This document shows positions 1-64,000 of a DNA stretch of 64,000 bases, piece by piece. The translations under genes and the position numbers were made by a program. Below the pieces are notes generated by a model. The model was not told where the DNA came from, did not search any database, and saw only the letters and a program-made list of their open reading frames with translations. The number at the start of each line of letters is the position of its first letter. The stretch's first letter is position 1. Where the stretch lies: the sequence record PQ390715.1. One strand, 5' to 3'.

Positions 1-638
1 CGTGGCCCAAGAATAATACCATCGATGAAACCATGTTCACCATATTCAAGAGCTTCTTCTGCATTTAACCACAAATCACGGTCTGCATCTTTAAGTAGTT
101 GTTCGTGTGTTACACCAACTGCTTCTGCAATTTCTTTAGTCAATAGAGTGTTTAGGGCATCAGAATGTTTAAGTGAAATCTTCTGGTCAGTAATTAGACC
201 TTGTGTACCAGAACTTACTTGGTGACACATGAAATAAGAACGCTTACCACCTAAACGGAAACCTTTAGTACCAATTACAGATTGTGTATAGCAACCCATT
301 GATGCTGCATAGCCCATTACTACAGTGCGAATTGGAGAAATACAAGACTTAGCAACATCTGCAATACCCAAACCTGCGTGTACTGAACCACCCGGTGAAC
401 TAATGTAGAATGTAATAGGGGAATCACCTTGTGAGTCTAACCATACCAATTGTTGTTTGATGATATGTGCCATTTGATCATTGAAATCAGTATCAAGGAA
501 AATGATACGGTCTTGCATCATACGAGATGCTAGATCATATGTACGTTCTGAACCATTAACTTTCTCAACTACGTAAGGAATAGAAATGTTACGTACTTCG
601 CCATTAGCATAACCACCAAACATGAATTGTTCAACCAT
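1..638 (-). CDS. clpP: ATP-dependent Clp protease proteolytic subunit (3' end runs off the window; absent from the ORF track)
   Basis: Manual translation from ATG at 638: MVEQFMFGG...YDLASRMMQDRIIFL...YISSPGGSV...GYAASMG...MCHQVSSG...DADRDLWLNAEEALEYG..FIDGI; catalytic Ser (AASMG), His (MCHQ) and Asp (DRD) in ClpP spacing. Confidence 0.93.
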   Translation of the reverse strand, partial: MVEQFMFGGYANGEVRNISIPYVVEKVNGSERTYDLASRMMQDRIIFLDTDFNDQMAHIIKQQLVWLDSQGDSPITFYISSPGGSVHAGLGIADVAKSCISPIRTVVMGYAASMGCYTQSVIGTKGFRLGGKRSYFMCHQVSSGTQGLITDQKISLKHSDALNTLLTKEIAEAVGVTHEQLLKDADRDLWLNAEEALEYGEHGFIDGIILGP

Positions 639-672
639 TATTAATTTCCTCTATTATTTCGTTGTTGTGAGT

Positions 673-701
673 ATTATATCACTAAGATTTAAAATGTCCA
701 A
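673..701 (-). promoter_or_regulatory. sigma70-like promoter upstream of clpP
   Basis: Minus strand TTGGAC-N17-TATAAT with extended -10 TG. Confidence 0.6.
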
Positions 702-702
702 A

Positions 703-1143
703 CTATTTTACTGGAATATTTGAAAAGAAATCAGTCATCCAATACGCCGTCTCTTTGTTGAATAATACTGGATCAAACTTAAGTAACTCAACATGACTTG
801 TATCATACACGCTTGTATCGGTAATGTCAAACAAAGTTTTAGTACTGAATAATGGATTACTCACTAGAAAGTAGTAATCAGCAGTAGTGCTAATGTCATC
901 ATAAAACACACCGTCATACCATCCATCATCATATACAAAAACAGAATCGTCATGAAGATAGTAAACTTCTATATGTAAACTCAAGTTCTTCATGGTTTCA
1001 ATCATTTTTGCCGTATGAGGATTTAACTTATTGACATTTTCAAACACATAAGAGTGTTTTTTATTCATATCAACAAATGAAAATATTCGTACTGAACGTA
1101 TATTCATATTACTCCAAATAAACAAGTGAATTAATGAAATCAT
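703..1143 (-). CDS. hypothetical protein
   Basis: 146-aa ORF in the co-oriented minus-strand run; true start may be downstream. Confidence 0.65.
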   Translation of the reverse strand: MISLIHLFIWSNMNIRSVRIFSFVDMNKKHSYVFENVNKLNPHTAKMIETMKNLSLHIEVYYLHDDSVFVYDDGWYDGVFYDDISTTADYYFLVSNPLFSTKTLFDITDTSVYDTSHVELLKFDPVLFNKETAYWMTDFFSNIPVK

Positions 1144-1492
1144 ATTTCAATTTATCATCAACATAATTCAAATCAACTTTAATCATCGGAGCATGGGAAC
1201 GTATAGACAGTGTTTCCATAAAGTACTGATTAAGTTTGTATGTATGGAAAAGATGAATATCTCGTTTCAACACCACCATTACTTCCCCGAACAGATCACA
1301 GAGTTCAACTTCAGTGTTAGTTGGGTCAAACCCATAACGATTCTTTAATGTACGTGGTTCTTTATTTCGATAATAATGCACAGCTTTATTACTATTCACT
1401 AACAAGTGATGATATGCATTACTATAAACTGAGCAAATAACTCGGCTTGGATAATTGGTATATTCTGGTAGTTCAAAATAAATTAATGACAC
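1109..1492 (-). CDS. hypothetical protein
   Basis: 127-aa ORF, GAGG SD upstream. Confidence 0.7.
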   Translation of the reverse strand: MSLIYFELPEYTNYPSRVICSVYSNAYHHLLVNSNKAVHYYRNKEPRTLKNRYGFDPTNTEVELCDLFGEVMVVLKRDIHLFHTYKLNQYFMETLSIRSHAPMIKVDLNYVDDKLKYDFINSLVYLE

Positions 1493-1504
1493 AATATCCT
1501 CTCA

Positions 1505-2296
1505 TTAAATTTCAAATACAAATTTAGGATTGTAATCAAAATTCTCACAAGCTCCACTGTATGATTCATAGCCTCGTGGATTACAAATGATACGTGTCTT
1601 ACCAATGTGGTAGTCAAAACTACTATGAACATGACCATGAATCCAAACATCAGCACCCAAATCTTCAATGTACTGATCCATATCGGAACAGTAACAACCA
1701 TTCAGTGAATCATTTTTATATTTTGGTGAAACACTTTGATAACTTGGTGCGTGATGGGTAACCACGATTACCTTGAAATCATTATCATGCATAAAGCGAA
1801 CTGTGTCAATAGAATTTTTGATAAATTGTTTATCTTTGTGATGCATAAACTCAGTATCATCTGGTGTCAGTTTCTTACGCCAAGGCTCTGATGTTGTTCC
1901 ATGACGGATATGTTTGTAATCGTTCATCTTCAGACGAGCATCAAACTTCGTCAAAGAATTACCTTTATCGAAGTCTGTCCACAGAGTACTACCAACAAGC
2001 AGTACTCCATCCAGCCATACAAATTTGTTTTGCAAAAAGATGAAATTAGGAATCTCATCTTGCATATCGGACAGTACTTTATGCGTTTTGTGGATATTGG
2101 AACCATAATATTCATGATTGCCAGGAACCAGTACTACATTCTTAAACTGCTTACATAGTGATTCTATACCAGTACGGTAACGACTGCGTTTAACTTCATC
2201 GAAGTCCCCAGCAATAATCAGTACTGTATCACTGTAATCACCACTATGGAGGTAATCAGTCCCACCGTGTACATCAGATGTTACAACAAATTTCAT
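1505..2296 (-). CDS. calcineurin-like metallophosphoesterase
   Basis: Motifs SDVH, AGD, PGNHEYY, THHAP, HGHVH. Confidence 0.9.
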   Translation of the reverse strand: MKFVVTSDVHGGTDYLHSGDYSDTVLIIAGDFDEVKRSRYRTGIESLCKQFKNVVLVPGNHEYYGSNIHKTHKVLSDMQDEIPNFIFLQNKFVWLDGVLLVGSTLWTDFDKGNSLTKFDARLKMNDYKHIRHGTTSEPWRKKLTPDDTEFMHHKDKQFIKNSIDTVRFMHDNDFKVIVVTHHAPSYQSVSPKYKNDSLNGCYCSDMDQYIEDLGADVWIHGHVHSSFDYHIGKTRIICNPRGYESYSGACENFDYNPKFVFEI

Positions 2297-2315
2297 AATT
2301 ACCTCCTATAAATGA

Positions 2316-3734
2316 TTAACCGAGTGATTCAAGAATACTATTAGAGAACACCTCAACAGCACTATCACGAATTTCTAAGATACGAGTATAGTCGTCACAA
2401 GTGTTTTTGTCAAATCTAAATTCAATAAACACTGGTAAAAATAGTGATGGCTCACCAGTACGCTTATCGAATACAATATCATTGCACTCTACTGTTACTA
2501 CTTGACCGATGAGTTCTTGCATTCTTTCCCAAATGGTTTTAAACGTCCATTCTGCGTCTTTCTCTTTAATTCCAGTACCTACATTAACTTTCAATGTACC
2601 GCACGCACTTTCCAGTTGTAAAGAACCAAGGCTACCTTTACGCTTACCTTCACCTTCATTGAAACCAACAATACGCAAGTCCAGTTGCATTTTGAGTTTC
2701 ATTTTCAATTGCTTAGGAGAAGTGTGAGATTTCCAGATACCATCTTCACATTTCAGTACTGAACCCTCTTCACCTACGCTCATTAGTTCACTATTGTACT
2801 CAAATGCTTCTTTGATGTTTAGAACTTTACGGAATCCAACCATACGAACAAAATCACTACTGAGTTCGTTAATTGCATCTACTAAGATCTCGCGACGTTC
2901 TTTACGTTTTACATCCCATACACCTTCACAAAATGCATCATATGGAACAACATCCCATAGAACAAATACAGTACGCATTGCTTCATTCTGACTGATACTA
3001 TCTTTTCCAGCTTTCTGAATTATACCATTGCCAGTAGTGCGTGGGAGAATGGTTTCTCCATCATTGTCCAGTACTACACCTTCCCCCATAAAGACCACAC
3101 CACTACTAAAACGTTCATCTTTACTTTGGATGATGTGAGCAAGACCTGCCATCTCACCATCACGACAACCCAGGAAGTCGTATAGTTTACCATTACGGGA
3201 TGTAGAAGTTAATGAACCATTAATGACAACGTGGTTCAAGTACTGACCATCCATTTTCACTTCTGATATAGCGTAACCATAATCTTTGAAGTTGATGTTC
3301 TTTGCAGTCTTTTTGTCAATCAAAGAACAACGCATATATGGTTCGTCTTTAATAAAGCCTTTACCAAATACATCATTGCAGTTCTTTTCTTGAATACCAC
3401 AATCAAGGTTTTTAGTAAGCATTTTACGGAGAACTTCCTGATCATCTTCAGATACAGAACCCAGTACTGAAGCAATGAAATCACGCCCCGCATTTCCTGT
3501 CACATCACGCTTGTAAATGCATTCTAGCTTATCAATTGCTTCATCTAACGTCATATGTTGATATACGTCATCAGCGTCAGGGAGCTTCTTATAGCCACTT
3601 ACGATAGAAGGGTCTAGAGTATATTTCAGTACTTTTTGTAAAGTTACATTATCTTTATTTTGTTCAAGAATAGCTTTTTTGCCTAGTGTACTGCTAGTAT
3701 TTTTAATGCTTTCAAGAATTGCTAAAATGCTCAT
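2316..3734 (-). CDS. lig: ATP-dependent DNA ligase (T4 gp30-like)
   Basis: Adenylation motif EVKMDG, FMGEG, LWDV, EEGSVLK, K-x-K motif (KMKLK), OB-fold tail with LFLPVFIEFRFDK. Confidence 0.95.
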   Translation of the reverse strand: MSILAILESIKNTSSTLGKKAILEQNKDNVTLQKVLKYTLDPSIVSGYKKLPDADDVYQHMTLDEAIDKLECIYKRDVTGNAGRDFIASVLGSVSEDDQEVLRKMLTKNLDCGIQEKNCNDVFGKGFIKDEPYMRCSLIDKKTAKNINFKDYGYAISEVKMDGQYLNHVVINGSLTSTSRNGKLYDFLGCRDGEMAGLAHIIQSKDERFSSGVVFMGEGVVLDNDGETILPRTTGNGIIQKAGKDSISQNEAMRTVFVLWDVVPYDAFCEGVWDVKRKERREILVDAINELSSDFVRMVGFRKVLNIKEAFEYNSELMSVGEEGSVLKCEDGIWKSHTSPKQLKMKLKMQLDLRIVGFNEGEGKRKGSLGSLQLESACGTLKVNVGTGIKEKDAEWTFKTIWERMQELIGQVVTVECNDIVFDKRTGEPSLFLPVFIEFRFDKNTCDDYTRILEIRDSAVEVFSNSILESLG

Positions 3735-3745
3735 TGTATATTCCT

Positions 3746-4948
3746 TTATAGATAATACTTTCCAATATAAAGTGGATTACTAATTGATAGTTGAACGTGA
3801 CACGGCTTATCTTGGTAGTAACGAGAACTTGATGTTTTGCGTTCATTTGGTGGGAAGAATGGGGAACGATAGCCATTCCATGTACTAAATGATGAGTGTT
3901 CATTAATATCAACATCCATTACCATAATCCCATTATCATCAATTTGAACTGGATATGCACTAAAGCGTTCAAATTTATCATTATAATGGATATTATAATC
4001 TCCACTACGCCCATAATAACTACGCGTTGTATTATTACTTACACCAAAAAATACGCGATATGTTTGTTCATTATCTTTAGTCATAAATGGTACGTTCTCG
4101 TTGAAACGTCCATTATTCATAAGATCATCAACATTTATTTCTTCATATTTAATTTTTAGGTCTTTTGCTTTAAATGATTTATTGTGTACCAGTACTGGAA
4201 TGTTAGATTCACCTAATGGGTTATGTCTGTTTGTTCTATAGCTTTGCCAAAAATCATTAGCAAGTTTAATTTCTTCATCTGCCGTAGTCTTCTTATTCAA
4301 GAGTGCACGAGGTTCCAGATTGTAATTATCCAAACGTTGATTCAATGCATAAGTTCCACGAGTACTGTTGAAAAGTAAATGATAAACAGAACTTTTGTCG
4401 GGGTATGCAAATTCTTTAGTTTTCTTTATACAAATTGCATGAACTTTACCGCAGTAATAGTAATCTTCTTTGAGATAAGTGAAACCATCACCAACTTTAA
4501 GACCTGCTACAGTTTCTTTTTGTTGTTCTTTTTTATTTTCTTTTTCAACCAACTTAGCAAACGTTTTTGTTTTACCATTAATTAATTCTAAGTTATTGTT
4601 GAAAAACATTGGGTCTACAAAAACACCTTTGATTATATCGTTATTGATAATTAAATCATTCATGTTTTTGGCACTAATCATAAATTCAAATCCTTCTGGG
4701 TGACGGATCGTGAAATATGTTTCTCGTGCATGAGTTGTTAATTTATCAACTACACAAAATCCCGTAGTTGGAACGTTGTCAATATATAACGATGGAAGAT
4801 TGTTCTTCTTTGCCCAGTACTCTGCTCTCTCTTTCTTTGTTTCAAACGCTTTTGTATGTGATTTTGTTGCATCGATAATAAAACCATCAACTTGGTTGTG
4901 GTTTACATAGGAACGTGCAACAAATAACTTCTCTGGAAAATCCATCAA
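3746..4948 (-). CDS. hypothetical protein (400 aa)
   Basis: Long open frame; FTIRHPEGFEFMISAKN segment; no function recognised. Confidence 0.8.
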   Translation of the reverse strand: MMDFPEKLFVARSYVNHNQVDGFIIDATKSHTKAFETKKERAEYWAKKNNLPSLYIDNVPTTGFCVVDKLTTHARETYFTIRHPEGFEFMISAKNMNDLIINNDIIKGVFVDPMFFNNNLELINGKTKTFAKLVEKENKKEQQKETVAGLKVGDGFTYLKEDYYYCGKVHAICIKKTKEFAYPDKSSVYHLLFNSTRGTYALNQRLDNYNLEPRALLNKKTTADEEIKLANDFWQSYRTNRHNPLGESNIPVLVHNKSFKAKDLKIKYEEINVDDLMNNGRFNENVPFMTKDNEQTYRVFFGVSNNTTRSYYGRSGDYNIHYNDKFERFSAYPVQIDDNGIMVMDVDINEHSSFSTWNGYRSPFFPPNERKTSSSRYYQDKPCHVQLSISNPLYIGKYYL

Positions 4949-5364
4949 ATAGTCCTCATTGTGCTGATTGCTTTTAATGTGTCAAACAATGCACCATATT
5001 TTACTTGCATTAGTTGATCACCAGCAGGAAGATTCATACGCATAACAGCCATGTCTTCAATCATTTCAGACGTACACAGTACTGCTACACAGGTAATAGC
5101 ATCATTCAATCCAGCTTCATTGAATTTGGCAAACGGAACTTTTCCCTGTTTGCTAAGGTTGTTATAATAAGAATTTAACTTATCATGTCCACCAGCATTT
5201 AGTACTACAATAGTTTCGTGTTCATAGTACCATTCATCAATAATAGTACTGAAAGCAGTACCTTCATATTCTTTAATTAGTTTAACACCAGCATGGAATG
5301 CTTGAATACCAGCTTGGACACCTTGGCAGTACATATTAGTTAAACAATACAATTTCATTTCCAT
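4945..5364 (-). CDS. peptidyl-tRNA hydrolase 2 (Pth2)-like protein
   Basis: GIQAFHA (compare Pth2 AQxxHA), TIVVLN, FNEAG..AITCVAV; 139 aa. Confidence 0.6.
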   Translation of the reverse strand: MEMKLYCLTNMYCQGVQAGIQAFHAGVKLIKEYEGTAFSTIIDEWYYEHETIVVLNAGGHDKLNSYYNNLSKQGKVPFAKFNEAGLNDAITCVAVLCTSEMIEDMAVMRMNLPAGDQLMQVKYGALFDTLKAISTMRTI

Positions 5365-5582
5365 ACCTCTTGTTTTTCTACGTAGCCTTTCCCATCACAG
5401 TGTGGACAAGCATAAAAGCTGCGGTAATCTTCTGACGGTACTTGTTGTGTTCCATTACATGTAGGACATACTTTACGTGCACCCGAAATAATACGTTCAT
5501 GGTGTTCAGCTTGTTTAGCTGAATCAAAAATACGACCATCTTCAGTTTGGTATTTTTCTACCATAACTTGAATTACTTTCAT
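5355..5582 (-). CDS. small DnaJ-type zinc-finger protein
   Basis: CPTCNGT and CPHCDGKG repeats. Confidence 0.7.
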   Translation of the reverse strand: MKVIQVMVEKYQTEDGRIFDSAKQAEHHERIISGARKVCPTCNGTQQVPSEDYRSFYACPHCDGKGYVEKQEVWK

Positions 5583-5592
5583 TTCTATTTCC

Positions 5593-5862
5593 TTATAAAA
5601 ATGTTAAATCTTCAGTACTTAATTGTGATAATTTACCATCATATTCAATTTCAACATATACATTTTGGTCATAAACAGCAACTACACGTTTAATAACTCC
5701 AATCTTCACGACATTCTTTTTGTAGTTGAACTCAACTGAACAACCAATAAGTTTATTTGATAGAATCTCACGTATTTGATTAGCATGGTCTTTTAGGATA
5801 GAATTAATAGATTTTTTCATAATATATCTATCATTCAAATATTTTTTAACTACATCATGCAT
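5593..5862 (-). CDS. family C small paralogue
   Basis: N-terminal helix then NKLIGCSV and a beta-rich tail. Confidence 0.65.
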   Translation of the reverse strand: MHDVVKKYLNDRYIMKKSINSILKDHANQIREILSNKLIGCSVEFNYKKNVVKIGVIKRVVAVYDQNVYVEIEYDGKLSQLSTEDLTFL

Positions 5863-5867
5863 AATTA

Positions 5868-6626
5868 TTACCTTTTGAAACGATTGAATGAGTACTCATC
5901 TTTTTCTTTACGTAAGTATCTCATTCCACCACTTTGTGGAGTAGCGAGAGTTAAGTCACCCGTCAAGAACTGACTATCAATCCAAATGCGATTACCGTAA
6001 ATTAGTGGATCTGTAACTGCTGTATGTCCACTAAAGACACAATGCACTCCATCTAACTTAGGTGCATAATATGTATTATTAGTTCTACAATAATCGAATG
6101 TTTTTCTATCCCACAAGCACTTATCAATTATATCAGCACTAAGTGATTTTGTCCCATTAACAAATCGTTCCCATGTTGTATATTCCAACGGAACTCCAGC
6201 ATGAACTAACCCAATCTTCAATCCTCGGTGATTGATTTGGATAATCATAGGGAGATCCTTTAAGTACTGACGAAAGAATTGAATGCCTGTTCCTCCAACT
6301 TCATCAAGGAATTTATCACCACCATTACTTATCCAACAATGATACCAATCTCGAAGTGTTTCCGAATCAACGCACATCATCTCATGATTACCCGCAATCA
6401 TGTAACGATTTTCTCCGAACAAAAATTCAAAAAGGAGCTTTGAATTTTGTTCTCCACGGTCGATAATATCACCTACACTGAAAACATAATCATTGTGTGT
6501 AATACCAAATTCTTTCACTGTAGCATCCCATAGTTTACCATTACCATGCAAATCACCTACAATGTATAAATCTTTATCATCAGGTACGGTTACTTCTAAG
6601 AAGTGTTTCATTATTACTCCAACCAT
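5868..6626 (-). CDS. Ser/Thr protein phosphatase (lambda NinI/PrpA-like)
   Basis: VGDLHG, VGDIIDRG, GNHE, HAG, GHT motifs; likely start MKHFLEV. Confidence 0.9.
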   Translation of the reverse strand: MVGVIMKHFLEVTVPDDKDLYIVGDLHGNGKLWDATVKEFGITHNDYVFSVGDIIDRGEQNSKLLFEFLFGENRYMIAGNHEMMCVDSETLRDWYHCWISNGGDKFLDEVGGTGIQFFRQYLKDLPMIIQINHRGLKIGLVHAGVPLEYTTWERFVNGTKSLSADIIDKCLWDRKTFDYCRTNNTYYAPKLDGVHCVFSGHTAVTDPLIYGNRIWIDSQFLTGDLTLATPQSGGMRYLRKEKDEYSFNRFKR

Positions 6627-6865
6627 ATAATATTAGTGTGTTTAGTAACTTGTGTTCCAGCAAAAGAACCATCTTTAAGATAAGTATTAATTTTAAAACG
6701 CCATTCACCACCACTAATATACATATCAGTAATAATATACTTTCCATACCCTCTGGAGTTTATTAATCGTACTTCTTGACCAATATATTTTGGCTTCAGA
6801 TCATTTATAAAATCATCAGCCAAAGACATAAGATATCGCAGATGTGATAAGTCAGTGTTGAACAT
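6614..6865 (-). CDS. family C small paralogue
   Basis: KPKYIGQEVRL. Confidence 0.7.
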   Translation of the reverse strand: MFNTDLSHLRYLMSLADDFINDLKPKYIGQEVRLINSRGYGKYIITDMYISGGEWRFKINTYLKDGSFAGTQVTKHTNIIWLE

Positions 6866-7080
6866 TATTTCTTTCTCTTATATTTGTTAATAATATCTTG
6901 GGTAAGTGAAATAAAAATATATACTAATGTTACAGGCCAAATAATAGCCATCAGTGCTGCTGTTTGGAGATTCATGATAATCATGATTTCATCTTTAAAA
7001 CAACCCCAATTGAGTACTAGAAAGTTGGTTATAAATGTAACAAATGCTACAAATCCATATATTGCAAAAAATGTTATCAT
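6865..7080 (-). CDS. small membrane protein
   Basis: Two hydrophobic stretches, WP motif, basic C-terminus. Confidence 0.7.
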   Translation of the reverse strand: MITFFAIYGFVAFVTFITNFLVLNWGCFKDEIMIIMNLQTAALMAIIWPVTLVYIFISLTQDIINKYKRKK

Positions 7081-7082
7081 AA

Positions 7083-7412
7083 TTATTCCTCATCATCCAC
7101 TAAAACAAGATAATCCAAACTCAACTCGGTATCTATGTAACAATCACAATTCAAGTACTCAATTTCAGCACCTATAGTTCTCCCATTCTTAAATATCTCA
7201 ATGATTTTCATTCTAGTATTGGGATTAATGTGTTCAATGTCGTATTCGTATTCAGGGTCAATATACTCACTTGTCATACGTTTGATGTATTGTTCCGAAT
7301 ATCGTACAGTTTTACCTATAAGATCATTACTCAACGTCTGATAAAAATCATCTTGAATTTTGAATAATGACCTATAAAAAATATTATGTTGAATTAGTGG
7401 TTTCATTGACAT
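7083..7412 (-). CDS. family C small paralogue
   Basis: NDLIGKTVRY. Confidence 0.7.
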   Translation of the reverse strand: MSMKPLIQHNIFYRSLFKIQDDFYQTLSNDLIGKTVRYSEQYIKRMTSEYIDPEYEYDIEHINPNTRMKIIEIFKNGRTIGAEIEYLNCDCYIDTELSLDYLVLVDDEE

Positions 7413-8041
7413 TAATCACAACTTCCAGACGATGAACTTGAATCAGAACTAGAGCTATCATAGGAACAAGAATCAGAGGAAGAACTGCTGTGACGGCTAT
7501 AATCACTGTAATCATCATTGTTGTAGATTGGTGATGTTACGATTGCTGCTGCGGTCGCTGCCGTTGCAATTTGTGCAGTATGGTCATGAACATCTAGTTT
7601 TGGTTCATCCTTAGATTTACCTTTGTTCTTACCTTTAGTGTAACGAGCTTTCTTTGCAGTTTTAGTATTTTTCTGTACTTTAGGAGCTTTTGGTTTCACA
7701 TCTTCAACTACTGGAACTACATTCACTACAACTTTAGGATCAGTTTCTTCAAGTGTATTATACACTTTAACTTGCATTTGAACTTCAACTTCTTTAACTT
7801 CTTCTTTAACTTCTGGAATAACTGTTTCTGGTGCTGGAGTGATTTTATCAAGTTCTTTAGTAATAAAGAAGCTTGTATTTTTCTCACCTAGCATAACAAG
7901 AAGACCAATGGCAATCACTGGACTTAGTACTGTACCAAGTACTACATAACCTAGAACACTTCTGTTATAGTTATATGCAAGCATACCAGAAATAATAATA
8001 CCGATTACATATGCACTGCTAAGAATAATTGGGGTTAACAT
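7412..8041 (-). CDS. membrane-anchored protein with Lys-rich linker and Ser/Asp low-complexity tail
   Basis: Two N-terminal TM segments; tail SSSSSDSCSYDSSSSDSSSSSGSCD. Confidence 0.75.
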   Translation of the reverse strand: MLTPIILSSAYVIGIIISGMLAYNYNRSVLGYVVLGTVLSPVIAIGLLVMLGEKNTSFFITKELDKITPAPETVIPEVKEEVKEVEVQMQVKVYNTLEETDPKVVVNVVPVVEDVKPKAPKVQKNTKTAKKARYTKGKNKGKSKDEPKLDVHDHTAQIATAATAAAIVTSPIYNNDDYSDYSRHSSSSSDSCSYDSSSSDSSSSSGSCD

Positions 8042-8345
8042 ATTCTACTCCTTTGTATATAAATTTACTAACTTCTTCGATGTATAAAGACAACCCTGAA
8101 CGTTCATTTAGAACTAACCAAGCACCAAAACCACATCGAATCTCGGATATACGAAACTCTTCTACACTATAAATTGAATACGCGTTAAATGGACATATTT
8201 CATCAGATATACTTACCACATAGTTATTATTAATTGAATCTAACACCTGGGTATTGTATAAATTATTAGTACTGAAAATCTGCATTAACGAGCTAGAAAG
8301 CATCTCGGTTGTCTTTTCTAATATTGTTAAAAACGAACCATTCAC
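8019..8345 (-). CDS. hypothetical protein
   Basis: 108-aa ORF in run. Confidence 0.6.
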   Translation of the reverse strand: MNGSFLTILEKTTEMLSSSLMQIFSTNNLYNTQVLDSINNNYVVSISDEICPFNAYSIYSVEEFRISEIRCGFGAWLVLNERSGLSLYIEEVSKFIYKGVEYVNPNYS

Positions 8346-8402
8346 TTCAACTTCTCCCTATTGGTGATGTAATCAAATTATATCACCGAATTCTGATACG
8401 TC

Positions 8403-8708
8403 TCATGATATTCGCATTTCATCTATATATAATGAACATGATTCAGAATTATCGTCTAAACTTAAACCTAAATCGACCATCAAACCGCAATGCGTTCCCC
8501 AGAATTTCTTTATGTATAGTTTTTTGCTACTATTACCTAAATCATAAACATATTCATTTTTAAATATACTTTTTAATTCTTCACATATACATTTTATTAT
8601 CTTCATTACTTGATTATGATATTCGTATGGTATTCCATCAAGTTCGTTAATTATTAATGCAAAACCATTATCATAGTACTTAAGTTTATTGAATGTTTGT
8701 ATATCCAT
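8403..8708 (-). CDS. hypothetical protein (family C-like)
   Basis: 101-aa ORF abutting neighbours. Confidence 0.6.
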   Translation of the reverse strand: MDIQTFNKLKYYDNGFALIINELDGIPYEYHNQVMKIIKCICEELKSIFKNEYVYDLGNSSKKLYIKKFWGTHCGLMVDLGLSLDDNSESCSLYIDEMRIS

Positions 8709-9005
8709 TTAATATATAATCTCACTAGCTTCTATTGTGTAGACACCATCATCAGTCATTAATCTTACTGCAACTTTAATATTACTAGACATTCGTGTAA
8801 CTATCAATCCAATAATTATACCATTCTTTAAAGTACCATTATGGTATCTAACTTTTACTTCAGTTTTATTATCAATTAAGTATCTTCTAATTATGTGTAT
8901 TTCATTTCTGAATAATTCTAAAAAAGCTTCACTATTTTCTTTATCTGACCCGTCTGAACACCAGTACAATAAATTTACTTGTTCAAATAATTTTTTTATA
9001 TTCAT
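8709..9005 (-). CDS. family C-like small paralogue
   Basis: Helical N-half, beta tail KVRYHNGTLKNGIIIG. Confidence 0.6.
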   Translation of the reverse strand: MNIKKLFEQVNLLYWCSDGSDKENSEAFLELFRNEIHIIRRYLIDNKTEVKVRYHNGTLKNGIIIGLIVTRMSSNIKVAVRLMTDDGVYTIEASEIIY

Positions 9006-9361
9006 AAAAATCTCACAGATTTAATATTACTGGTTACATGATTTACCCAAGTGTTATCGAACTTGTAAACAATTGTATTAAGTGATTTATGAAAATTAAC
9101 CTCGCACACTAAAGCCTTGGAACCATTGATTGTACAGACCGTGGATGGTAAGTTGTTTGCTAATATCTCTTTTTCATCTAAACATAGTGAACTAATACAA
9201 TCATAATAGAGAGGTTCAAGAACTTTTTCAGTACTGAGAAAGTCAAAAGAAAGATCATCTATTAGTTTTATGTAATCGAATAAATTATGATAATATTCAT
9301 TCATTGTAGATCCTTTTAAATTTAGCATTATTAGAATATGTATATGAATGACCAAAATCAT
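9002..9361 (-). CDS. hypothetical protein (likely start MNEYY)
   Basis: ATGA overlap with neighbours. Confidence 0.6.
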   Translation of the reverse strand: MILVIHIHILIMLNLKGSTMNEYYHNLFDYIKLIDDLSFDFLSTEKVLEPLYYDCISSLCLDEKEILANNLPSTVCTINGSKALVCEVNFHKSLNTIVYKFDNTWVNHVTSNIKSVRFL

Positions 9362-9551
9362 TTACACCATGTACATTTAGTACACCGTCACTGAAATAAA
9401 TTCGATCAATAGTGAGTTCACGTTTATAATCCCAATCATCATACCAGCACAGAACACGAATGCCTTTGTACTTTGTAGTTAAATCATTTTCTAATATAGT
9501 CAAGTAATCAATATGACTTTTGAATATCTCTAAGTCCTGCTCAAACATCAT
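9297..9551 (-). CDS. family C small paralogue
   Basis: TTKYKGIRVLC. Confidence 0.7.
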   Translation of the reverse strand: MMFEQDLEIFKSHIDYLTILENDLTTKYKGIRVLCWYDDWDYKRELTIDRIYFSDGVLNVHGVNDFGHSYTYSNNAKFKRIYNE

Positions 9552-9808
9552 TGTTCCTCGTATAATTCTATATCATCAACTCCAACTTGGCGAATTGCAG
9601 TACTTCTGTTGAATGTATTTTTTTCAAACAAACATACTGTTAAACGTATTTCACACTTCAATGCACTGTAATAAATCATATCAATAACACCATATGTTTC
9701 ATACATTTCTACGTATACATTTCGACCTAAGTACTTTTCTTCTAAATCAGTAATTAGACTATTGATAAGATTACCTATCTGTGTTATATCTGTGTGAAAT
9801 TTATCCAT
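9548..9808 (-). CDS. family C small paralogue
   Basis: EEKYLGRNVYV. Confidence 0.7.
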   Translation of the reverse strand: MDKFHTDITQIGNLINSLITDLEEKYLGRNVYVEMYETYGVIDMIYYSALKCEIRLTVCLFEKNTFNRSTAIRQVGVDDIELYEEQ

Positions 9809-10053
9809 TATAATAAACCTCTCACATAAAACATTGATGAAAATAGATAATCATCAGTACTTGTGTTTAGATGTTTAGAAAAGCTATATTTTTTATGTTT
9901 TTTTTCGTATAAAGACAATCTATAGAACATTTCTATATTTTCTAAGTATTCTTTTTGTAATAACATCTGTGTTTTTACATTCATTATAATATTCCTTAAA
10001 AGAAAAAGGGACCAACATATGATCCCTTTTGTATTAGAAATTTCCTTCTGCAA
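9808..10053 (-). CDS. hypothetical protein
   Basis: Short ORF, probable start MNVKTQ. Confidence 0.5.
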   Translation of the reverse strand: MQKEISNTKGIICWSLFLLRNIIMNVKTQMLLQKEYLENIEMFYRLSLYEKKHKKYSFSKHLNTSTDDYLFSSMFYVRGLL

Positions 10054-10966
10054 CTTGAAAAACTTTCAAGCCAAGTAGCTTACGCCACATGAATACGACT
10101 TGTGTTCGGTCATCATATACCTTTTTAACATCGTAATGATCAACCACATTTTTCATGTACAGGTCGAATTTTACAACATCATCAGGACGTTTATCATCGA
10201 TATCTCGCATAAACAATGCATCGTAAGGAACACCCCAATTCTTAAGCCACTGTTCGGTATCCGCACGACACCCTTCAGTACGCCCACTCATGACGATAAT
10301 CTTGCGTTTATGAAAAACTGCTTCAGCGATAATAGACAAAATAACTTCTTCATCAGGTGTATCCTGAAGAACAGTACTTTCATCGTAAGGATTACGACCC
10401 CATTTATGAGCAAGAGTTCCATCGATATCAACGATGATAGCAGCTTCGCGTGAATTACCATAGTAACCAATGTGTAATGCTTTACTATAATAGTACGTAT
10501 CTGCCATTTTGTCAATGATATCATCTGGTACTGAACGCTCACGCTGGAGGTTATATTTCTTACAAAGTTTTACGAACTCTTTAATCTTAAAGAATTCATG
10601 AACATCTGCACCACGGTCTTCATTAGGTACAAAATCATCATAGAAGTTCTTTTCTTTGTAATCATAACCATTATCTGTAGCCCATACTTTCCAGAGATTA
10701 CGGAAATGTGGTTTAAGGTTTGTATCGGATACTATGATGTTCCAACCATTCTCTGCTGCTGAATTTGCTGCACTGAACTGTAAATTATCTACGTACTGCT
10801 CATTAGCATCGTTGAATTTGTAAGCATCATGTGACCCAGCCATAGATTCACGAATATCATCACGGTTGATGTTGATAGTCTTGGATTTGGCTTTTTTAAT
10901 CTCTTGCACTGCCCATGTAGTTTTACCACACCCAGGCAATCCAACTGTTAGTGTGATAGTTGGCAT
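10034..10966 (-). CDS. pseT: polynucleotide 5'-kinase / 3'-phosphatase
   Basis: N-terminal P-loop GLPGCGKTT + NRDDIR; C-terminal HAD motif DIDGT, MSGR, YDDR. Confidence 0.95.
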   Translation of the reverse strand: MPTITLTVGLPGCGKTTWAVQEIKKAKSKTININRDDIRESMAGSHDAYKFNDANEQYVDNLQFSAANSAAENGWNIIVSDTNLKPHFRNLWKVWATDNGYDYKEKNFYDDFVPNEDRGADVHEFFKIKEFVKLCKKYNLQRERSVPDDIIDKMADTYYYSKALHIGYYGNSREAAIIVDIDGTLAHKWGRNPYDESTVLQDTPDEEVILSIIAEAVFHKRKIIVMSGRTEGCRADTEQWLKNWGVPYDALFMRDIDDKRPDDVVKFDLYMKNVVDHYDVKKVYDDRTQVVFMWRKLLGLKVFQVAEGNF

Positions 10967-10969
10967 CCT

Positions 10970-11299
10970 TTAATCCTCTAAAAATTTAACATGCTCTATA
11001 TTATGATAGGTGAGCCATTCCTGTGGTGTTCCCTTTCGTATTAAAACACCAATATACGCAATACCATTAATTAGACCATTACTATCAGTATTCACATCAA
11101 CTTTCACAATCTCGGAATCGTACCAGTGTTTAAATGTGTAATCCCAACATCTGACTTTCTTCCCAATAAGATTGCTCTTGTATTTGTCAATCATTTCATC
11201 GACGATAGTTTGTACTGAATTTTTAATTTCAGCTTCTACTGACTTTATATATAGTAAATTACTTTGTGCATTGTTTATCATTATATTTCCCAACTCCAA
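10970..11299 (-). CDS. family C small paralogue
   Basis: SNLIGKKVRCW. Confidence 0.7.
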   Translation of the reverse strand: MELGNIMINNAQSNLLYIKSVEAEIKNSVQTIVDEMIDKYKSNLIGKKVRCWDYTFKHWYDSEIVKVDVNTDSNGLINGIAYIGVLIRKGTPQEWLTYHNIEHVKFLED

Positions 11300-11495
11300 A
11301 TCGCTTGGAGATTTTCACAAGTACAGATTCATCACAACGAATACTAGCAGTATCATTGGATGAACTGTACTTTAATGGGGTCCACTGTAATTGAGATTCT
11401 TCTAGGAACTTGATACATCTGAAATAATCTTTCAAGGAAAGAAATTTAACTACTGACATATCCTGAACAATACTATGCTGAACTTCAACTTTCAT
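11259..11495 (-). CDS. hypothetical protein
   Basis: GGAG SD before ATG at 11495. Confidence 0.65.
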   Translation of the reverse strand: MKVEVQHSIVQDMSVVKFLSLKDYFRCIKFLEESQLQWTPLKYSSSNDTASIRCDESVLVKISKRFGVGKYNDKQCTK

Positions 11496-11504
11496 ATGAA
11501 CTCC

Positions 11505-11762
11505 TTATAGTGGGTCAAATTTATTTTCACGTTTCGATGTATAGCGAGTTACATCATGTATTCTCGGCTTAACACCTTTTGGTTTCCTTTTCTTCTTGTA
11601 TTCAGTACTACTACATCCGAAGGTATTCTCGATTCGTTTCTTACTTATCTTCACACCTTTCATTGAGCGTTTGTGCTGTAATTCATCGATTTCTTCTTGT
11701 ATTTTCCTGAACTCAGTCGGAGAAAGGGAACCGTCATTTTTATACTTAGGTTTAGCCATCAC
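11505..11762 (-). CDS. small basic protein
   Basis: Lys/Arg-rich 85 aa; AAGGAG SD. Confidence 0.7.
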   Translation of the reverse strand: MMAKPKYKNDGSLSPTEFRKIQEEIDELQHKRSMKGVKISKKRIENTFGCSSTEYKKKRKPKGVKPRIHDVTRYTSKRENKFDPL

Positions 11763-11789
11763 TTCTCCTTGTGCTTAGGCTAGATAGTA

Positions 11790-12932
11790 CTAAAAATCCT
11801 TTAGTACAATTTTCATGTATTTTATAAGAGTCTCTTTGTAATCAACTTTCTTATTGTTATACATTGCAAAGGCCAAGCCCTGACGATTCAGTTCATTAGT
11901 TAAACACTCCTGAACCTTCATTGCGAATTCCTTTCGCTCCAAGTGCTTGTGTTCCTTGACGAAGCTTTCTACTTCATCTTGTAATGCATTATAGCACGAA
12001 AATACCAATTGTTCCATTCTTAATATCTTTTGCATAGCATATTCATCAGTACTGAACAATTGTTTTAAATCATCACTTGAACCATTTAATACTGCTTCAT
12101 ATAAATGAGAATCAATAATAATACTATCTTTTGTAAGATGTAATGAACTGTACCAGTCAGTCTTTATTTTACACATTGTCCCATTATTTAGGATGCACAC
12201 AAAACCCTCAATATCAAGCATTTTATGAACTTCCTCCACGCTTTCACGGAAGGTATTTCGTACCGGAAAAGTGTGATGAATATCTTTTCCAGTCATATTA
12301 GTACTGTACTGTGCAAGACATGGAAACTTATCACGTAGTGCTTTACCACATAGCAACTCACCACTCACACGATGACGAACGTTCAGTACAAACAGTTGTT
12401 CTACCTGATATGGTAATACAATTCGGTACTCTGGGCTTGTATACTCCATATTAACTGTGTAACCTAAACGTTCCGCTTCGTCGATGTACTGATACAAATT
12501 CTGGTTCTCGTTAATAAGTCGAGTACTGTTAATCGCATGGTCAGAATACAATGCAGTATGTGATTTACAACGAATCTCACCATCATTATCACGGTAAGTA
12601 CTGATAATCGAACCATCCAACTTAGGCATCACTACCGCAATGTCATCGCATGTGGTGTTAGCAGGGAACATTGTAGCAGGATTCTCGTAAGCATTGAAGA
12701 ACTTTTTCATTGTACGTGCTGCACAACGTATCATTTCACCTTCTTCATCAATTTCCCACATAGAGCCACGGGTTTCCAACGCATTTGGTTGCATGAAATC
12801 AGTGTATGATGCTAGACGATAACTGAATACACGATACGTGCCACCAGCAGGACTTTTATGATCCACATAAAAGAATGCATCGTTTGTATTACATAAGTGC
12901 ATTAAATCTTCATATATTTGCAAAAGGGTCAT
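11790..12932 (-). CDS. rnlA: RNA ligase 1 (T4 gp63/RnlA-like)
   Basis: YRLASY, RG..WEIDE, KFFN, KLDGSII, EYTSP.YRIV..Y, EGFV, KIKTDWY. Confidence 0.93.
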   Translation of the reverse strand: MTLLQIYEDLMHLCNTNDAFFYVDHKSPAGGTYRVFSYRLASYTDFMQPNALETRGSMWEIDEEGEMIRCAARTMKKFFNAYENPATMFPANTTCDDIAVVMPKLDGSIISTYRDNDGEIRCKSHTALYSDHAINSTRLINENQNLYQYIDEAERLGYTVNMEYTSPEYRIVLPYQVEQLFVLNVRHRVSGELLCGKALRDKFPCLAQYSTNMTGKDIHHTFPVRNTFRESVEEVHKMLDIEGFVCILNNGTMCKIKTDWYSSLHLTKDSIIIDSHLYEAVLNGSSDDLKQLFSTDEYAMQKILRMEQLVFSCYNALQDEVESFVKEHKHLERKEFAMKVQECLTNELNRQGLAFAMYNNKKVDYKETLIKYMKIVLKDF

Positions 12933-13237
12933 TTTATTACCTCTATATCTACATCAGTTCCATAATATGATATTAATCCATCATCAGATTCACACTGAAT
13001 AGACAACTCAGATTCATAGTATGTTACTTTATTCACTGTTAGTACTTGTTCTTCAATTACTCCAGAAAAATAATTCATCTCACGTACACGAACTTTAGTT
13101 CCTTTAGGTAGTTCATCTGAGATTTTTCGAACAAGATCATAAGCAGCCTGTTCAAGTGTGTACAGTAATTGTAATCTATCTTGAATATTCATATTATTTC
13201 CACCAACTGGTATCACGTCCATTAGACAAAGATTCAT
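12929..13237 (-). CDS. family C small paralogue
   Basis: DELPKGTKVRV; likely start MNIQDRL. Confidence 0.65.
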   Translation of the reverse strand: MNLCLMDVIPVGGNNMNIQDRLQLLYTLEQAAYDLVRKISDELPKGTKVRVREMNYFSGVIEEQVLTVNKVTYYESELSIQCESDDGLISYYGTDVDIEVIK

Positions 13238-13883
13238 TGTACTGATGCCTAAAATTAGTTTTTGGATTATTGTTCATAGTACTAATAAAATCAAATTTAA
13301 CATTCTCTTGAATATATTTTTTAACACTATCTTTAAATTTAATAGTACTGAAGTCTAAATCTAGATGTTCATACAATACCGGATGACAAAACTCATGTGT
13401 ACGCAACGCTGGCATGGTATCCTTAATGTATTGCACAGTGTTAATCATTGCATTGTATTCAGGCATAGCACGCATCATCATTAGCTGAAAGTGTTCTTCC
13501 TCTGACATTGACTCATCCAAATCAATAACGACTTCATCATTTTTAGAGTCATAAACTTTAATGGTACTCTTGGTTGGATCAAGCATAGCCCACTCTGGAT
13601 ACAGGCATGTTTTCCAAAAAGGATTATTGCACTGAAACATACTAATGAGATTTTGATCTTTATCAAAAATAGCAAATCCAAGATCCGAACTTGGTTGTAC
13701 TTCACATACACAAATATCGTAAGACGAGTCTTCAGTACTGAGTGAACCAACTACATTTGATATATGTGAATATGGAGTTTCTCTTGACTCCAACTGAAAT
13801 GTACTTTCAATTCGATTGATTTGTGGATGTAATGTAATTACACCCCTTAGTACATATAAAATTCTATCTAAATCTTTAATCAA
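13194..13883 (-). CDS. hypothetical protein with family A-like motif
   Basis: SEEEHFQLMMM. Confidence 0.7.
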   Translation of the reverse strand: MIKDLDRILYVLRGVITLHPQINRIESTFQLESRETPYSHISNVVGSLSTEDSSYDICVCEVQPSSDLGFAIFDKDQNLISMFQCNNPFWKTCLYPEWAMLDPTKSTIKVYDSKNDEVVIDLDESMSEEEHFQLMMMRAMPEYNAMINTVQYIKDTMPALRTHEFCHPVLYEHLDLDFSTIKFKDSVKKYIQENVKFDFISTMNNNPKTNFRHQYNESLSNGRDTSWWK

Positions 13884-14458
13884 AATTCTATCCCCGTATC
13901 AGTTAATTTCGTTCCGTCCATGTACTTAACAGTTATTTCAATGCGTCGATCAGTACTCAATTTTTGAAGATCATTGTAGTACAATTTAAATTCTTCAAAG
14001 AACTCAAGTGGTGGAATATCGTATAAAGTACTAATCTGGAAGTGCTCAGGTAATCCAAATTCCAATATATCAATCTTAGGCATAAGTCCATCGGCTGCTG
14101 CACCTTCTGGAGTACTGCTATCTGCTACATAAAACATAGAATTACCATGACGCTGGATAACGAATATGCAATCATCTTCACTTACATAAATCATATTTCC
14201 AAGGTATGGATCGTTATCACACCAATTATCATGGACGAGTTGTTCAACTTGAAGTAAATCTTTTATAATTCCCTGACCACTATCGTCAACTAGAATATGT
14301 AAACCAGAACAATCTTTGCTCAACCAGCGGTATCTTGCATCACATCCTGATTCCATAAATGGATATTTTGAAAAATCCATATCTGTACCATTATAAAACC
14401 AATCGTACCACTCGTTACGCATAGTAATCAGCTTAGTACTTAATTCTAATACATTCAT
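13880..14458 (-). CDS. hypothetical protein with family A-like motif
   Basis: LPEHFQISTLYD. Confidence 0.7.
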   Translation of the reverse strand: MNVLELSTKLITMRNEWYDWFYNGTDMDFSKYPFMESGCDARYRWLSKDCSGLHILVDDSGQGIIKDLLQVEQLVHDNWCDNDPYLGNMIYVSEDDCIFVIQRHGNSMFYVADSSTPEGAAADGLMPKIDILEFGLPEHFQISTLYDIPPLEFFEEFKLYYNDLQKLSTDRRIEITVKYMDGTKLTDTGIEF

Positions 14459-14465
14459 TTTAGTT

Positions 14466-14768
14466 TTATCCTCTTATTTTTATAGTACTGGCTGGATATT
14501 CTACCAAAGTATTATCTGGTAATCCTATACAGTAATAAGGGAAATACCCCATCTTTATATTAATACCAATTAAAATTCCTGTTTTATATGAAGTATTAAT
14601 TCCATAGTAATCGTCTATATCAACAGCAAGTCCATATAATGATATGTTACAATCCTTGATATATCGGTCAAACATTTTATACATTGCAGAATATAAAGTT
14701 CCATTGGATTGTCTCACCAAATCAGCCAACATTTTGATAGTACTGTTAATTAAATCTATACTGAACAT
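14466..14768 (-). CDS. family C-like small paralogue
   Basis: Helical N-half, beta tail KTGILIGI. Confidence 0.6.
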   Translation of the reverse strand: MFSIDLINSTIKMLADLVRQSNGTLYSAMYKMFDRYIKDCNISLYGLAVDIDDYYGINTSYKTGILIGINIKMGYFPYYCIGLPDNTLVEYPASTIKIRG

Positions 14769-14812
14769 CTTTGTACCTGCGAAAAAAGACCAGCAAACGC
14801 TGGCCTAAGAAT

Positions 14813-15094
14813 TTAAATTATTTCATAAAGACAATATACACCATCAACGCCATAATCAGGAAAATCAACATAGAAATTCACACTAACAGTGTCGTCATCT
14901 ATATCAGTGATTCGTCCGGTTTTACCTACACTTTTTACAAATATATCAGTACCAAGATACACGAACTCAAATTGGTCCGCATACTCTTTTATGATATCTG
15001 CGAACCCACAACCACACCTAGGTTCTGTGTTAATAATTTCAAGATATAATGTAATATATTGTTCGTATGTCCATGTGTGTAGATAAAAATCCAT
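14813..15094 (-). CDS. family C-like small paralogue
   Basis: FVYLGTDIFVKSVGKTGRITDI. Confidence 0.6.
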   Translation of the reverse strand: MDFYLHTWTYEQYITLYLEIINTEPRCGCGFADIIKEYADQFEFVYLGTDIFVKSVGKTGRITDIDDDTVSVNFYVDFPDYGVDGVYCLYEII

Positions 15095-15104
15095 AGCAGT
15101 TACC

Positions 15105-15842
15105 TTAGAAATATATCATACCCATCAATTCAGAATCGGCGGGGCGAGTATAACCTTGCTTCTTAACTTTAAAATAGAATGATTCATGCTCTTCTAAATT
15201 ATAACGTTTTTTCAAGCAACGAGTGTATGTCTGACAATTTGGGTGAACCCATTCATAAATGTGAATGCCATTTTCGTCATAACCATTTATACTACAACGA
15301 TTTCCTTCATGCTTCATGAAGTTTTTACTTTTTTCAGTAAATTCTTTCACTGTAGTTGTATATGGAGATTTGTATTCAAAAGGAACTTCAGTCATACGAA
15401 AATAATAGTATTCTTCGTCTTCATCATATCCCAAGAGCACTGTGTTAGTTTCACGTACATTGTAATGATTCTTACTTTTTAATTCATTTTCGTATATATC
15501 TTTCAGTACTTCTGCAAAAACTTCCTCGCTTGATGCATTAGGATTAGATACACCTGATACTCGTCGTTCAATAATAAAATCAGTGAATTTACGGTCTTCG
15601 GCAATATCTTCGTTCATATAAAGACTAACAAACTTATCCTTATATGTCTTTACACTATATTGCTTACTTTGTACTTCACTATAAACATCTGCTAACATAT
15701 TCTCCTGACCACACTGCACACCACTTACAGAATAAGCACATGCATGTTCAGCCATTACTGATGTTAACATTTGGAAATTTGCCATGTTTAATTCATTCGC
15801 CATCTCTGTAGCGAAACGGATACGGTCAAGCATTTCACACAC
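15105..15842 (-). CDS. hypothetical protein, possible PD-(D/E)xK nuclease
   Basis: 245 aa; ADV-x10-YSVKT pattern; GTG start with AAGGA SD. Confidence 0.6.
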   Translation of the reverse strand: MCEMLDRIRFATEMANELNMANFQMLTSVMAEHACAYSVSGVQCGQENMLADVYSEVQSKQYSVKTYKDKFVSLYMNEDIAEDRKFTDFIIERRVSGVSNPNASSEEVFAEVLKDIYENELKSKNHYNVRETNTVLLGYDEDEEYYYFRMTEVPFEYKSPYTTTVKEFTEKSKNFMKHEGNRCSINGYDENGIHIYEWVHPNCQTYTRCLKKRYNLEEHESFYFKVKKQGYTRPADSELMGMIYF

Positions 15843-15891
15843 TCCTTGTGTTAATTATTGTTCCTTACCCATTATTATATCATGAATTAAA

Positions 15892-16188
15892 CTATTGTCC
15901 CTGTTTATAGCAATAAAGATTCTCTAATTTAAAATCTACTAGATCACATTCAGAACGTACTCGATTCTTGTTCCAGAATAAAATACGAATCCTTTCATAA
16001 TCACGATAAACACTAATAATGCTTCTGTGCTTGGATTTGTAGTAATCCTGTACTATCCCCAGATACACAGTCCTCAATAAAGACTTAGTTGGATAGGGCA
16101 TATTCTGTGCTGACGTGATATCGTAAATCATCTTCATTGTTTCAGCAACAAGTACTTCATTTGTTCTCATTGTAATCCTTACATACAC
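15892..16188 (-). CDS. hypothetical protein (likely start MRTNEVL)
   Basis: ORF track; overlaps the small TM gene. Confidence 0.6.
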   Translation of the reverse strand: MYVRITMRTNEVLVAETMKMIYDITSAQNMPYPTKSLLRTVYLGIVQDYYKSKHRSIISVYRDYERIRILFWNKNRVRSECDLVDFKLENLYCYKQGQ

Positions 16189-16333
16189 TATGTAAAGTAA
16201 ATCCTAATCCAACACCGACAAATGGAAATAGTAAATTGATATACCAAGTATTAATTGATGAAAGTAAACAAATCCCACATACTGTCAGTACTGCCAATGA
16301 AAAAAGACTCCAGATAAAAAATACTGTTCTCAT
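16157..16333 (-). CDS. small membrane protein (58 aa, below track cutoff)
   Basis: Manual translation MRTVFFIWSLFSLAVLTVCGICLLSSINTWYINLLFPFVGVGLGFTLHSVCKDYNENK. Confidence 0.6.
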   Translation of the reverse strand: MRTVFFIWSLFSLAVLTVCGICLLSSINTWYINLLFPFVGVGLGFTLHSVCKDYNENK

Positions 16334-16620
16334 AAAAATGTTACCTCATCAAATGAAAAGTTTAAGTACGTTGTTGAATCTTGGTCTAAACTATGAATAG
16401 TAATATGACCATTGAAATAAAAAGAAACATCAACTATTTGAAGTTTTGGGTATTTTCTAGTACTGAAATACCTTCCTACTACTAAGTCAGAAAACATATT
16501 TCTGTATTCTTGTGTTACGTTTTTGTATAGGTTATGTAGAGCACTTTCTTGTGAATCGAAAGTAATGGAATAATCTTTCACCAATATAGCATATGTTTTC
16601 TGCATTAAAATGATATTCAT
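16330..16620 (-). CDS. family C small paralogue (TY subgroup)
   Basis: QKTYAIL...DLVVGRYF. Confidence 0.65.
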   Translation of the reverse strand: MNIILMQKTYAILVKDYSITFDSQESALHNLYKNVTQEYRNMFSDLVVGRYFSTRKYPKLQIVDVSFYFNGHITIHSLDQDSTTYLNFSFDEVTFL

Positions 16621-16880
16621 AAATCTCCTAATATCTCAAAAATTATTGATATTGGGTATACTGGGTTATCAGATGAAGTAACACATACTATTAGTACGTT
16701 TTTTCCAGGTGCTACATCCTTTACCGTGAAATTAATATTATTAAGAATCAGTGATTTACCAATATAATGCTCTTTCAATAATTCAACAAAATAATCCAGT
16801 ACTGGATTATCTGCACTATATGATAACTCAGTACTTGATATCATTTTATATGTATGAACTATTAGTTCAGCTTTAGTCAT
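16617..16880 (-). CDS. family C small paralogue (TY subgroup)
   Basis: Start reassigned to MTKAEL (ATGA overlap); HTYKMI...EHYIGKSL. Confidence 0.65.
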   Translation of the reverse strand: MTKAELIVHTYKMISSTELSYSADNPVLDYFVELLKEHYIGKSLILNNINFTVKDVAPGKNVLIVCVTSSDNPVYPISIIFEILGDL

Positions 16881-17073
16881 GAACACGCTCACAATTAAGG
16901 CAATAAATGCACTCAATGTCAGGTCGCCATGATTTATCAAAATCTTTGTGTTGTTCTTCGGTGTATTCCGCATCATCATTAATAGGGAAGAAATCACCAG
17001 CACCAGTCGCCCAGTCTGAATCTAAACGGAAACGAGCTAATTGAGTACTGTTACAATATGGACATTTATTCAA
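16873..17073 (-). CDS. small zinc-binding protein
   Basis: CPYC ... CLNC. Confidence 0.65.
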   Translation of the reverse strand: MNKCPYCNSTQLARFRLDSDWATGAGDFFPINDDAEYTEEQHKDFDKSWRPDIECIYCLNCERVHD

Positions 17074-17350
17074 AATTTATTCCTTCTAACTGATATACGT
17101 TTAATGAAAATGACCCACTATTATTATCGCATCTGAAACACAGTGTTAAAGAACCATTAAAACTAACTACATCCGTACAGATACATTTTTCACCATTGGA
17201 TATGATAGATTTTCCTATATATAAATCTCTTACTATAGTACGGTAATGTTGCCATAAAAAATAATACACACTTTCATAGTACTCATCTTTTACATATGAT
17301 AAGTATAAGAATTTATAAAATACTTGTATTTCCTTTAAGTTGTTTTTCAT
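17066..17350 (-). CDS. family C small paralogue (TY subgroup)
   Basis: EIQVFYKFLY...DLYIGKSI...DVVSFNG. Confidence 0.7.
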   Translation of the reverse strand: MKNNLKEIQVFYKFLYLSYVKDEYYESVYYFLWQHYRTIVRDLYIGKSIISNGEKCICTDVVSFNGSLTLCFRCDNNSGSFSLNVYQLEGINFE

Positions 17351-17624
17351 TCTTCAATTCCAGTAAATTTACACCAATCCAATCAACATCACTATCAGTA
17401 CTTAATTCCAATCGTAGCTTACCGCTATGACTAACAATATCGCGGAATTTGTATATTTTATTATCACGAACTATACACAAATCATGGTAATATTCATGTA
17501 ATTCATCCAAAAACTTTATCCATACCGAACGATAGATTTCACTGTAGAGATATTCTCCAGCATCAACCGTAGCGTATTGGATATACAAAAATTTGTATGT
17601 GAATTGTATATCATTTAATAACAT
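17313..17624 (-). CDS. family C small paralogue (TY subgroup)
   Basis: NDIQFTYKFLY...DIVSHSGK. Confidence 0.7.
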   Translation of the reverse strand: MLLNDIQFTYKFLYIQYATVDAGEYLYSEIYRSVWIKFLDELHEYYHDLCIVRDNKIYKFRDIVSHSGKLRLELSTDSDVDWIGVNLLELKNEKQLKGNTSIL

Positions 17625-17634
17625 ATGTAACCTC

Positions 17635-17946
17635 TTATAAATTCACCAACTTCACAACTTTAATCTCGATAAATCCCCTATCGGTTATTTCCTGAAATTG
17701 AACATGGATTATACCATTATATGATTGCACACCATAGAAATCGAATTTATCATTTCCATCGATAAAAGTACTGTAATTCTTTTTTATATATTCACCTACT
17801 GAATCTAAGTACTCAATATATAAATCAATAAATGGTTGTTCTTTGGATCGGTTATGTGAACCTATGTTGTTACTAACAAGGTATACATCATACAAATCAT
17901 ATAGGATCTTATAAGTGAATTGTATATCATTTAAATTTAATCCCAA
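17635..17946 (-). CDS. family C small paralogue (TY subgroup)
   Basis: NDIQFTYKILY...GVQSYNG. Confidence 0.7.
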   Translation of the reverse strand: MGLNLNDIQFTYKILYDLYDVYLVSNNIGSHNRSKEQPFIDLYIEYLDSVGEYIKKNYSTFIDGNDKFDFYGVQSYNGIIHVQFQEITDRGFIEIKVVKLVNL

Positions 17947-18203
17947 GGGAATATCTCCAACGGAATACTGGTAAATCCAAAATCAGTGTAGTACTGAACC
18001 TCAACTTTACCATCACGTCTAATGATTATATCAGAAAATTCTGCATGGTCATCACCAATAATAACAGTACTGAATTTTTTTTTAATCTTACCACGAATCG
18101 TATGAATCATTTCAGTGCATGTGTCTTCTAGACTAGGGCTATCATTGTCGTGTGCTAAATCTCGAATAATCTTGTATGTTAGTAGGAAATCTTTATAATT
18201 CAT
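17937..18203 (-). CDS. family C small paralogue (TY subgroup)
   Basis: MNYKDFLLTYKII. Confidence 0.7.
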   Translation of the reverse strand: MNYKDFLLTYKIIRDLAHDNDSPSLEDTCTEMIHTIRGKIKKKFSTVIIGDDHAEFSDIIIRRDGKVEVQYYTDFGFTSIPLEIFPWD

Positions 18204-18475
18204 ATGTCCACCAAATCTATACTATATCTTTCATTAGTATTACTATCTATAAATGATAGTACTAATTTACCACCAAAACTATTAACTTGTTCTATCTTCT
18301 GTTTTTTACCACGAATGATTATCTCACTATTAACAAAATATTCACGTATCATTATTAAGTGATTAATCCAGATAGTATGAGTGAATGTGTTTTCTCGTAT
18401 TGTATTGAGATATCTTCCATTGTGATGTAAATCAAACAAAACACTGTATGTATATTGTAGAACTTTATAATTCAT
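18200..18475 (-). CDS. family C small paralogue (TY subgroup)
   Basis: MNYKVLQYTYSVL...QVNSFGGK. Confidence 0.7.
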   Translation of the reverse strand: MNYKVLQYTYSVLFDLHHNGRYLNTIRENTFTHTIWINHLIMIREYFVNSEIIIRGKKQKIEQVNSFGGKLVLSFIDSNTNERYSIDLVDI

Positions 18476-18487
18476 ATATCCCCTTAC

Positions 18488-18517
18488 AAAAATAGCCCGA
18501 ACTTATGTCGGGCTATG
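18488..18517 (-). terminator. Rho-independent terminator
   Basis: Minus strand ATAGCCCGACATAAGTTCGGGCTATTTTT. Confidence 0.8.
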
Positions 18518-18521
18518 TACA

Positions 18522-19208
18522 TTATTCATCGTCGTCATCGTCATCTAGATCGATATAGATACTATCATCACCATCATCAAAGTACTCCACAATAACTCCT
18601 GGAATATTAAGAGCAGTAAACATTGCATCATATTTCTCATCAGATGGAATCAAAACAAATTCATCAATGTTTTGGACTTCTGGCATTTTATCTTCGGGGA
18701 TACCCATATCAACAAGTGACTGAATAATCTTTTCTTTGAATTCTAAAAACTTCTCTTCAGATTCAAAATCCATAATAAGCTGTGCAACATATCCTTCATC
18801 GTTACCGAATGAAATTGACATTTGTGCATCCGTACCGACATAGCACCAAACACGTTTACCTGTGTGCTGCTCAATAAAGTTTTGAATCTGTAACACAATG
18901 TCATGGCGAGAACTGTTAGCAATGTTGTTAATATTTTCTACACCAGCATTAATTCCAGTACTGTCATTTGTTTCTTCAAATTCACCATAATCACCCAATA
19001 CATACTGTACACCTTCATGATGTAATGCATATGCATAGTCAAGGTCAGCGAGTGAATCGCACTTTCCACGGATCGGACGTAGGGAAAGACCTAAGCGAAG
19101 ATAACGGAAATATGTATTAGTATTTGTATTTGTCAACGTAATGCTCCTTAACAATATAAAAGTAGTTGCTGTTATTGTCAAAAAAGATAACCATCCCTTT
19201 ATAGACAT
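18522..19208 (-). CDS. acidic hypothetical protein
   Basis: Long frame ending DLDDDDDE; start uncertain (92-nt overlap with upstream ORF). Confidence 0.7.
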   Translation of the reverse strand: MSIKGWLSFLTITATTFILLRSITLTNTNTNTYFRYLRLGLSLRPIRGKCDSLADLDYAYALHHEGVQYVLGDYGEFEETNDSTGINAGVENINNIANSSRHDIVLQIQNFIEQHTGKRVWCYVGTDAQMSISFGNDEGYVAQLIMDFESEEKFLEFKEKIIQSLVDMGIPEDKMPEVQNIDEFVLIPSDEKYDAMFTALNIPGVIVEYFDDGDDSIYIDLDDDDDDE

Positions 19209-19416
19209 TTACACCAATTTTGATTTCACATATGTTATTTGATTTACTGGCTTCAGTCAATAACATTTTGTGCTCTTTACTGAAAGTGTGGAACAGTGGT
19301 TTGACATGCCACATTTCGATACCATCCAGTACTGAAAATTTTTCACTAAATTTAATCATTGATTCTTGTAAAAAATATCCTGTAAGATTTATTTCATCAC
19401 ACATGCAAGTTTCCAA
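19117..19416 (-). CDS. hypothetical protein
   Basis: 99-aa ORF. Confidence 0.55.
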   Translation of the reverse strand: METCMCDEINLTGYFLQESMIKFSEKFSVLDGIEMWHVKPLFHTFSKEHKMLLTEASKSNNICEIKIGVNVYKGMVIFFDNNSNYFYIVKEHYVDKYKY

Positions 19417-19690
19417 GAAAATTAATCACATCTGCATGTGATAATGTATCATTACCTTCTAGTACATTAATGATAAACGGCACTTGACGATATAGTTCAG
19501 CCAGGAATTGAACCTCATCAGATGTGTAAGAATATCCCATAGGAACAACCTGTGCAGTCCAGTTTCCTAGAGTTTTGTTAGCAATAATTGCAACTACAGT
19601 ATTACCTTTGTATTCAACATGGATGGAACGAAATCCTGATTGCTCATTTTGATCCCAAAGTACTGGATTGGTTTTGAACAGTACTGACAT
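19397..19690 (-). CDS. hypothetical protein
   Basis: 97 aa; GAGG SD. Confidence 0.7.
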   Translation of the reverse strand: MSVLFKTNPVLWDQNEQSGFRSIHVEYKGNTVVAIIANKTLGNWTAQVVPMGYSYTSDEVQFLAELYRQVPFIINVLEGNDTLSHADVINFLGNLHV

Positions 19691-19692
19691 AA

Positions 19693-20226
19693 TTATTTCC
19701 TCATGTATTTTATAACGTCTTCAAATAATTGTATTTTTAAGTCCTCGTCATTTCCAGGTAAAAACTCACGAAAACTATCAAAATCTTCATTTTTTGCGAA
19801 GTTACGCATTTGTGTTGAGCTATATTGACTTACATTACGGTCAATACCTGCTTGAATTGCTTTTATACTACAAAAATTATACAACTTACCATTGTACATG
19901 TCAAGAGTTTTTTGAAAAGAATCAATACGGTCAGAACCACATATGAAAAGAACATCTAAGTACTTTCCATCCAGTTCTCTCATTATATCAAATAGATTGT
20001 CTTCTGTGTAGATGTTCTCTTGCACTGAAGGATAGAATCCCTCTGTATAATACATTTTTAGTTCAGGTGGGAGTGGGTTTTTTATATTGTCAGTACTGGT
20101 GCTTAGATATATTTTTAAATCAGCATTGTACTGTTCTTGTAATGTTTTGGCCTTTTCAAAAACTAAACCATGTCCACGATGTACGGGATTAACACGTCCA
20201 AAAGTTAATACGCATGTTTCTTTCAT
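19693..20226 (-). CDS. cytidylyltransferase-family (HxGH) nucleotidyltransferase, NMN adenylyltransferase-like
   Basis: TFGRVNPVHRGH, KNPL, CGSDR, SSTQMR. Confidence 0.8.
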   Translation of the reverse strand: MKETCVLTFGRVNPVHRGHGLVFEKAKTLQEQYNADLKIYLSTSTDNIKNPLPPELKMYYTEGFYPSVQENIYTEDNLFDIMRELDGKYLDVLFICGSDRIDSFQKTLDMYNGKLYNFCSIKAIQAGIDRNVSQYSSTQMRNFAKNEDFDSFREFLPGNDEDLKIQLFEDVIKYMRK

Positions 20227-20744
20227 AAATTCTTCATCACCAACCCAAGAGATTTAAGATAATTGATTTTAGCAGTGGTTAAGTACTTATCCAGTACTAT
20301 CAGACACGAAGGAAATGGTGCTGAATCTGTTTTCTTATCGGGTTCTTCTGGTATACCAAATCTCAATCTTCCCTTAATAAAACAAATACAATCACATATT
20401 TTAGCAGCATAATCCTGAAAAGCAATTGTATCGGTTCTTGAGGGTACAAGAATAACTACAGTTGCCCCGTTATTATATGCATCTACTGCTTTAGATAACC
20501 AAGTTTTCAAGTCACTATATGGTGGATTCAACCAAACTATATTATTTCCCCAATCCTGTGACAGTGAATCATCTTCTGGAGTGAAAAAATTATCACACAA
20601 TGCAGTTTCTTTGACACATGCTGCATCTAGTGTAAATTCCCAGAGTTCATCCAAATCTTCAAAGAAATCCTTTGGAGTTGTCCAGTTATCTTTTCCAGTA
20701 CTAAAATGTACTGAATGTTTTTTCGAAGCATCCTTCTTCGACAT
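20223..20744 (-). CDS. phage DNA N6-adenine methyltransferase (T1/lambdoid Dam-type family)
   Basis: NWTTP..FF..LD..W.FTLDA, catalytic WLNPPYS, VILVPSRTDT..F, FIKGRLRF. Confidence 0.88.
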   Translation of the reverse strand: MSKKDASKKHSVHFSTGKDNWTTPKDFFEDLDELWEFTLDAACVKETALCDNFFTPEDDSLSQDWGNNIVWLNPPYSDLKTWLSKAVDAYNNGATVVILVPSRTDTIAFQDYAAKICDCICFIKGRLRFGIPEEPDKKTDSAPFPSCLIVLDKYLTTAKINYLKSLGLVMKNL

Positions 20745-20760
20745 TATATAATTCCTTTTG

Positions 20761-21306
20761 TTAGAGACAGTTGTGTACTATCTTATCAAAAGTACTACTG
20801 TCAATGTTATATTCATATAAAAATTTAAAATGTGAACCGTAACGCATCATCAGATTAAACTCTTCTTCAGTATTGAACTTGTAATCGTGAATAGTCTCAG
20901 GGGTACATTTTAAACCTAAGAACTCTATAATTTCAGATGTTACATCATATCCTGAATTGAAGTATTTAACCCAAACACATTTTCCTTGTGGGTTGTATTT
21001 TCTATATTCTCCTTCTAGTTCTCCTTTAATAATATGAGCCTTAACACTTATTGAATTATTACTATATCTTTCTTCAAAATAATTACCATACTGGGCTTTT
21101 GATATTGTTGGTTTTTGAGTAGGAAGTAATTTAACTGAAGTTACTTCAATACCATTTTGCAATTCCTTTATATAAGAAATGCATCCTTTTTCTTTAATAA
21201 CCACATATCCAGTAAAGATATCTTCGTCTTGTGATTGATTAATACAATCATCAAAATTCAAAGTTTTATAAGTAACAGTTTTTTCTTTTCTAATAAATGC
21301 CATCAT
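20761..21306 (-). CDS. MORN-like repeat protein with C-terminal EEEFNLMMRYG motif
   Basis: GELEGEYRKYNPQG..VWVKYFNSG; start moved to MMAFIRK (AGGA SD) because the upstream track extension lies in two hairpins. Confidence 0.7.
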   Translation of the reverse strand: MMAFIRKEKTVTYKTLNFDDCINQSQDEDIFTGYVVIKEKGCISYIKELQNGIEVTSVKLLPTQKPTISKAQYGNYFEERYSNNSISVKAHIIKGELEGEYRKYNPQGKCVWVKYFNSGYDVTSEIIEFLGLKCTPETIHDYKFNTEEEFNLMMRYGSHFKFLYEYNIDSSTFDKIVHNCL

Positions 21307-21336
21307 TATTCCTATGGAAACATCAATGAATATACG

Positions 21337-21920
21337 TGACGTTGATTTCATCAACATCAGTAGAATTACCATGCTACGCATGTCTAATTCTACAAGTACT
21401 ATTTTCTTTTAATTAATATTGACGGGGTTTGCTTGAGCATATTTCATCCCCCCGCAGGGGAAAGAACAAAAAAGTTTGACGCTGGTGGCCTTCACATAGT
21501 TCATATCACGAATTCTCTTACGAGACGAAAGCGGGTTGCTCTGTTTCTCTCTATCGCGGTTCTTGTAGCAACGGTCGTCGGTCTTAAACATCCCGACACA
21601 TAATACAAATACCATATGACCAGTACTTGTATTTGATTTCACAAAATTTGGACGCAACTATATTGTATAATTCCGACCGCATATTTCTTATGAAATCTCC
21701 CTTAGATAATTGGTAAGGTGCGATCCTTATATGTCTATCGAGGAACTCTCTTTATCCTATTGGAGTTCTTTATACAGCCGCATTGCCGTGAGTGGTTCAA
21801 ACTATGCCATCATCTAACGGGTTTCATCTGCTGTTCGTACTGAAAGGACTACTCATCTACCCTCTACATTTTCGAGTGGATTAGGCTTTTAATCATTTCC
21901 TTATGGGAACCTTTCAGGAT
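21337..21920 (-). ncRNA. candidate large structured non-coding RNA (about 585 nt)
   Basis: Largest gene-free stretch; locally GC-richer; at least 10 hairpins, with G-U pairs and a GTAA tetraloop favouring the minus strand. Confidence 0.5.
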
Positions 21921-21922
21921 TA

Positions 21923-21958
21923 AAAAAAAGGTGACTAACATATTATGTTGTCACCTTA
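21923..21958 (-). terminator. Rho-independent terminator
   Basis: Minus strand AAGGTGACAACATAATATGTTAGTCACCTTTTTTTT. Confidence 0.8.
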
Positions 21959-21985
21959 TATTATATCATTAACTTATCATTTGTC

Positions 21986-22873
21986 TCAGTTATATTCGGT
22001 TTTTTCTGTGAAATTTGTTAGTATATCAACACTAAAACTTCGAATAACCTCAATCTTGCTTGGCATGAAACGGTGTTTATTTTTAATATACAACTCATCA
22101 TCTTCAATAAAAGATGTAAAAATGAATGCCATATCTTCACGTGGAATTTGTAAAATATCACACATTTCATTTGCCGATGCTACTGGTGAATCATTATAGT
22201 ACTGAGAGTATGCACTAGATTGGCGACCGATTATAATAGAATTTCTGATTAGAAAATTACTACAGTACTGAAAATCTTTGTAGTACTTTTCAATAATGTA
22301 CGGCATAAGTGCTTCTTTCACGTCTTCATACCCATTAGTACTATCAATTGCTATACAGTAATCTTCACGTTCTTTTTTCTCATGATGGTAATCATAAACA
22401 TACTCAAAGAATAAATTTTCATTTAATGAATCATTTAAACCAACTGATCCACTATAGTATGATTTTCTATCATTCATTCGATCATCTGGGCATGATGCAT
22501 ACATAGAAGTGTCATGTGATGATGTACCAATATAAATTTTCTTAGTAATATGATTATATGCTATGTAATCATAATCTTGAACTCCAGTTAGCATTAACTG
22601 GAACATTAAATCATCAGGAACATCAATTAACGGGTACTCAAACTTCGAATATCTACTGCGGCAGAAGTTCTTTTCAAATGCTCGGTATGTGATAAAATCT
22701 TTTAGATTTTTACAAGATTCATGTTCATGAGCATTACTGATACGTACATTGACATTAGTCGATGTGCAATATCCATCCGAATCTTCGGTGAAGTTACCAG
22801 CATAATCCTTATTGTAGTCAACGATTAGATAAAGTTTCATACATCTCCAGACAAAAAAAGGACGAGATAACAA
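21986..22873 (-). CDS. hypothetical protein with family A-like motif (likely start MKLYLIV)
   Basis: VPDDLMFQLMLTG. Confidence 0.75.
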   Translation of the reverse strand: MLSRPFFVWRCMKLYLIVDYNKDYAGNFTEDSDGYCTSTNVNVRISNAHEHESCKNLKDFITYRAFEKNFCRSRYSKFEYPLIDVPDDLMFQLMLTGVQDYDYIAYNHITKKIYIGTSSHDTSMYASCPDDRMNDRKSYYSGSVGLNDSLNENLFFEYVYDYHHEKKEREDYCIAIDSTNGYEDVKEALMPYIIEKYYKDFQYCSNFLIRNSIIIGRQSSAYSQYYNDSPVASANEMCDILQIPREDMAFIFTSFIEDDELYIKNKHRFMPSKIEVIRSFSVDILTNFTEKTEYN

Positions 22874-22885
22874 ATCCCGTCCTTT
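22854..22885 (-). terminator. Rho-independent terminator
   Basis: Minus strand AAAGGACGGGATTTGTTATCTCGTCCTTTTTTT. Confidence 0.8.
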
Positions 22886-22891
22886 GGTTTA

Positions 22892-23197
22892 TTAGTGACT
22901 TGCCCAGCAGTAAACAGGACGTAGATTTTCCATTGGATTTACTTCAGGCTTCAGTACTGTTACACGTACTTCATATGGAGTTCCATCTGCATGATGGAAT
23001 GTTTCATAATGAATACTTTCAATAAATGTTTCGTATTCTTCTTGTGAACGTGAACGTACTGCTGATGAATATTTCTTCTTAGAATCTGCTTTAAGTGTAA
23101 CACTGACTAGTTCTGATTCCTCACCTTCTTCAAGTTTGTTGAAATCGAACTCTGGTACACCTTCAAACATATCAAATTTCATTCCATTGTCTTCCAT
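22892..23197 (-). CDS. acidic hypothetical protein
   Basis: 101 aa; AAGGA SD. Confidence 0.7.
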   Translation of the reverse strand: MEDNGMKFDMFEGVPEFDFNKLEEGEESELVSVTLKADSKKKYSSAVRSRSQEEYETFIESIHYETFHHADGTPYEVRVTVLKPEVNPMENLRPVYCWASH

Positions 23198-23246
23198 TTT
23201 TAAATTCCTTTTATATAATGTTAATTAGATATTTTTAATAAGCAGA

Positions 23247-23633
23247 TTAGATTGTGTCATACTGTAGTGTTCCGTGACGGAATTTTTCAAGTCGTGCTAG
23301 GACTTCTTTTCGTTCGACAATTTCTGGAACATCTTCTTGTAGTTGATCACAAACTTCAACAATGAAGTCCCAATCACTCTCACAACTTTGTCGTACCGCC
23401 TCAATTGTTTTCCAATCAGTACTGATATCACCATCAGCATTTTGATATACAGGCCAAACTTTTCCATAATCAGCAATGGATTTGTCATTTAGAATACGAA
23501 TGGCATTGAAAATCTGACCAGTACTGAAGTGTTTTGTATTCTTCATATCTTCTAAACAGCATAGCTTTGGCTCACCTTTTACTTCAATGAGTAAAACACC
23601 ACCAATTGCTTTTAGGATTGAACTTGTATTCAT
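23247..23633 (-). CDS. hypothetical protein
   Basis: 128 aa; GGAG SD. Confidence 0.75.
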   Translation of the reverse strand: MNTSSILKAIGGVLLIEVKGEPKLCCLEDMKNTKHFSTGQIFNAIRILNDKSIADYGKVWPVYQNADGDISTDWKTIEAVRQSCESDWDFIVEVCDQLQEDVPEIVERKEVLARLEKFRHGTLQYDTI

Positions 23634-23649
23634 CTATATCTCCGTTATC

Positions 23650-23696
23650 AAAAAAAGATGTGAACATTATATCACAAGAATCTAATATGTTCACAT
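23650..23696 (-). terminator. terminator hairpin containing an extended -10 promoter
   Basis: 10-bp stem ATGTGAACAT/ATGTTCACAT + T7; TG-A-TATAAT at the base of the right arm. Confidence 0.7.
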
Positions 23697-23704
23697 TATT
23701 TTCA

Positions 23705-23998
23705 TTAGATTTTAATAATATTGTACCAGTTATCAAAATCCTCGATTGCTAGAATGAACATATTTTCATCATTGAAATCTAAAATATGTTCATTGTATAG
23801 GTAACTAATGTACTTGTTTTTGCATAGTCTAGCATTCATTAGTAACATTTCTACTGCACGTTCATAAGAACAAGGAACAAGGTATAACTTAGTACCATCT
23901 TGGTGAATAATTTCCTCAGCACCATGTGGTATAAAACGTTCTGCTGTATGTGGAATATACGGCTTAGTTTTAAAAATAATTTTGAATTTAGTATCCAT
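23705..23998 (-). CDS. hypothetical protein
   Basis: 97 aa; GGAGG SD. Confidence 0.7.
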   Translation of the reverse strand: MDTKFKIIFKTKPYIPHTAERFIPHGAEEIIHQDGTKLYLVPCSYERAVEMLLMNARLCKNKYISYLYNEHILDFNDENMFILAIEDFDNWYNIIKI

Positions 23999-24014
23999 AC
24001 CAAATCCTCCAGAT

Positions 24015-24860
24015 TTATAATGTTTCTTTTATGTTATGTAACATAGTATTAACTATGCACATCTTACCACCTAACTTGTAGTAATATTCTAACTTATTAA
24101 TAATATTACTTTTTAATATATCAAATATTTGATATTCATTTGGATCGAAACTAAGTTCGAATTGGAATGTATATAAATTGTTAAAGAGGTGAACTAATGA
24201 TGCATCTGGTGATTCCATTGTAACTGTATATTTTTCACGATAACCAGTACTAATCACTACTTCGGATATATCACCTTTCATGTATATGTCAATATTGTAC
24301 ATCATTGGTCTGCCTGTGGCAATATCTTTCATGCGAAAGAATGCAGTACTACGATATACAATGCCTTCTGAAACCTGTTCTTGTATAGTGATATTTGAAA
24401 CTTCACTCTCTTGGAATTTGGACTCGAATGAATGAGTGTAATTTGTTTTTTCATTATCCGTGTGCATAGTACATGTGTATTTTCCAAAATCATCTCTAGA
24501 TGTATATGATTTATCACTGCTAGTTTTATAGAACGAAACACCATTGATATGTTGTTCTTTATACATCATCGTGTCATGTGATTTGTAGTATGAACAATTA
24601 GGTGTTGCAAGAGATTCAAACTTGTTCACATCATGACAGTAATAAATAGAAGAATCGCTATACATTACTACATCACGAATTGCAACTTCTTTTGAAGTAC
24701 CTTTTTTGACAGAAATTTGAAAGTCATTGCATGGGAAGATTCTATATCCATCGTATGTATCTGATGTACTGATACCAAATGGTGTTGGGGAATTCAGAAA
24801 TTCGTTGATATGTTCAAGTACTGAATACTTTTTGAAATTACGAAAATCTGTTGTATCCAT
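24015..24860 (-). CDS. hypothetical protein
   Basis: 281 aa; AGGAG SD; N-terminus MDTTDF resembles MDTKF of the next gene. Confidence 0.75.
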   Translation of the reverse strand: MDTTDFRNFKKYSVLEHINEFLNSPTPFGISTSDTYDGYRIFPCNDFQISVKKGTSKEVAIRDVVMYSDSSIYYCHDVNKFESLATPNCSYYKSHDTMMYKEQHINGVSFYKTSSDKSYTSRDDFGKYTCTMHTDNEKTNYTHSFESKFQESEVSNITIQEQVSEGIVYRSTAFFRMKDIATGRPMMYNIDIYMKGDISEVVISTGYREKYTVTMESPDASLVHLFNNLYTFQFELSFDPNEYQIFDILKSNIINKLEYYYKLGGKMCIVNTMLHNIKETL

Positions 24861-24893
24861 AGTAATACAATCTCCTAAATTTCGGACAAAAAA

Positions 24894-25025
24894 TTAGTCG
24901 AGAATAAATCTCGACTTGTGTTTTACTTTACCATTCTTCATTGCTTTTTTACGGTCCACATGTGTCTGAGGCTTGTTAAACTCATTCATGTGTTTCTGCA
25001 CGAAATTGTTTACTTTCTTAGCCAT
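24894..25025 (-). CDS. small basic protein (43 aa, below track cutoff)
   Basis: MAKKVNNFVQKHMNEFNKPQTHVDRKKAMKNGKVKHKSRFILD; GGAG SD; its stop overlaps the terminator hairpin AGTCGAG/CTCGACT + T-run. Confidence 0.7.
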   Translation of the reverse strand: MAKKVNNFVQKHMNEFNKPQTHVDRKKAMKNGKVKHKSRFILD

Positions 25026-25027
25026 AC

Positions 25028-25501
25028 TTACTCCAAACTGGGATCTTTAACTGTTAGACTTTCTATGTCACTCGCATAAAGAACTACATTGGATTGATTT
25101 TCAGACACTTTAAAGTCGTGATAACTGTCTTTGACGATAAAATTATCTAATATAAACCCTTTACTACAGCACATCATAATTTTATCATCTTTGATTGTGT
25201 AGGTGTTTTTCTTTTTACGTACTTCAGATTGTGGCGTAATACTATCGTTATTACGAATAACACAATCAATATATTGTTCATTTGTACTCATAGGCATACC
25301 CATGATAAACGAGTTTTCAGTACTGATTGTTAGTATAAAAACGTTAGTATTTGGGTTGTGAAAAAAATCATGCATTGTCTTGCTACACAAAAATAGACAT
25401 TGAATAATGTCCTTCACATTAAACATTATATCATGAACTTTGAATGCGTCCAACTCTAAAATGTCATCAATTTTCCCATTTTCAACAGTTTTAATCTCCA
25501 T
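25028..25501 (-). CDS. hypothetical protein
   Basis: 157 aa. Confidence 0.7.
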   Translation of the reverse strand: MEIKTVENGKIDDILELDAFKVHDIMFNVKDIIQCLFLCSKTMHDFFHNPNTNVFILTISTENSFIMGMPMSTNEQYIDCVIRNNDSITPQSEVRKKKNTYTIKDDKIMMCCSKGFILDNFIVKDSYHDFKVSENQSNVVLYASDIESLTVKDPSLE

Positions 25502-25543
25502 GATCTATCCTTGATCTTCTAATGCACTCCATGTGCGTTTTTA

Positions 25544-26041
25544 TTAAGTCACTGCATTATACTTCTCTATAGCATTAGTAATATTTAATATAGCTTCAGG
25601 AACCATTTCTTTATTGTATTCACGTTTTAAATTTTCCATTTTCTTAATAATTTCCAAGAAAAATGGCAAAATACATGAAGTATCTGTAAAATTACATGAG
25701 TACAAAGTACTCATTTGAAATAATTCACCTGAATCAATATTAAGAGTATTGTATTCCTTAACAATGTTTTCGTTTGAATTGAAAATGTGAAATACTGTTC
25801 CCATGTGATGAAGATATACACCATTCTCATTTTGAATATGGCATGGTGTGATTACAATAGCAGTGTTGTCAATATTATTTACTATTGATAAACGTAGACT
25901 ATGTAAACCTAAAATAACAGTACAATCACTTGAACTGCTTTGAATTTGGTCAGCAGTTTGTGTAACACTTGTAATATTTTCCCCATCAAGACAACTCTTG
26001 ATTTTATCAAATGAATTTTTCATTGATTTAGTTAGATACAT
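25544..26041 (-). CDS. family A paralogue
   Basis: DSGELFQMSTLY. Confidence 0.75.
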   Translation of the reverse strand: MYLTKSMKNSFDKIKSCLDGENITSVTQTADQIQSSSSDCTVILGLHSLRLSIVNNIDNTAIVITPCHIQNENGVYLHHMGTVFHIFNSNENIVKEYNTLNIDSGELFQMSTLYSCNFTDTSCILPFFLEIIKKMENLKREYNKEMVPEAILNITNAIEKYNAVT

Positions 26042-26445
26042 TTATGAACACCTTCGAAATATTTGATTAATGATTTTATCATATCGCTACTAATGCCATG
26101 TAAGTCAACACCTAAACACTCGTATTGAAAAAAATCAATATCCTCCAGTGTGTTTAGATCAATTTCCACCTTATCATGACCCAACGAATTCATAATAACG
26201 TTTTTATCATTAATTGTCAAGAAAGTTTTTTTATTTGAACCTAAAAAGATTTTTACATGTTTTTTTGGCATTACATCATAAGATAAAGATTGTGAACCAT
26301 AAATGTATATGCCTTCCATTGAACCAATATCTATAAAATATAGACGAATCCCTTTGTGGTATTTTGACTCCTTAGTCATCGCCTCTATTAGTTCATCTGT
26401 GGTTGTTAACCTTGTTTCTTTCTTCTCTAAATTGCTCAAATGCAT
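26032..26445 (-). CDS. family A paralogue
   Basis: EDIDFFQYECLG. Confidence 0.7.
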   Translation of the reverse strand: MHLSNLEKKETRLTTTDELIEAMTKESKYHKGIRLYFIDIGSMEGIYIYGSQSLSYDVMPKKHVKIFLGSNKKTFLTINDKNVIMNSLGHDKVEIDLNTLEDIDFFQYECLGVDLHGISSDMIKSLIKYFEGVHKCI

Positions 26446-26866
26446 AAAATAATACCTTGATCATTTGTAATGTTTCTGACATTACATCAGCAGAAAATTG
26501 AACATCAGTGTATTTTACCATAGTACTTTGAGTAAAGAAAGTAGCTTCAATATCTTCAAGGTCAAATGGCTCATCAAATAAATTAGTACTGAACATATCA
26601 GTTTTTTTCTTATAAGTCAACATAAACTTAGCACTGTATCTCAATACAATTTCATCTTTACTTACTAAAATTCGTGCAATGTTCTGTCTACCCAGTGTTG
26701 TAATGTTAACATTAAACGTATTCTTTCGTGCCTCAACAATATCAACGAAATAACCATCACCTTGGTAAACGTTATGACGAACTTCTAATCCTTGTTGAAC
26801 TGTATTGAACAGTGCGTCCTGGATAAAATAATTTGCAGTATCGATGTTTCCTAAAATATCTAACAT
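26393..26866 (-). CDS. family A paralogue (divergent)
   Basis: IEATFFTQSTMV. Confidence 0.7.
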   Translation of the reverse strand: MLDILGNIDTANYFIQDALFNTVQQGLEVRHNVYQGDGYFVDIVEARKNTFNVNITTLGRQNIARILVSKDEIVLRYSAKFMLTYKKKTDMFSTNLFDEPFDLEDIEATFFTQSTMVKYTDVQFSADVMSETLQMIKVLFYAFEQFREERNKVNNHR

Positions 26867-27396
26867 AACTTCTCCTTTATAGCTGTCATATTTAGAAGAA
26901 ATTCAGTAAGCAATTCCTCCGTAACATGCTCTGTATACCAGAATATCACAATATCTTTTGAAAGTCGTGTATTCATAAAAATATCTACTAACTCTTTGTA
27001 GAACTCTAGTGTTTCGAGATTTGTGAGAATTAACGAGTACTGAAAGAGTAATTCTTCCGTTAGATTAAATTCTGGATAAAGTAAATCATTGAACTCATGT
27101 GATGCAGTTTGAACTTTAATTTCTTTGAAGTTATTGGTTATACAACCGGAATAAATATTTCTGTGCAACTCTCTGTACAACGCAGCATAATCTATGAATT
27201 TTGCTTTAGGGTTAAAATCAAGAACACTTTCACCTTTATATGACAATCGGTGGAACGCCGAGAACATAGTCACTTCCCACGGTTGCTTAATATCTAGCTC
27301 AGTGATATCAATATTATTGGACAGAAGAACCGTAAAAATCTCACCAATCTTTAATAGTAATTTTGTACGTGCCAGTGCTACCATCGGTTCAGACAT
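26860..27396 (-). CDS. family A paralogue
   Basis: TEELLFQYSLIL. Confidence 0.75.
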   Translation of the reverse strand: MSEPMVALARTKLLLKIGEIFTVLLSNNIDITELDIKQPWEVTMFSAFHRLSYKGESVLDFNPKAKFIDYAALYRELHRNIYSGCITNNFKEIKVQTASHEFNDLLYPEFNLTEELLFQYSLILTNLETLEFYKELVDIFMNTRLSKDIVIFWYTEHVTEELLTEFLLNMTAIKEKLC

Positions 27397-27809
27397 TATA
27401 CACCTTCATATTCATCAAGAAAATCTTCGATAATCATTTCAGCTTCATCCATATGCATAGCATCAACTTCAATGATGCGAACTTTAGATGCATCCCAAAT
27501 CATAAAGCTAGGAACATTGTCTGGCTCGTAATCATTTTTGTACTGAACAGCATCATAACCTTGAGCAGTGCAATTCTCAATAAGTGAACGCCACTCATCA
27601 TCACTGCCTAAATCTTCACACAGAAGCACGTTATCAACATCAACTTCTAAGGTATGCAAGTATACTGTACATGCGTCTACTACGTTCAGTGGGCTTCTCA
27701 GCTTGCGTAATGCAGCTTCCAAAGCACTGTGTTTACCTCCCATATGAAGACCACCATACGGGATATAAAAGTTATCAATTTTTACAGTACTCGCATGATA
27801 CAGTTTCAT
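27396..27809 (-). CDS. ADP-ribosyltransferase-fold protein (ART-PolyVal-like)
   Basis: LYHAS...GGLHMG...VYLHTLEV...GYDAVQYKNDYE...SFMIWDASKV, matching the YHGT/GYDxIxYxNxxE pattern. Confidence 0.6.
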   Translation of the reverse strand: MKLYHASTVKIDNFYIPYGGLHMGGKHSALEAALRKLRSPLNVVDACTVYLHTLEVDVDNVLLCEDLGSDDEWRSLIENCTAQGYDAVQYKNDYEPDNVPSFMIWDASKVRIIEVDAMHMDEAEMIIEDFLDEYEGV

Positions 27810-27818
27810 ATTTCATTC

Positions 27819-28403
27819 CTATTTCAGTACTTTAGTCAATGCTTTCACAGCGGTTTCGAGTTGAGCATAGTCGTTAATTGTAAGGTAATGAATACCATGT
27901 GCCTTCATTTCAGCATCTATTTTACTATATAAATCAAACATGTCAAGGATATGATTGTATGCATATGAAGTATTTGAAACACACAATTCTTGGAACAAAC
28001 GTTCTTCCAAGTCATTCACAACTTCTCCATGAATGTCAAGTACTACACCATCTTTGTAAGTGTAGTACTCTTCACTCCACTCTTCAGAAAGTCGGAACAG
28101 TAACGGATTCCCGCCGAACACTTCCATGTCATAGGAATTTATCTCACTAAGTAGTGTTTCACCTGGTTCTGGTGTGAAGTCAAAATATGCGAGTGTTGTA
28201 CCATCATAGTCCTTGAGTGATATACCAGTATGATTTAAGGTTACTTCACCATAATTATTATTCTTGAACTTGATTTTGATATTAATCTCAATGTATTTTA
28301 TTGTCTCATCATCACTGAAATTGTAATCAACTTTATACTTTTTCCAAAGAAGTTTGATATCTTTGAAGTACTTTAATTTACTTTCAATTTCTTTAAAGTC
28401 CAT
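27819..28403 (-). CDS. family A paralogue
   Basis: LEERLFQELCVS. Confidence 0.72.
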   Translation of the reverse strand: MDFKEIESKLKYFKDIKLLWKKYKVDYNFSDDETIKYIEINIKIKFKNNNYGEVTLNHTGISLKDYDGTTLAYFDFTPEPGETLLSEINSYDMEVFGGNPLLFRLSEEWSEEYYTYKDGVVLDIHGEVVNDLEERLFQELCVSNTSYAYNHILDMFDLYSKIDAEMKAHGIHYLTINDYAQLETAVKALTKVLK

Positions 28404-28995
28404 CTGGAACCACCATTTCTTGAATGTGCTTACATTTTATATTTGCCATATTGGTATGTAATATAATGCTGTGTTTACGCAATGATTTTACTTTGTAGCA
28501 CTCATTGAGTACTGAAATAATTCCCCATAACTCTTCTACACTAATAGTGATAGGTTCACTTGTACTCAGTTGCATCAGTGCTGCTTGAACATCATCTTTG
28601 TTATTAATAGTGAACTGGATTCCTCTTTTGAGAATTTTAGTTTTTGGATTGTACTCAGCTAATACATCACCTTCTGGATAACCCTCATGAAGTAATAATG
28701 TTGTTTCAAAATCACCGCAGTTGAAGTTAATTTCATCATAATCAGGTACACAAATGTTCCCTTCCCCGTACTCATTAGGTTCAGATTCTAGTGTTAAAAT
28801 ACGCTGAGTCTCATTGCTCAGGATGATAGAATCATTCCAGTACTGGGTAGTGAATGCTCTACGTTTCTTTTGAAAGCACATACTCGACATTGAACCATAC
28901 TTCTTGTATATGGACTTCTTGAACTCAATAGCAGCAGGAGCCACCTTGATAACTTCACGAATTAAGTCAATAGCTTCTTGATAACTTTTTCTCAT
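28393..28995 (-). CDS. family A paralogue (divergent)
   Basis: VQAALMQLSTSE. Confidence 0.7.
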   Translation of the reverse strand: MRKSYQEAIDLIREVIKVAPAAIEFKKSIYKKYGSMSSMCFQKKRRAFTTQYWNDSIILSNETQRILTLESEPNEYGEGNICVPDYDEINFNCGDFETTLLLHEGYPEGDVLAEYNPKTKILKRGIQFTINNKDDVQAALMQLSTSEPITISVEELWGIISVLNECYKVKSLRKHSIILHTNMANIKCKHIQEMVVPDGL

Positions 28996-29543
28996 TTATC
29001 GTATCCATATAAAATATGATCTAGTGTACTTTGTACTTCTTCATGAAAGAATGAAGGGTAAACTTGTATCAATTTATCTTTAAGTTCAAGGGAATGGCAT
29101 AGTTCTAATGTTTTGTAACAATCCTCGTACTGTGCCAGATCATGTAATGTACTTAACTGAAAATGTTGTTCTTCGGAGTACAATAAATCATAAACCATAT
29201 TATCGGATAAAAGATTAGATTTGATTGAAGGATCAAGTACTGTCTGGTGGTGACCAACCCAAAAGATAGCTTTTGAGTTAATGTTATTACAACCCCATCC
29301 TTTCCCCATCTTTTGGTGAATAGCAAATACACAGGAATCATACAAATTAATGCTCAGACGTTCTTCGTCTGCATGGATAGTTACACCATCAATAGATAGT
29401 GTATATTTGAAATCCATAGCCCCCTCACTTCGTGCACGAGAACTAAAGACCAGATATCGATGAATTATGGTATTGATTTTATCTGTCCATCCATCAACAC
29501 ATTTGGATGCACATAATGTAAAAAGATCATGATTGTAGTTCAT
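28992..29543 (-). CDS. family A paralogue
   Basis: SEEQHFQLSTLHD. Confidence 0.75.
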   Translation of the reverse strand: MNYNHDLFTLCASKCVDGWTDKINTIIHRYLVFSSRARSEGAMDFKYTLSIDGVTIHADEERLSINLYDSCVFAIHQKMGKGWGCNNINSKAIFWVGHHQTVLDPSIKSNLLSDNMVYDLLYSEEQHFQLSTLHDLAQYEDCYKTLELCHSLELKDKLIQVYPSFFHEEVQSTLDHILYGYDK

Positions 29544-29561
29544 AAAATTCTCCTTTAGGAC

Positions 29562-29599
29562 AATGTATCATACAAAAATACCAGAGTCAACCCCTGGTA
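29562..29599 (-). promoter_or_regulatory. sigma70 promoter overlapping a terminator hairpin
   Basis: TTGACT-N17-TACATT; the -35 sits in the loop of TACCAG/CTGGTA + TTTTT. Confidence 0.65.
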
Positions 29600-29604
29600 C
29601 GAAT

Positions 29605-30186
29605 TTAATCCATCATAAGTGGGATAATTGCCCATATCTTTTTCATAATCATATCTTCAGTAAAAACAAATGTTTTAGGAGCAGTATATGATATTGACAC
29701 ACCAAATGGAAGTTTGATTGCATCATCAATTATATTATGAATATCAAACCATGTTTTAACATAATCATACGGTGGAAGTTCATGAATTGTACTTAACTGA
29801 AAGTAATTCTCTTCACCAAAATCACTATATTCAATTTCACAAATTTTAGTGAATTGATGATTCCATTTAGATATAATACTATTTTTATTATTGTACATAG
29901 TAGTTCTATGCATAAAACCATTTTTGCTAGTATGATTTGATATTACGTTTTCTTCAATGTCAGTATCTATTTTAAAATTCATATCAAAGTTGTAGTACGG
30001 ACTTGACGATTCTTTGAATTTTAAATGTAAATTGCGATTGTTATTAATTTCAATTTCAATACAAAACACATCTGAATCAAAACGATTAAACTTGTAATCG
30101 TTATCTTCCGGTAGATTCTGTATTTTTTTCATAATACTAAGCATAGGGTGTACTACACTTTTAATAAAATCATTTGTTATTTTCAT
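29605..30186 (-). CDS. family A paralogue
   Basis: GEENYFQLSTIHE. Confidence 0.75.
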   Translation of the reverse strand: MKITNDFIKSVVHPMLSIMKKIQNLPEDNDYKFNRFDSDVFCIEIEINNNRNLHLKFKESSSPYYNFDMNFKIDTDIEENVISNHTSKNGFMHRTTMYNNKNSIISKWNHQFTKICEIEYSDFGEENYFQLSTIHELPPYDYVKTWFDIHNIIDDAIKLPFGVSISYTAPKTFVFTEDMIMKKIWAIIPLMMD

Positions 30187-30679
30187 AGTATTCCTTTAGA
30201 ACTTTATATGATTCAACAATACTATCTTGTGTATAATTTGAACTATATACAACAGCACTTGTTTTAGTTGACCATAGATATGACATAAAGGTTATAACAC
30301 TACTACATGGACTTAATGTATTGTTTTGAAATTCAATTTCTTCAATGTTATCAGTACTGGTATAGATGAATTGGAAAGTACCCATTGATTTATTGGACAG
30401 CGATACTATAGTAGAATCCGTACCAGGACTATACATGAATGTCTCATTACTAATTGAACTATCATTAGTATATGATGGTTTGGGAATATAAATCAAACGC
30501 ATGATATCGCGTTCAAGACCTGACTTATTACTTTCCACCAAAGAAATCATATCTATATTTGATATATGTTCAACACTGACATGGAACTTTTTGTCGAGAA
30601 TCACATCTCCATGAGAATTTTTATATGAAGACAAAATCTCATACATCTCAACTAATTCGCGTGCATTTAATAAACTCAT
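30170..30679 (-). CDS. family A paralogue
   Basis: IEEIEFQNNTLS. Confidence 0.7.
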   Translation of the reverse strand: MSLLNARELVEMYEILSSYKNSHGDVILDKKFHVSVEHISNIDMISLVESNKSGLERDIMRLIYIPKPSYTNDSSISNETFMYSPGTDSTIVSLSNKSMGTFQFIYTSTDNIEEIEFQNNTLSPCSSVITFMSYLWSTKTSAVVYSSNYTQDSIVESYKVLKEYYENNK

Positions 30680-31104
30680 GTTTTGTCTCTTAATGAAAGA
30701 ATATCCTTAGTATAAACTGAAACAGAAATATGATTATATTTCATCATTAATTTATACACATAAGAAGCTAGTACTAAATCGTAAATTAATTTAGTATTAT
30801 ACAGTACTTGGTATTGTAACGCAAGTGAATCAATATCATCTTTACTTTCAATATCCAGAAATGTACCGAAAAATGTAGTACCGTAGAGATGAAAAGTGGA
30901 ATTAATGCAATCAATGCATTCATTGTCCAATAGAGTAGATGCTGATGCCCTCGGTGAATCCCAAATAGTCACTGCGTGTATGCCCTCAACGAACAAATCT
31001 ATCCATATTTTGTGTCGTTGTCTTTTTTTTGTTTTATAATTTTCTGGATTTGAAAGTGTAGTTTCAATTATATCCCATATGTACAAACAATCATCTCTTG
31101 TCAT
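30676..31104 (-). CDS. family A paralogue (divergent)
   Basis: IDSLALQYQVLY. Confidence 0.65.
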   Translation of the reverse strand: MTRDDCLYIWDIIETTLSNPENYKTKKRQRHKIWIDLFVEGIHAVTIWDSPRASASTLLDNECIDCINSTFHLYGTTFFGTFLDIESKDDIDSLALQYQVLYNTKLIYDLVLASYVYKLMMKYNHISVSVYTKDILSLRDKT

Positions 31105-31682
31105 TGTAGCACCTTATCCATTGCTGCATTTAATGCTTTTAAACGATCAACATTCAAAGTATTGAAGATGTACGTTCCTAAAATGTGGAAATCGAATTGG
31201 TTCTTTTTGTATGTATGATAAATTAAACTACAAAAAACAACAGTACTAAGAACCTCTTCAGGTATAACAGTGCTCATCTGGAACAGTTCTTCTTCAACTG
31301 TACTTGAATCTGGATTGATAGCTTTTAACACATACTCTTCATCACCGAATAGTACTTTAATATTATATAAAACACCAATAGTACTAATATGGAATGGGTG
31401 ATGTGAAAAACTTCCATCATCCTTAATTTGTATATCGGTTCTAATCTCACACTCTTCATTACTTTTACTTTTATTTTTTACAATACAAATATTTCTGGCC
31501 CCAGAAATAGTAAGAATACCGTGGTCGTAATATTCATTTGACCAACATTTGGATGAAATTGATACATCACGGATGAGATATTGTTTTTCAATTTCTTTCG
31601 CACTACCAACAATTGATAGCATTTTTTTACTGATATCATATAATAACTGATGGCGTTCTGTCATATAACTATAAGCGTTCAT
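31101..31682 (-). CDS. family A paralogue
   Basis: VEEELFQMSTVI. Confidence 0.75.
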   Translation of the reverse strand: MNAYSYMTERHQLLYDISKKMLSIVGSAKEIEKQYLIRDVSISSKCWSNEYYDHGILTISGARNICIVKNKSKSNEECEIRTDIQIKDDGSFSHHPFHISTIGVLYNIKVLFGDEEYVLKAINPDSSTVEEELFQMSTVIPEEVLSTVVFCSLIYHTYKKNQFDFHILGTYIFNTLNVDRLKALNAAMDKVLQ

Positions 31683-32253
31683 ATTTTTCCTTAACAGATT
31701 CTATATTTTGAAGTAGTGTATTCAGAACATCAGTCTTGCAATTGATAAAATCATTGTACATAACTAGTTCACCACAATCAAGAATTTTTGCAGTATCGTA
31801 ACAAAGCATTAAGTACTCGAATTCTTTGTAATTGTCCAACAAGGATTTCTGGAAAATGAATGCATCTCGAATATCTTCACTTTGGTCTAATTCTGGTGGA
31901 ACATCCAACCCAATAAAACCATCATCTTCACTGAAATTAGATTCTACAATTTTATTCATTTTTTCATGTAATGCATTCGCAAATACCATATTATAAGAAA
32001 TAGAACCAATACGTTCACGATTTCTGGATGTGCGAATGTACATAGTAATCGTATCCCATGAACTTTTAATTTTTTTAGAAAATTCATAAGTTTTATATAC
32101 ATCCAACTGAACTGAACCAAAACGATGTTTGGATTTGTTTTCAATTTTCAGTCGATAATTATCAAATTCAACAATTTCTGTAATGTCATGAATCTCTGAA
32201 AGTTCTGCAATGTCATGCATGAGTCTCAAAATTTTAGTTCTGATATGGTTCAT
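31669..32253 (-). CDS. family A paralogue
   Basis: RDAFIFQKSLLD. Confidence 0.72.
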   Translation of the reverse strand: MNHIRTKILRLMHDIAELSEIHDITEIVEFDNYRLKIENKSKHRFGSVQLDVYKTYEFSKKIKSSWDTITMYIRTSRNRERIGSISYNMVFANALHEKMNKIVESNFSEDDGFIGLDVPPELDQSEDIRDAFIFQKSLLDNYKEFEYLMLCYDTAKILDCGELVMYNDFINCKTDVLNTLLQNIESVKEKYERL

Positions 32254-32828
32254 TGTGCATCCTCGAATTTAACAGGTACATGTTCATTAATGAAATTCTT
32301 AAGAGCCTGTACTAAATCCTCTAATTCTTTTGTACTGTATTTTAAAATAGTTTTAAAGTGAATCAAATCTTTTCTTTCCATGATCTTTGGAATTTTATAT
32401 GCTAACTCTAAACAGCGTACAGTACTGGCATCATACAAAAGGTTTGCGTTGAACATTAGAACATTGTATTCATCAGATGAAATTTTATAATTATATGTAT
32501 CAATCACTTCATGTGTGTATAAATTCTTATACACAATTTTATTCTCACTGAAGTTTGAGCAAACACACAGATGATCGTTGTAAAATGAAGAACGATAATC
32601 TTGTTTACGTTGTACATCTGATATGATTTGTAATACTGTATATTTTTCTTCAGAATCCAACTCAATGTTAGCATAACTGCTTGCAGTTTCGGATGCAAGG
32701 ATATTGATGTTATATTTCTCATTGACTTTAATGTACTGGCGGGAACCAGTATCAGGAATGAACTTAAAACAATGCTTCAGAAGTAATGTGACTTCTTTAA
32801 TTAATTCAGTACTCATAGATTCCTCCAA
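32250..32828 (-). CDS. family A paralogue (divergent)
   Basis: YNVLMFNANLLYD. Confidence 0.68.
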   Translation of the reverse strand: MEESMSTELIKEVTLLLKHCFKFIPDTGSRQYIKVNEKYNINILASETASSYANIELDSEEKYTVLQIISDVQRKQDYRSSFYNDHLCVCSNFSENKIVYKNLYTHEVIDTYNYKISSDEYNVLMFNANLLYDASTVRCLELAYKIPKIMERKDLIHFKTILKYSTKELEDLVQALKNFINEHVPVKFEDAQ

Positions 32829-32843
32829 CTCTATTTAAAATCA

Positions 32844-32872
32844 AGTATAACACACCTGAATGCTCTTGTAAA
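32844..32872 (-). promoter_or_regulatory. sigma70 promoter
   Basis: TTTACA-N17-TATACT with TG. Confidence 0.75.
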
Positions 32873-32883
32873 GCCATAAACAC

Positions 32884-32906
32884 AAAAAGACCCATACGGG
32901 TCTTTA
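32884..32906 (-). terminator. Rho-independent terminator
   Basis: AAAGACCCGTATGGGTCTTTTT. Confidence 0.8.
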
Positions 32907-33470
32907 TTTTGGTAAAACACTGTCAATGTACGCTAGAACCTCATCTCGAAGGTACGTTCCATCTATAGTTAGGTAATAGTTCATGGGAATATCACTCCCA
33001 ACCTTCTCATAAATTTTCATACATGATATCACATCTTCATCACAAATGGTACTCAATTGAAAAAGAACTTCATCGGTTAACGGTACGATATCATGTTTAG
33101 ATAGGGGATTTGTATTTTCATTCAACACAATATTAATCAAGTTAGGAGTATTCTTTGACGAAATATAACGATGCTTACTACGAATTACCATTCTCGATAG
33201 TGAAATACTGGAACTCCATCTTGGATCAACATCTTCATATGATAACGATATTAACATCTCGTGAAAATCTTGAAATTTCATTGACGCATAATATGTTTTA
33301 TCCTCACCGTACATACCAAATGATTTAAATTCAATATCCCCCACTTTGTATGTATCGACATCATTATTTGAGAACTTTATTAAACTATTAATTAGTCTAA
33401 TTAGAATATCATCTTTATCCATTCTTAAATAACTCCAAGTGCATGTCGTATAAATCTCTGAAGTCTTCAT
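32904..33470 (-). CDS. family A paralogue
   Basis: TDEVLFQLSTIC. Confidence 0.75.
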   Translation of the reverse strand: MKTSEIYTTCTWSYLRMDKDDILIRLINSLIKFSNNDVDTYKVGDIEFKSFGMYGEDKTYYASMKFQDFHEMLISLSYEDVDPRWSSSISLSRMVIRSKHRYISSKNTPNLINIVLNENTNPLSKHDIVPLTDEVLFQLSTICDEDVISCMKIYEKVGSDIPMNYYLTIDGTYLRDEVLAYIDSVLPK

Positions 33471-33978
33471 AGAAATCTTTTTCTTCGAGAATATTCTTTA
33501 AACTGGGAATCTCTTCCATAATTTCATCTATATCTGATTCTATGAAAAATCCTGATGGATTATCGTAGTTTTGTAACAGATAACTGAAAGTAATAATGTA
33601 AAGAAGTTCATTAGGATTGTGAATTAAACTTAGCTGGAACATAGCTGATTCTAAATCTGATTCAGTACTAAGATCAACCCAACGTGAATTTCTATAATCA
33701 ATTCGTACTTGACTTGTATTTGGATTCCATGTGAAGCAATGTGTACCAATATGACCTATACAACCAACCCTTGTACTGTCTCCGGTATCAACACTGATAT
33801 CAACAAATAGTTCAATACCGATATCGGTTGATGTTACACGACCTTTTTTCAGAAATAAATCATTATCCTTACGAAATTGTTTGGATGAAAGAGTGTCAAT
33901 GATGCACATCAATGTTTTTGCAAATGCAACACAATGACGAAATTCAAGCCTATGAAATTGGTAATCATTGATATTCAT
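33415..33978 (-). CDS. family A paralogue
   Basis: LESAMFQLSLIH. Confidence 0.75.
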   Translation of the reverse strand: MNINDYQFHRLEFRHCVAFAKTLMCIIDTLSSKQFRKDNDLFLKKGRVTSTDIGIELFVDISVDTGDSTRVGCIGHIGTHCFTWNPNTSQVRIDYRNSRWVDLSTESDLESAMFQLSLIHNPNELLYIITFSYLLQNYDNPSGFFIESDIDEIMEEIPSLKNILEEKDFYEDFRDLYDMHLELFKNG

Positions 33979-34517
33979 AATTCAACCCTCAATATTTTAT
34001 CAGCAATAGATATAACCTTATCATTGAATACATTACCAATCTCAATCCTTATATACATAGCAGGTGGAATCTTTCCTTGTAGTGAATAATATGTTTGTAT
34101 ACCTAAGTACTCATTATCTGATAATGAAAATTTGATTCTCTCCATATCAATGTCTGTTACTGGTAAATCTATCATTTCATAATGGTAGTCAACGTTTTCA
34201 TTGTATATTTTATCGAAGTAATTTGAATAATCACTACTAATGTAGATGCTATCATCACGAATAATTACTTTATAATCAGAAGGTTCAAATTTATCTTTAC
34301 AGGAAAAGAATGCATCATCTATTTTCTCTTCTCTTATGCCAAATAACATTCTACCATCATATTTTACATCAAGAATACTACCTAGTATATTAATGGTACA
34401 ATGCTCATCAATATTATGATGTAATGAACGTTTTTTGTATTTTGGGTTAATGAAAATTTTCATTAATTTTATACAAATTTCAGTAATGCATTTTACATTC
34501 TCATTTTCTATGTACAT
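33975..34517 (-). CDS. probable family A paralogue (motif degenerate)
   Basis: DMERIKFSLSDNE at the expected position. Confidence 0.6.
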   Translation of the reverse strand: MYIENENVKCITEICIKLMKIFINPKYKKRSLHHNIDEHCTINILGSILDVKYDGRMLFGIREEKIDDAFFSCKDKFEPSDYKVIIRDDSIYISSDYSNYFDKIYNENVDYHYEMIDLPVTDIDMERIKFSLSDNEYLGIQTYYSLQGKIPPAMYIRIEIGNVFNDKVISIADKILRVEL

Positions 34518-35004
34518 TAAAAGCCCTCTTTAATTCTTTTACATTTTTAATGAATACTTTCATTGCAGAAATCTCAAAAGATAATGTATTAAATTTGCAG
34601 TACTTTTTAAAGTACGACATAATATATAACATTTTGAGTTCTTTTTCTGTATAAATTAAACTGTTTTGAAAGTAACTTTCTTCGGAAATGTCCGTAAGAA
34701 AAGAATAAAATGTATTTTGCTTGTGCACAATTTTAATACTATCAGACCAAGATTTGTATGAAACGTAATCAGTACGTGCAAAATCATATAGTGAATTAGA
34801 TGTATCTGTGTATGTTTCCGAGAACACAATCTTATATATCTTATCTTGAATTCGAGAACATATGTACCTATGGTCATCTGTCTCACTGATTGCAATGTAT
34901 CTATGGAGTAAATCTTTATGAGCATTGATGAACTCAAACACTTCTAAACACTCCCTAGCGAACTTCATAGTTTCTCTGTACTTTCGGTTCATTAGTCTCT
35001 CCAA
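34501..35004 (-). CDS. family A paralogue
   Basis: SEESYFQNSLIY. Confidence 0.75.
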   Translation of the reverse strand: MERLMNRKYRETMKFARECLEVFEFINAHKDLLHRYIAISETDDHRYICSRIQDKIYKIVFSETYTDTSNSLYDFARTDYVSYKSWSDSIKIVHKQNTFYSFLTDISEESYFQNSLIYTEKELKMLYIMSYFKKYCKFNTLSFEISAMKVFIKNVKELKRAFNVHRK

Positions 35005-35405
35005 ACTTTACCAGGGAAGTGTTTCTCGTAGTACTCATCATCACTTAACATATAATCAGGAGTTTCTACTTCTATGGTTTTGAAGATTGTTTCTGGAATG
35101 TGTGTGACTTTATTGGGTTGTACTTTATGTTCGCGTAAAACCTTCTGTATCGCTCCTAGACGTTGTAAATCGATACATGTAGGAAAGACTAAGCTGTACT
35201 GAAATAACTCATCAGGGGTCATTATAGACACATCTTTAGCTTGTTTGATTTGATAATTAGTACTAATGAATATATCAAATCCTTGTACAGCATTATAGCT
35301 TACATAGGTTGTTTTATTTTTGTCAATAGGAGCACTTAAACGATATCCATATATCCCGTGTTGGTCAACAACACAACGTTGCATAATTTTAATCATTTCT
35401 AACAT
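34992..35405 (-). CDS. family A paralogue (short type)
   Basis: TPDELFQYSLVF. Confidence 0.75.
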   Translation of the reverse strand: MLEMIKIMQRCVVDQHGIYGYRLSAPIDKNKTTYVSYNAVQGFDIFISTNYQIKQAKDVSIMTPDELFQYSLVFPTCIDLQRLGAIQKVLREHKVQPNKVTHIPETIFKTIEVETPDYMLSDDEYYEKHFPGKVWRD

Positions 35406-35751
35406 AATTTACCTCATATGTATTGTAACACCACGGTTTAACAATATCGATTTGTATATCATTTGCTTCATGAAAATGTTTAAGTACCTTCTGGTATTCC
35501 ATTATTTCGTACACATCTTCAGTACTGATAGTGCTCTGCTGAAACAATTCCTCTTCTGATAAAGTACTATAATCAGGGATTTTTATTTCTGAATATATAT
35601 CATTTATCTTTCCATTATATTGATAAATCTGGATATAAAATTGATTGTATTCTGGAATATAGGTCACATAATGGTTGTGGTTGATTACATATCTTGAAAC
35701 AAAGTATTCAGTACCATCAGTCATGTACTGAATTGTTGTCGTATTTTTCAT
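35389..35751 (-). CDS. family A paralogue (short type)
   Basis: DYSTLSEEELFQQSTIS. Confidence 0.75.
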   Translation of the reverse strand: MKNTTTIQYMTDGTEYFVSRYVINHNHYVTYIPEYNQFYIQIYQYNGKINDIYSEIKIPDYSTLSEEELFQQSTISTEDVYEIMEYQKVLKHFHEANDIQIDIVKPWCYNTYEVNYVRND

Positions 35752-36211
35752 TCAAATAATCCACGCATTTATAGTATACTACTAAATCTAAAAAGAATCG
35801 TTGTTTGTATTTGTAATGATGAAGTAGTGCACCATAAAATAACATAGCATTAAGTACTTTTACATCATGAATACAAGAACCCTGAAAGTACATTTCCTCT
35901 GACATGAACACTAAATCATCATACTTAACAAATACTGCTTCTCTATAATTGTCAATATTAATCTTCAAATCAGACCCAGGGCAATATGAAATGTATCCGG
36001 CTTTGTAATGAAAGTCATTGTCATCAAAGTACTCGGCATAGATTTGATTACCTCTTTCATTAGTAAACGCAAGTCTTCCTTTGGATGAACTAAACTCATC
36101 GTATTCGAACATACCACCAAATGGGTCAGGACTTCTGAACTCCTTTGCAATGCGATAGATATTTTCTGCAAATTCTAAAACACCATCGTAATCATATTCT
36201 GTAGTAATCAT
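35717..36211 (-). CDS. family A paralogue (long type)
   Basis: SEEMYFQGSCIH...FFLD. Confidence 0.75.
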   Translation of the reverse strand: MITTEYDYDGVLEFAENIYRIAKEFRSPDPFGGMFEYDEFSSSKGRLAFTNERGNQIYAEYFDDNDFHYKAGYISYCPGSDLKINIDNYREAVFVKYDDLVFMSEEMYFQGSCIHDVKVLNAMLFYGALLHHYKYKQRFFLDLVVYYKCVDYLNEKYDNNSVHD

Positions 36212-36684
36212 AAACCATTTTTCTCCAGGTACTCAATAATACAATCGAGATTGTTCAGGTCCAAGTAGAAATGATCACTATCTGAATTTAGTTCATTTTT
36301 AAGGGCAGTGTAAATCACTGAACTGAAAACAATCCTCTCTGGATACACAGTACTGTACTGGAAGAACTCTTCTTCAGTGTTAATTTCAGCCGTATCAAAT
36401 CCTTCATTTATAAGATGATGATTGTAGTATTTGAAATTATCTGAACTTGGGAAATGGTATGAAATAAAATCACCACTTGGTACTTCATCAAGCACTCTAA
36501 TACTACAAGTTGATTCATCTGAACTATAGAGTAACCCATCCATAAAGGAAAGGTATCCATTTCGTTTTTTGACTGTATGTTTGCCTACGGAAAAATCTTC
36601 AGTAACATTTGTAAGGAATTTATAAACCCTGATAATGTCTTTTGCTATTTTTTGTGCATTGCTAAATGATAGGTCTTTGGACAT
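36208..36684 (-). CDS. family A paralogue (long type)
   Basis: TEEEFFQYSTVY...FYLD. Confidence 0.75.
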   Translation of the reverse strand: MSKDLSFSNAQKIAKDIIRVYKFLTNVTEDFSVGKHTVKKRNGYLSFMDGLLYSSDESTCSIRVLDEVPSGDFISYHFPSSDNFKYYNHHLINEGFDTAEINTEEEFFQYSTVYPERIVFSSVIYTALKNELNSDSDHFYLDLNNLDCIIEYLEKNGL

Positions 36685-36717
36685 TGTGATATAACCCTTT
36701 ACAATTAATATAAAGAG

Positions 36718-36747
36718 ATTATATCACAAAGAATCGGAGGGTGTCAA
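36718..36747 (-). promoter_or_regulatory. sigma70 promoter
   Basis: TTGACA-N18-TATAAT with TG. Confidence 0.75.
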
Positions 36748-37328
36748 GATGGGTTGCGAAGTTCTACCATTTCTTTCCAAACTAATTGGTAATCTTCTAA
36801 GTCCAGATAGAAGTCTTCATTCCAGTGCTCATGAAAGTACTTATACATGAATAGAACTCCTAAATCGTATGCAGGAAACAATAATGATAGTTGAAAGTAG
36901 TATTCCTGATTTAAAACTATATCAATAAACTCTAATGTACGTATGCCACCTTTCGATGAACGTATCTCAATGTGTGAGGTATCCTTCATACTGTAACACA
37001 TGAAACCACCTCTAAATTCTGGATCATATTCACATTCGAACTGCTCACTGTTGTTATAGAAATCTCTCCCACTTTCTTGATCTTTCGGTCTACGTACTGA
37101 TACATGAATATTTTTATCACGGTACATTGAACGATTTAGTATTTTCAAACATTTGAACTTATCTTCTTTAATGAACTTGATAATATCAATTATATCTTGT
37201 GCTGTACTGATAGCTGATTCGAATGTATCCAACTTAAGATGATTATATTGGGTTCCAGAGTTCATTTTTTTATCTAACATATAAACCTCATAATTCATAC
37301 ATTTTTGATTTGAACTGCATATGACCAC
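36744..37328 (-). CDS. family A paralogue (long type)
   Basis: NQEYYFQLSLLF...FYLD. Confidence 0.75.
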   Translation of the reverse strand: MVICSSNQKCMNYEVYMLDKKMNSGTQYNHLKLDTFESAISTAQDIIDIIKFIKEDKFKCLKILNRSMYRDKNIHVSVRRPKDQESGRDFYNNSEQFECEYDPEFRGGFMCYSMKDTSHIEIRSSKGGIRTLEFIDIVLNQEYYFQLSLLFPAYDLGVLFMYKYFHEHWNEDFYLDLEDYQLVWKEMVELRNPS

Positions 37329-37629
37329 CTATTTCACATGGATAACAATTCATAATTTTGTTCAATAGAATCTGGTATTTTTTAATAACTTCTATATCAA
37401 TTTTTATATTACTATTAAAAACTAATGATTCTTGAAATAATTCCCCCTCGTCAAGTGAAGTAAAATCATTTATCTTCAAGGGTATATTGTTGCATCGCAA
37501 GGAGAATGTATTTTCATCACGAATTAAAGTATAGAAATCATTATGTTTTTTATTATAATCAAATTTAACAAGTAGTAGTTTAATATGAGTAGCGTACATT
37601 ACTTTAACTAATTCAGATTCACGTCGCAT
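37288..37629 (-). CDS. family A paralogue (short type)
   Basis: DFTSLDEGELFQESLVF. Confidence 0.75.
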   Translation of the reverse strand: MRRESELVKVMYATHIKLLLVKFDYNKKHNDFYTLIRDENTFSLRCNNIPLKINDFTSLDEGELFQESLVFNSNIKIDIEVIKKYQILLNKIMNCYPCEIGGHMQFKSKMYEL

Positions 37630-38051
37630 ACAATACCTCTCTTATGATGCAAACATTCTTGCATAATGTGTTGTATTTTTCGTAACAGAAACACATCCAG
37701 TTCATTAAAAACAGTACTGTACTGGAACATCTCTTCTTCCCCGTACTCAGTTAAATCATCAATTTCATCTCTAGAAACAGCTACAATATTAAAACCACGT
37801 GTACTACAATAACCCTTAGTAAGATAATATATGTACTTGTACTCTCCGTTGATATCTAAGAGATCTTGTGTGATACAGAAGCTTTTGGGTGACAGTTTAT
37901 CATCAGGAACCATATGCCTTGCTTGTACATAGCAACGGATACCATCACCTATACTATATGTAATAACTTCAAATTCAATCTTCATAGGTGAATATAATCC
38001 TTTTATATTGCTCAGGTGCAGTACTGAAACGTTTGATTGGATAATTATCAA
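37608..38051 (-). CDS. family A paralogue (short type)
   Basis: GEEEMFQYSTVF. Confidence 0.75.
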   Translation of the reverse strand: MIIIQSNVSVLHLSNIKGLYSPMKIEFEVITYSIGDGIRCYVQARHMVPDDKLSPKSFCITQDLLDINGEYKYIYYLTKGYCSTRGFNIVAVSRDEIDDLTEYGEEEMFQYSTVFNELDVFLLRKIQHIMQECLHHKRGIVCDVNLN

Positions 38052-38337
38052 AGATTCTTTTCATTTCTTTCTGGATTAAACATAAGAAATCAAAGTTACA
38101 ATCGTACTTATTATCCCATACTAAACTTTCTTGGAATAACTCATCCTCTTGCATTAGTGTAGTGTCAATTACATCTTCACGGACATAGCTATATACTTCA
38201 TAGCTCTTGAAGCCATCTTCTGATAATTCTAATTCATATGCAGCCATATCAAACATATCATCATGGTTTGTCTTCAAAGATATTAAACAAGTAACTAATT
38301 TTTTAGTTGTATAGTATGTAATACTTAATGTGTTCAT
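37975..38337 (-). CDS. family A paralogue (short type)
   Basis: QEDELFQESLVWD. Confidence 0.75.
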   Translation of the reverse strand: MNTLSITYYTTKKLVTCLISLKTNHDDMFDMAAYELELSEDGFKSYEVYSYVREDVIDTTLMQEDELFQESLVWDNKYDCNFDFLCLIQKEMKRIFDNYPIKRFSTAPEQYKRIIFTYED

Positions 38338-38342
38338 TTGTT

Positions 38343-38945
38343 TTATACCTCAGTATATAGCTTACAATAGCTTTCATCGAAATTACAAACACTTCTCAAG
38401 TACTGACACAGGTCATTGAAAATATTTACATTTGATATATATACATTATCAAATTCTGTTCGTTGAAAGAATGTATACATAGAATTTGTAATATATCGCA
38501 TTGCATCTTCACGTCCCATAGTTATATCATTTGTGAACATTGCATCTTCATCAGTACTGATGTGTTCTATTTTAAATGATTTCATAAATGGAATACTCTT
38601 TCCTAGGGCATAACCATCACCATATGATGCTTCTACTGCACCTTTAGAATAAAGGAATTGATATAAGTCCGAATCACGATTATAAAAAGTACGACATACG
38701 GAGGAACATAATTTATTATCTATATGAAATAAAAATCTTTTAGCATTTTTGTCTAATACTATTCGCAATGCATCACTCTCTAGAAATATATCACCATCAA
38801 GCATAAATGAGAACTGTACTAATGCTTTTTCTAAATCCGCTCGTTTGTGATAAATCATTTCCTGCATATATATAATATCATTTGCTAATTTCTTAAAAAA
38901 CAAATGCACATCTGCACTACAACATTTATTTGCATTTATTGACAT
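38343..38945 (-). CDS. family A paralogue (divergent)
   Basis: DEDAMFTNDITM. Confidence 0.65.
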   Translation of the reverse strand: MSINANKCCSADVHLFFKKLANDIIYMQEMIYHKRADLEKALVQFSFMLDGDIFLESDALRIVLDKNAKRFLFHIDNKLCSSVCRTFYNRDSDLYQFLYSKGAVEASYGDGYALGKSIPFMKSFKIEHISTDEDAMFTNDITMGREDAMRYITNSMYTFFQRTEFDNVYISNVNIFNDLCQYLRSVCNFDESYCKLYTEV

Positions 38946-39496
38946 AATAGTTCCTTATACATATGATGTACTTTACAAATCTCATTATAGTATTTCATAT
39001 CAATGTCATTTGTATTAAAAACGGAAACAGACAATACTGCTAACTTATCAATTAAGTAATTATTATCGGCGTACTGTTTTAACTTATTGAACATATAGAT
39101 GCATTTTATACTTAATTCATCATGCAACACACTGTTCTGAAAAATATTCTCTTCAGTATTAGGAGATAAGTAATCTTCAATTATATACGATAAACTACTA
39201 TCGCAATCTTTATAGATTGAAATTGATGGATGTAATGTGTCATACATTACACTAAACAGATCACCGTCATATGTGGATATTAAACTATTATTGGAAACAG
39301 TAGGATGATAATATTTCAGTACTGAAAACTTTGAACAATCAGTGCAGTAAAAATGATCCATCCCTCGACGACTTTCGTATGAGAATAGTTTACTTGTATA
39401 TTCAATCCCTTTGGTGCGACGGATTGTTTCATGCATTTCTGCACATTGCATTAAAATTACCATACGTTCAAACGCAAGATCTAAATCATCGTACAT
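38936..39496 (-). CDS. family A paralogue
   Basis: TEENIFQNSVLHD. Confidence 0.75.
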   Translation of the reverse strand: MYDDLDLAFERMVILMQCAEMHETIRRTKGIEYTSKLFSYESRRGMDHFYCTDCSKFSVLKYYHPTVSNNSLISTYDGDLFSVMYDTLHPSISIYKDCDSSLSYIIEDYLSPNTEENIFQNSVLHDELSIKCIYMFNKLKQYADNNYLIDKLAVLSVSVFNTNDIDMKYYNEICKVHHMYKELLCQ

Positions 39497-39677
39497 AACG
39501 GATATCCTTCTTCAACGAATTAATATATTCCAAAATAACTTGTTCCTGATATTGGGTTCCCAAGTACATCAGTACTTTCAACTCTTTGAATTCAGTACTA
39601 TATGAGTCTGTTTGCATCATTCTAGTAGAATATATATTGAATAGTTTAGCAATATCATCTTGGTCTATTATTTTCAT
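39486..39677 (-). CDS. family B paralogue (dispersed)
   Basis: MYLGTQYQEQV. Confidence 0.75.
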   Translation of the reverse strand: MKIIDQDDIAKLFNIYSTRMMQTDSYSTEFKELKVLMYLGTQYQEQVILEYINSLKKDIRYVR

Positions 39678-39873
39678 TAACCCTCTTCTGAATTAGTTCC
39701 TGTAAGTGCTGAATATAACCCTTCATTGCAACATCCTGTTTGTTAGAGCCAACGAAGAACAAGAGCTTAAAGTCATGGTAATCCATTTTTGGTTTAGTAG
39801 TGAACCATATGTCCCACACTGCACTCACAGTTCTCATGTATTCAATTCGATTAAATGTTTTTGAATACTTCAT
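39655..39873 (-). CDS. family B paralogue (dispersed)
   Basis: FFVGSNKQDVA. Confidence 0.7.
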   Translation of the reverse strand: MKYSKTFNRIEYMRTVSAVWDIWFTTKPKMDYHDFKLLFFVGSNKQDVAMKGYIQHLQELIQKRVNENNRPR

Positions 39874-40387
39874 CGATGTTCATTGCCAATAAGTTAATAT
39901 ACAAATTACTGTTAAATGCTATCTGCAATTCCATATAGAACTGAATGATTGCATAGTCAGGGTCAGTACACGATAGTTGAAAACACTGTTCGTCAAATGC
40001 ATTGTAATTGTACTTAGGGATGTGAATTTCACGCTTCAAATCAGGTTGACCCCACTTCATCGCGTATACACCAATGTTATTGTTCTTTTTCCTTTTCTTA
40101 AATGTTAATTGTTGAATATTTCCTGCGTTATCCAGGAAAATAGAATTATTCGACACAGGTGCACCAATAGAAAACAATGATGTATCAATTACGTGTTTCT
40201 CACGTACATCACACTTCTGAAATGCACCTGTACCCTGTAATACACGATGAAAATTGTACTTCTCATTAACAACAGTACTAGGATCAATTAAACCAGTACT
40301 ACATTTTTTGAGTACTGGTACGATGATACGAATCTTTTTTGATAAATCTTGTAATGCATCAAAGTCATTGATGTTAACTTTCATCAC
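39851..40387 (-). CDS. family A paralogue
   Basis: FDEQCFQLSCTD. Confidence 0.72.
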   Translation of the reverse strand: MMKVNINDFDALQDLSKKIRIIVPVLKKCSTGLIDPSTVVNEKYNFHRVLQGTGAFQKCDVREKHVIDTSLFSIGAPVSNNSIFLDNAGNIQQLTFKKRKKNNNIGVYAMKWGQPDLKREIHIPKYNYNAFDEQCFQLSCTDPDYAIIQFYMELQIAFNSNLYINLLAMNIDEVFKNI

Positions 40388-40833
40388 TCAAATGTGGCCT
40401 CTTCAGTAGTAACAAAATTGATTAGTGTATCCAGTTCAGCAGTGTCAAGATAAAATACATCCAGTACTGATTTCTGATATATTACACTGAATGTGCATAG
40501 ATTGTCAAGTGTTCCTTGTTCATAAACAGTACTACCCTGGAAGTACCCTTCTTCAGTACTCAGGGATAAAATGTCTGAAATTTTAAAAGATTCTTCAGTC
40601 GCATGTCTTTCTATATTAACTAAATGTCCGTTTCGGTTCAATGAAATATAATCGTATGCTAACTCAATTAGACTATAATTATCCGCATTAGTGTCAAATA
40701 AAGCGACAATTTTTCGTCTCAATCTCTCATCGTGATCATGGTTTTCATCAGCTAAGTATTCAGGATTTTCTTTGAAGAACTGAACAACTTTTAGAATATC
40801 ATTTGCTTTCTTGATTGCACTTTCGTAACTCAT
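40384..40833 (-). CDS. family A paralogue (long type)
   Basis: TEEGYFQGSTVY...FYLD. Confidence 0.75.
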   Translation of the reverse strand: MSYESAIKKANDILKVVQFFKENPEYLADENHDHDERLRRKIVALFDTNADNYSLIELAYDYISLNRNGHLVNIERHATEESFKISDILSLSTEEGYFQGSTVYEQGTLDNLCTFSVIYQKSVLDVFYLDTAELDTLINFVTTEEATFE

Positions 40834-41138
40834 AATAATTCAACCACTCCATCTCTAAAGTACATATAACTACCACCATTGGATACCTTGAATTCTATTG
40901 TCCCCAATAATATATTATATTTTTTTATTTCACATGTAGTACTGGTAGTGTAAGGCTCACCATCTCCTAAGTACATTGACATATGACATAGAACTTTTCT
41001 ACCTGCATATTTCTCTTCAAACGATTGTTCAAAACTATGCATAATTTGATTTAAAGCTGAAATGTAATTAATAAAGTCAGGTATTTCTGTCAATGAATTA
41101 TAAACCGTACAAAGTGAATCAAATTCATTTTTAGTCAT
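40830..41138 (-). CDS. family C small paralogue (dispersed)
   Basis: EEKYAGRKVLC. Confidence 0.7.
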   Translation of the reverse strand: MTKNEFDSLCTVYNSLTEIPDFINYISALNQIMHSFEQSFEEKYAGRKVLCHMSMYLGDGEPYTTSTTCEIKKYNILLGTIEFKVSNGGSYMYFRDGVVELL

Positions 41139-41452
41139 TATATTTCTATCTCAATGTAATCCTGTGTGATTAAGTAATCCCAATGATACTTCACCTGCTT
41201 TTGTAATTCAATTAACGTAAAGAAGTTGATCGATTTATCCCATACGAGCGATTCCTGGAAAATAAATGATTCATGTTCATCGTAATAATCACACTCTAAA
41301 AAATCAGGTATATATTCACTATCGTGAATGTATTCAACAAACGAACTAGCTTGGCATTTCTTTACTACTAGTAATAATGAATTATCATGATCAAACAGAT
41401 ACAATAAACTAATTTCACCAGGGACGTACTGAACACTGAATAAGTTTTTCAT
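41138..41452 (-). CDS. family A paralogue (short type)
   Basis: HESFIFQESLVWD. Confidence 0.75.
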   Translation of the reverse strand: MKNLFSVQYVPGEISLLYLFDHDNSLLLVVKKCQASSFVEYIHDSEYIPDFLECDYYDEHESFIFQESLVWDKSINFFTLIELQKQVKYHWDYLITQDYIEIEI

Positions 41453-41901
41453 TCTATACCTTCTGGATCTTTACGAAGTTCTTCGAAATCCAAATAAAAT
41501 CGAGGACAGTTAACACTCTTTAAGTACCACATAATAACTAATGCTTCAAGTACTTCATCATCGTAAACAGTACTGTTTTGGAAGTAATACTCTTCACTAT
41601 CCCACGGACCATCCAGTACTTCATAATTCAAAATTAATGGTTTTTTGCGATTAATAAAACGAATGCTACCATTTTCAACATAACTAATAAATTCTGCATC
41701 TCTATTGTATTCAGAAAACGATATAGGACTATTGGAATTCAACCCAAGAATAACCCTTACACCCACGGAGTTATTATACATTTCATCTTTGTAGTAGTTG
41801 CCGTTCTCGGCTTTGTACACTTCTTTGAACTTTCCTGCCTTTATATCGTCAAAGTATCCATGTAGTTCTTTTGCTTTTTCAAGAGCACTTTGTAATGACA
41901 T
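41449..41901 (-). CDS. family A paralogue, MSLQSALE subfamily
   Basis: VLDGPWDSEEYYFQNSTVY. Confidence 0.8.
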   Translation of the reverse strand: MSLQSALEKAKELHGYFDDIKAGKFKEVYKAENGNYYKDEMYNNSVGVRVILGLNSNSPISFSEYNRDAEFISYVENGSIRFINRKKPLILNYEVLDGPWDSEEYYFQNSTVYDDEVLEALVIMWYLKSVNCPRFYLDFEELRKDPEGIE

Positions 41902-42367
41902 TACCTTCTCCTACAGTATTCTCTACATATTCATAATCAAAATAGAAACTACTGGAGTCAATACTTTTGAAATACCACATAATTACAATAACATCTAATT
42001 CTTCTTCATTGTACAACGTACTATTCTGGAAGTAATATTCTTCACTATCCCACGGTCCTTCCAGTACTGAATAAGGAATGATAGTGTCATCAGCATCACT
42101 ATCTGTGTTGTAGATGGTAATATCTTCATTACGGCAATAACTAATGTACTGATTGTACATATGATATTCACAGTTATCACTGTCACCAGTATCAGTGTGC
42201 AGTACTAATGTTTCTGCACATATCTCGGACTCGTCATAATCGTCACGGTCTTTTACAAAAAATTCAGTATCAGATGTTTTATATACACCTGGTACTGAAC
42301 CTTCCTGTACCATAATCATGTACTCATGAATCTTCTTTGCTTCTTTCAATGCACTTTGTAATGACAT
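41879..42367 (-). CDS. family A paralogue, MSLQSALE subfamily
   Basis: VLEGPWDSEEYYFQNSTLY. Confidence 0.8.
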   Translation of the reverse strand: MSLQSALKEAKKIHEYMIMVQEGSVPGVYKTSDTEFFVKDRDDYDESEICAETLVLHTDTGDSDNCEYHMYNQYISYCRNEDITIYNTDSDADDTIIPYSVLEGPWDSEEYYFQNSTLYNEEELDVIVIMWYFKSIDSSSFYFDYEYVENTVGEGNVITKCS

Positions 42368-42810
42368 TACAAATCCCCTGTACTTAAATATTCACATGCT
42401 CCCCAGTCAAGAAAGAATGGTTCAAAATTCAATTCCTTAAAGTACCACAACACAACCAAGGAATCAAGAATTTCTTGGTTAAAAATGAGACTCTGTTGGA
42501 AGTAATACTCTTCAGTACCCCACGGGCCATCAAGTACCCCGAAGTCAACAGGTGTATTTGTTGTGTCAAAAGTAATCTTAGTACCTGGAATATATACAAA
42601 AAAATTAGTATATTGACTACATGAAGAGTACTGTATAGTATTGTCTTTATCCTGTCCCATAAGTAAAATATCATCAGAGTATGTCTTTATACCTGATAGA
42701 TAATACTCATCACCAAATGCACTTACTTTATCACCATAGAACCCACTTTTTATGTTATCGTGGAAGTGATGTATTCTGTGTGCTAGTTCAAGTGCACTTG
42801 CTAAACTCAT
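42367..42810 (-). CDS. family A paralogue, MSLQSALE subfamily
   Basis: VLDGPWGTEEYYFQQSLIF. Confidence 0.8.
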   Translation of the reverse strand: MSLASALELAHRIHHFHDNIKSGFYGDKVSAFGDEYYLSGIKTYSDDILLMGQDKDNTIQYSSCSQYTNFFVYIPGTKITFDTTNTPVDFGVLDGPWGTEEYYFQQSLIFNQEILDSLVVLWYFKELNFEPFFLDWGACEYLSTGDL

Positions 42811-43277
42811 ATATCCTCTTTAATAACTCGTAGTAGATCCAAGTCCAAATAGAAGCTAGGACAATCTGTATTATTAAAGTACCACAGAATGACAAGCTTG
42901 TCAAGTACATCTTCCTCGTAGATAGTATTCTGCTGGAAGTAGTACTCTTCACTTCCCCAGTCATTATCCAGTACTGAATACGGAAGATGTTTCTCTGCTG
43001 CACCAGATATAATGTCAGAATCTTGTATTAAAATATCAGCATCACGACAGAAGTACATGTAATTATCTTCCAAATTAACATCACACCCATTGAGTGTTGT
43101 TTCAGAAGAATCTAAGTTTTCTTCATACATGTGAATGTACTCACTACTGTCATCGTATCTCATTCGACAATATGATTTACCTTCCTTGAATAGATATCCA
43201 TTAAGACAATTTGCTACAATTTCTTTGCTGCATAAATCAATTAACTTCGCAATCTCTAATGCTCTTTCTAAACTCAT
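42807..43277 (-). CDS. family A paralogue, MSLQSALE subfamily
   Basis: VLDNDWGSEEYYFQQNTIY. Confidence 0.8.
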   Translation of the reverse strand: MSLERALEIAKLIDLCSKEIVANCLNGYLFKEGKSYCRMRYDDSSEYIHMYEENLDSSETTLNGCDVNLEDNYMYFCRDADILIQDSDIISGAAEKHLPYSVLDNDWGSEEYYFQQNTIYEEDVLDKLVILWYFNNTDCPSFYLDLDLLRVIKEDI

Positions 43278-43278
43278 T

Positions 43279-43770
43279 TCAACCCCTGTTAATACCGTTA
43301 TCTACAGTTTTCTTTACGTATTTGTAATCGAAATAGAAGTTCCCAGAACCAATACTTTTAAAGTACCACATAATTATAATAACATCAAGTACTTCATTAT
43401 CATATACAGTACTTTGTTGGAAGTAATACTCTTCACTATCCCACGGACCTTCCAGTACTTCACTCGGAATTATAATGTCATTGGAATCGCTGTCAGTACT
43501 GTTGATGGTATCTGTATCATTAATATAGACCATGTACTCATTATGCATATTAATGAAGCATTCATAATCATTAGGGTCGGTATCTAGTATGCACGTTTCT
43601 GTATCCAGTACGCACGTTTCTGTATCTGAGCAGTCATTATAAAGGAGGTTATCCGGTACATAATATTGAGTACTTGTGTCTTTGAAAACACCGTAAACTG
43701 AACCTTCTTTTGCCATATTCATGTACTCATGAATCTTCTTTGCTTTTTCCAATGAACTCTGTAATGTCAT
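43279..43770 (-). CDS. family A paralogue, MSLQSALE subfamily
   Basis: VLEGPWDSEEYYFQQSTVY. Confidence 0.8.
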   Translation of the reverse strand: MTLQSSLEKAKKIHEYMNMAKEGSVYGVFKDTSTQYYVPDNLLYNDCSDTETCVLDTETCILDTDPNDYECFINMHNEYMVYINDTDTINSTDSDSNDIIIPSEVLEGPWDSEEYYFQQSTVYDNEVLDVIIIMWYFKSIGSGNFYFDYKYVKKTVDNGINRG

Positions 43771-43779
43771 TTTATAATC

Positions 43780-44139
43780 TCATATATTGAAATAATAATT
43801 ATTCGTTCTTGATGGGGATGGATTAAATACGTTTTCTTTTTCAAATCTCTTCATTTCATTTTGCAAAGAAACCATTTCTTCAAATGTACAGGAGTACTTA
43901 TTCTTATCAAACACTAATGCAGCCTGAAATAGTTCCCCATCGTCCAGTACTGTATAATCTATAAGACTCTCAGATTCATAGTCATAGTCGTCATGTGATA
44001 CATGAATAAATTTAAAACAAGAATCTTTGTAATGCATATATAAACTCAACTCATGTTCCGAGTCGCCCTTAATAAGATTACAGCACAAGTCCCATCCTTT
44101 AGGTAACTTATAATAGTACATAGAATAATCATATGTCAT
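43780..44139 (-). CDS. family A paralogue (short type)
   Basis: DYTVLDDGELFQAALVFDK. Confidence 0.78.
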   Translation of the reverse strand: MTYDYSMYYYKLPKGWDLCCNLIKGDSEHELSLYMHYKDSCFKFIHVSHDDYDYESESLIDYTVLDDGELFQAALVFDKNKYSCTFEEMVSLQNEMKRFEKENVFNPSPSRTNNYYFNI

Positions 44140-44492
44140 TCTTGAATTCCTAAATTGAATTTGTATTCTTGATTAATACTTGCATTGGGTTTATGCAAAG
44201 CAGCATACTCTTTCATTTCATTTTGTATTGCAATAACTTCTTCAAATGTACACAAGTACTTCTTATCAAATACTAATGATTCTTGGAATAGTTCTGCGGT
44301 ATCCATTAATGTATAGTCCGGCATATCTTGGTGTGGATACTGTAATGAACTGTAATCAATGAATGTAAATTTACCCTGAGTGTAATGAATATACTCATTT
44401 GCACTGTGCATTAAATCACCTTTGTTTAAATTACAAAAGTACTGATAACTGTGCTTGAAAGTATGTACTGATATTAAAAAATCAAATTCCAT
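44136..44492 (-). CDS. family A paralogue (short type)
   Basis: DYTLMDTAELFQESLVFDK. Confidence 0.78.
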   Translation of the reverse strand: MEFDFLISVHTFKHSYQYFCNLNKGDLMHSANEYIHYTQGKFTFIDYSSLQYPHQDMPDYTLMDTAELFQESLVFDKKYLCTFEEVIAIQNEMKEYAALHKPNASINQEYKFNLGIQE

Positions 44493-44863
44493 CAGTACTC
44501 AACCTCTACATAAATAGATTCAGGAAACTTAGTCATATAATCTTCTGGATAGTTCTGCATTACTTTGATCATTTCTGCCTGTGTAGCACGGACGTATTCA
44601 ATTGGTGCTCCTGGTAAATTCCAGACAGTACTTTCCTGAAAGAATTCCTCTTCTGACAGTACTGTCAGATTTACAAAATCATTACGGTAATTTTTTGAAT
44701 CATCATATGTGAAGATTTTAAAAGACCCATTTTCATATAGTACAAGAACAAAATGGGAGAATTTTTGTAATGCACCACCAAGGCTTTCCACGACCGCATG
44801 ATTCAGTGTACAGATGACCTCTTTTTTCCTCATACCGAATTGAATTCTAATTTCTTTTTTCAT
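44492..44863 (-). CDS. family A paralogue (short type)
   Basis: NLTVLSEEEFFQESTVW. Confidence 0.78.
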   Translation of the reverse strand: MKKEIRIQFGMRKKEVICTLNHAVVESLGGALQKFSHFVLVLYENGSFKIFTYDDSKNYRNDFVNLTVLSEEEFFQESTVWNLPGAPIEYVRATQAEMIKVMQNYPEDYMTKFPESIYVEVEY

Positions 44864-45021
44864 AAAATCTCCTTCAGATTAGTACTGAATTTGTACAGAA
44901 TATTAGAACTGTATACAGCCTCTGTATCTGTATCCATAATCAAATCACCTTTGTTTAAATTACAAAAGTACTGATAACTGTGCTTAAAAGAATGTACTGA
45001 TATTAAAAAATCAAATTCCAT
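44860..45021 (-). pseudogene. truncated family A gene fragment (53 aa)
   Basis: MEFDFLISVHSFKHSYQYFCNLNKGDLIMDTDTEAVYSSNILYKFSTNLKEIL*: same N-terminus as 44136..44492, no FQ motif. Confidence 0.65.
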
Positions 45022-45398
45022 CACACTTCCCCTAGATTGAAATGATTACAAAAATCATCTTCACCAGTACTGCACCAGATATCTATACATTCCCTGTGAA
45101 TACATTTAATTCTACGCTGTAATTCAATCATCTCTTCTAATGTACAGATGTACTTCTTATCAAATACTAATGCCGCCTGAAACAGTGCAGCATCATCAAG
45201 TACTGTATAGTCCAACATCTCGGTTGCTTTACCCCTAAACCCAGTACTAAAATCCATCAAATAAAAGTCAGCATTCCAGTACTTTAAAATCTTGTCCCTA
45301 GCGTAGTTTAAATCACCCTTGTATAAGTTAGAGTGCGTAACTAACTCACCAGTGTACATCCATGTCCTTGCACAAAATTCATTATATTTTATTTCCAT
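45021..45398 (-). CDS. family A paralogue (short type)
   Basis: DYTVLDDAALFQAALVFDK; start moved to MEIKYNEF. Confidence 0.75.
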   Translation of the reverse strand: MEIKYNEFCARTWMYTGELVTHSNLYKGDLNYARDKILKYWNADFYLMDFSTGFRGKATEMLDYTVLDDAALFQAALVFDKKYICTLEEMIELQRRIKCIHRECIDIWCSTGEDDFCNHFNLGEV

Positions 45399-45597
45399 CT
45401 TAATCTCTACTATAATTAATAAGGTAAACTCCAATATAAGGAGAACGTTCGGCGGCGGGGTATTTTTTGTTTCAAGAAACATGAACTGTACTCTGAAAAA
45501 CACAATATAAAACTTTATATTAAACATATACCTTAGCATGTTTTTCAGCGGAAATTTTTTTGACCCCCCCCCTGCGGCCTGTCAAAATGAAACGTCT

Positions 45598-45822
45598 CTA
45601 TTTATTCAGCCTAGAAACCTTGATTTCTTCAATCCTTTTCATTGCACAAAGCCTTCGACTCGTCCTCTCGTATATATTCAATACTCGCTGTAATGCATTA
45701 TCTGTATTATCTGCAACTGCAATCTGAACCAAATATGTATCCTTCAAAATAGAATCCATCATGAATTCAAAACCTTTCACACTAAAGCAATATGCCACTT
45801 CCGGCTCTTCAAACGTAATCAT
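45598..45822 (-). CDS. small hypothetical protein
   Basis: 74 aa; YLVQI...NALQRV. Confidence 0.6.
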   Translation of the reverse strand: MITFEEPEVAYCFSVKGFEFMMDSILKDTYLVQIAVADNTDNALQRVLNIYERTSRRLCAMKRIEEIKVSRLNK

Positions 45823-46039
45823 AATTCCAATCCCCTATTCCCTCTAACCTTCTAAGATATCTTGCGTAAATTATTTCGAAATATCGATGCAACGAAATTA
45901 CGGATTGTTCATAATCATCATTCCTGTACATTGTGCATGTAAGAAAATCATTTAAACCGTAATCTAAACTGCACTTAAACTTCTCCTTTGCAATATCACT
46001 ATTACTTGCACTTTTCATAATAAACCCTTTGTACCGCAT
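45809..46039 (-). CDS. small hypothetical protein
   Basis: Probable start MKSASN. Confidence 0.55.
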   Translation of the reverse strand: MRYKGFIMKSASNSDIAKEKFKCSLDYGLNDFLTCTMYRNDDYEQSVISLHRYFEIIYARYLRRLEGIGDWNYDYV

Positions 46040-46200
46040 TGGTGTACTGTGAACTCAGCACCACCAATAGGTAATCAATATTGTAAGCACGATTTCCTCG
46101 TTGACTAGCACGGCTGGAATAAAGAATATTATCCACATATGTATTGAACTGATCTTCAAATAACTCTTTCATCAGCATTATACCATCACATAATCATACA

Positions 46201-46815
46201 TCATACATTAACAACTTTATCGATGTAATCTTCTAACATATCAATATATCTGGTATTGGTTCTAACTAAAAGGTATGCAAATCCAGAAAACTCCTGTGTA
46301 TAATGCTTTACAGCGTACATACAACGAAGCTTATCATTGTCATACATTGTACTGTACTGAAACAAACTCTCGTCTGATAGCTCTAATAACGCTTGGGCTT
46401 CACTTCTCGTGAACTTCATAGGGTCATGTACTGCATCACAAAAACAAACCTGTGTCTCGCTATTGAAACCCTGTGATAGATATATACCTTCACACTCTGA
46501 ACGCACCGATACTGCATTATAACTATGTGTTGCCCCCATCATATCTGAACTCAAAACTAAAATCAACCCATTTTTATTTTTAATCAACAAATCTGACTTA
46601 AGGGATTTGATCTCCGTATGGGAAATATCACCAAATCTTCCTGGGACTTCAAACTTATCAACGTTGTATACAATCTTTTGTACTTGCTCTTTTAAACGCT
46701 TAATTGCACTTCTGTCTTTTTCTAATGTATCTAATAAACTCATTGTACTTTCCTTACATATTTGTACCGAACAAAACGGAACTTTGAATGCCATTAATCG
46801 ACACTTCATGTACAT
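46201..46815 (-). CDS. family A paralogue (likely start MSLLDTL)
   Basis: SDESLFQYSTMYD. Confidence 0.75.
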   Translation of the reverse strand: MYMKCRLMAFKVPFCSVQICKESTMSLLDTLEKDRSAIKRLKEQVQKIVYNVDKFEVPGRFGDISHTEIKSLKSDLLIKNKNGLILVLSSDMMGATHSYNAVSVRSECEGIYLSQGFNSETQVCFCDAVHDPMKFTRSEAQALLELSDESLFQYSTMYDNDKLRCMYAVKHYTQEFSGFAYLLVRTNTRYIDMLEDYIDKVVNV

Positions 46816-47098
46816 ATATATTTTGTCTGAACAAAGGAACTAATTGAACTAAACTCGTTTGCATAATAATATGCATATGTACATTGTCATATGCCGTTTC
46901 GTATTGAAAACGTGCTGCTTCATCTTCTATGAAATTCGGAACTTGGACTGGATTCTCAAAATTTGTCCTTGTACTGAACTGTACATCATTGTCCTGTACC
47001 TTAATACCATATGAATTATCATTGTTATCAACTACATCAAATTCAATTAAACTACCATCTTTACTGACGTTTACTATATAAACCGAAAATCGACTCAT
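46754..47098 (-). CDS. family A paralogue
   Basis: DEAARFQYETAYD. Confidence 0.7.
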   Translation of the reverse strand: MSRFSVYIVNVSKDGSLIEFDVVDNNDNSYGIKVQDNDVQFSTRTNFENPVQVPNFIEDEAARFQYETAYDNVHMHIIMQTSLVQLVPLFRQNIYVHEVSINGIQSSVLFGTNM

Positions 47099-47610
47099 AA
47101 ACCTATTTCCTCTAAATCTTTGACAAATGTATCATAATCCGATAATGACAAAAATATGTCTGTACTGATGTTCTGACGTAATGTATTAAACAAATTATGT
47201 ACCTGTAATAAATCAGGTGAATAAATCAGGGATTGCTGGAAATACGATTCTTCTGTATCTAATATATCCCTGCACTCAATTTCACGAACTCGTTGGTATA
47301 TTGAATTTAATAATACATTTTCATCTTTGAGCATTGGAAGGTATCGGATGTACATGTTCTCCATCAACTCATCTTGGATTGAACCCCTGAACTGCAACAC
47401 GTATTCAAAACACATCACTACATCTTGTAGGTAATTGGCACTGTACTGATTACTATACACGATTTTATGACAACTGAACTCGGAATCATTTCTGAACCAA
47501 TTGTTACCCTCTTTCCTGTACTTATGACTAAGCTTCCCATCCTCCAACGCTCGAATAAACTTCATAATGTTAATTGCAAAATCATATGAATGATGCTTGT
47601 GTTGATGCAT
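47095..47610 (-). CDS. family A paralogue (long type)
   Basis: TEESYFQQSLIY. Confidence 0.75.
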   Translation of the reverse strand: MHQHKHHSYDFAINIMKFIRALEDGKLSHKYRKEGNNWFRNDSEFSCHKIVYSNQYSANYLQDVVMCFEYVLQFRGSIQDELMENMYIRYLPMLKDENVLLNSIYQRVREIECRDILDTEESYFQQSLIYSPDLLQVHNLFNTLRQNISTDIFLSLSDYDTFVKDLEEIGL

Positions 47611-47618
47611 TTTTTACC

Positions 47619-47813
47619 TCAATTCTGTCCGAAAAAATAACCAAAATGTTTAAAGCAAGAAAGCATTACTATGTTCATCACTCTATCATCAAATTCATCT
47701 TGTGTTTCTGCACATAATGTTTCACTGATATTCATATGTAATAATTCAAGCTGGAAACTATCGGTGAACCAATCAAACTTACGGTATTTTTGTTTAATAT
47801 CAATTATAAGCAT
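47619..47813 (-). CDS. small hypothetical protein
   Basis: 64 aa, fills gap in run. Confidence 0.55.
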   Translation of the reverse strand: MLIIDIKQKYRKFDWFTDSFQLELLHMNISETLCAETQDEFDDRVMNIVMLSCFKHFGYFFGQN

Positions 47814-47814
47814 A

Positions 47815-48438
47815 CTATATATCCAACCCTTTTACAACATCTACGAAATGTTCAAACACTTCTTTTGAAAAATAACCTCCTTCACAAAAAAGCATACTAA
47901 ACGGTGGCAGCATGTCCGATAACTCTTTAGCTAAATTGATTTCTGCTCTTAACTCTTGAACATCAATGATATCATGTACTAAAGATAATTGAAACATGAA
48001 TGCATCTACATCTTCATTCATTTCTGAATTGTAATATAACTCTTCAGGGAATTTGTCGGTTTCGTAATAATAAAAAACTTTATTGTTGAACACACCACTA
48101 ATAGGAACATCATTTTCATCTTTCTTTGAAATGTTTGTTTCCCATGACTCGATGTTATTAGGAACAAAAAAATCATAGGCTGATTTAGAACCCTGTACTG
48201 AATCCAACTTTATTCCATAATATTCCGTATCCATGTATTTCTGCTGCAATGTAATACCACGTGTACTGACATTCACTTGGAATATATCATCTTTATCTGG
48301 AACACTAAATGGAATACATAACACTGAATTCTCAGGGTATTTGGCAATGAATGCATCCAGCACTTTATTAAGCACTGGAATGGCAATTTTACTGTACTGC
48401 ATCAAATCATACATTTTAATTCTGGTCATATCATTCAC
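47815..48438 (-). CDS. family A paralogue
   Basis: VDAFMFQLSLVHD. Confidence 0.75.
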   Translation of the reverse strand: MNDMTRIKMYDLMQYSKIAIPVLNKVLDAFIAKYPENSVLCIPFSVPDKDDIFQVNVSTRGITLQQKYMDTEYYGIKLDSVQGSKSAYDFFVPNNIESWETNISKKDENDVPISGVFNNKVFYYYETDKFPEELYYNSEMNEDVDAFMFQLSLVHDIIDVQELRAEINLAKELSDMLPPFSMLFCEGGYFSKEVFEHFVDVVKGLDI

Positions 48439-48970
48439 CTGTGTATGTTTTCACCCTTAGCGATTCAAAATCCCATACATCACTGATTGTACCATTGTGC
48501 CTGTAATCATAATATTCTACTAATACATTATACAATAACTTCAACGATACAAATTCATGATTCCACGGAGCTTTATTCTCATGAACACATTTGGTGATAT
48601 AAGGTATAATATATAAACTAAACAACACTAATGGTGAATGTATACATTGCATTTGAAAATATTCTTCTTCTTGCATACAATGTTCAGGAATAATTAGATC
48701 ATAATGTGTCTCAAATAAATGTAAACCTATTGTGGTTTTTTTCGTATCACATGCGTACCATATTGTACTATCCGAAATAAATGGAATGATACCATTATTG
48801 TTTGCAATGTACATCATATGGTAAGAGCGATTTGTCTTGTTAAATATCTCGATACTTTCGATATTACTACAAATCATGTATTCAAGGCAATCAATGATCT
48901 TATCTTTAAATGTACCAATTTCATTGAATGACATTGCTTTCTGTACTTTTGATACTGTTGTACTGCTCAT
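48431..48970 (-). CDS. family A paralogue
   Basis: QEEEYFQMQCIH. Confidence 0.72.
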   Translation of the reverse strand: MSSTTVSKVQKAMSFNEIGTFKDKIIDCLEYMICSNIESIEIFNKTNRSYHMMYIANNNGIIPFISDSTIWYACDTKKTTIGLHLFETHYDLIIPEHCMQEEEYFQMQCIHSPLVLFSLYIIPYITKCVHENKAPWNHEFVSLKLLYNVLVEYYDYRHNGTISDVWDFESLRVKTYTGE

Positions 48971-49509
48971 ATGTTCTCCTTAAAAAAATCCAAATACTCT
49001 TCATTGAAAGCATATGTATCATCTTTTATGTTATGCACCACATAATCATAAAGAGCTATGAATGCAGGGATTATGATCTTACATGATTTATTATTGTATT
49101 TGTACTGCTCCAAATCAACGGTGTTCAATTTAGCAATAAGCATAGCAGCAAAGATATCTTCATGGCGGTGTACTGTGCTGTACTGAAAATACTCATCCTC
49201 TCCAATATCGGGATGATATAACGGTATAACCAAATTATTACGAATTGACATTTTATATTTTTGTAATGCAGCTAAATGCATGAACCACAATCTATCTTCA
49301 TGGAAAGATGGAAAAATAATTTTGTCTGTGCTAATAAAAATTTCTTCATTTCGATTATTTGTCACAAGAGGTGCATACATTTTAATTTTTGCAGATTTAA
49401 TAATTAAATTAAAAATATAATGAATCTTATGAACTGCACTTGATGCATCTTCGTATGTACTTGGGATTATGAAACTCACTATATGTTCTCCTTTAAAATG
49501 AATACACAT
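48967..49509 (-). CDS. family A paralogue
   Basis: GEDEYFQYSTVH. Confidence 0.72.
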   Translation of the reverse strand: MCIHFKGEHIVSFIIPSTYEDASSAVHKIHYIFNLIIKSAKIKMYAPLVTNNRNEEIFISTDKIIFPSFHEDRLWFMHLAALQKYKMSIRNNLVIPLYHPDIGEDEYFQYSTVHRHEDIFAAMLIAKLNTVDLEQYKYNNKSCKIIIPAFIALYDYVVHNIKDDTYAFNEEYLDFFKENI

Positions 49510-49536
49510 GATAACAGCTTTGGTCTTCTATGTCAA
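49508..49536 (-). promoter_or_regulatory. sigma70 promoter
   Basis: TTGACA-N17-TATCAT with TG. Confidence 0.75.
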
Positions 49537-49546
49537 TACCAAAACG

Positions 49547-49574
49547 AAAAAAGCCCATATCTTACGATACAGGC
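49547..49574 (-). terminator. Rho-independent terminator
   Basis: GCCTGTATC-GTAA-GATATGGGC + TTTTTT. Confidence 0.7.
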
Positions 49575-50068
49575 GTTATGGGCATGTTGATTTGAATTTC
49601 ATTGTACAAATCATCAATATATAGACATGAAAAAAACACACTATCTTGTACTATATTGTTGTGATAAAGCATTTTAAATACTACATAAAAAAATAAATCA
49701 ATATCATCGTGGACTAAATTCTGCTGGAACCACCACTCGTCTGTTAAATCTTGTGCATTAAAATCATCAGGAACTTCAATGAACGACATATCACAATCTT
49801 CTTTGTACTCAAACCACATGTCGTCATTCGGATAACGTTCATGCTTCTCTGGGTAACAATTGCTGGGATTAAATGTTAAAATATTAAACCCCGTAGAGCA
49901 ACGTTCTTTATTTAAAAATGTATTATTCCATACCTGATATTTTTCACCAACATCAAGCTCTTCTGTTACTGATTTTATTGCACATAATGTACTGTATATT
50001 GTTTCTATCTTGTGAACATATTTAAATGCAGCATCTAAGCTGAACTCTAAATCATACATGTACTGCAT
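49562..50068 (-). CDS. family A paralogue
   Basis: TDEWWFQQNLVHD. Confidence 0.72.
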   Translation of the reverse strand: MQYMYDLEFSLDAAFKYVHKIETIYSTLCAIKSVTEELDVGEKYQVWNNTFLNKERCSTGFNILTFNPSNCYPEKHERYPNDDMWFEYKEDCDMSFIEVPDDFNAQDLTDEWWFQQNLVHDDIDLFFYVVFKMLYHNNIVQDSVFFSCLYIDDLYNEIQINMPITPVS

Positions 50069-50388
50069 AAAATTACCTCAACTAAAGCAAGGACTGTATT
50101 GAATTCCACTATACTTGTAATTCCTTGAAGGTACATGTACTTTGCTACTACATATTTCTGTACTAAATTATAATTATTAAATTCCTCAAAATTGTAATTT
50201 AGAACAAAATCTGTACTCAAAAATATCTTATGCATCTCTAATGCACTTTGATAATACGCGTACAACTCACTGATATCAATACTGGTTAAATTATATTGTT
50301 CATATCTATGATACGGGATGGCTTCAATTTCAATACTATAAAACCATTCTCTTAACTTATTAATATCAAATGTATTATTCAGCTTCAT
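50047..50388 (-). CDS. hypothetical protein
   Basis: 113 aa, helical. Confidence 0.6.
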   Translation of the reverse strand: MKLNNTFDINKLREWFYSIEIEAIPYHRYEQYNLTSIDISELYAYYQSALEMHKIFLSTDFVLNYNFEEFNNYNLVQKYVVAKYMYLQGITSIVEFNTVLALVEVILCSTCMI

Positions 50389-50941
50389 AACTCAATACCT
50401 CCATTAAACACTCATACACACCATCAATCGCATAAGCACAAAAATTGAAATTAATTTTGTGATTCTTGTGTAATGGACTATTGTGTACTGTACTCATTAT
50501 GACATTATAAAATAACAAACGCACTGGTACAAGCATTGAACCTTGGAAAAATTCTTCCTCTGATTTATATGTATTGTACTCTATTGTTTTGTTCGTTTCT
50601 TTATCATATGTTACCATTACTAATGGGGCATTTTTATTATACCATGCGTACTCTAAATCATTCTTTCCAATAACAGCACCAGGGGCGAAATCCAAAAGAC
50701 CAATAACACTACGGGAATTTGGGGTATCAGGTGTATTGAATCGTTTATCAAAATGACTCGTGCACGCAATATATGTATTGTACTTCGATGGAATAATACC
50801 AATACATTTGTGGAAATGACGCTTGTGATATTTCTGGGCATTATATAAGGCTGCAACAATACAAGCTAACTTTTGTCCCATAAGGATTGCATTAGCGTAG
50901 GTGTACTGAATTTCATTGCTGGTACGGTACTTCGAGGTCAT
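50375..50941 (-). CDS. family A paralogue
   Basis: SEEEFFQGSMLV. Confidence 0.75.
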   Translation of the reverse strand: MTSKYRTSNEIQYTYANAILMGQKLACIVAALYNAQKYHKRHFHKCIGIIPSKYNTYIACTSHFDKRFNTPDTPNSRSVIGLLDFAPGAVIGKNDLEYAWYNKNAPLVMVTYDKETNKTIEYNTYKSEEEFFQGSMLVPVRLLFYNVIMSTVHNSPLHKNHKINFNFCAYAIDGVYECLMEVLSYEAE

Positions 50942-51224
50942 AATATTTCCTTTGCCATATCATGGGCTTAAAATCAATAACAGCTTTCTGTATCTTTTTT
51001 AATAATAAGACATCATAACCACCCGTGTCAATCACTAATTGCTGTTGGAACAATTCTTCATCGGATAATGTATTGAAATCTACAAAATAATCTGTAACTA
51101 TCGAATCATTTAAATGTGCCATGTACCAACCTGAACTTCTTGAATAAATCAAATTCCACCCATCGTCATCATCTTCTAATTCAACATAAATCATATCTGG
51201 GGTATACATCATTTTATACTTCAT
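50913..51224 (-). CDS. family A paralogue (short type)
   Basis: DFNTLSDEELFQQQLVID. Confidence 0.75.
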   Translation of the reverse strand: MKYKMMYTPDMIYVELEDDDDGWNLIYSRSSGWYMAHLNDSIVTDYFVDFNTLSDEELFQQQLVIDTGGYDVLLLKKIQKAVIDFKPMIWQRKYYDLEVPYQQ

Positions 51225-51762
51225 AACTATATCCTTGCATTAATAAATCATAAACTACATGGACTAAATTTAATTGAATATAAAATTTTAAACCTTTAAT
51301 TAATGGATTCAAATGCATTGTACTGAATAACATTAGATACATCATCTCATGCGGTTTTGTGATTAATGATTTTTGAAATACTTCAGCTTCATCATAAGGG
51401 TCTATGAACTGAAATTTGTCTTCATCATAATTTGTATTGGAATGCTGATATATAAAATAATCATCATTGGTATTGTACCACAAATATCCTTCGAATCCTG
51501 TACTAACATCTTTGGTCAATGGGGATGCTGATACTGGATTTGAACTGATTAATGCACCTACATCAACAATCCCCGTTGTATCATATTCGATTTCAACATC
51601 AATATCAATGTATTTCCTTGCGATATCTGCGTTTATGGACAAATATAAACTACCACCTGTCCTCTGACTCAGGATTCCATCTATATGCGATATAGGATGG
51701 TTGTTATTGAGGATAAGCATTATTGTACTTATCTTGTGTGCTAATAACTCTATCTCATTCAT
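51214..51762 (-). CDS. family A paralogue
   Basis: DEAEVFQKSLIT. Confidence 0.75.
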   Translation of the reverse strand: MNEIELLAHKISTIMLILNNNHPISHIDGILSQRTGGSLYLSINADIARKYIDIDVEIEYDTTGIVDVGALISSNPVSASPLTKDVSTGFEGYLWYNTNDDYFIYQHSNTNYDEDKFQFIDPYDEAEVFQKSLITKPHEMMYLMLFSTMHLNPLIKGLKFYIQLNLVHVVYDLLMQGYSYEV

Positions 51763-51962
51763 AATTTACCTATCGATGGATACCTAGGATTTGTAGGATG
51801 TAAAATCCTGTCCTGTACTGAAAGGTGCTCAAATGTAATTAAACTCAAATAATAATCGTAATTATCAATACCACCCTTCAAATGTATATTGTAATACATC
51901 TTAATACTATCTAATAATGAATCCTGTAATGCATTTAATGTTATCGTATTAATCTTTTGCAT
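51759..51962 (-). CDS. small hypothetical protein
   Basis: 67 aa. Confidence 0.55.
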   Translation of the reverse strand: MQKINTITLNALQDSLLDSIKMYYNIHLKGGIDNYDYYLSLITFEHLSVQDRILHPTNPRYPSIGKL

Positions 51963-52110
51963 TAATGTTCTTCTCTTAAAAATCGTTTGATAGCATAATC
52001 TAAATAAAATTCATAACACATGCTATCTCTGTTCTTTATCCATATTTTGTAATCGGATTTTATATTACGCAACAAATAATTTGTATTAATTGTGTAATAA
52101 TCTAATCGCC

Positions 52111-52503
52111 CTAATCTTTCCATTTAATAGGATACTCCTTTCCTTGTACTATATATGACAAAATCCATCCGTAATGAATAGGATGATTTTTATCTGAATC
52201 AGGAATAAAATATAAAGCTGTACTTGGATTATGACTGAATAAATCTTTATTGTCAAATGTAAAATGTGATAATATAATTTTCCTTGCACTTGGACGAATA
52301 ACATTCTTAACACTGAACTCTGAACCTTTGTATTTCTCCGATAATTCAAATAATGCATCTGTAATTAAATCACTGATCTCTTGGATTACAAAATTCTGAT
52401 AAAATGCATTAATCTCTTTTAACTCTGTATACAATTCACTTCTGGTATTCAAAAGAAATATTACTTTTTTAAGATCCTGAACTATTTCTGGATTCATATT
52501 CAT
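52111..52503 (-). CDS. family C-like paralogue (dispersed)
   Basis: SEKYKGSEFSV. Confidence 0.65.
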   Translation of the reverse strand: MNMNPEIVQDLKKVIFLLNTRSELYTELKEINAFYQNFVIQEISDLITDALFELSEKYKGSEFSVKNVIRPSARKIILSHFTFDNKDLFSHNPSTALYFIPDSDKNHPIHYGWILSYIVQGKEYPIKWKD

Positions 52504-52735
52504 TTATCTCATTCTGTAACTTAAGCATCAAAATTTGCATATTAATTTTTTGTAAAAGGTGCTTGATAAATTTCTGTGCCATTTCTTCTTGTTCTTTTGT
52601 ACCAAGATAAAATAACAGATTAAATTCTGATAATCGCAAAGAAAAATCTTCATCACCACCCTTTAAACAAAAATCCCTGTACTTTGTAGCGTACAAATAT
52701 TGGTTTACCTTTTTATAATACCCTGTGTTTTGCAT
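52469..52735 (-). CDS. family B paralogue (dispersed)
   Basis: FYLGTKEQEEM. Confidence 0.72.
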   Translation of the reverse strand: MQNTGYYKKVNQYLYATKYRDFCLKGGDEDFSLRLSEFNLLFYLGTKEQEEMAQKFIKHLLQKINMQILMLKLQNEINEYESRNSSGS

Positions 52736-52923
52736 ACTATCTCCGTTCGCAACGAATTTATATAATAATGAACAAATTGTTCTTGTGAACGTGTTCCAAG
52801 AAAAATAAACATATCAAACTCTGTTGTTTTTAAATTCAATGCATCTTTTGTAAAACTCCTGTTGAATTCCCTGTACTTTTGGGTCTTCCATTCTTGATTA
52901 ATTGTCTTGTATATCGATTTCAA
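52705..52923 (-). CDS. family B paralogue (dispersed)
   Basis: IFLGTRSQEQF. Confidence 0.72.
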   Translation of the reverse strand: MKSIYKTINQEWKTQKYREFNRSFTKDALNLKTTEFDMFIFLGTRSQEQFVHYYINSLRTEIVCKTQGIIKR

Positions 52924-53224
52924 TGATTCTCCCTGATGTACCTTGTATTAGCTTATCATACATATCGAGCATCACTTTTTGAATACTAATTAGTACTGGC
53001 ATCGTGCAAATATCAATGTCGTATACTAAGCTGTACTGGAATAATTCATCTTCCTGCATTTGTACTAAATTAGGTAAAGGATAATTGTCTGCCTCTTCAT
53101 CCTGGTACTTGAAATGCATAACACCATCCTTTTTGTACAAAAGAATGTCAATATCACCTAACTCATCAGCATAACCAAAAATACATATACTCGATGTTTT
53201 TGCTATATTAAATTTCATCTCCAC
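52898..53224 (-). CDS. family A paralogue (short type)
   Basis: QEDELFQYSLVYD. Confidence 0.75.
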   Translation of the reverse strand: MEMKFNIAKTSSICIFGYADELGDIDILLYKKDGVMHFKYQDEEADNYPLPNLVQMQEDELFQYSLVYDIDICTMPVLISIQKVMLDMYDKLIQGTSGRIIEIDIQDN

Positions 53225-53460
53225 CTCTCACCGTCAGCACAAGAGTACTGGTACGTTGTCGTTAGGGTAGGGACCATGTTTGTAATGGGCATGTTGTTAA
53301 CAATAACCGTAACAGGCATAAGAATCGTCTCTTCTCTACTCTGTCCTGTCCTTGTGCAATTCATCTTCTGCATTTCATCTGAATCCATGAAATACAATAC
53401 AAATGGTGCAATCCCAAGAACAATACACAAAACGATAAGGAAATTTAAAAAATTTAACAT
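53215..53460 (-). CDS. small membrane-anchored protein
   Basis: N-terminal TM; Cys pair in the tail. Confidence 0.7.
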   Translation of the reverse strand: MLNFLNFLIVLCIVLGIAPFVLYFMDSDEMQKMNCTRTGQSREETILMPVTVIVNNMPITNMVPTLTTTYQYSCADGERWR

Positions 53461-53489
53461 AATTTTTACCCTATGATTAACGTTAGTGT

Positions 53490-53518
53490 ACTATATCAGT
53501 AATGAAAAGTACTGTCAA
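53490..53518 (-). promoter_or_regulatory. sigma70 promoter
   Basis: TTGACA-N17-TATAGT with TG; AGTACT abuts the -35. Confidence 0.8.
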
Positions 53519-53519
53519 G

Positions 53520-53924
53520 CTAGTATTGCACTGTTCTAATGAAAGTACCTGAACTCATGGATTTAAGCTTATGAACCTCTTCCTGTATACCCTTGAGCAA
53601 CTCTAAAGGTATAGGTACATCATGTACTAAGCTGTACTGAAAGTATTCTTCTTCAGATAAAGTACTAACATCTGGAACGCCAATTTTAGTTATATAATCT
53701 TGATGTGTTGACCAATAAATTATATCTTCAGTAGAATTGTACTCCCCATATACTGAACAGTATTGATGAATATCTTTCCTGTACCCTTGAGCAATAAAGA
53801 ACTTATCTACTGCATTACCAGCATTAATAGAATTCACTTCGATTGTCACAGTACTTGAGCTTGTATAACTCTTAGTATTATCAGTACTTTTAATACTCAA
53901 CTGTGTGTTCTTCATAATCACCAT
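53520..53924 (-). CDS. family A paralogue (short type)
   Basis: DVSTLSEEEYFQYSLVHD. Confidence 0.78.
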   Translation of the reverse strand: MVIMKNTQLSIKSTDNTKSYTSSSTVTIEVNSINAGNAVDKFFIAQGYRKDIHQYCSVYGEYNSTEDIIYWSTHQDYITKIGVPDVSTLSEEEYFQYSLVHDVPIPLELLKGIQEEVHKLKSMSSGTFIRTVQY

Positions 53925-54234
53925 TAGGCTCCTGTTTAGATTCTTTCATTAGTACTATCATCTTATGTACTAATGGCATAGGAAACTCTAAATCCCATAC
54001 TAATGATTCCTGAAAGTATTCCTCTGGTGATAAAGTACTTAAATCTTTAATATCAACGTGCTTGTATATTTTATTTTCGTAATTAACAAATGATATATAT
54101 AAATCACTAACATAAGAATCATAGGTAATTGTGAATGGCTTACCCTTGTAATCCATTACATCTCTACATAGACTACTTTTGATATATGTATGTTCAAATG
54201 ATTTATATACCTTGAGTTGTATATTAGTTTTCAT
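53890..54234 (-). CDS. family A paralogue (short type)
   Basis: DLSTLSPEEYFQESLVWD. Confidence 0.78.
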   Translation of the reverse strand: MKTNIQLKVYKSFEHTYIKSSLCRDVMDYKGKPFTITYDSYVSDLYISFVNYENKIYKHVDIKDLSTLSPEEYFQESLVWDLEFPMPLVHKMIVLMKESKQEPNGDYEEHTVEY

Positions 54235-54499
54235 ATTTCTCTTTATTAGCTTGTTTGGTTTTATAGTGAATTAAATCTATTAATGTAATCAAGTACAACG
54301 TCAAATAGTACTCTTGTTGATCTGTACCTAATGATACAAAGAACTTGTGCTCATAGATTAAAACCTGTTTCTCTTCAAATGGACATTTAATCCTCTGTAT
54401 AGGCTTAAGTAAATGATAGTACTTATTAAATCTATGATACATTTCTAGTTCTGTCAGTACTTTCATATTAAACACATACTCCATTAGCAGTAGCATCAC
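54224..54499 (-). CDS. family B paralogue
   Basis: VSLGTDQQEYY. Confidence 0.75.
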   Translation of the reverse strand: MMLLLMEYVFNMKVLTELEMYHRFNKYYHLLKPIQRIKCPFEEKQVLIYEHKFFVSLGTDQQEYYLTLYLITLIDLIHYKTKQANKEKYEN

Positions 54500-54689
54500 G
54501 TAAAGCTGTCAAATACTTCTGTACGGCTTGCTCTTGCTTATTTGTACCTAAAAGTATATACATCCATAATTCACTGTAATGTACATCTTGTGTATAAGGG
54601 TCATTGTAACTTTTTGATAATATAGCATCAAATTCAGATGCATGAACCCTTGTGAACTTAAGAATATCTTGTTGTGTTATGATTCTCAT
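54468..54689 (-). CDS. family B paralogue
   Basis: ILLGTNKQEQA. Confidence 0.78.
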   Translation of the reverse strand: MRIITQQDILKFTRVHASEFDAILSKSYNDPYTQDVHYSELWMYILLGTNKQEQAVQKYLTALRDATANGVCV

Positions 54690-54901
54690 ATCTTTTCCTG
54701 TACAATCTGTATAAGAATACCTATGTGTGAATTAACAGTTCTCTCTTGATGCTGTGTTCCTAAGAGTGTCAGTACTATCATATCTGAACGCAAAAGATTT
54801 TTTTCAAGTTCACTTATATCAGTTCTTGAATCAAGTGCCATATATTTGTGATTATTCTTCCTGAATAGTGCCAAGTACTCTTGGTTTGATATTATCTTCA
54901 T
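54686..54901 (-). CDS. family B paralogue
   Basis: TLLGTQHQERT. Confidence 0.78.
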   Translation of the reverse strand: MKIISNQEYLALFRKNNHKYMALDSRTDISELEKNLLRSDMIVLTLLGTQHQERTVNSHIGILIQIVQEKI

Positions 54902-55113
54902 AGTTTACTTTTAATTTCCATTAAAAGTGCTCTAATATGCTCATTGACAAATCGCTCTTGGGAATCTGTGTCTAGGGTGAGAAGCATTCTTAAATCGGAA
55001 CCTCTGATGGTATATTCTAAATCATTCTTTGATTCTCGCATAAGTTTCTGAAAGGATGAGAAGTGTAATCCCATGAGTTCAATGTATTCTGCTGTTCCTA
55101 GTGGTTTTGGCAT
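54898..55113 (-). CDS. family B paralogue
   Basis: LTLDTDSQERF. Confidence 0.75.
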   Translation of the reverse strand: MPKPLGTAEYIELMGLHFSSFQKLMRESKNDLEYTIRGSDLRMLLTLDTDSQERFVNEHIRALLMEIKSKL

Positions 55114-55331
55114 TTTAGTTCAATCGCTCGTTTAAGTGTATTAATATAATCTTTAATGTCGTGTTCTTGATAGTTCGTTCCAAGGGTAGCTAGAACATAG
55201 ACTTCATTTCTCTTAATAATTTTATCCATATCTGGTATATCTGATGTGTTAATGACGAAGAGCTTCAAAAACAGTCCATTTATGATTGTTAGGTATTCTA
55301 CATCGGTAATGATTTTCATTTGCATTTGCAT
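55098..55331 (-). CDS. family B paralogue
   Basis: ATLGTNYQEHD. Confidence 0.78.
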   Translation of the reverse strand: MQMQMKIITDVEYLTIINGLFLKLFVINTSDIPDMDKIIKRNEVYVLATLGTNYQEHDIKDYINTLKRAIELKCQNH

Positions 55332-55537
55332 TTTCTCAGTACTGATTCTTTAAGTTCATTGATGTAGCACTCTACATATTCTTCTTGTAGGTTTGTTCCG
55401 ATATGTAACAGTACTCTTAAATCTGCTCTCAGTACTTCTTTATCATCTTCATCTATATCAGACAGTGTTATGTTTAAGAATTTACTTGAACTCTCTATAA
55501 GTAATATTACTGAATCACCTTTGCTTAAAATTTTCAT
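55316..55537 (-). CDS. family B paralogue
   Basis: LHIGTNLQEEY. Confidence 0.78.
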   Translation of the reverse strand: MKILSKGDSVILLIESSSKFLNITLSDIDEDDKEVLRADLRVLLHIGTNLQEEYVECYINELKESVLRKCKCK

Positions 55538-55745
55538 AATCTCTTTTTGCTTTCCTCGCCAAAAGGTACATATACGATTCTTCGTATTGTGCTTGGTAGT
55601 TTGTGTTTAAGAGTCGAAACAACTTCTGTTCTGCTAGAACGAGTTGCTTATCTTCATAACAACGATAGCGTATCAACTTTTTGTATTCGATGTTGATTAC
55701 ATCCATTACTATAAGCCCATGTTCATCATCTGTCAAGTGTTTCAT
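55515..55745 (-). CDS. family B paralogue
   Basis: RLLNTNYQAQY. Confidence 0.75.
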   Translation of the reverse strand: MKHLTDDEHGLIVMDVINIEYKKLIRYRCYEDKQLVLAEQKLFRLLNTNYQAQYEESYMYLLARKAKRDYENFKQR

Positions 55746-55984
55746 GCATTTTTTCTTTTTCTTATATGTTTAGTTAAAAGGTATATTAGTTTTCTATTGT
55801 ATTCTTCCTGATAGTTTGTTCCTAATAGTGCAAGAAGTTTTGCTTCAACTAAAGCTAATTGACGTTCTTCAAATGTGTGTTCCAGTATGTACTTTGGGTT
55901 TGATTTTTTAGCGTAATCACTATTAGTTTTCATTACAATCTTATGATATTCATTAACTGTTAGGATTTTTAAATACTTGATCAT
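55742..55984 (-). CDS. family B paralogue
   Basis: ALLGTNYQEEY. Confidence 0.78.
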   Translation of the reverse strand: MIKYLKILTVNEYHKIVMKTNSDYAKKSNPKYILEHTFEERQLALVEAKLLALLGTNYQEEYNRKLIYLLTKHIRKRKNA

Positions 55985-56204
55985 GTATCTTTTCCTTTAT
56001 AGAGAATTTAAGATATCGAAGCATACTTTCAATGTAATACTCTTGTCTGTCAGTGCCAAGAAAGTACATGAGTTGAATGTATAAAACTTCTGCACTCCTT
56101 TCCGCTGGAGACTTGTTTGTGTCGTTTGGAAGTTGATTTGTATGTTTTCTTGATTTAATTAGTCGTTCTTTTAACTCATCGTCTGTTAAGTATTTCATTT
56201 GCAT
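55953..56204 (-). CDS. family B paralogue
   Basis: YFLGTDRQEYY. Confidence 0.78.
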   Translation of the reverse strand: MQMKYLTDDELKERLIKSRKHTNQLPNDTNKSPAERSAEVLYIQLMYFLGTDRQEYYIESMLRYLKFSIKEKIHDQVFKNPNS

Positions 56205-56430
56205 TTACTTTTTCCTTAATAGTGATTTTAAGATATCTAATCATACGTGCAACATATTCCTCTTGTCTATCAGTTCCCAGAAGATATGGTAGTGATTGGA
56301 ATAATACTTCTGCACTCCTTTCTGCTGGGGTTTGGTTTAGGTCAATTGGACGTTTATTGGTATATCTCTTGGCACGAACTAATCTCTCGACGTATTCATT
56401 ATAGGTTAAGTATATCATTTCATTTTGCAT
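56176..56430 (-). CDS. family B paralogue
   Basis: YLLGTDRQEEY. Confidence 0.78.
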   Translation of the reverse strand: MQNEMIYLTYNEYVERLVRAKRYTNKRPIDLNQTPAERSAEVLFQSLPYLLGTDRQEEYVARMIRYLKITIKEKVNANEILNRR

Positions 56431-56650
56431 TTACTTTTTCCTTAATACTCATTATAAGATGTTCAATCATATTTTGAACCATAAATTCTTGTTTATCAGT
56501 TCCAAGAACGTATGGTAGCTTCTGAAACAATACATTTGCAGATACTTCAGATATTGATTGATTTGGACCGAACTTAAGAGTAATGTTTTTGGTTTTTAAC
56601 ATCTTCTCTTGAAATTCTTCATTCGTTAAGTATATCATTTCATTTTGCAT
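56420..56650 (-). CDS. family B paralogue
   Basis: YVLGTDKQEFM. Confidence 0.78.
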   Translation of the reverse strand: MQNEMIYLTNEEFQEKMLKTKNITLKFGPNQSISEVSANVLFQKLPYVLGTDKQEFMVQNMIEHLIMSIKEKVNAK

Positions 56651-56866
56651 TTACATTCTCTCATATATATTTTGGGTTAAAAGGTCAATCCAGATTTCCA
56701 CATATCGTTGTTGGTGTTGCGTCCCTAACAGTACACCCAACTTAGCTTCACACTCTAATAACAATCTGGTTTTGTATGGTAGACTTTGGAATCCTATAGT
56801 AGCATCTAATTTGGTAATTGCATAGTTGATTCGGATGAATCTTTCTTGCAATGTGATGTTGATCAT
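56651..56866 (-). CDS. family B paralogue
   Basis: VLLGTQHQQRY. Confidence 0.78.
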   Translation of the reverse strand: MINITLQERFIRINYAITKLDATIGFQSLPYKTRLLLECEAKLGVLLGTQHQQRYVEIWIDLLTQNIYERM

Positions 56867-57153
56867 TTCTTAGTACACCTCAGTGGTTGGGTCATTTGAT
56901 GAAAGTACAGCTTACCTCTGATTTCCAGTAGTAACTCCGCGATTAAGCGATTTACTTCTGTATCTTGATAGTTTGTTCCTAAGAATACACCCATCTTTAA
57001 CTCACGCATCATAATCATTTTCTTACTGTGTTGAATTTCTGGGTTGTGATAGATTGTATTACGTTTGTGCGTAATTTTTGTCATACGCTCGGTATATTCA
57101 TCTTTACTTAAATTGATCATTTGCATGTTCATCAACCTCACATTTATTTTCAA
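56863..57153 (-). CDS. family B paralogue
   Basis: VFLGTNYQDTE. Confidence 0.78.
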   Translation of the reverse strand: MKINVRLMNMQMINLSKDEYTERMTKITHKRNTIYHNPEIQHSKKMIMMRELKMGVFLGTNYQDTEVNRLIAELLLEIRGKLYFHQMTQPLRCTKK

Positions 57154-57155
57154 TA

Positions 57156-57422
57156 CTATTCTTTAGTTTGTAGATATAGTTTTCTTCCAATATATCTCTT
57201 AAGTGCGATTATGTATTCATCTACATAATACTCCTGATAGTTTGTTCCTATGAATGCACCCACCTTTAACTCAAGTTTCATAATCATCTTATTTCCGTGT
57301 TTAATGACTTCTCCGTGATGGATTTCATTAAGTCCAGGTGCAATTTTTACCAGGCGTTCTTTATATTTTGCTTGAGATAATTTAATCATTTTCATGTTAA
57401 TTACCCTTACATTTATTTTCAA
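57156..57422 (-). CDS. family B paralogue
   Basis: AFIGTNYQEYY. Confidence 0.78.
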   Translation of the reverse strand: MKINVRVINMKMIKLSQAKYKERLVKIAPGLNEIHHGEVIKHGNKMIMKLELKVGAFIGTNYQEYYVDEYIIALKRYIGRKLYLQTKE

Positions 57423-57621
57423 TACTATTCATTAGTTCTCTAAGATAGTTTTTTACCTTACCTGCCTGATAGTTGGTCCCTAGAAAGTTGCATAACTCTG
57501 CTTCTATAATTTTGATTTTTCTGATATCAGGCTTCAATCTTTTGTTATTGAATATTTGAATCCTTATATCTCTGGATGCATTTAAACGTTTTTGATATTC
57601 ATGGTAAGTTAAATTAATCAT
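57397..57621 (-). CDS. family B paralogue
   Basis: NFLGTNYQAGK. Confidence 0.78.
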   Translation of the reverse strand: MINLTYHEYQKRLNASRDIRIQIFNNKRLKPDIRKIKIIEAELCNFLGTNYQAGKVKNYLRELMNSIENKCKGN

Positions 57622-57836
57622 TTACTTTGTATCTCTCTCTGGAGGGCATCAATTAACATCAGTACAGCATTCTCTTGATAGTTTGTTCCTAAGACTGAAA
57701 GCATCTTAATCTCATTTACTAAAATCAACTTCTTTGAGGGTTCAATAATGTGACTATCATAAACGGCCTTCCGTGCTGGATAAGTTTTCGCCAGTAGAAC
57801 ATAAAATTCGTCTTTACTTAAATTAATCATTTGCAT
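57618..57836 (-). CDS. family B paralogue
   Basis: SVLGTNYQENA. Confidence 0.78.
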   Translation of the reverse strand: MQMINLSKDEFYVLLAKTYPARKAVYDSHIIEPSKKLILVNEIKMLSVLGTNYQENAVLMLIDALQREIQSK

Positions 57837-58045
57837 TTACTTTTAACCTCTTTCTGTAGAGCGTCAATCCATAGATCTACATACATTTGTTGATAGTTTG
57901 TGCCTAAGAGTGCACCTACATAGAGTTCAGTTACTAGTGCGTGCTTAAGGTTAGCTTGGATGCTCTTATCGCTTGATATCATTCTCCTTCTGCTTCCACA
58001 TGTTTTCAGGAGTCTGATGTATTCAAAGCCTTGTAAATTTCTCAT
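57827..58045 (-). CDS. family B paralogue
   Basis: ALLGTNYQQMY. Confidence 0.78.
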   Translation of the reverse strand: MRNLQGFEYIRLLKTCGSRRRMISSDKSIQANLKHALVTELYVGALLGTNYQQMYVDLWIDALQKEVKSKCK

Positions 58046-58257
58046 ATTTTGGATACCACCTTGTTACGTAAGGAACTTAATAATACGTCAGTGTAGATGT
58101 TTTGATAGTTTGTCCCTACGAATACACCCAACTTCATTTCAGCTATTATAACACATTTGTCCTCTTGTGCAATAGATTTGTTTAACACAATACTATACAC
58201 TTTTGATTTGATAGTTTGTAACCTCCAATGATACTGATACTCATTAAGGATTATCAT
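58042..58257 (-). CDS. family B paralogue
   Basis: VFVGTNYQNIY. Confidence 0.78.
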   Translation of the reverse strand: MIILNEYQYHWRLQTIKSKVYSIVLNKSIAQEDKCVIIAEMKLGVFVGTNYQNIYTDVLLSSLRNKVVSKI

Positions 58258-58504
58258 TCTCTTTCCTCCAGATTTCGGTTCTCATGTGTTGGCAGTGTGC
58301 ATCAATATATTGCTCTATCGATCTGGCGATTGCTGTTTTATCAGTGCCTGTCATCAGTACAAGCATCTCGGCCTCACAGTGAAGTAAACGCATGATATCA
58401 TAGGGTAATATTTCAGATACCGTGTCATAGTGTTTCTGTGCCAGTGTCTGCAATAGTTTACAATACATTTTGTGATTTAGTCTTTGTCGCATTGTTTCTT
58501 CCAT
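58244..58504 (-). CDS. family B paralogue (divergent)
   Basis: EAEMLVLMTGTDKTAI. Confidence 0.68.
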   Translation of the reverse strand: MEETMRQRLNHKMYCKLLQTLAQKHYDTVSEILPYDIMRLLHCEAEMLVLMTGTDKTAIARSIEQYIDAHCQHMRTEIWRKENDNP

Positions 58505-58749
58505 TCTCTTCTGGCTTGGCGGGTTTTATCTGATATTTCGTTTCTCAATGCAGAGATATATCGTAGAGTGAACAGTTCTTGATAGTTAGTCCCTATGAAT
58601 TTATTAAGATATACATCAGCGTTGACGATATCAGCTTCACGGGAATTATAAAGTTTATTGTTCGTGCGGAGGGTGTTTAGAAGAGAGAAGAGGGCAGTCT
58701 GATACTCCACTCCTGATAAAATCTTCATGTTTTGTGAGCAAATAATCAT
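58477..58749 (-). CDS. family B paralogue
   Basis: KFIGTNYQELF. Confidence 0.75.
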   Translation of the reverse strand: MIICSQNMKILSGVEYQTALFSLLNTLRTNNKLYNSREADIVNADVYLNKFIGTNYQELFTLRYISALRNEISDKTRQARREWKKQCDKD

Positions 58750-58969
58750 CTAGTTTATCCTGTATAACATTCGTTAATTGTTCGATATATTCTGTGCAAA
58801 ACTTATCTTGATATTGAGTCCCCATAAAGTACAGCAACCATAGCTCATTAACTTTAGCTCGCATTTGGTTCCATGTAAGGCTGGGGTCACCGTAGACTAT
58901 CCTTGTGATGGGGGTTAGTTTACGAATTATAGTTTCAAATTCATCATCAGTTAAGTGTTTCATTTGCAT
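58655..58969 (-). CDS. family B paralogue
   Basis: YFMGTQYQDKF. Confidence 0.75.
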   Translation of the reverse strand: MQMKHLTDDEFETIIRKLTPITRIVYGDPSLTWNQMRAKVNELWLLYFMGTQYQDKFCTEYIEQLTNVIQDKLDDYLLTKHEDFIRSGVSDCPLLSSKHPPHEQ

Positions 58970-59178
58970 TTGTCCCTTATTAAATCAGTGAGGGCAACTA
59001 TGTGTGCAACAACATACTCTTCCTGAAAGTTCGTCCCCAGTACAGCCATCATGCGTATATCGGTGGTGTTTATCCTGTGTTCCCTTACACATAAACCTTC
59101 TGTGTGAGGAAGTGTAAAATATTTGTTTATTGCAGCAACGATAATTTTATTCTTCTCGTAATTACTTAAATGTTTCAT
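58960..59178 (-). CDS. family B paralogue
   Basis: AVLGTNFQEEY. Confidence 0.78.
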   Translation of the reverse strand: MKHLSNYEKNKIIVAAINKYFTLPHTEGLCVREHRINTTDIRMMAVLGTNFQEEYVVAHIVALTDLIRDKCK

Positions 59179-59387
59179 AGTTTGCTCTTAATGTAGTTCT
59201 GAAGTTCAATTAAGTATTTCCCTACATAATACTCCTGAAAGTCTGTATCCAAAAATGCACCCATAAGTAAATCCTTCTCCATTGCCCTTGATAAGTTAAG
59301 GTCTGCATTTGAAAGGTATATAAGTAATATTTCAGTCTGGACAGAATTGAAACGTTTCTTATATTCTTCTGGTGTTAATATAATCAT
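59175..59387 (-). CDS. family B paralogue
   Basis: AFLDTDFQEYY. Confidence 0.78.
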   Translation of the reverse strand: MIILTPEEYKKRFNSVQTEILLIYLSNADLNLSRAMEKDLLMGAFLDTDFQEYYVGKYLIELQNYIKSKL

Positions 59388-59599
59388 AATTTGCTCCTGA
59401 TGTATTTCTCAAGAGATGACAAATACTTTTCCTCATAATACTCCTGATAGTCTGTTCCCAAGAATGCACCCAAAAGTATTTCATTTTCCAATACCTCGGC
59501 TAAGTTTAAATCAGACGTCTCTTCGTATATTATGAGGATTTCAAGTTGTCTGGCAGCGATGCGTTCAGTATATTGATATGAGTTTTCTATAATAATCAT
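59384..59599 (-). CDS. family B paralogue
   Basis: AFLGTDYQEYY. Confidence 0.78.
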   Translation of the reverse strand: MIIIENSYQYTERIAARQLEILIIYEETSDLNLAEVLENEILLGAFLGTDYQEYYEEKYLSSLEKYIRSKL

Positions 59600-59805
59600 A
59601 TTTTACTCTTAATATCTTCTATTAAAAATCGAATCCATTCTTCAACATAATCTTCCTGATGGTTTGTGTTCAGTACAGCCAACATGCGGATCTCTGCTCT
59701 TGCAACTTCAATTTCAGTTTTAGGCAGGTCTTTGCTGATATCCACCATTAAGTCCATGTATTTCAAGATAAGACCGTATGATTGGGTTCGTGTTATAGTT
59801 TTCAT
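59596..59805 (-). CDS. family B paralogue
   Basis: AVLNTNHQEDY. Confidence 0.78.
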   Translation of the reverse strand: MKTITRTQSYGLILKYMDLMVDISKDLPKTEIEVARAEIRMLAVLNTNHQEDYVEEWIRFLIEDIKSKI

Positions 59806-60002
59806 TGTTTCCTCGTGGACAATATTTTATTTTTCAATGTATCCATATATTGCCACACCCATCTACCCTGATAGTTTGTTCCCAATGTAATCAAAAGGTA
59901 TAACTCCATTCGTTCTACGTGTGTGTCTGTGTTGTAAATCTTTACGTAGTTTTTACGTAACAGTGATTGATATTCTTCTTTATTTAAAATACGCATTTTC
60001 AT
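59802..60002 (-). CDS. family B paralogue
   Basis: ITLGTNYQGRW. Confidence 0.78.
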   Translation of the reverse strand: MKMRILNKEEYQSLLRKNYVKIYNTDTHVERMELYLLITLGTNYQGRWVWQYMDTLKNKILSTRKQ

Positions 60003-60226
60003 AGTTTACTCGTTATATCTTCAATTAAATACCAAATCCAATCGTTGACATACCTTTCCTGAAAGTTAGTTCCAATGAATAGTGCCATAATTAATTCACG
60101 CTTATAGGCAATACCACGGTCATGGGACTTATACATTATCATAGCCATGTTATTGATAAGTCTTTCGTGGTGCTGTTCTTTAGTTAAAATACGCATAGGG
60201 ACTCCCTTAAAATTAATATCAATCAT
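59999..60226 (-). CDS. family B paralogue (likely start MRIL)
   Basis: LFIGTNFQERY. Confidence 0.78.
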   Translation of the reverse strand: MIDINFKGVPMRILTKEQHHERLINNMAMIMYKSHDRGIAYKRELIMALFIGTNFQERYVNDWIWYLIEDITSKL

Positions 60227-60254
60227 ATTTTATACGATTCATATAAAAAGTCAA
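60227..60254 (-). promoter_or_regulatory. sigma70-like promoter heading the family B array
   Basis: TTGACT-N16-TAAAAT. Confidence 0.6.
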
Positions 60255-60351
60255 TAACATTTTATTCGTAATACCCCTTTATCGAAGTCGCTAAGGTTAC
60301 CCGCCCTTTAGCCCCCTACGCATTTTGCCATAGTCCAATCCCTTTTATTTC

Positions 60352-60417
60352 AAAAAAGTCAAGGGATTACCTATGCATTTTTTTAACGCATAATTTTAAA
60401 AACGCCTTGACTTTTTT
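60352..60417. repeat. 13-bp perfect inverted repeat in a gene-free junction
   Basis: AAAAAAGTCAAGG (60352-60364) and CCTTGACTTTTTT (60405-60417). Confidence 0.8.
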
Positions 60418-60445
60418 CTGAATCAGTACTAGATCCCTTTACGCA

Positions 60446-60655
60446 TTAATCCTTCGTTACGCTAACGATTATCTGTGTATCCCCGTAGTCCTGCCATACT
60501 TCCACGCCATCGGTCGCCCTGGTTAGTCGTGCTGTCATCTGCTTAATGGTCTTAGGCTTTAGTGGAACCTGTTGCAGTACTGTACGCATAGCATCATTGA
60601 CGTTATCATGTACGCCTGCAATAGTACCTAGAACGCTGTATACTGTATAGAACAT
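60446..60655 (-). CDS. hypothetical early-region protein
   Basis: 69 aa; GGAGG SD; GC-richer codons. Confidence 0.75.
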   Translation of the reverse strand: MFYTVYSVLGTIAGVHDNVNDAMRTVLQQVPLKPKTIKQMTARLTRATDGVEVWQDYGDTQIIVSVTKD

Positions 60656-60723
60656 ATGTATGCCCTCCTGATATAGTTAAGGCCGCTACAAGGCGGCCTA
60701 TGATGTTTGGTGATGTGTAACGC

Positions 60724-61125
60724 TTACAGTCCTAAGATAGTGCGTGCTTCGTTACGTTCCGTACACAGCTGCATGATGTGAGCAAGTAAGTCCTTGCTAA
60801 TGTATCCGGTGTTCATAGCTTCACGAATAGATACATCATAAGCACCGAACCCCGTGCGAACGATACGCACATCATTCAGGTTAGTATTATAGATACCGCC
60901 GAGATCAACGGCTTCGAATACTACATCAACAGAATATTCATTGTTGCCATCGTGGAAGTTTTCCAGTGCAATAGTATTGGATACCGCCCAACGTTTGCAG
61001 TTTCCAATGATGCGGCACTGTTCCGGTTGGATAGTACCATTACTTACAGCGTACTCCAGTGCATCTTTACCAAAAGTCCGAGCCAGTACTAAAACGTCAG
61101 CGAAGGAATTGATTGAGAAGGTCAT
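60724..61125 (-). CDS. hypothetical early-region protein
   Basis: Start moved to MTFSINS (AAGGAG SD). Confidence 0.75.
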   Translation of the reverse strand: MTFSINSFADVLVLARTFGKDALEYAVSNGTIQPEQCRIIGNCKRWAVSNTIALENFHDGNNEYSVDVVFEAVDLGGIYNTNLNDVRIVRTGFGAYDVSIREAMNTGYISKDLLAHIMQLCTERNEARTILGL

Positions 61126-61147
61126 GATAAAACTCCTTAATTTAGGA

Positions 61148-61212
61148 GGGAGAACCATTTCCCCCTCTCTATGTAAAACATTATACTTGATTCTAAGTAC
61201 TATGCAAGTACT
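61148..61212 (-). promoter_or_regulatory. promoter + 5' stem-loop cassette, copy 1
   Basis: TTGCAT-N16-TATAAT then GGGGGAA-ATGG-TTCTCCC hairpin. Confidence 0.8.
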
Positions 61213-61214
61213 TT

Positions 61215-61547
61215 TTACATTTTAATACCTGGATTCAGGTAACGGTGAGATCCATATTCTGGATAGGTTTCGTTCCAGTACTGTAAATCGATAGTACCTT
61301 TCGCGTTAATCTTGTCTACCAGCTTATTCATCTTAGCGTATACTACGTCAGCATCGATGCGTTTAAAGCCAGTAGCTTTAGTGAAGTAGTAGTGATTTGC
61401 TTCACTATCATTAAGGATATACCGAGCACCGTTTGCAGTCTGTGCGATAATGATTGAGTATTCTACTTCCCGATCCAGACCGTCGATGAATACAGATGAA
61501 ACATTGGTACGGATGAAAGCTTTAACGATAGCGATTGAAGTACTCAT
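61215..61547 (-). CDS. hypothetical early-region protein
   Basis: 110 aa; AGGAG SD. Confidence 0.75.
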   Translation of the reverse strand: MSTSIAIVKAFIRTNVSSVFIDGLDREVEYSIIIAQTANGARYILNDSEANHYYFTKATGFKRIDADVVYAKMNKLVDKINAKGTIDLQYWNETYPEYGSHRYLNPGIKM

Positions 61548-61751
61548 TTTGAATCTCCTAACTTTGTGGGCCGTCGCACCATTGCCGCCCTACGAGATAC
61601 ATTATTGCAGTACTGATATACTTTGTCAATACTTTTTTATTAATAGTTTTCACTCCACCAGCAGATAGTTACTCACCGTTATTAACTATATATTTTGGAT
61701 ACACTTATGCACCCTGTGGGCTAGTTTTTGTCTATGCGTATATAATAGCAA

Positions 61752-61780
61752 AGGGACTGACCGGAGTCAATCCCTTTTTT
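61752..61780. terminator. terminator hairpin (possibly bidirectional)
   Basis: GGGATTGAC-TCCG-GTCAGTCCC on minus; long T-run on plus. Confidence 0.7.
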
Positions 61781-61792
61781 TATTCTTTTTTG

Positions 61793-61993
61793 TTAGATGA
61801 TTCTCCAATCTTCTACGATCATGGTAAGATAACGGACCATCGATTCAAGTGATTCGAATTCCCGATAGTCTGCCGCTCCACCAGCGGTACAAGTACAGCC
61901 GATTAAACCATTTTGCAATTCCTTAATCTGTACATCGATAAGGTTGGCTTTAGCTTCTTTCAGTACTTCAACCAGGGCGATAGCGATAGACAT
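61793..61993 (-). CDS. hypothetical early-region protein
   Basis: 66 aa; GGAG SD. Confidence 0.72.
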   Translation of the reverse strand: MSIAIALVEVLKEAKANLIDVQIKELQNGLIGCTCTAGGAADYREFESLESMVRYLTMIVEDWRII

Positions 61994-62017
61994 AATGTTT
62001 TACTCCAAACTATTGAC

Positions 62018-62076
62018 GGGAGAACTATTCCCCCGCTCGATGTAAAACATTATACATTACTGGTTAGTACTGTCAA
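62018..62076 (-). promoter_or_regulatory. promoter + 5' stem-loop cassette, copy 2
   Basis: TTGACA-N16-TATAAT, GGGGGAA-TAG-TTCTCCC. Confidence 0.8.
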
Positions 62077-62083
62077 ATAGTTT

Positions 62084-62341
62084 TTATGAAATATCTTCGA
62101 TGTAGTCGGCCCATTTCATTTTTTCAGTACTGTCAACGGCGACCGGATTATTTGGATCAAACCATTCACCATTACCGCAGTACATACCGACAGCTACGGT
62201 TTTATAGCCATCCTGGGCCGTACTCCACGACATTGCACGATAGATATGGCCTTTAACTGGTTGCAGTACTGGTAACGTTTTATGGTCTTCTACGTAGGCC
62301 ATAGCTTGAGGATTTACCCGATATTGTGTGAACTGTTCCAT
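62084..62341 (-). CDS. hypothetical early-region protein
   Basis: 85 aa. Confidence 0.72.
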   Translation of the reverse strand: MEQFTQYRVNPQAMAYVEDHKTLPVLQPVKGHIYRAMSWSTAQDGYKTVAVGMYCGNGEWFDPNNPVAVDSTEKMKWADYIEDIS

Positions 62342-62417
62342 TATGTTTCCCCTTGTAGTTAGTAAAGTTATTACATCAGTACTATCAAGCTATGTCAATA
62401 GTACTGAAATAAAACTT

Positions 62418-62642
62418 TTAGATTAGATTATTGATGCCGTTGATGGTAGACTCGCTTTCTTCTTTCTCCCATTGGCGGTAGTACTTCCATGCTTCATGAT
62501 ATGTGGCGATTAGTTCATCTTTTTGATCCTGAGTACATGCCAGTACTGAATCACGGTAAGAGGTGTTATAGATAGAATCGAATGATTTCTTCTCTTCTGC
62601 CAGGGTAGCTACTTCCCGCATCAGTTCATCAAAGTTAGCCAT
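62418..62642 (-). CDS. hypothetical early-region protein
   Basis: 74 aa; AAGGAG SD. Confidence 0.72.
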   Translation of the reverse strand: MANFDELMREVATLAEEKKSFDSIYNTSYRDSVLACTQDQKDELIATYHEAWKYYRQWEKEESESTINGINNLI

Positions 62643-62660
62643 TTTATTACTCCTTTTAGT

Positions 62661-62722
62661 GGGGGAGGATATCTCCCCCTATGCAAAACATTATACTTTG
62701 TTTTAGTTATTATGCAAGTACT
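62661..62722 (-). promoter_or_regulatory. promoter + 5' stem-loop cassette, copy 3
   Basis: TTGCAT-N16-TATAAT, GGGGGAG-ATATC-CTCCCCC. Confidence 0.8.
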
Positions 62723-62973
62723 TTTTTCATATAAAGATTATATTCTACACCGCCGTAACCTTCTAAGATGATATGTTTTGCGTTATCACGTTTGCACATA
62801 GTGAAACCGTTGTTGATGTGTTCTGCATTTTCCAGGGCTACATCACCGATTGCAGCACATACAGCACTTACAACGGTATTCCGCAAAGTACTGGTATCAT
62901 TAGCGGTCATAGTAGTTTGCAGTACTACGTTGTCGTATACGTGTGCATTGATAGTGATTTCGATAGTGTTCAT
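62710..62973 (-). CDS. hypothetical early-region protein
   Basis: 87 aa; GGAG SD. Confidence 0.72.
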   Translation of the reverse strand: MNTIEITINAHVYDNVVLQTTMTANDTSTLRNTVVSAVCAAIGDVALENAEHINNGFTMCKRDNAKHIILEGYGGVEYNLYMKKVLA

Positions 62974-62993
62974 GGTGTATCTCCCGGACTGGC

Positions 62994-63057
62994 GGGAGAA
63001 CTATTCCCCCGCTCTATGTAAAACATTATACGTTAATCTAACTACAATGCAAGTACT
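62994..63057 (-). promoter_or_regulatory. promoter + 5' stem-loop cassette, copy 4
   Basis: TTGCAT-N16-TATAAT, GGGGGAA-TAG-TTCTCCC. Confidence 0.8.
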
Positions 63058-63059
63058 TT

Positions 63060-63251
63060 TTAAATTTTATTTCCGATATAGTCCGGTCTATTCTTTTCGG
63101 TCATACGCTTTGCTAATGTTTGCATATGGCTTATTGCGTTTAATGTGTCTTCCTCCAGGGATGAATCAACATAATCAGGATCATTCTTCACCTTGCAATG
63201 GTTATGATAGCGTAGTACTGCCAGTACTTTTTTAACTTCTTCAACTGTCAT
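63060..63251 (-). CDS. hypothetical early-region protein
   Basis: 63 aa; ATGA overlap. Confidence 0.7.
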   Translation of the reverse strand: MTVEEVKKVLAVLRYHNHCKVKNDPDYVDSSLEEDTLNAISHMQTLAKRMTEKNRPDYIGNKI

Positions 63252-63520
63252 AATAAGTATTCCACTTCGTTAGCTTTCAGGTTAGTATCAATCATCAGTG
63301 GATTTTTGTAGTTCACAAAACGATTAGTTTTCTCGATAGCGAATCCCATATAATCCAGCTTACTTACAGTACATTCATTCTTAAAAACTTCTTTCGCTGC
63401 ATTGATGGCTGATTCAATTGATAACCGACCATCTAAGTTAATGTTTCCAAATGATCCACCAGCAGAAGTAGGATTACCGTTCATATCTTTAATGATCATA
63501 GTAGCGGAGTAGCTGGACAT
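63248..63520 (-). CDS. hypothetical early-region protein
   Basis: 90 aa; AAGGA SD. Confidence 0.72.
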   Translation of the reverse strand: MSSYSATMIIKDMNGNPTSAGGSFGNINLDGRLSIESAINAAKEVFKNECTVSKLDYMGFAIEKTNRFVNYKNPLMIDTNLKANEVEYLL

Positions 63521-63542
63521 AATTTTGTTTCCTTTTAGTATC

Positions 63543-63601
63543 GGGGAGAACTATTCTCCCCTTGATGTAAACTATTATACAGTACTAAGATACTTTGTCA
63601 A
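63543..63601 (-). promoter_or_regulatory. promoter + 5' stem-loop cassette, copy 5
   Basis: TTGACA-N16-TATAAT, GGGGAGAA-TAG-TTCTCCCC. Confidence 0.8.
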
Positions 63602-63604
63602 TAC

Positions 63605-63826
63605 TTAATTACGTTTAAAATGATATGTACCGTTATCATCCTGTACGCCCCATACTGATTTACCATCAACACCAGTGAAGCCGGATTGTATTTCAATATG
63701 GAAACCATTATTATCAACTACAAAAACTTTTTTATTTTCATCCCGATAACATTGATATTCTGAATCAACATTAAAGGCCGCATCATTCAGAAGATTGGAA
63801 GCGTAAATGCAAGTCATTGTAGTCAT
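63605..63826 (-). CDS. hypothetical early-region protein
   Basis: Start moved to MTTMTCIY (AAGGA SD). Confidence 0.72.
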   Translation of the reverse strand: MTTMTCIYASNLLNDAAFNVDSEYQCYRDENKKVFVVDNNGFHIEIQSGFTGVDGKSVWGVQDDNGTYHFKRN

Positions 63827-63848
63827 GATTTTATTCCTTATTCTTTGA

Positions 63849-63914
63849 GGGAGAACCGTTCCCCCCCTCTCGATATAAAACATTATACTTGATTCTAAGT
63901 ACAATGCAAGTACT
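63849..63914 (-). promoter_or_regulatory. promoter + 5' stem-loop cassette, copy 6
   Basis: Near-identical to copy 1; TTGCAT-N16-TATAAT. Confidence 0.8.
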
Positions 63915-64000
63915 TTTTAAAAATAGTTTTCAGTACTGAATACTTATATAATAGATACATTTATGCACCCTGTGGGTCAGTGAGCTATCTCTCAATGAAT

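Follow-up and report, generated by a model that had tools for sequence, protein, structure and literature searches.

A tandem array of 27 small helical paralogs in Escherichia phage SHEFM2K as a possible repertoire of early host-directed proteins

Why should a jumbo phage carry 27 consecutive genes for one kind of small protein, and what might these proteins do? The question is raised by a stretch of DNA from Escherichia phage SHEFM2K (Asteriusvirus), of whose 348 kb genome bases 1-64000, referred to as the window, were analysed. At 54224-60226, on the minus strand, 27 open reading frames of 65-104 amino acids follow one another, abutting or overlapping. An earlier note on this DNA had described a 27-gene family in this interval; the family is real, but the interval misses four further members that were found with an HMM, so that the family numbers 31 and is the largest paralog family within the window. 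The four are dispersed, two at 39.5-39.9 and two at 52.5-52.9 kb, also on the minus strand. With an HMM trained on the 27 array members only, scores of 37 bits were obtained for 52705-52923, 23.5 bits (E 1.8e-6) for 52469-52735 and 23.4 bits (E 2e-6) for 39655-39873; the fourth, 39486-39677, scored 39 bits (E 2e-11), and part of it is annotated as phrog 4148 in the record.

Membership within the array was assessed by leave-one-out HMMs, in which 26 of the 27 genes were recognised by a model of the other 26, at 37-73 bits and E values of 2e-11 to 2e-22. The first gene, B01 (59999-60196, 49 bits), has a longest ORF that reaches 60226, the upstream limit given in the earlier note, but most likely starts at the ATG at 60196, which follows a Shine-Dalgarno-like AAGGGAG. 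Downstream of it come B02 (59802-60002, 47 bits) and B03 (59596-59805, 58 bits), both with an ATGA junction, then B04 (59384-59599, 53 bits), B05 (59175-59387, 66 bits) and B06 (58960-59178, 65 bits), and B07 (58655-58969, 64 bits), whose C-terminal tail of about 30 residues overlaps B08 (58477-58749, 44 bits, HMM-supported start at 58728) in a different frame. After the divergent B09 (58244-58504), the series continues with B10 (58042-58257, 59 bits), B11 (57827-58045, 67 bits), B12 (57618-57836, 66 bits), B13 (57397-57621, 63 bits), B14 (57156-57395, 73 bits), B15 (56863-57126, 72 bits), B16 (56651-56866, 49 bits), B17 (56420-56650, 53 bits), B18 (56176-56430, 63 bits), B19 (55953-56204, 67 bits), B20 (55742-55984, 51 bits), B21 (55515-55745, 37 bits), B22 (55316-55537, 61 bits), B23 (55098-55331, 62 bits), B24 (54898-55113, 44 bits), B25 (54686-54901, 55 bits) and B26 (54468-54689, 44 bits). 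The last gene, B27 (54224-54466, 41 bits), is overlapped by a gene of a different family at 53890-54234. B09 gave no leave-one-out match; it has an insertion after G-T-D and is without the conserved Gln, and it is tied to the family as a probable, highly diverged member by hhalign (67%, E 5e-5, 65 co-linear columns) together with its position and size. The same proteins are covered by phrog_4148 (PHROGs v4), which matches 26 of the array members (best E 9e-27) as well as distant members from RaK2 and metagenomes and with which the source record tags many of the array genes, and by phrog_28039, which matches 14; no function is assigned to either. The phrog_4148 entry also gives no structure and does not mention a tandem organisation, and a literature search found no mention of it.

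Across the 27 members, the central motif is made of L (74%), G (85%), T (100%), N (59%, with D in 30%), Q (96%) and E (70%), and three further columns are conserved, namely E at column 9 (70%), L at column 63 (96%) and K at column 70 (81%); no conserved Cys or His column was seen in the family alignments. The columns agree with the earlier description of one family of paralogs in which the core and the turn are conserved and the loops and first two helices vary freely. Four synonymous codons are used for the Thr, four for the Gly and five for the Leu of column 63, which places the conservation at the level of the protein and not of a DNA repeat; the array was not detected as a repeat by Tandem Repeats Finder. 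The mean identity between paralogs is 25%, reaching 49% between B04 and B05, 47% between B15 and each of B14 and B12, and 57% between B17 and B18, and because this last value is the maximum the paralogs are judged, from their sequences, to be old and not recent copies.

Such low identity could also be expected of functionless or decaying tandem duplicates held by duplication pressure alone, and a member that is split in BF17, as well as a single ORF with two family domains in SD-15_S21, would fit with that. This explanation, which the earlier note had itself named as a possible refutation, is scarcely credible and is already contradicted by the selection analysis: in 135 ortholog pairs the median dN/dS was 0.28, with 98% of the pairs below 1, the pooled estimate was 0.33-0.37, and the orthologs of the divergent B09 gave 0.20-0.44. 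Even at the columns that are hypervariable among paralogs, pN/pS between orthologs was 0.46, with a bootstrap CI (0.35-0.61) that excludes 1, as against 0.22 at core columns and 0.18 at eight conserved polar columns; these values pool non-independent, recombining sequences, and the “surface” and “core” classes were assigned by hydrophobicity and helix periodicity. Against decay, moreover, stand the age of the paralogs, the reading frames, which are open in all 27 array members, and the presence of the family in 36 of the 36 Asteriusvirus records of the collection. Each copy is maintained under purifying selection, and because of this the array probably represents a collection of early, host-directed proteins and not junk duplicates.

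The fold was predicted with AlphaFold2 for B11. Instead of the three-helix bundle proposed earlier, the model (pLDDT 97.7, pTM 0.82) has four helices, at residues 6-14, 17-25, 31-45 and 52-71, and a small bridge between the N-terminus and a loop, formed by residues 2 and 49. Paralogs from 121Q, UB and slurp01 have independent models in BFVD, and these superpose at TM 0.73-0.92. The common scaffold would then be a compact four-helix unit around a hydrophobic core, with a fixed turn (helix stop, bridge and helix start), G-T-[ND]-x-Q-E, in which the Gly would end helix 3, the Thr would connect to the N-terminal strand through the bridge, and the Asn or Asp and the Glu would presumably cap helix 4. 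No solved relative was found by profile search of the PDB (best E 0.47) or by Foldseek against the PDB (best E 3, TM at most 0.53 among the 50 matches listed), and Foldseek against BFVD returned the family itself and nothing else. Neither the PDB profiles nor Foldseek revealed similarity in sequence or fold to helix-turn-helix regulators, AsiA-like anti-sigma factors or solved anti-defence proteins.

The conserved turn suggests another reading, in which the proteins are adaptors or regulators that all dock onto one machine, of the host or of the phage, by a conserved polar pole (the N-terminus, E9 and G-T-N-x-Q-E), while their variable surfaces fine-tune or divert it. The invariance of the Thr and near-invariance of the Gln in paralogs that differ so much, the persistence of the motif in RaK2-like and uncultured relatives, and the fact that ortholog pN/pS is lowest at the eight conserved polar columns, which could mark a common partner or a ligand, all speak for it. 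Each residue of the motif has, however, an ordinary structural explanation in the rules of helix capping, with Gly as C-cap, Asn or Asp as N-cap and Glu at N3; in the model the Thr lies in the bridge to residue 2, and B09 is conserved even though it is without the Gln. A common partner of this kind is considered unlikely.

The charge of the proteins is just as varied as their sequences, with pI values from 4.3 to 9.8 and net charges from -8.5 to +7.8. A pI above 8 in 17 of the 31 members would be compatible with nucleic-acid binders, i.e., regulators of transcription or translation or DNA-coating proteins, and would find a parallel in Bacillus phage G, where an “unprecedented” expansion of about 35 zinc-ribbon proteins was suggested to have transcription-factor or DNA-binding roles (Iyer et al. 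2021, PMC7824862). Both cases concern dozens of copies of one small, function-unassigned protein in a jumbo phage; the array, however, is all-helical, has no conserved Cys/His metal site, belongs to another host and clade, and has no sequence relation to the zinc-ribbon family. Binding to nucleic acids is in fact improbable, as five members are acidic and several are near neutral, the Lys of column 70 is the only widely conserved basic residue, Foldseek found no helix-turn-helix or other DNA-binding fold, and no match to a DNA-binding family in Pfam or NCBIfam passed threshold.

How might these genes be expressed? A sigma-70-like promoter, TTGACT-16-TAAAAT, was located by a scan and by reading of the sequence at 60227-60254 (minus strand), directly upstream of the array and of the AAGGGAG and ATG of the first gene. 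Both hexamers are kept in five Asteriusvirus genomes (SHEFM2K, 121Q, G17, Ec-M-J and Ecwhy_1), with changes in the spacer; in the region as a whole, promoter-like sites showed no excess over chance (52 found, 48 expected). The ATGA four-nucleotide overlap is possible at 14 of the 26 junctions, most of the others overlap or abut, and a spacer of at least 23 nt occurs only once. The conserved promoter and the junctions bear out the tight packing behind one promoter near 60.25 kb that had been noted before, and from this anatomy and position the genes may be translationally coupled. In vB_Ec-M-J, about 100 bp separate the end of the annotated terminal repeat from the array downstream of it, and in fEgEco12, whose terminal repeat of 20,993 bp was confirmed by restriction digests (PMC13070987), the array match spans 21,679 to 25,953 of the record. 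The array thus adjoins the inner side of a terminal repeat of about 21 kb, and the two marks of an early block, a host-type promoter and a site adjacent to a direct terminal repeat, are both found here. The host-takeover module of SPO1 and the pre-early genes of T5 likewise consist of many small, function-unassigned genes with host-type promoters at or near a long terminal repeat, although those genes are mostly unrelated and not one paralog family. The array is similar to these modules in anatomy and site, with no known link in sequence or fold. In CBB, a related phage, an equivalent region of small genes has RpoD-like promoters, and its authors suspected early host-takeover genes (PMC5259590). 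By analogy with related systems and by genomic position, the array would be expressed early, from one polycistronic transcript that starts next to the inner end of the long terminal repeat.

The distribution of the family was followed by searching 1.84 billion proteins exhaustively with a profile, which yielded 80 clusters, and all the clusters whose source was looked up belong to Asteriusvirus, to RaK2-like Klebsiella phages or to uncultured relatives. In eight phages that were compared, the order of the array is constant, the copy number varies between 23 and 29, identity is mosaic (69-100%), and individual members are present or absent between strains. B14, for example, is 100% identical at the amino-acid level in 18 phage records but absent from others, and of seven relatives compared only G17 and Ecwhy_1 yielded an ortholog of B17. 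The array also diverges more than its flanks (83.5% versus 94.7% in Ec-M-J). The repertoire would accordingly be reshuffled among strains as single members are gained, lost and recombined. The tight, coupling-type junctions and the common scaffold might instead point to a single intracellular assembly, hetero-oligomeric or polymeric, whose subunits would be supplied in near-equal amounts through translational coupling and could use the conserved polar positions as interfaces, much like the mixed subunits envisaged in the earlier note. This reading is very improbable: single members are gained and lost independently among close relatives; RaK2 has only about 13 members within the 50-kb stretch examined, dispersed singly or in twos and threes; the model of one chain by itself is already confident and compact; and members are missing from virions, as gp467c-gp489c are all absent from the proteome table of phAPEC6, in which proteins of about 8 kDa can escape mass spectrometry.

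Do any known systems provide a function? Searches of Pfam, NCBIfam, PHROG, PDB, Foldseek and PADLOC named none, in keeping with the earlier note. Pfam and NCBIfam gave no match for the family, no similarity to known anti-defence or takeover proteins was found by sequence or fold (Pfam, PDB, Foldseek and PADLOC), and PADLOC, which holds defence models only, returned scattered single matches. The array resembles anti-CRISPR and other anti-defence loci in its small, clustered, phage-restricted genes, their turnover between strains and their diverse charge, and differs from them as one family in 27 copies, such loci usually being made of unrelated families; no helix-turn-helix regulator was seen to accompany the array. 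Paralogs had been noted among about 10% of the products of RaK2 (PMC3622015) and for 22 ORFs of CBB (PMC5259590), in papers that describe neither this family with its motif and fold nor an array of 23-29 copies.

Taken together, we tentatively prefer a reading that comes close to being probable, in which the array is a battery of specialised early binders for host takeover or counter-defence. The array would represent a multigene family that is specific to its clade and encodes small, soluble proteins absent from the virion, in which every paralog has its own surface and charge and the surface itself is under purifying selection, and separate paralogs would engage different proteins of the host, or of competing elements. 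Binding as the activity, and the identity of the targets, are inferred; the idea of a binder library fits with the paralog-specific constraint at surface columns and with the heterogeneous charge. An arms race would be expected to leave some positively selected columns, and the finding that no column shows clear positive selection (highest pN/pS about 1.1) counts against binders of this kind. The fuller proposal, that some 30 paralogs on a new four-helix scaffold each neutralise or redirect a different host protein, with strains swapping members like cassettes, is more doubtful. The host targets envisaged for such a repertoire are defence sensors and hubs of transcription, translation or proteolysis.

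The genes of jumbo phages are mostly function-unassigned, and here is a family with a confidently predicted fold, no solved neighbour and copy-specific purifying selection. If its members are specialised binders of host proteins, each phage would carry about 30 natural variants on one scaffold, with about 80 sequence clusters overall, a compact system in which to study how the takeover and counter-defence tools of phages diversify, and the library would be a ready-made supply of new inhibitors against E. coli proteins and of new ligands for proteins of bacteria. If, alternatively, one partner is common to all, the family would constitute a new regulatory module of RaK2-like phages. Either way, it merits a name and a structure.

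The 27 minus-strand ORFs at 54224-60226 could be aligned over ~74 columns, and the claim of the earlier note that they form a tandem run of small genes of one family was borne out by this alignment, by a leave-one-out analysis and by an independent profile. When each ORF was left out and searched for with an HMM made from the other 26 members, 26 of the 27 were recovered at 37–73 bits, and phrog_4148 likewise matched 26 of the 27, its exception not being equated with the leave-one-out exception. The sole leave-one-out failure was the ORF at 58244-58504, which has no conserved Q and carries an insertion. Since a profile of its orthologs aligned co-linearly with the family in hhalign (67%, E 5e-5), it was regarded as a probable member that has diverged very strongly. 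Outside the interval proposed earlier, the HMM, built without them, found four dispersed members on the minus strand at 39486-39677, 39655-39873, 52469-52735 and 52705-52923.

Across the array (n = 27), T is invariant (100%), followed by Q and L63 (96% each), G (85%), K70 (81%), L47 (74%), E53 and E9 (70% each) and N50 (59%, plus D in 30%). The conserved motif residues use several synonymous codons and Tandem Repeats Finder detected no DNA repeat across the array; the conservation is therefore at the protein level. A search of Rfam gave no match. Between 54000 and 60000 the AT skew of the plus strand is -0.17 to -0.22, versus about -0.03 in neighbouring minus-strand genes, and the GC skew flattens too, a shift that probably stems from the A-rich codons (K, E, N, I) of helical proteins.

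The member at 57827-58045 was modelled with AlphaFold2 using an alignment of the 31 paralogs (pLDDT 97.7, pTM 0.82), and the predicted fold has four helices (residues 6–14, 17–25, 31–45 and 52–71) instead of the three-helix bundle expected beforehand, with a small bridge from residue 2 to the Thr of the G-T-[ND]-x-Q-E motif. Helix-capping rules are the basis for reading the Gly, Asn/Asp and Glu of this motif: on this reading, Gly would end helix 3, Thr would bridge to the N-terminus, and Asn/Asp together with Glu would cap helix 4. That all members are adaptors docking one and the same partner through a conserved pole is possible, with a smallish probability. Foldseek found no solved neighbour in the PDB (best E 3; TM ≤0.53 among the matches listed), and a partial likeness to T7 gp11 and KP32 tail tubular protein A (45 columns, rmsd 1.8, prob 0.41–0.63) was judged not significant. 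Against BFVD only the family itself was matched (paralogs of 121Q, UB, slurp01 and PBECO4, with TM up to 0.92), so the fold is reproducible across paralogs. A sequence profile search of the PDB found nothing, and when all members were scanned with Pfam, NCBIfam and PADLOC, only scattered single sub-threshold matches came up. Binding of nucleic acids by these proteins is an unlikely function, given that some members are acidic (the pI ranges from 4.3 to 9.8) and that no DNA-binding fold was found.

The genes are tightly packed, an ATGA overlap being possible at 14 of the 26 junctions and nearly all of the remaining ones overlapping or abutting. At three junctions (near 58965, 57832 and 55325) the sequence is dual coding: the last residues of the upstream gene product are K-C-K or K-C-K-C-K, and the same bases in another frame provide the downstream start, M-Q-M or M-Q-M-Q-M. 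Some of the "conservation" at the termini may therefore come from start and stop signals that overlap. The seventh member from the promoter has a C-terminal tail of ~30 residues (58655-58749) that overlaps the start of the eighth by 74–95 nt in another frame; this long form is common to BF17, and the G17 ortholog is shorter.

A 220-bp non-coding stretch (60227-60445) lies 5′ of the array and contains a predicted promoter on the minus strand (TTGACT-16-TAAAAT, 60254-60227), followed by AAGGGAG and the ATG at 60196. Both hexamers are kept in 121Q, G17, Ec-M-J and Ecwhy_1, with a variable spacer. A second TTGACT in the stretch is flanked by the arms of an inverted repeat (ATCCCTT...AAGGGAT), and the stretch itself corresponds to the inner end of the vB_Ec-M-J direct terminal repeat, as annotated; AAAGGGATTG, considered as a promoter-associated motif, was rejected as it is not recurrent in the window. 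Further upstream, at 60680-60699, a GC-rich hairpin of 8 perfect bp (AGGCCGC...GCGGCCT) separates the gene at 60724-61158 from that at 60446-60655; it resembles a terminator, but the coding strand shows no clear run of T. In PBECO4 (L004, 9945-10310) and BF17 (L005, 8080-8445), an additional 121-aa ORF with its own promoter-like TTGACA-17-TATGAT is inserted ahead of the first array member, on the side facing the terminal repeat. Promoter-like sites within the array occur at chance level only, and no convincing terminator was seen 3′ of it. Given that the last member and the genes after it overlap, the transcription unit probably extends past 54.2 kb.

The direct terminal repeat annotated in vB_Ec-M-J (21,525 bp) ends ~100 bp upstream of the array, and in fEgEco12, whose terminal repeat of 20,993 bp is confirmed by restriction digests (PMC13070987), the array match spans 21,679-25,953. 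Since several other long records also place the array 20–23 kb from one end, it is the first block inside the terminal repeat, oriented for inward transcription. For the related phage CBB, the authors of the study suspect that a region of small genes with RpoD-like promoters comprises early host-takeover genes (PMC5259590), and none of the array products of phAPEC6 (gp467c-gp489c) was present in the virion proteome of that phage (PMC7247149).

The genes neighbouring the array are all of unknown function. On the minus strand at 34504-54234, two more paralog families are interleaved with the outlying members, one of 11 proteins (phrog_13866/15629, 53–172 aa) with a common E-x-F-Q-x-x-x-V core, which hhalign did not relate to the array family, and one of nine (phrog_12674/9317, 147–186 aa); a further family of three lies at 17069-18475. 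Amid these families, just downstream of the array, an 81-aa protein (phrog_8826; 53215-53460, minus strand) has a strongly hydrophobic N-terminus and is probably membrane-located. A long run of abutting minus-strand ORFs of 180–200 aa at 24000-34600 may be what the earlier note called family A. BLASTP clustering did not link these ORFs, and two scanned from the run each matched a single PHROG of its own of unknown function (phrog_29489 and phrog_38467).

The 6-kb array was matched at 100% identity, and at unchanged coordinates, in Escherichia phage SHEFM2K (PQ390715.1, 348,006 bp), which makes the window bases 1-64000 of this record. A further 35 records matched, all of Escherichia or Salmonella phages of ~310–385 kb; where the taxonomy was examined, the phage is classified as Asteriusvirus (the 121Q/PBECO4 group). 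The annotation calls each of the matched genes a "hypothetical protein". A profile search of all 1.84 billion representative proteins (E ≤ 1e-3) yielded only 80 clusters, each of 52–122 aa. In the 20 clusters examined, the named members are all hypothetical proteins from Asteriusvirus, from Klebsiella phages of the RaK2/K64-1 type or from phage contigs of ~350 kb within E. coli assemblies. In RaK2, the 50-kb stretch examined contains ~13 members, singly or in groups of two or three, and two uncultured relatives have 17 (12 of them contiguous) and 12 members. This distribution marks the family as characteristic of the jumbo-phage clade, and of the contiguous blocks seen the largest is that of the E. 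coli phages. Two RaK2 members, RaK2_00362 and RaK2_00372 (L009, 13170-13535 and 16814-17161), are fused to an additional C-terminal domain of ~55 aa, which is common to the fused members of RaK2-like and uncultured phages (also P0073, P0081 and L010 14156-14557). Pfam and PHROG scans matched nothing outside the N-terminal family domain, and AlphaFold2, with a shallow alignment, gave a fused RaK2-type member a pLDDT of 36.5, with two strands and then two helices predicted at low confidence in the C-terminal domain. In two uncultured relatives (L010 4832-5083 and L012 1176-1391), a small gene matching Pfam ParE_like (PF24732) lies a few kb upstream of the clusters.

Paralogs share a mean of 25% identity, neighbours being slightly closer (30%), with a maximum of 57%. 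A recent "accordion" amplification was rejected on these values. Identity to RaK2 or metagenome members (~30%) equals that within the genome, so that the comparison does not discriminate a lineage-specific origin; on both observations the family is old and not recently amplified. The comparison of copy number and order suggested in the earlier note covered eight Asteriusvirus genomes, in which the order is conserved with 23–29 copies and the presence of individual members varies. BF17 has one member split into two pieces, and one ORF of SD-15_S21 has two family domains. Members are thus gained and lost independently, which makes it quite improbable that they are subunits of one assembly. Ortholog identity varies from gene to gene (69%–100%), with stronger divergence in the array than in the sequence on either side.

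The dN/dS check on related phages gave an ortholog median of 0.28, with 98% of 135 pairs below 1 (pooled over recombining, non-independent sequences), which contradicts decaying duplicates, by now a very remote explanation. With one ortholog pair per member, the values were 0.22 for the hydrophobic core, 0.18 for conserved polar columns and 0.46 (bootstrap CI 0.35–0.61) for the 32 columns classed as hypervariable among the paralogs; no column showed clear positive selection (maximum ~1.1). The value of the hypervariable columns suggests that copy-specific surfaces, assigned from hydrophobicity and helix periodicity, are conserved within each copy. That surfaces differing between copies are kept within each is the strongest argument that the copies are individually functional and specialised.

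The proteins themselves are already known in databases, as hypothetical proteins and as phrog_4148. No description of the family, array, motif or fold was found in the literature on 121Q/PBECO4, Asteriusvirus, phrog_4148 and jumbo-phage paralogs, nor was the family described in publications on jumbo phages, RaK2, CBB, phAPEC6, Sharanji, fEgEco12 and UE-S1; the paralogs of RaK2-like phages have been mentioned in general terms only (PMC3622015). The closest published case is a zinc-ribbon family expanded to ~35 copies in Bacillus phage G (PMC7824862). The array can be filed with such lineage-specific small-protein expansions of jumbo phages, but with an uncharacterised fold. Tentatively, and with a little less than even confidence, we read it as a battery of small early proteins that would combine a common scaffold with a different binding surface in each member, and that may serve host takeover or counter-defence while being reshuffled between strains.
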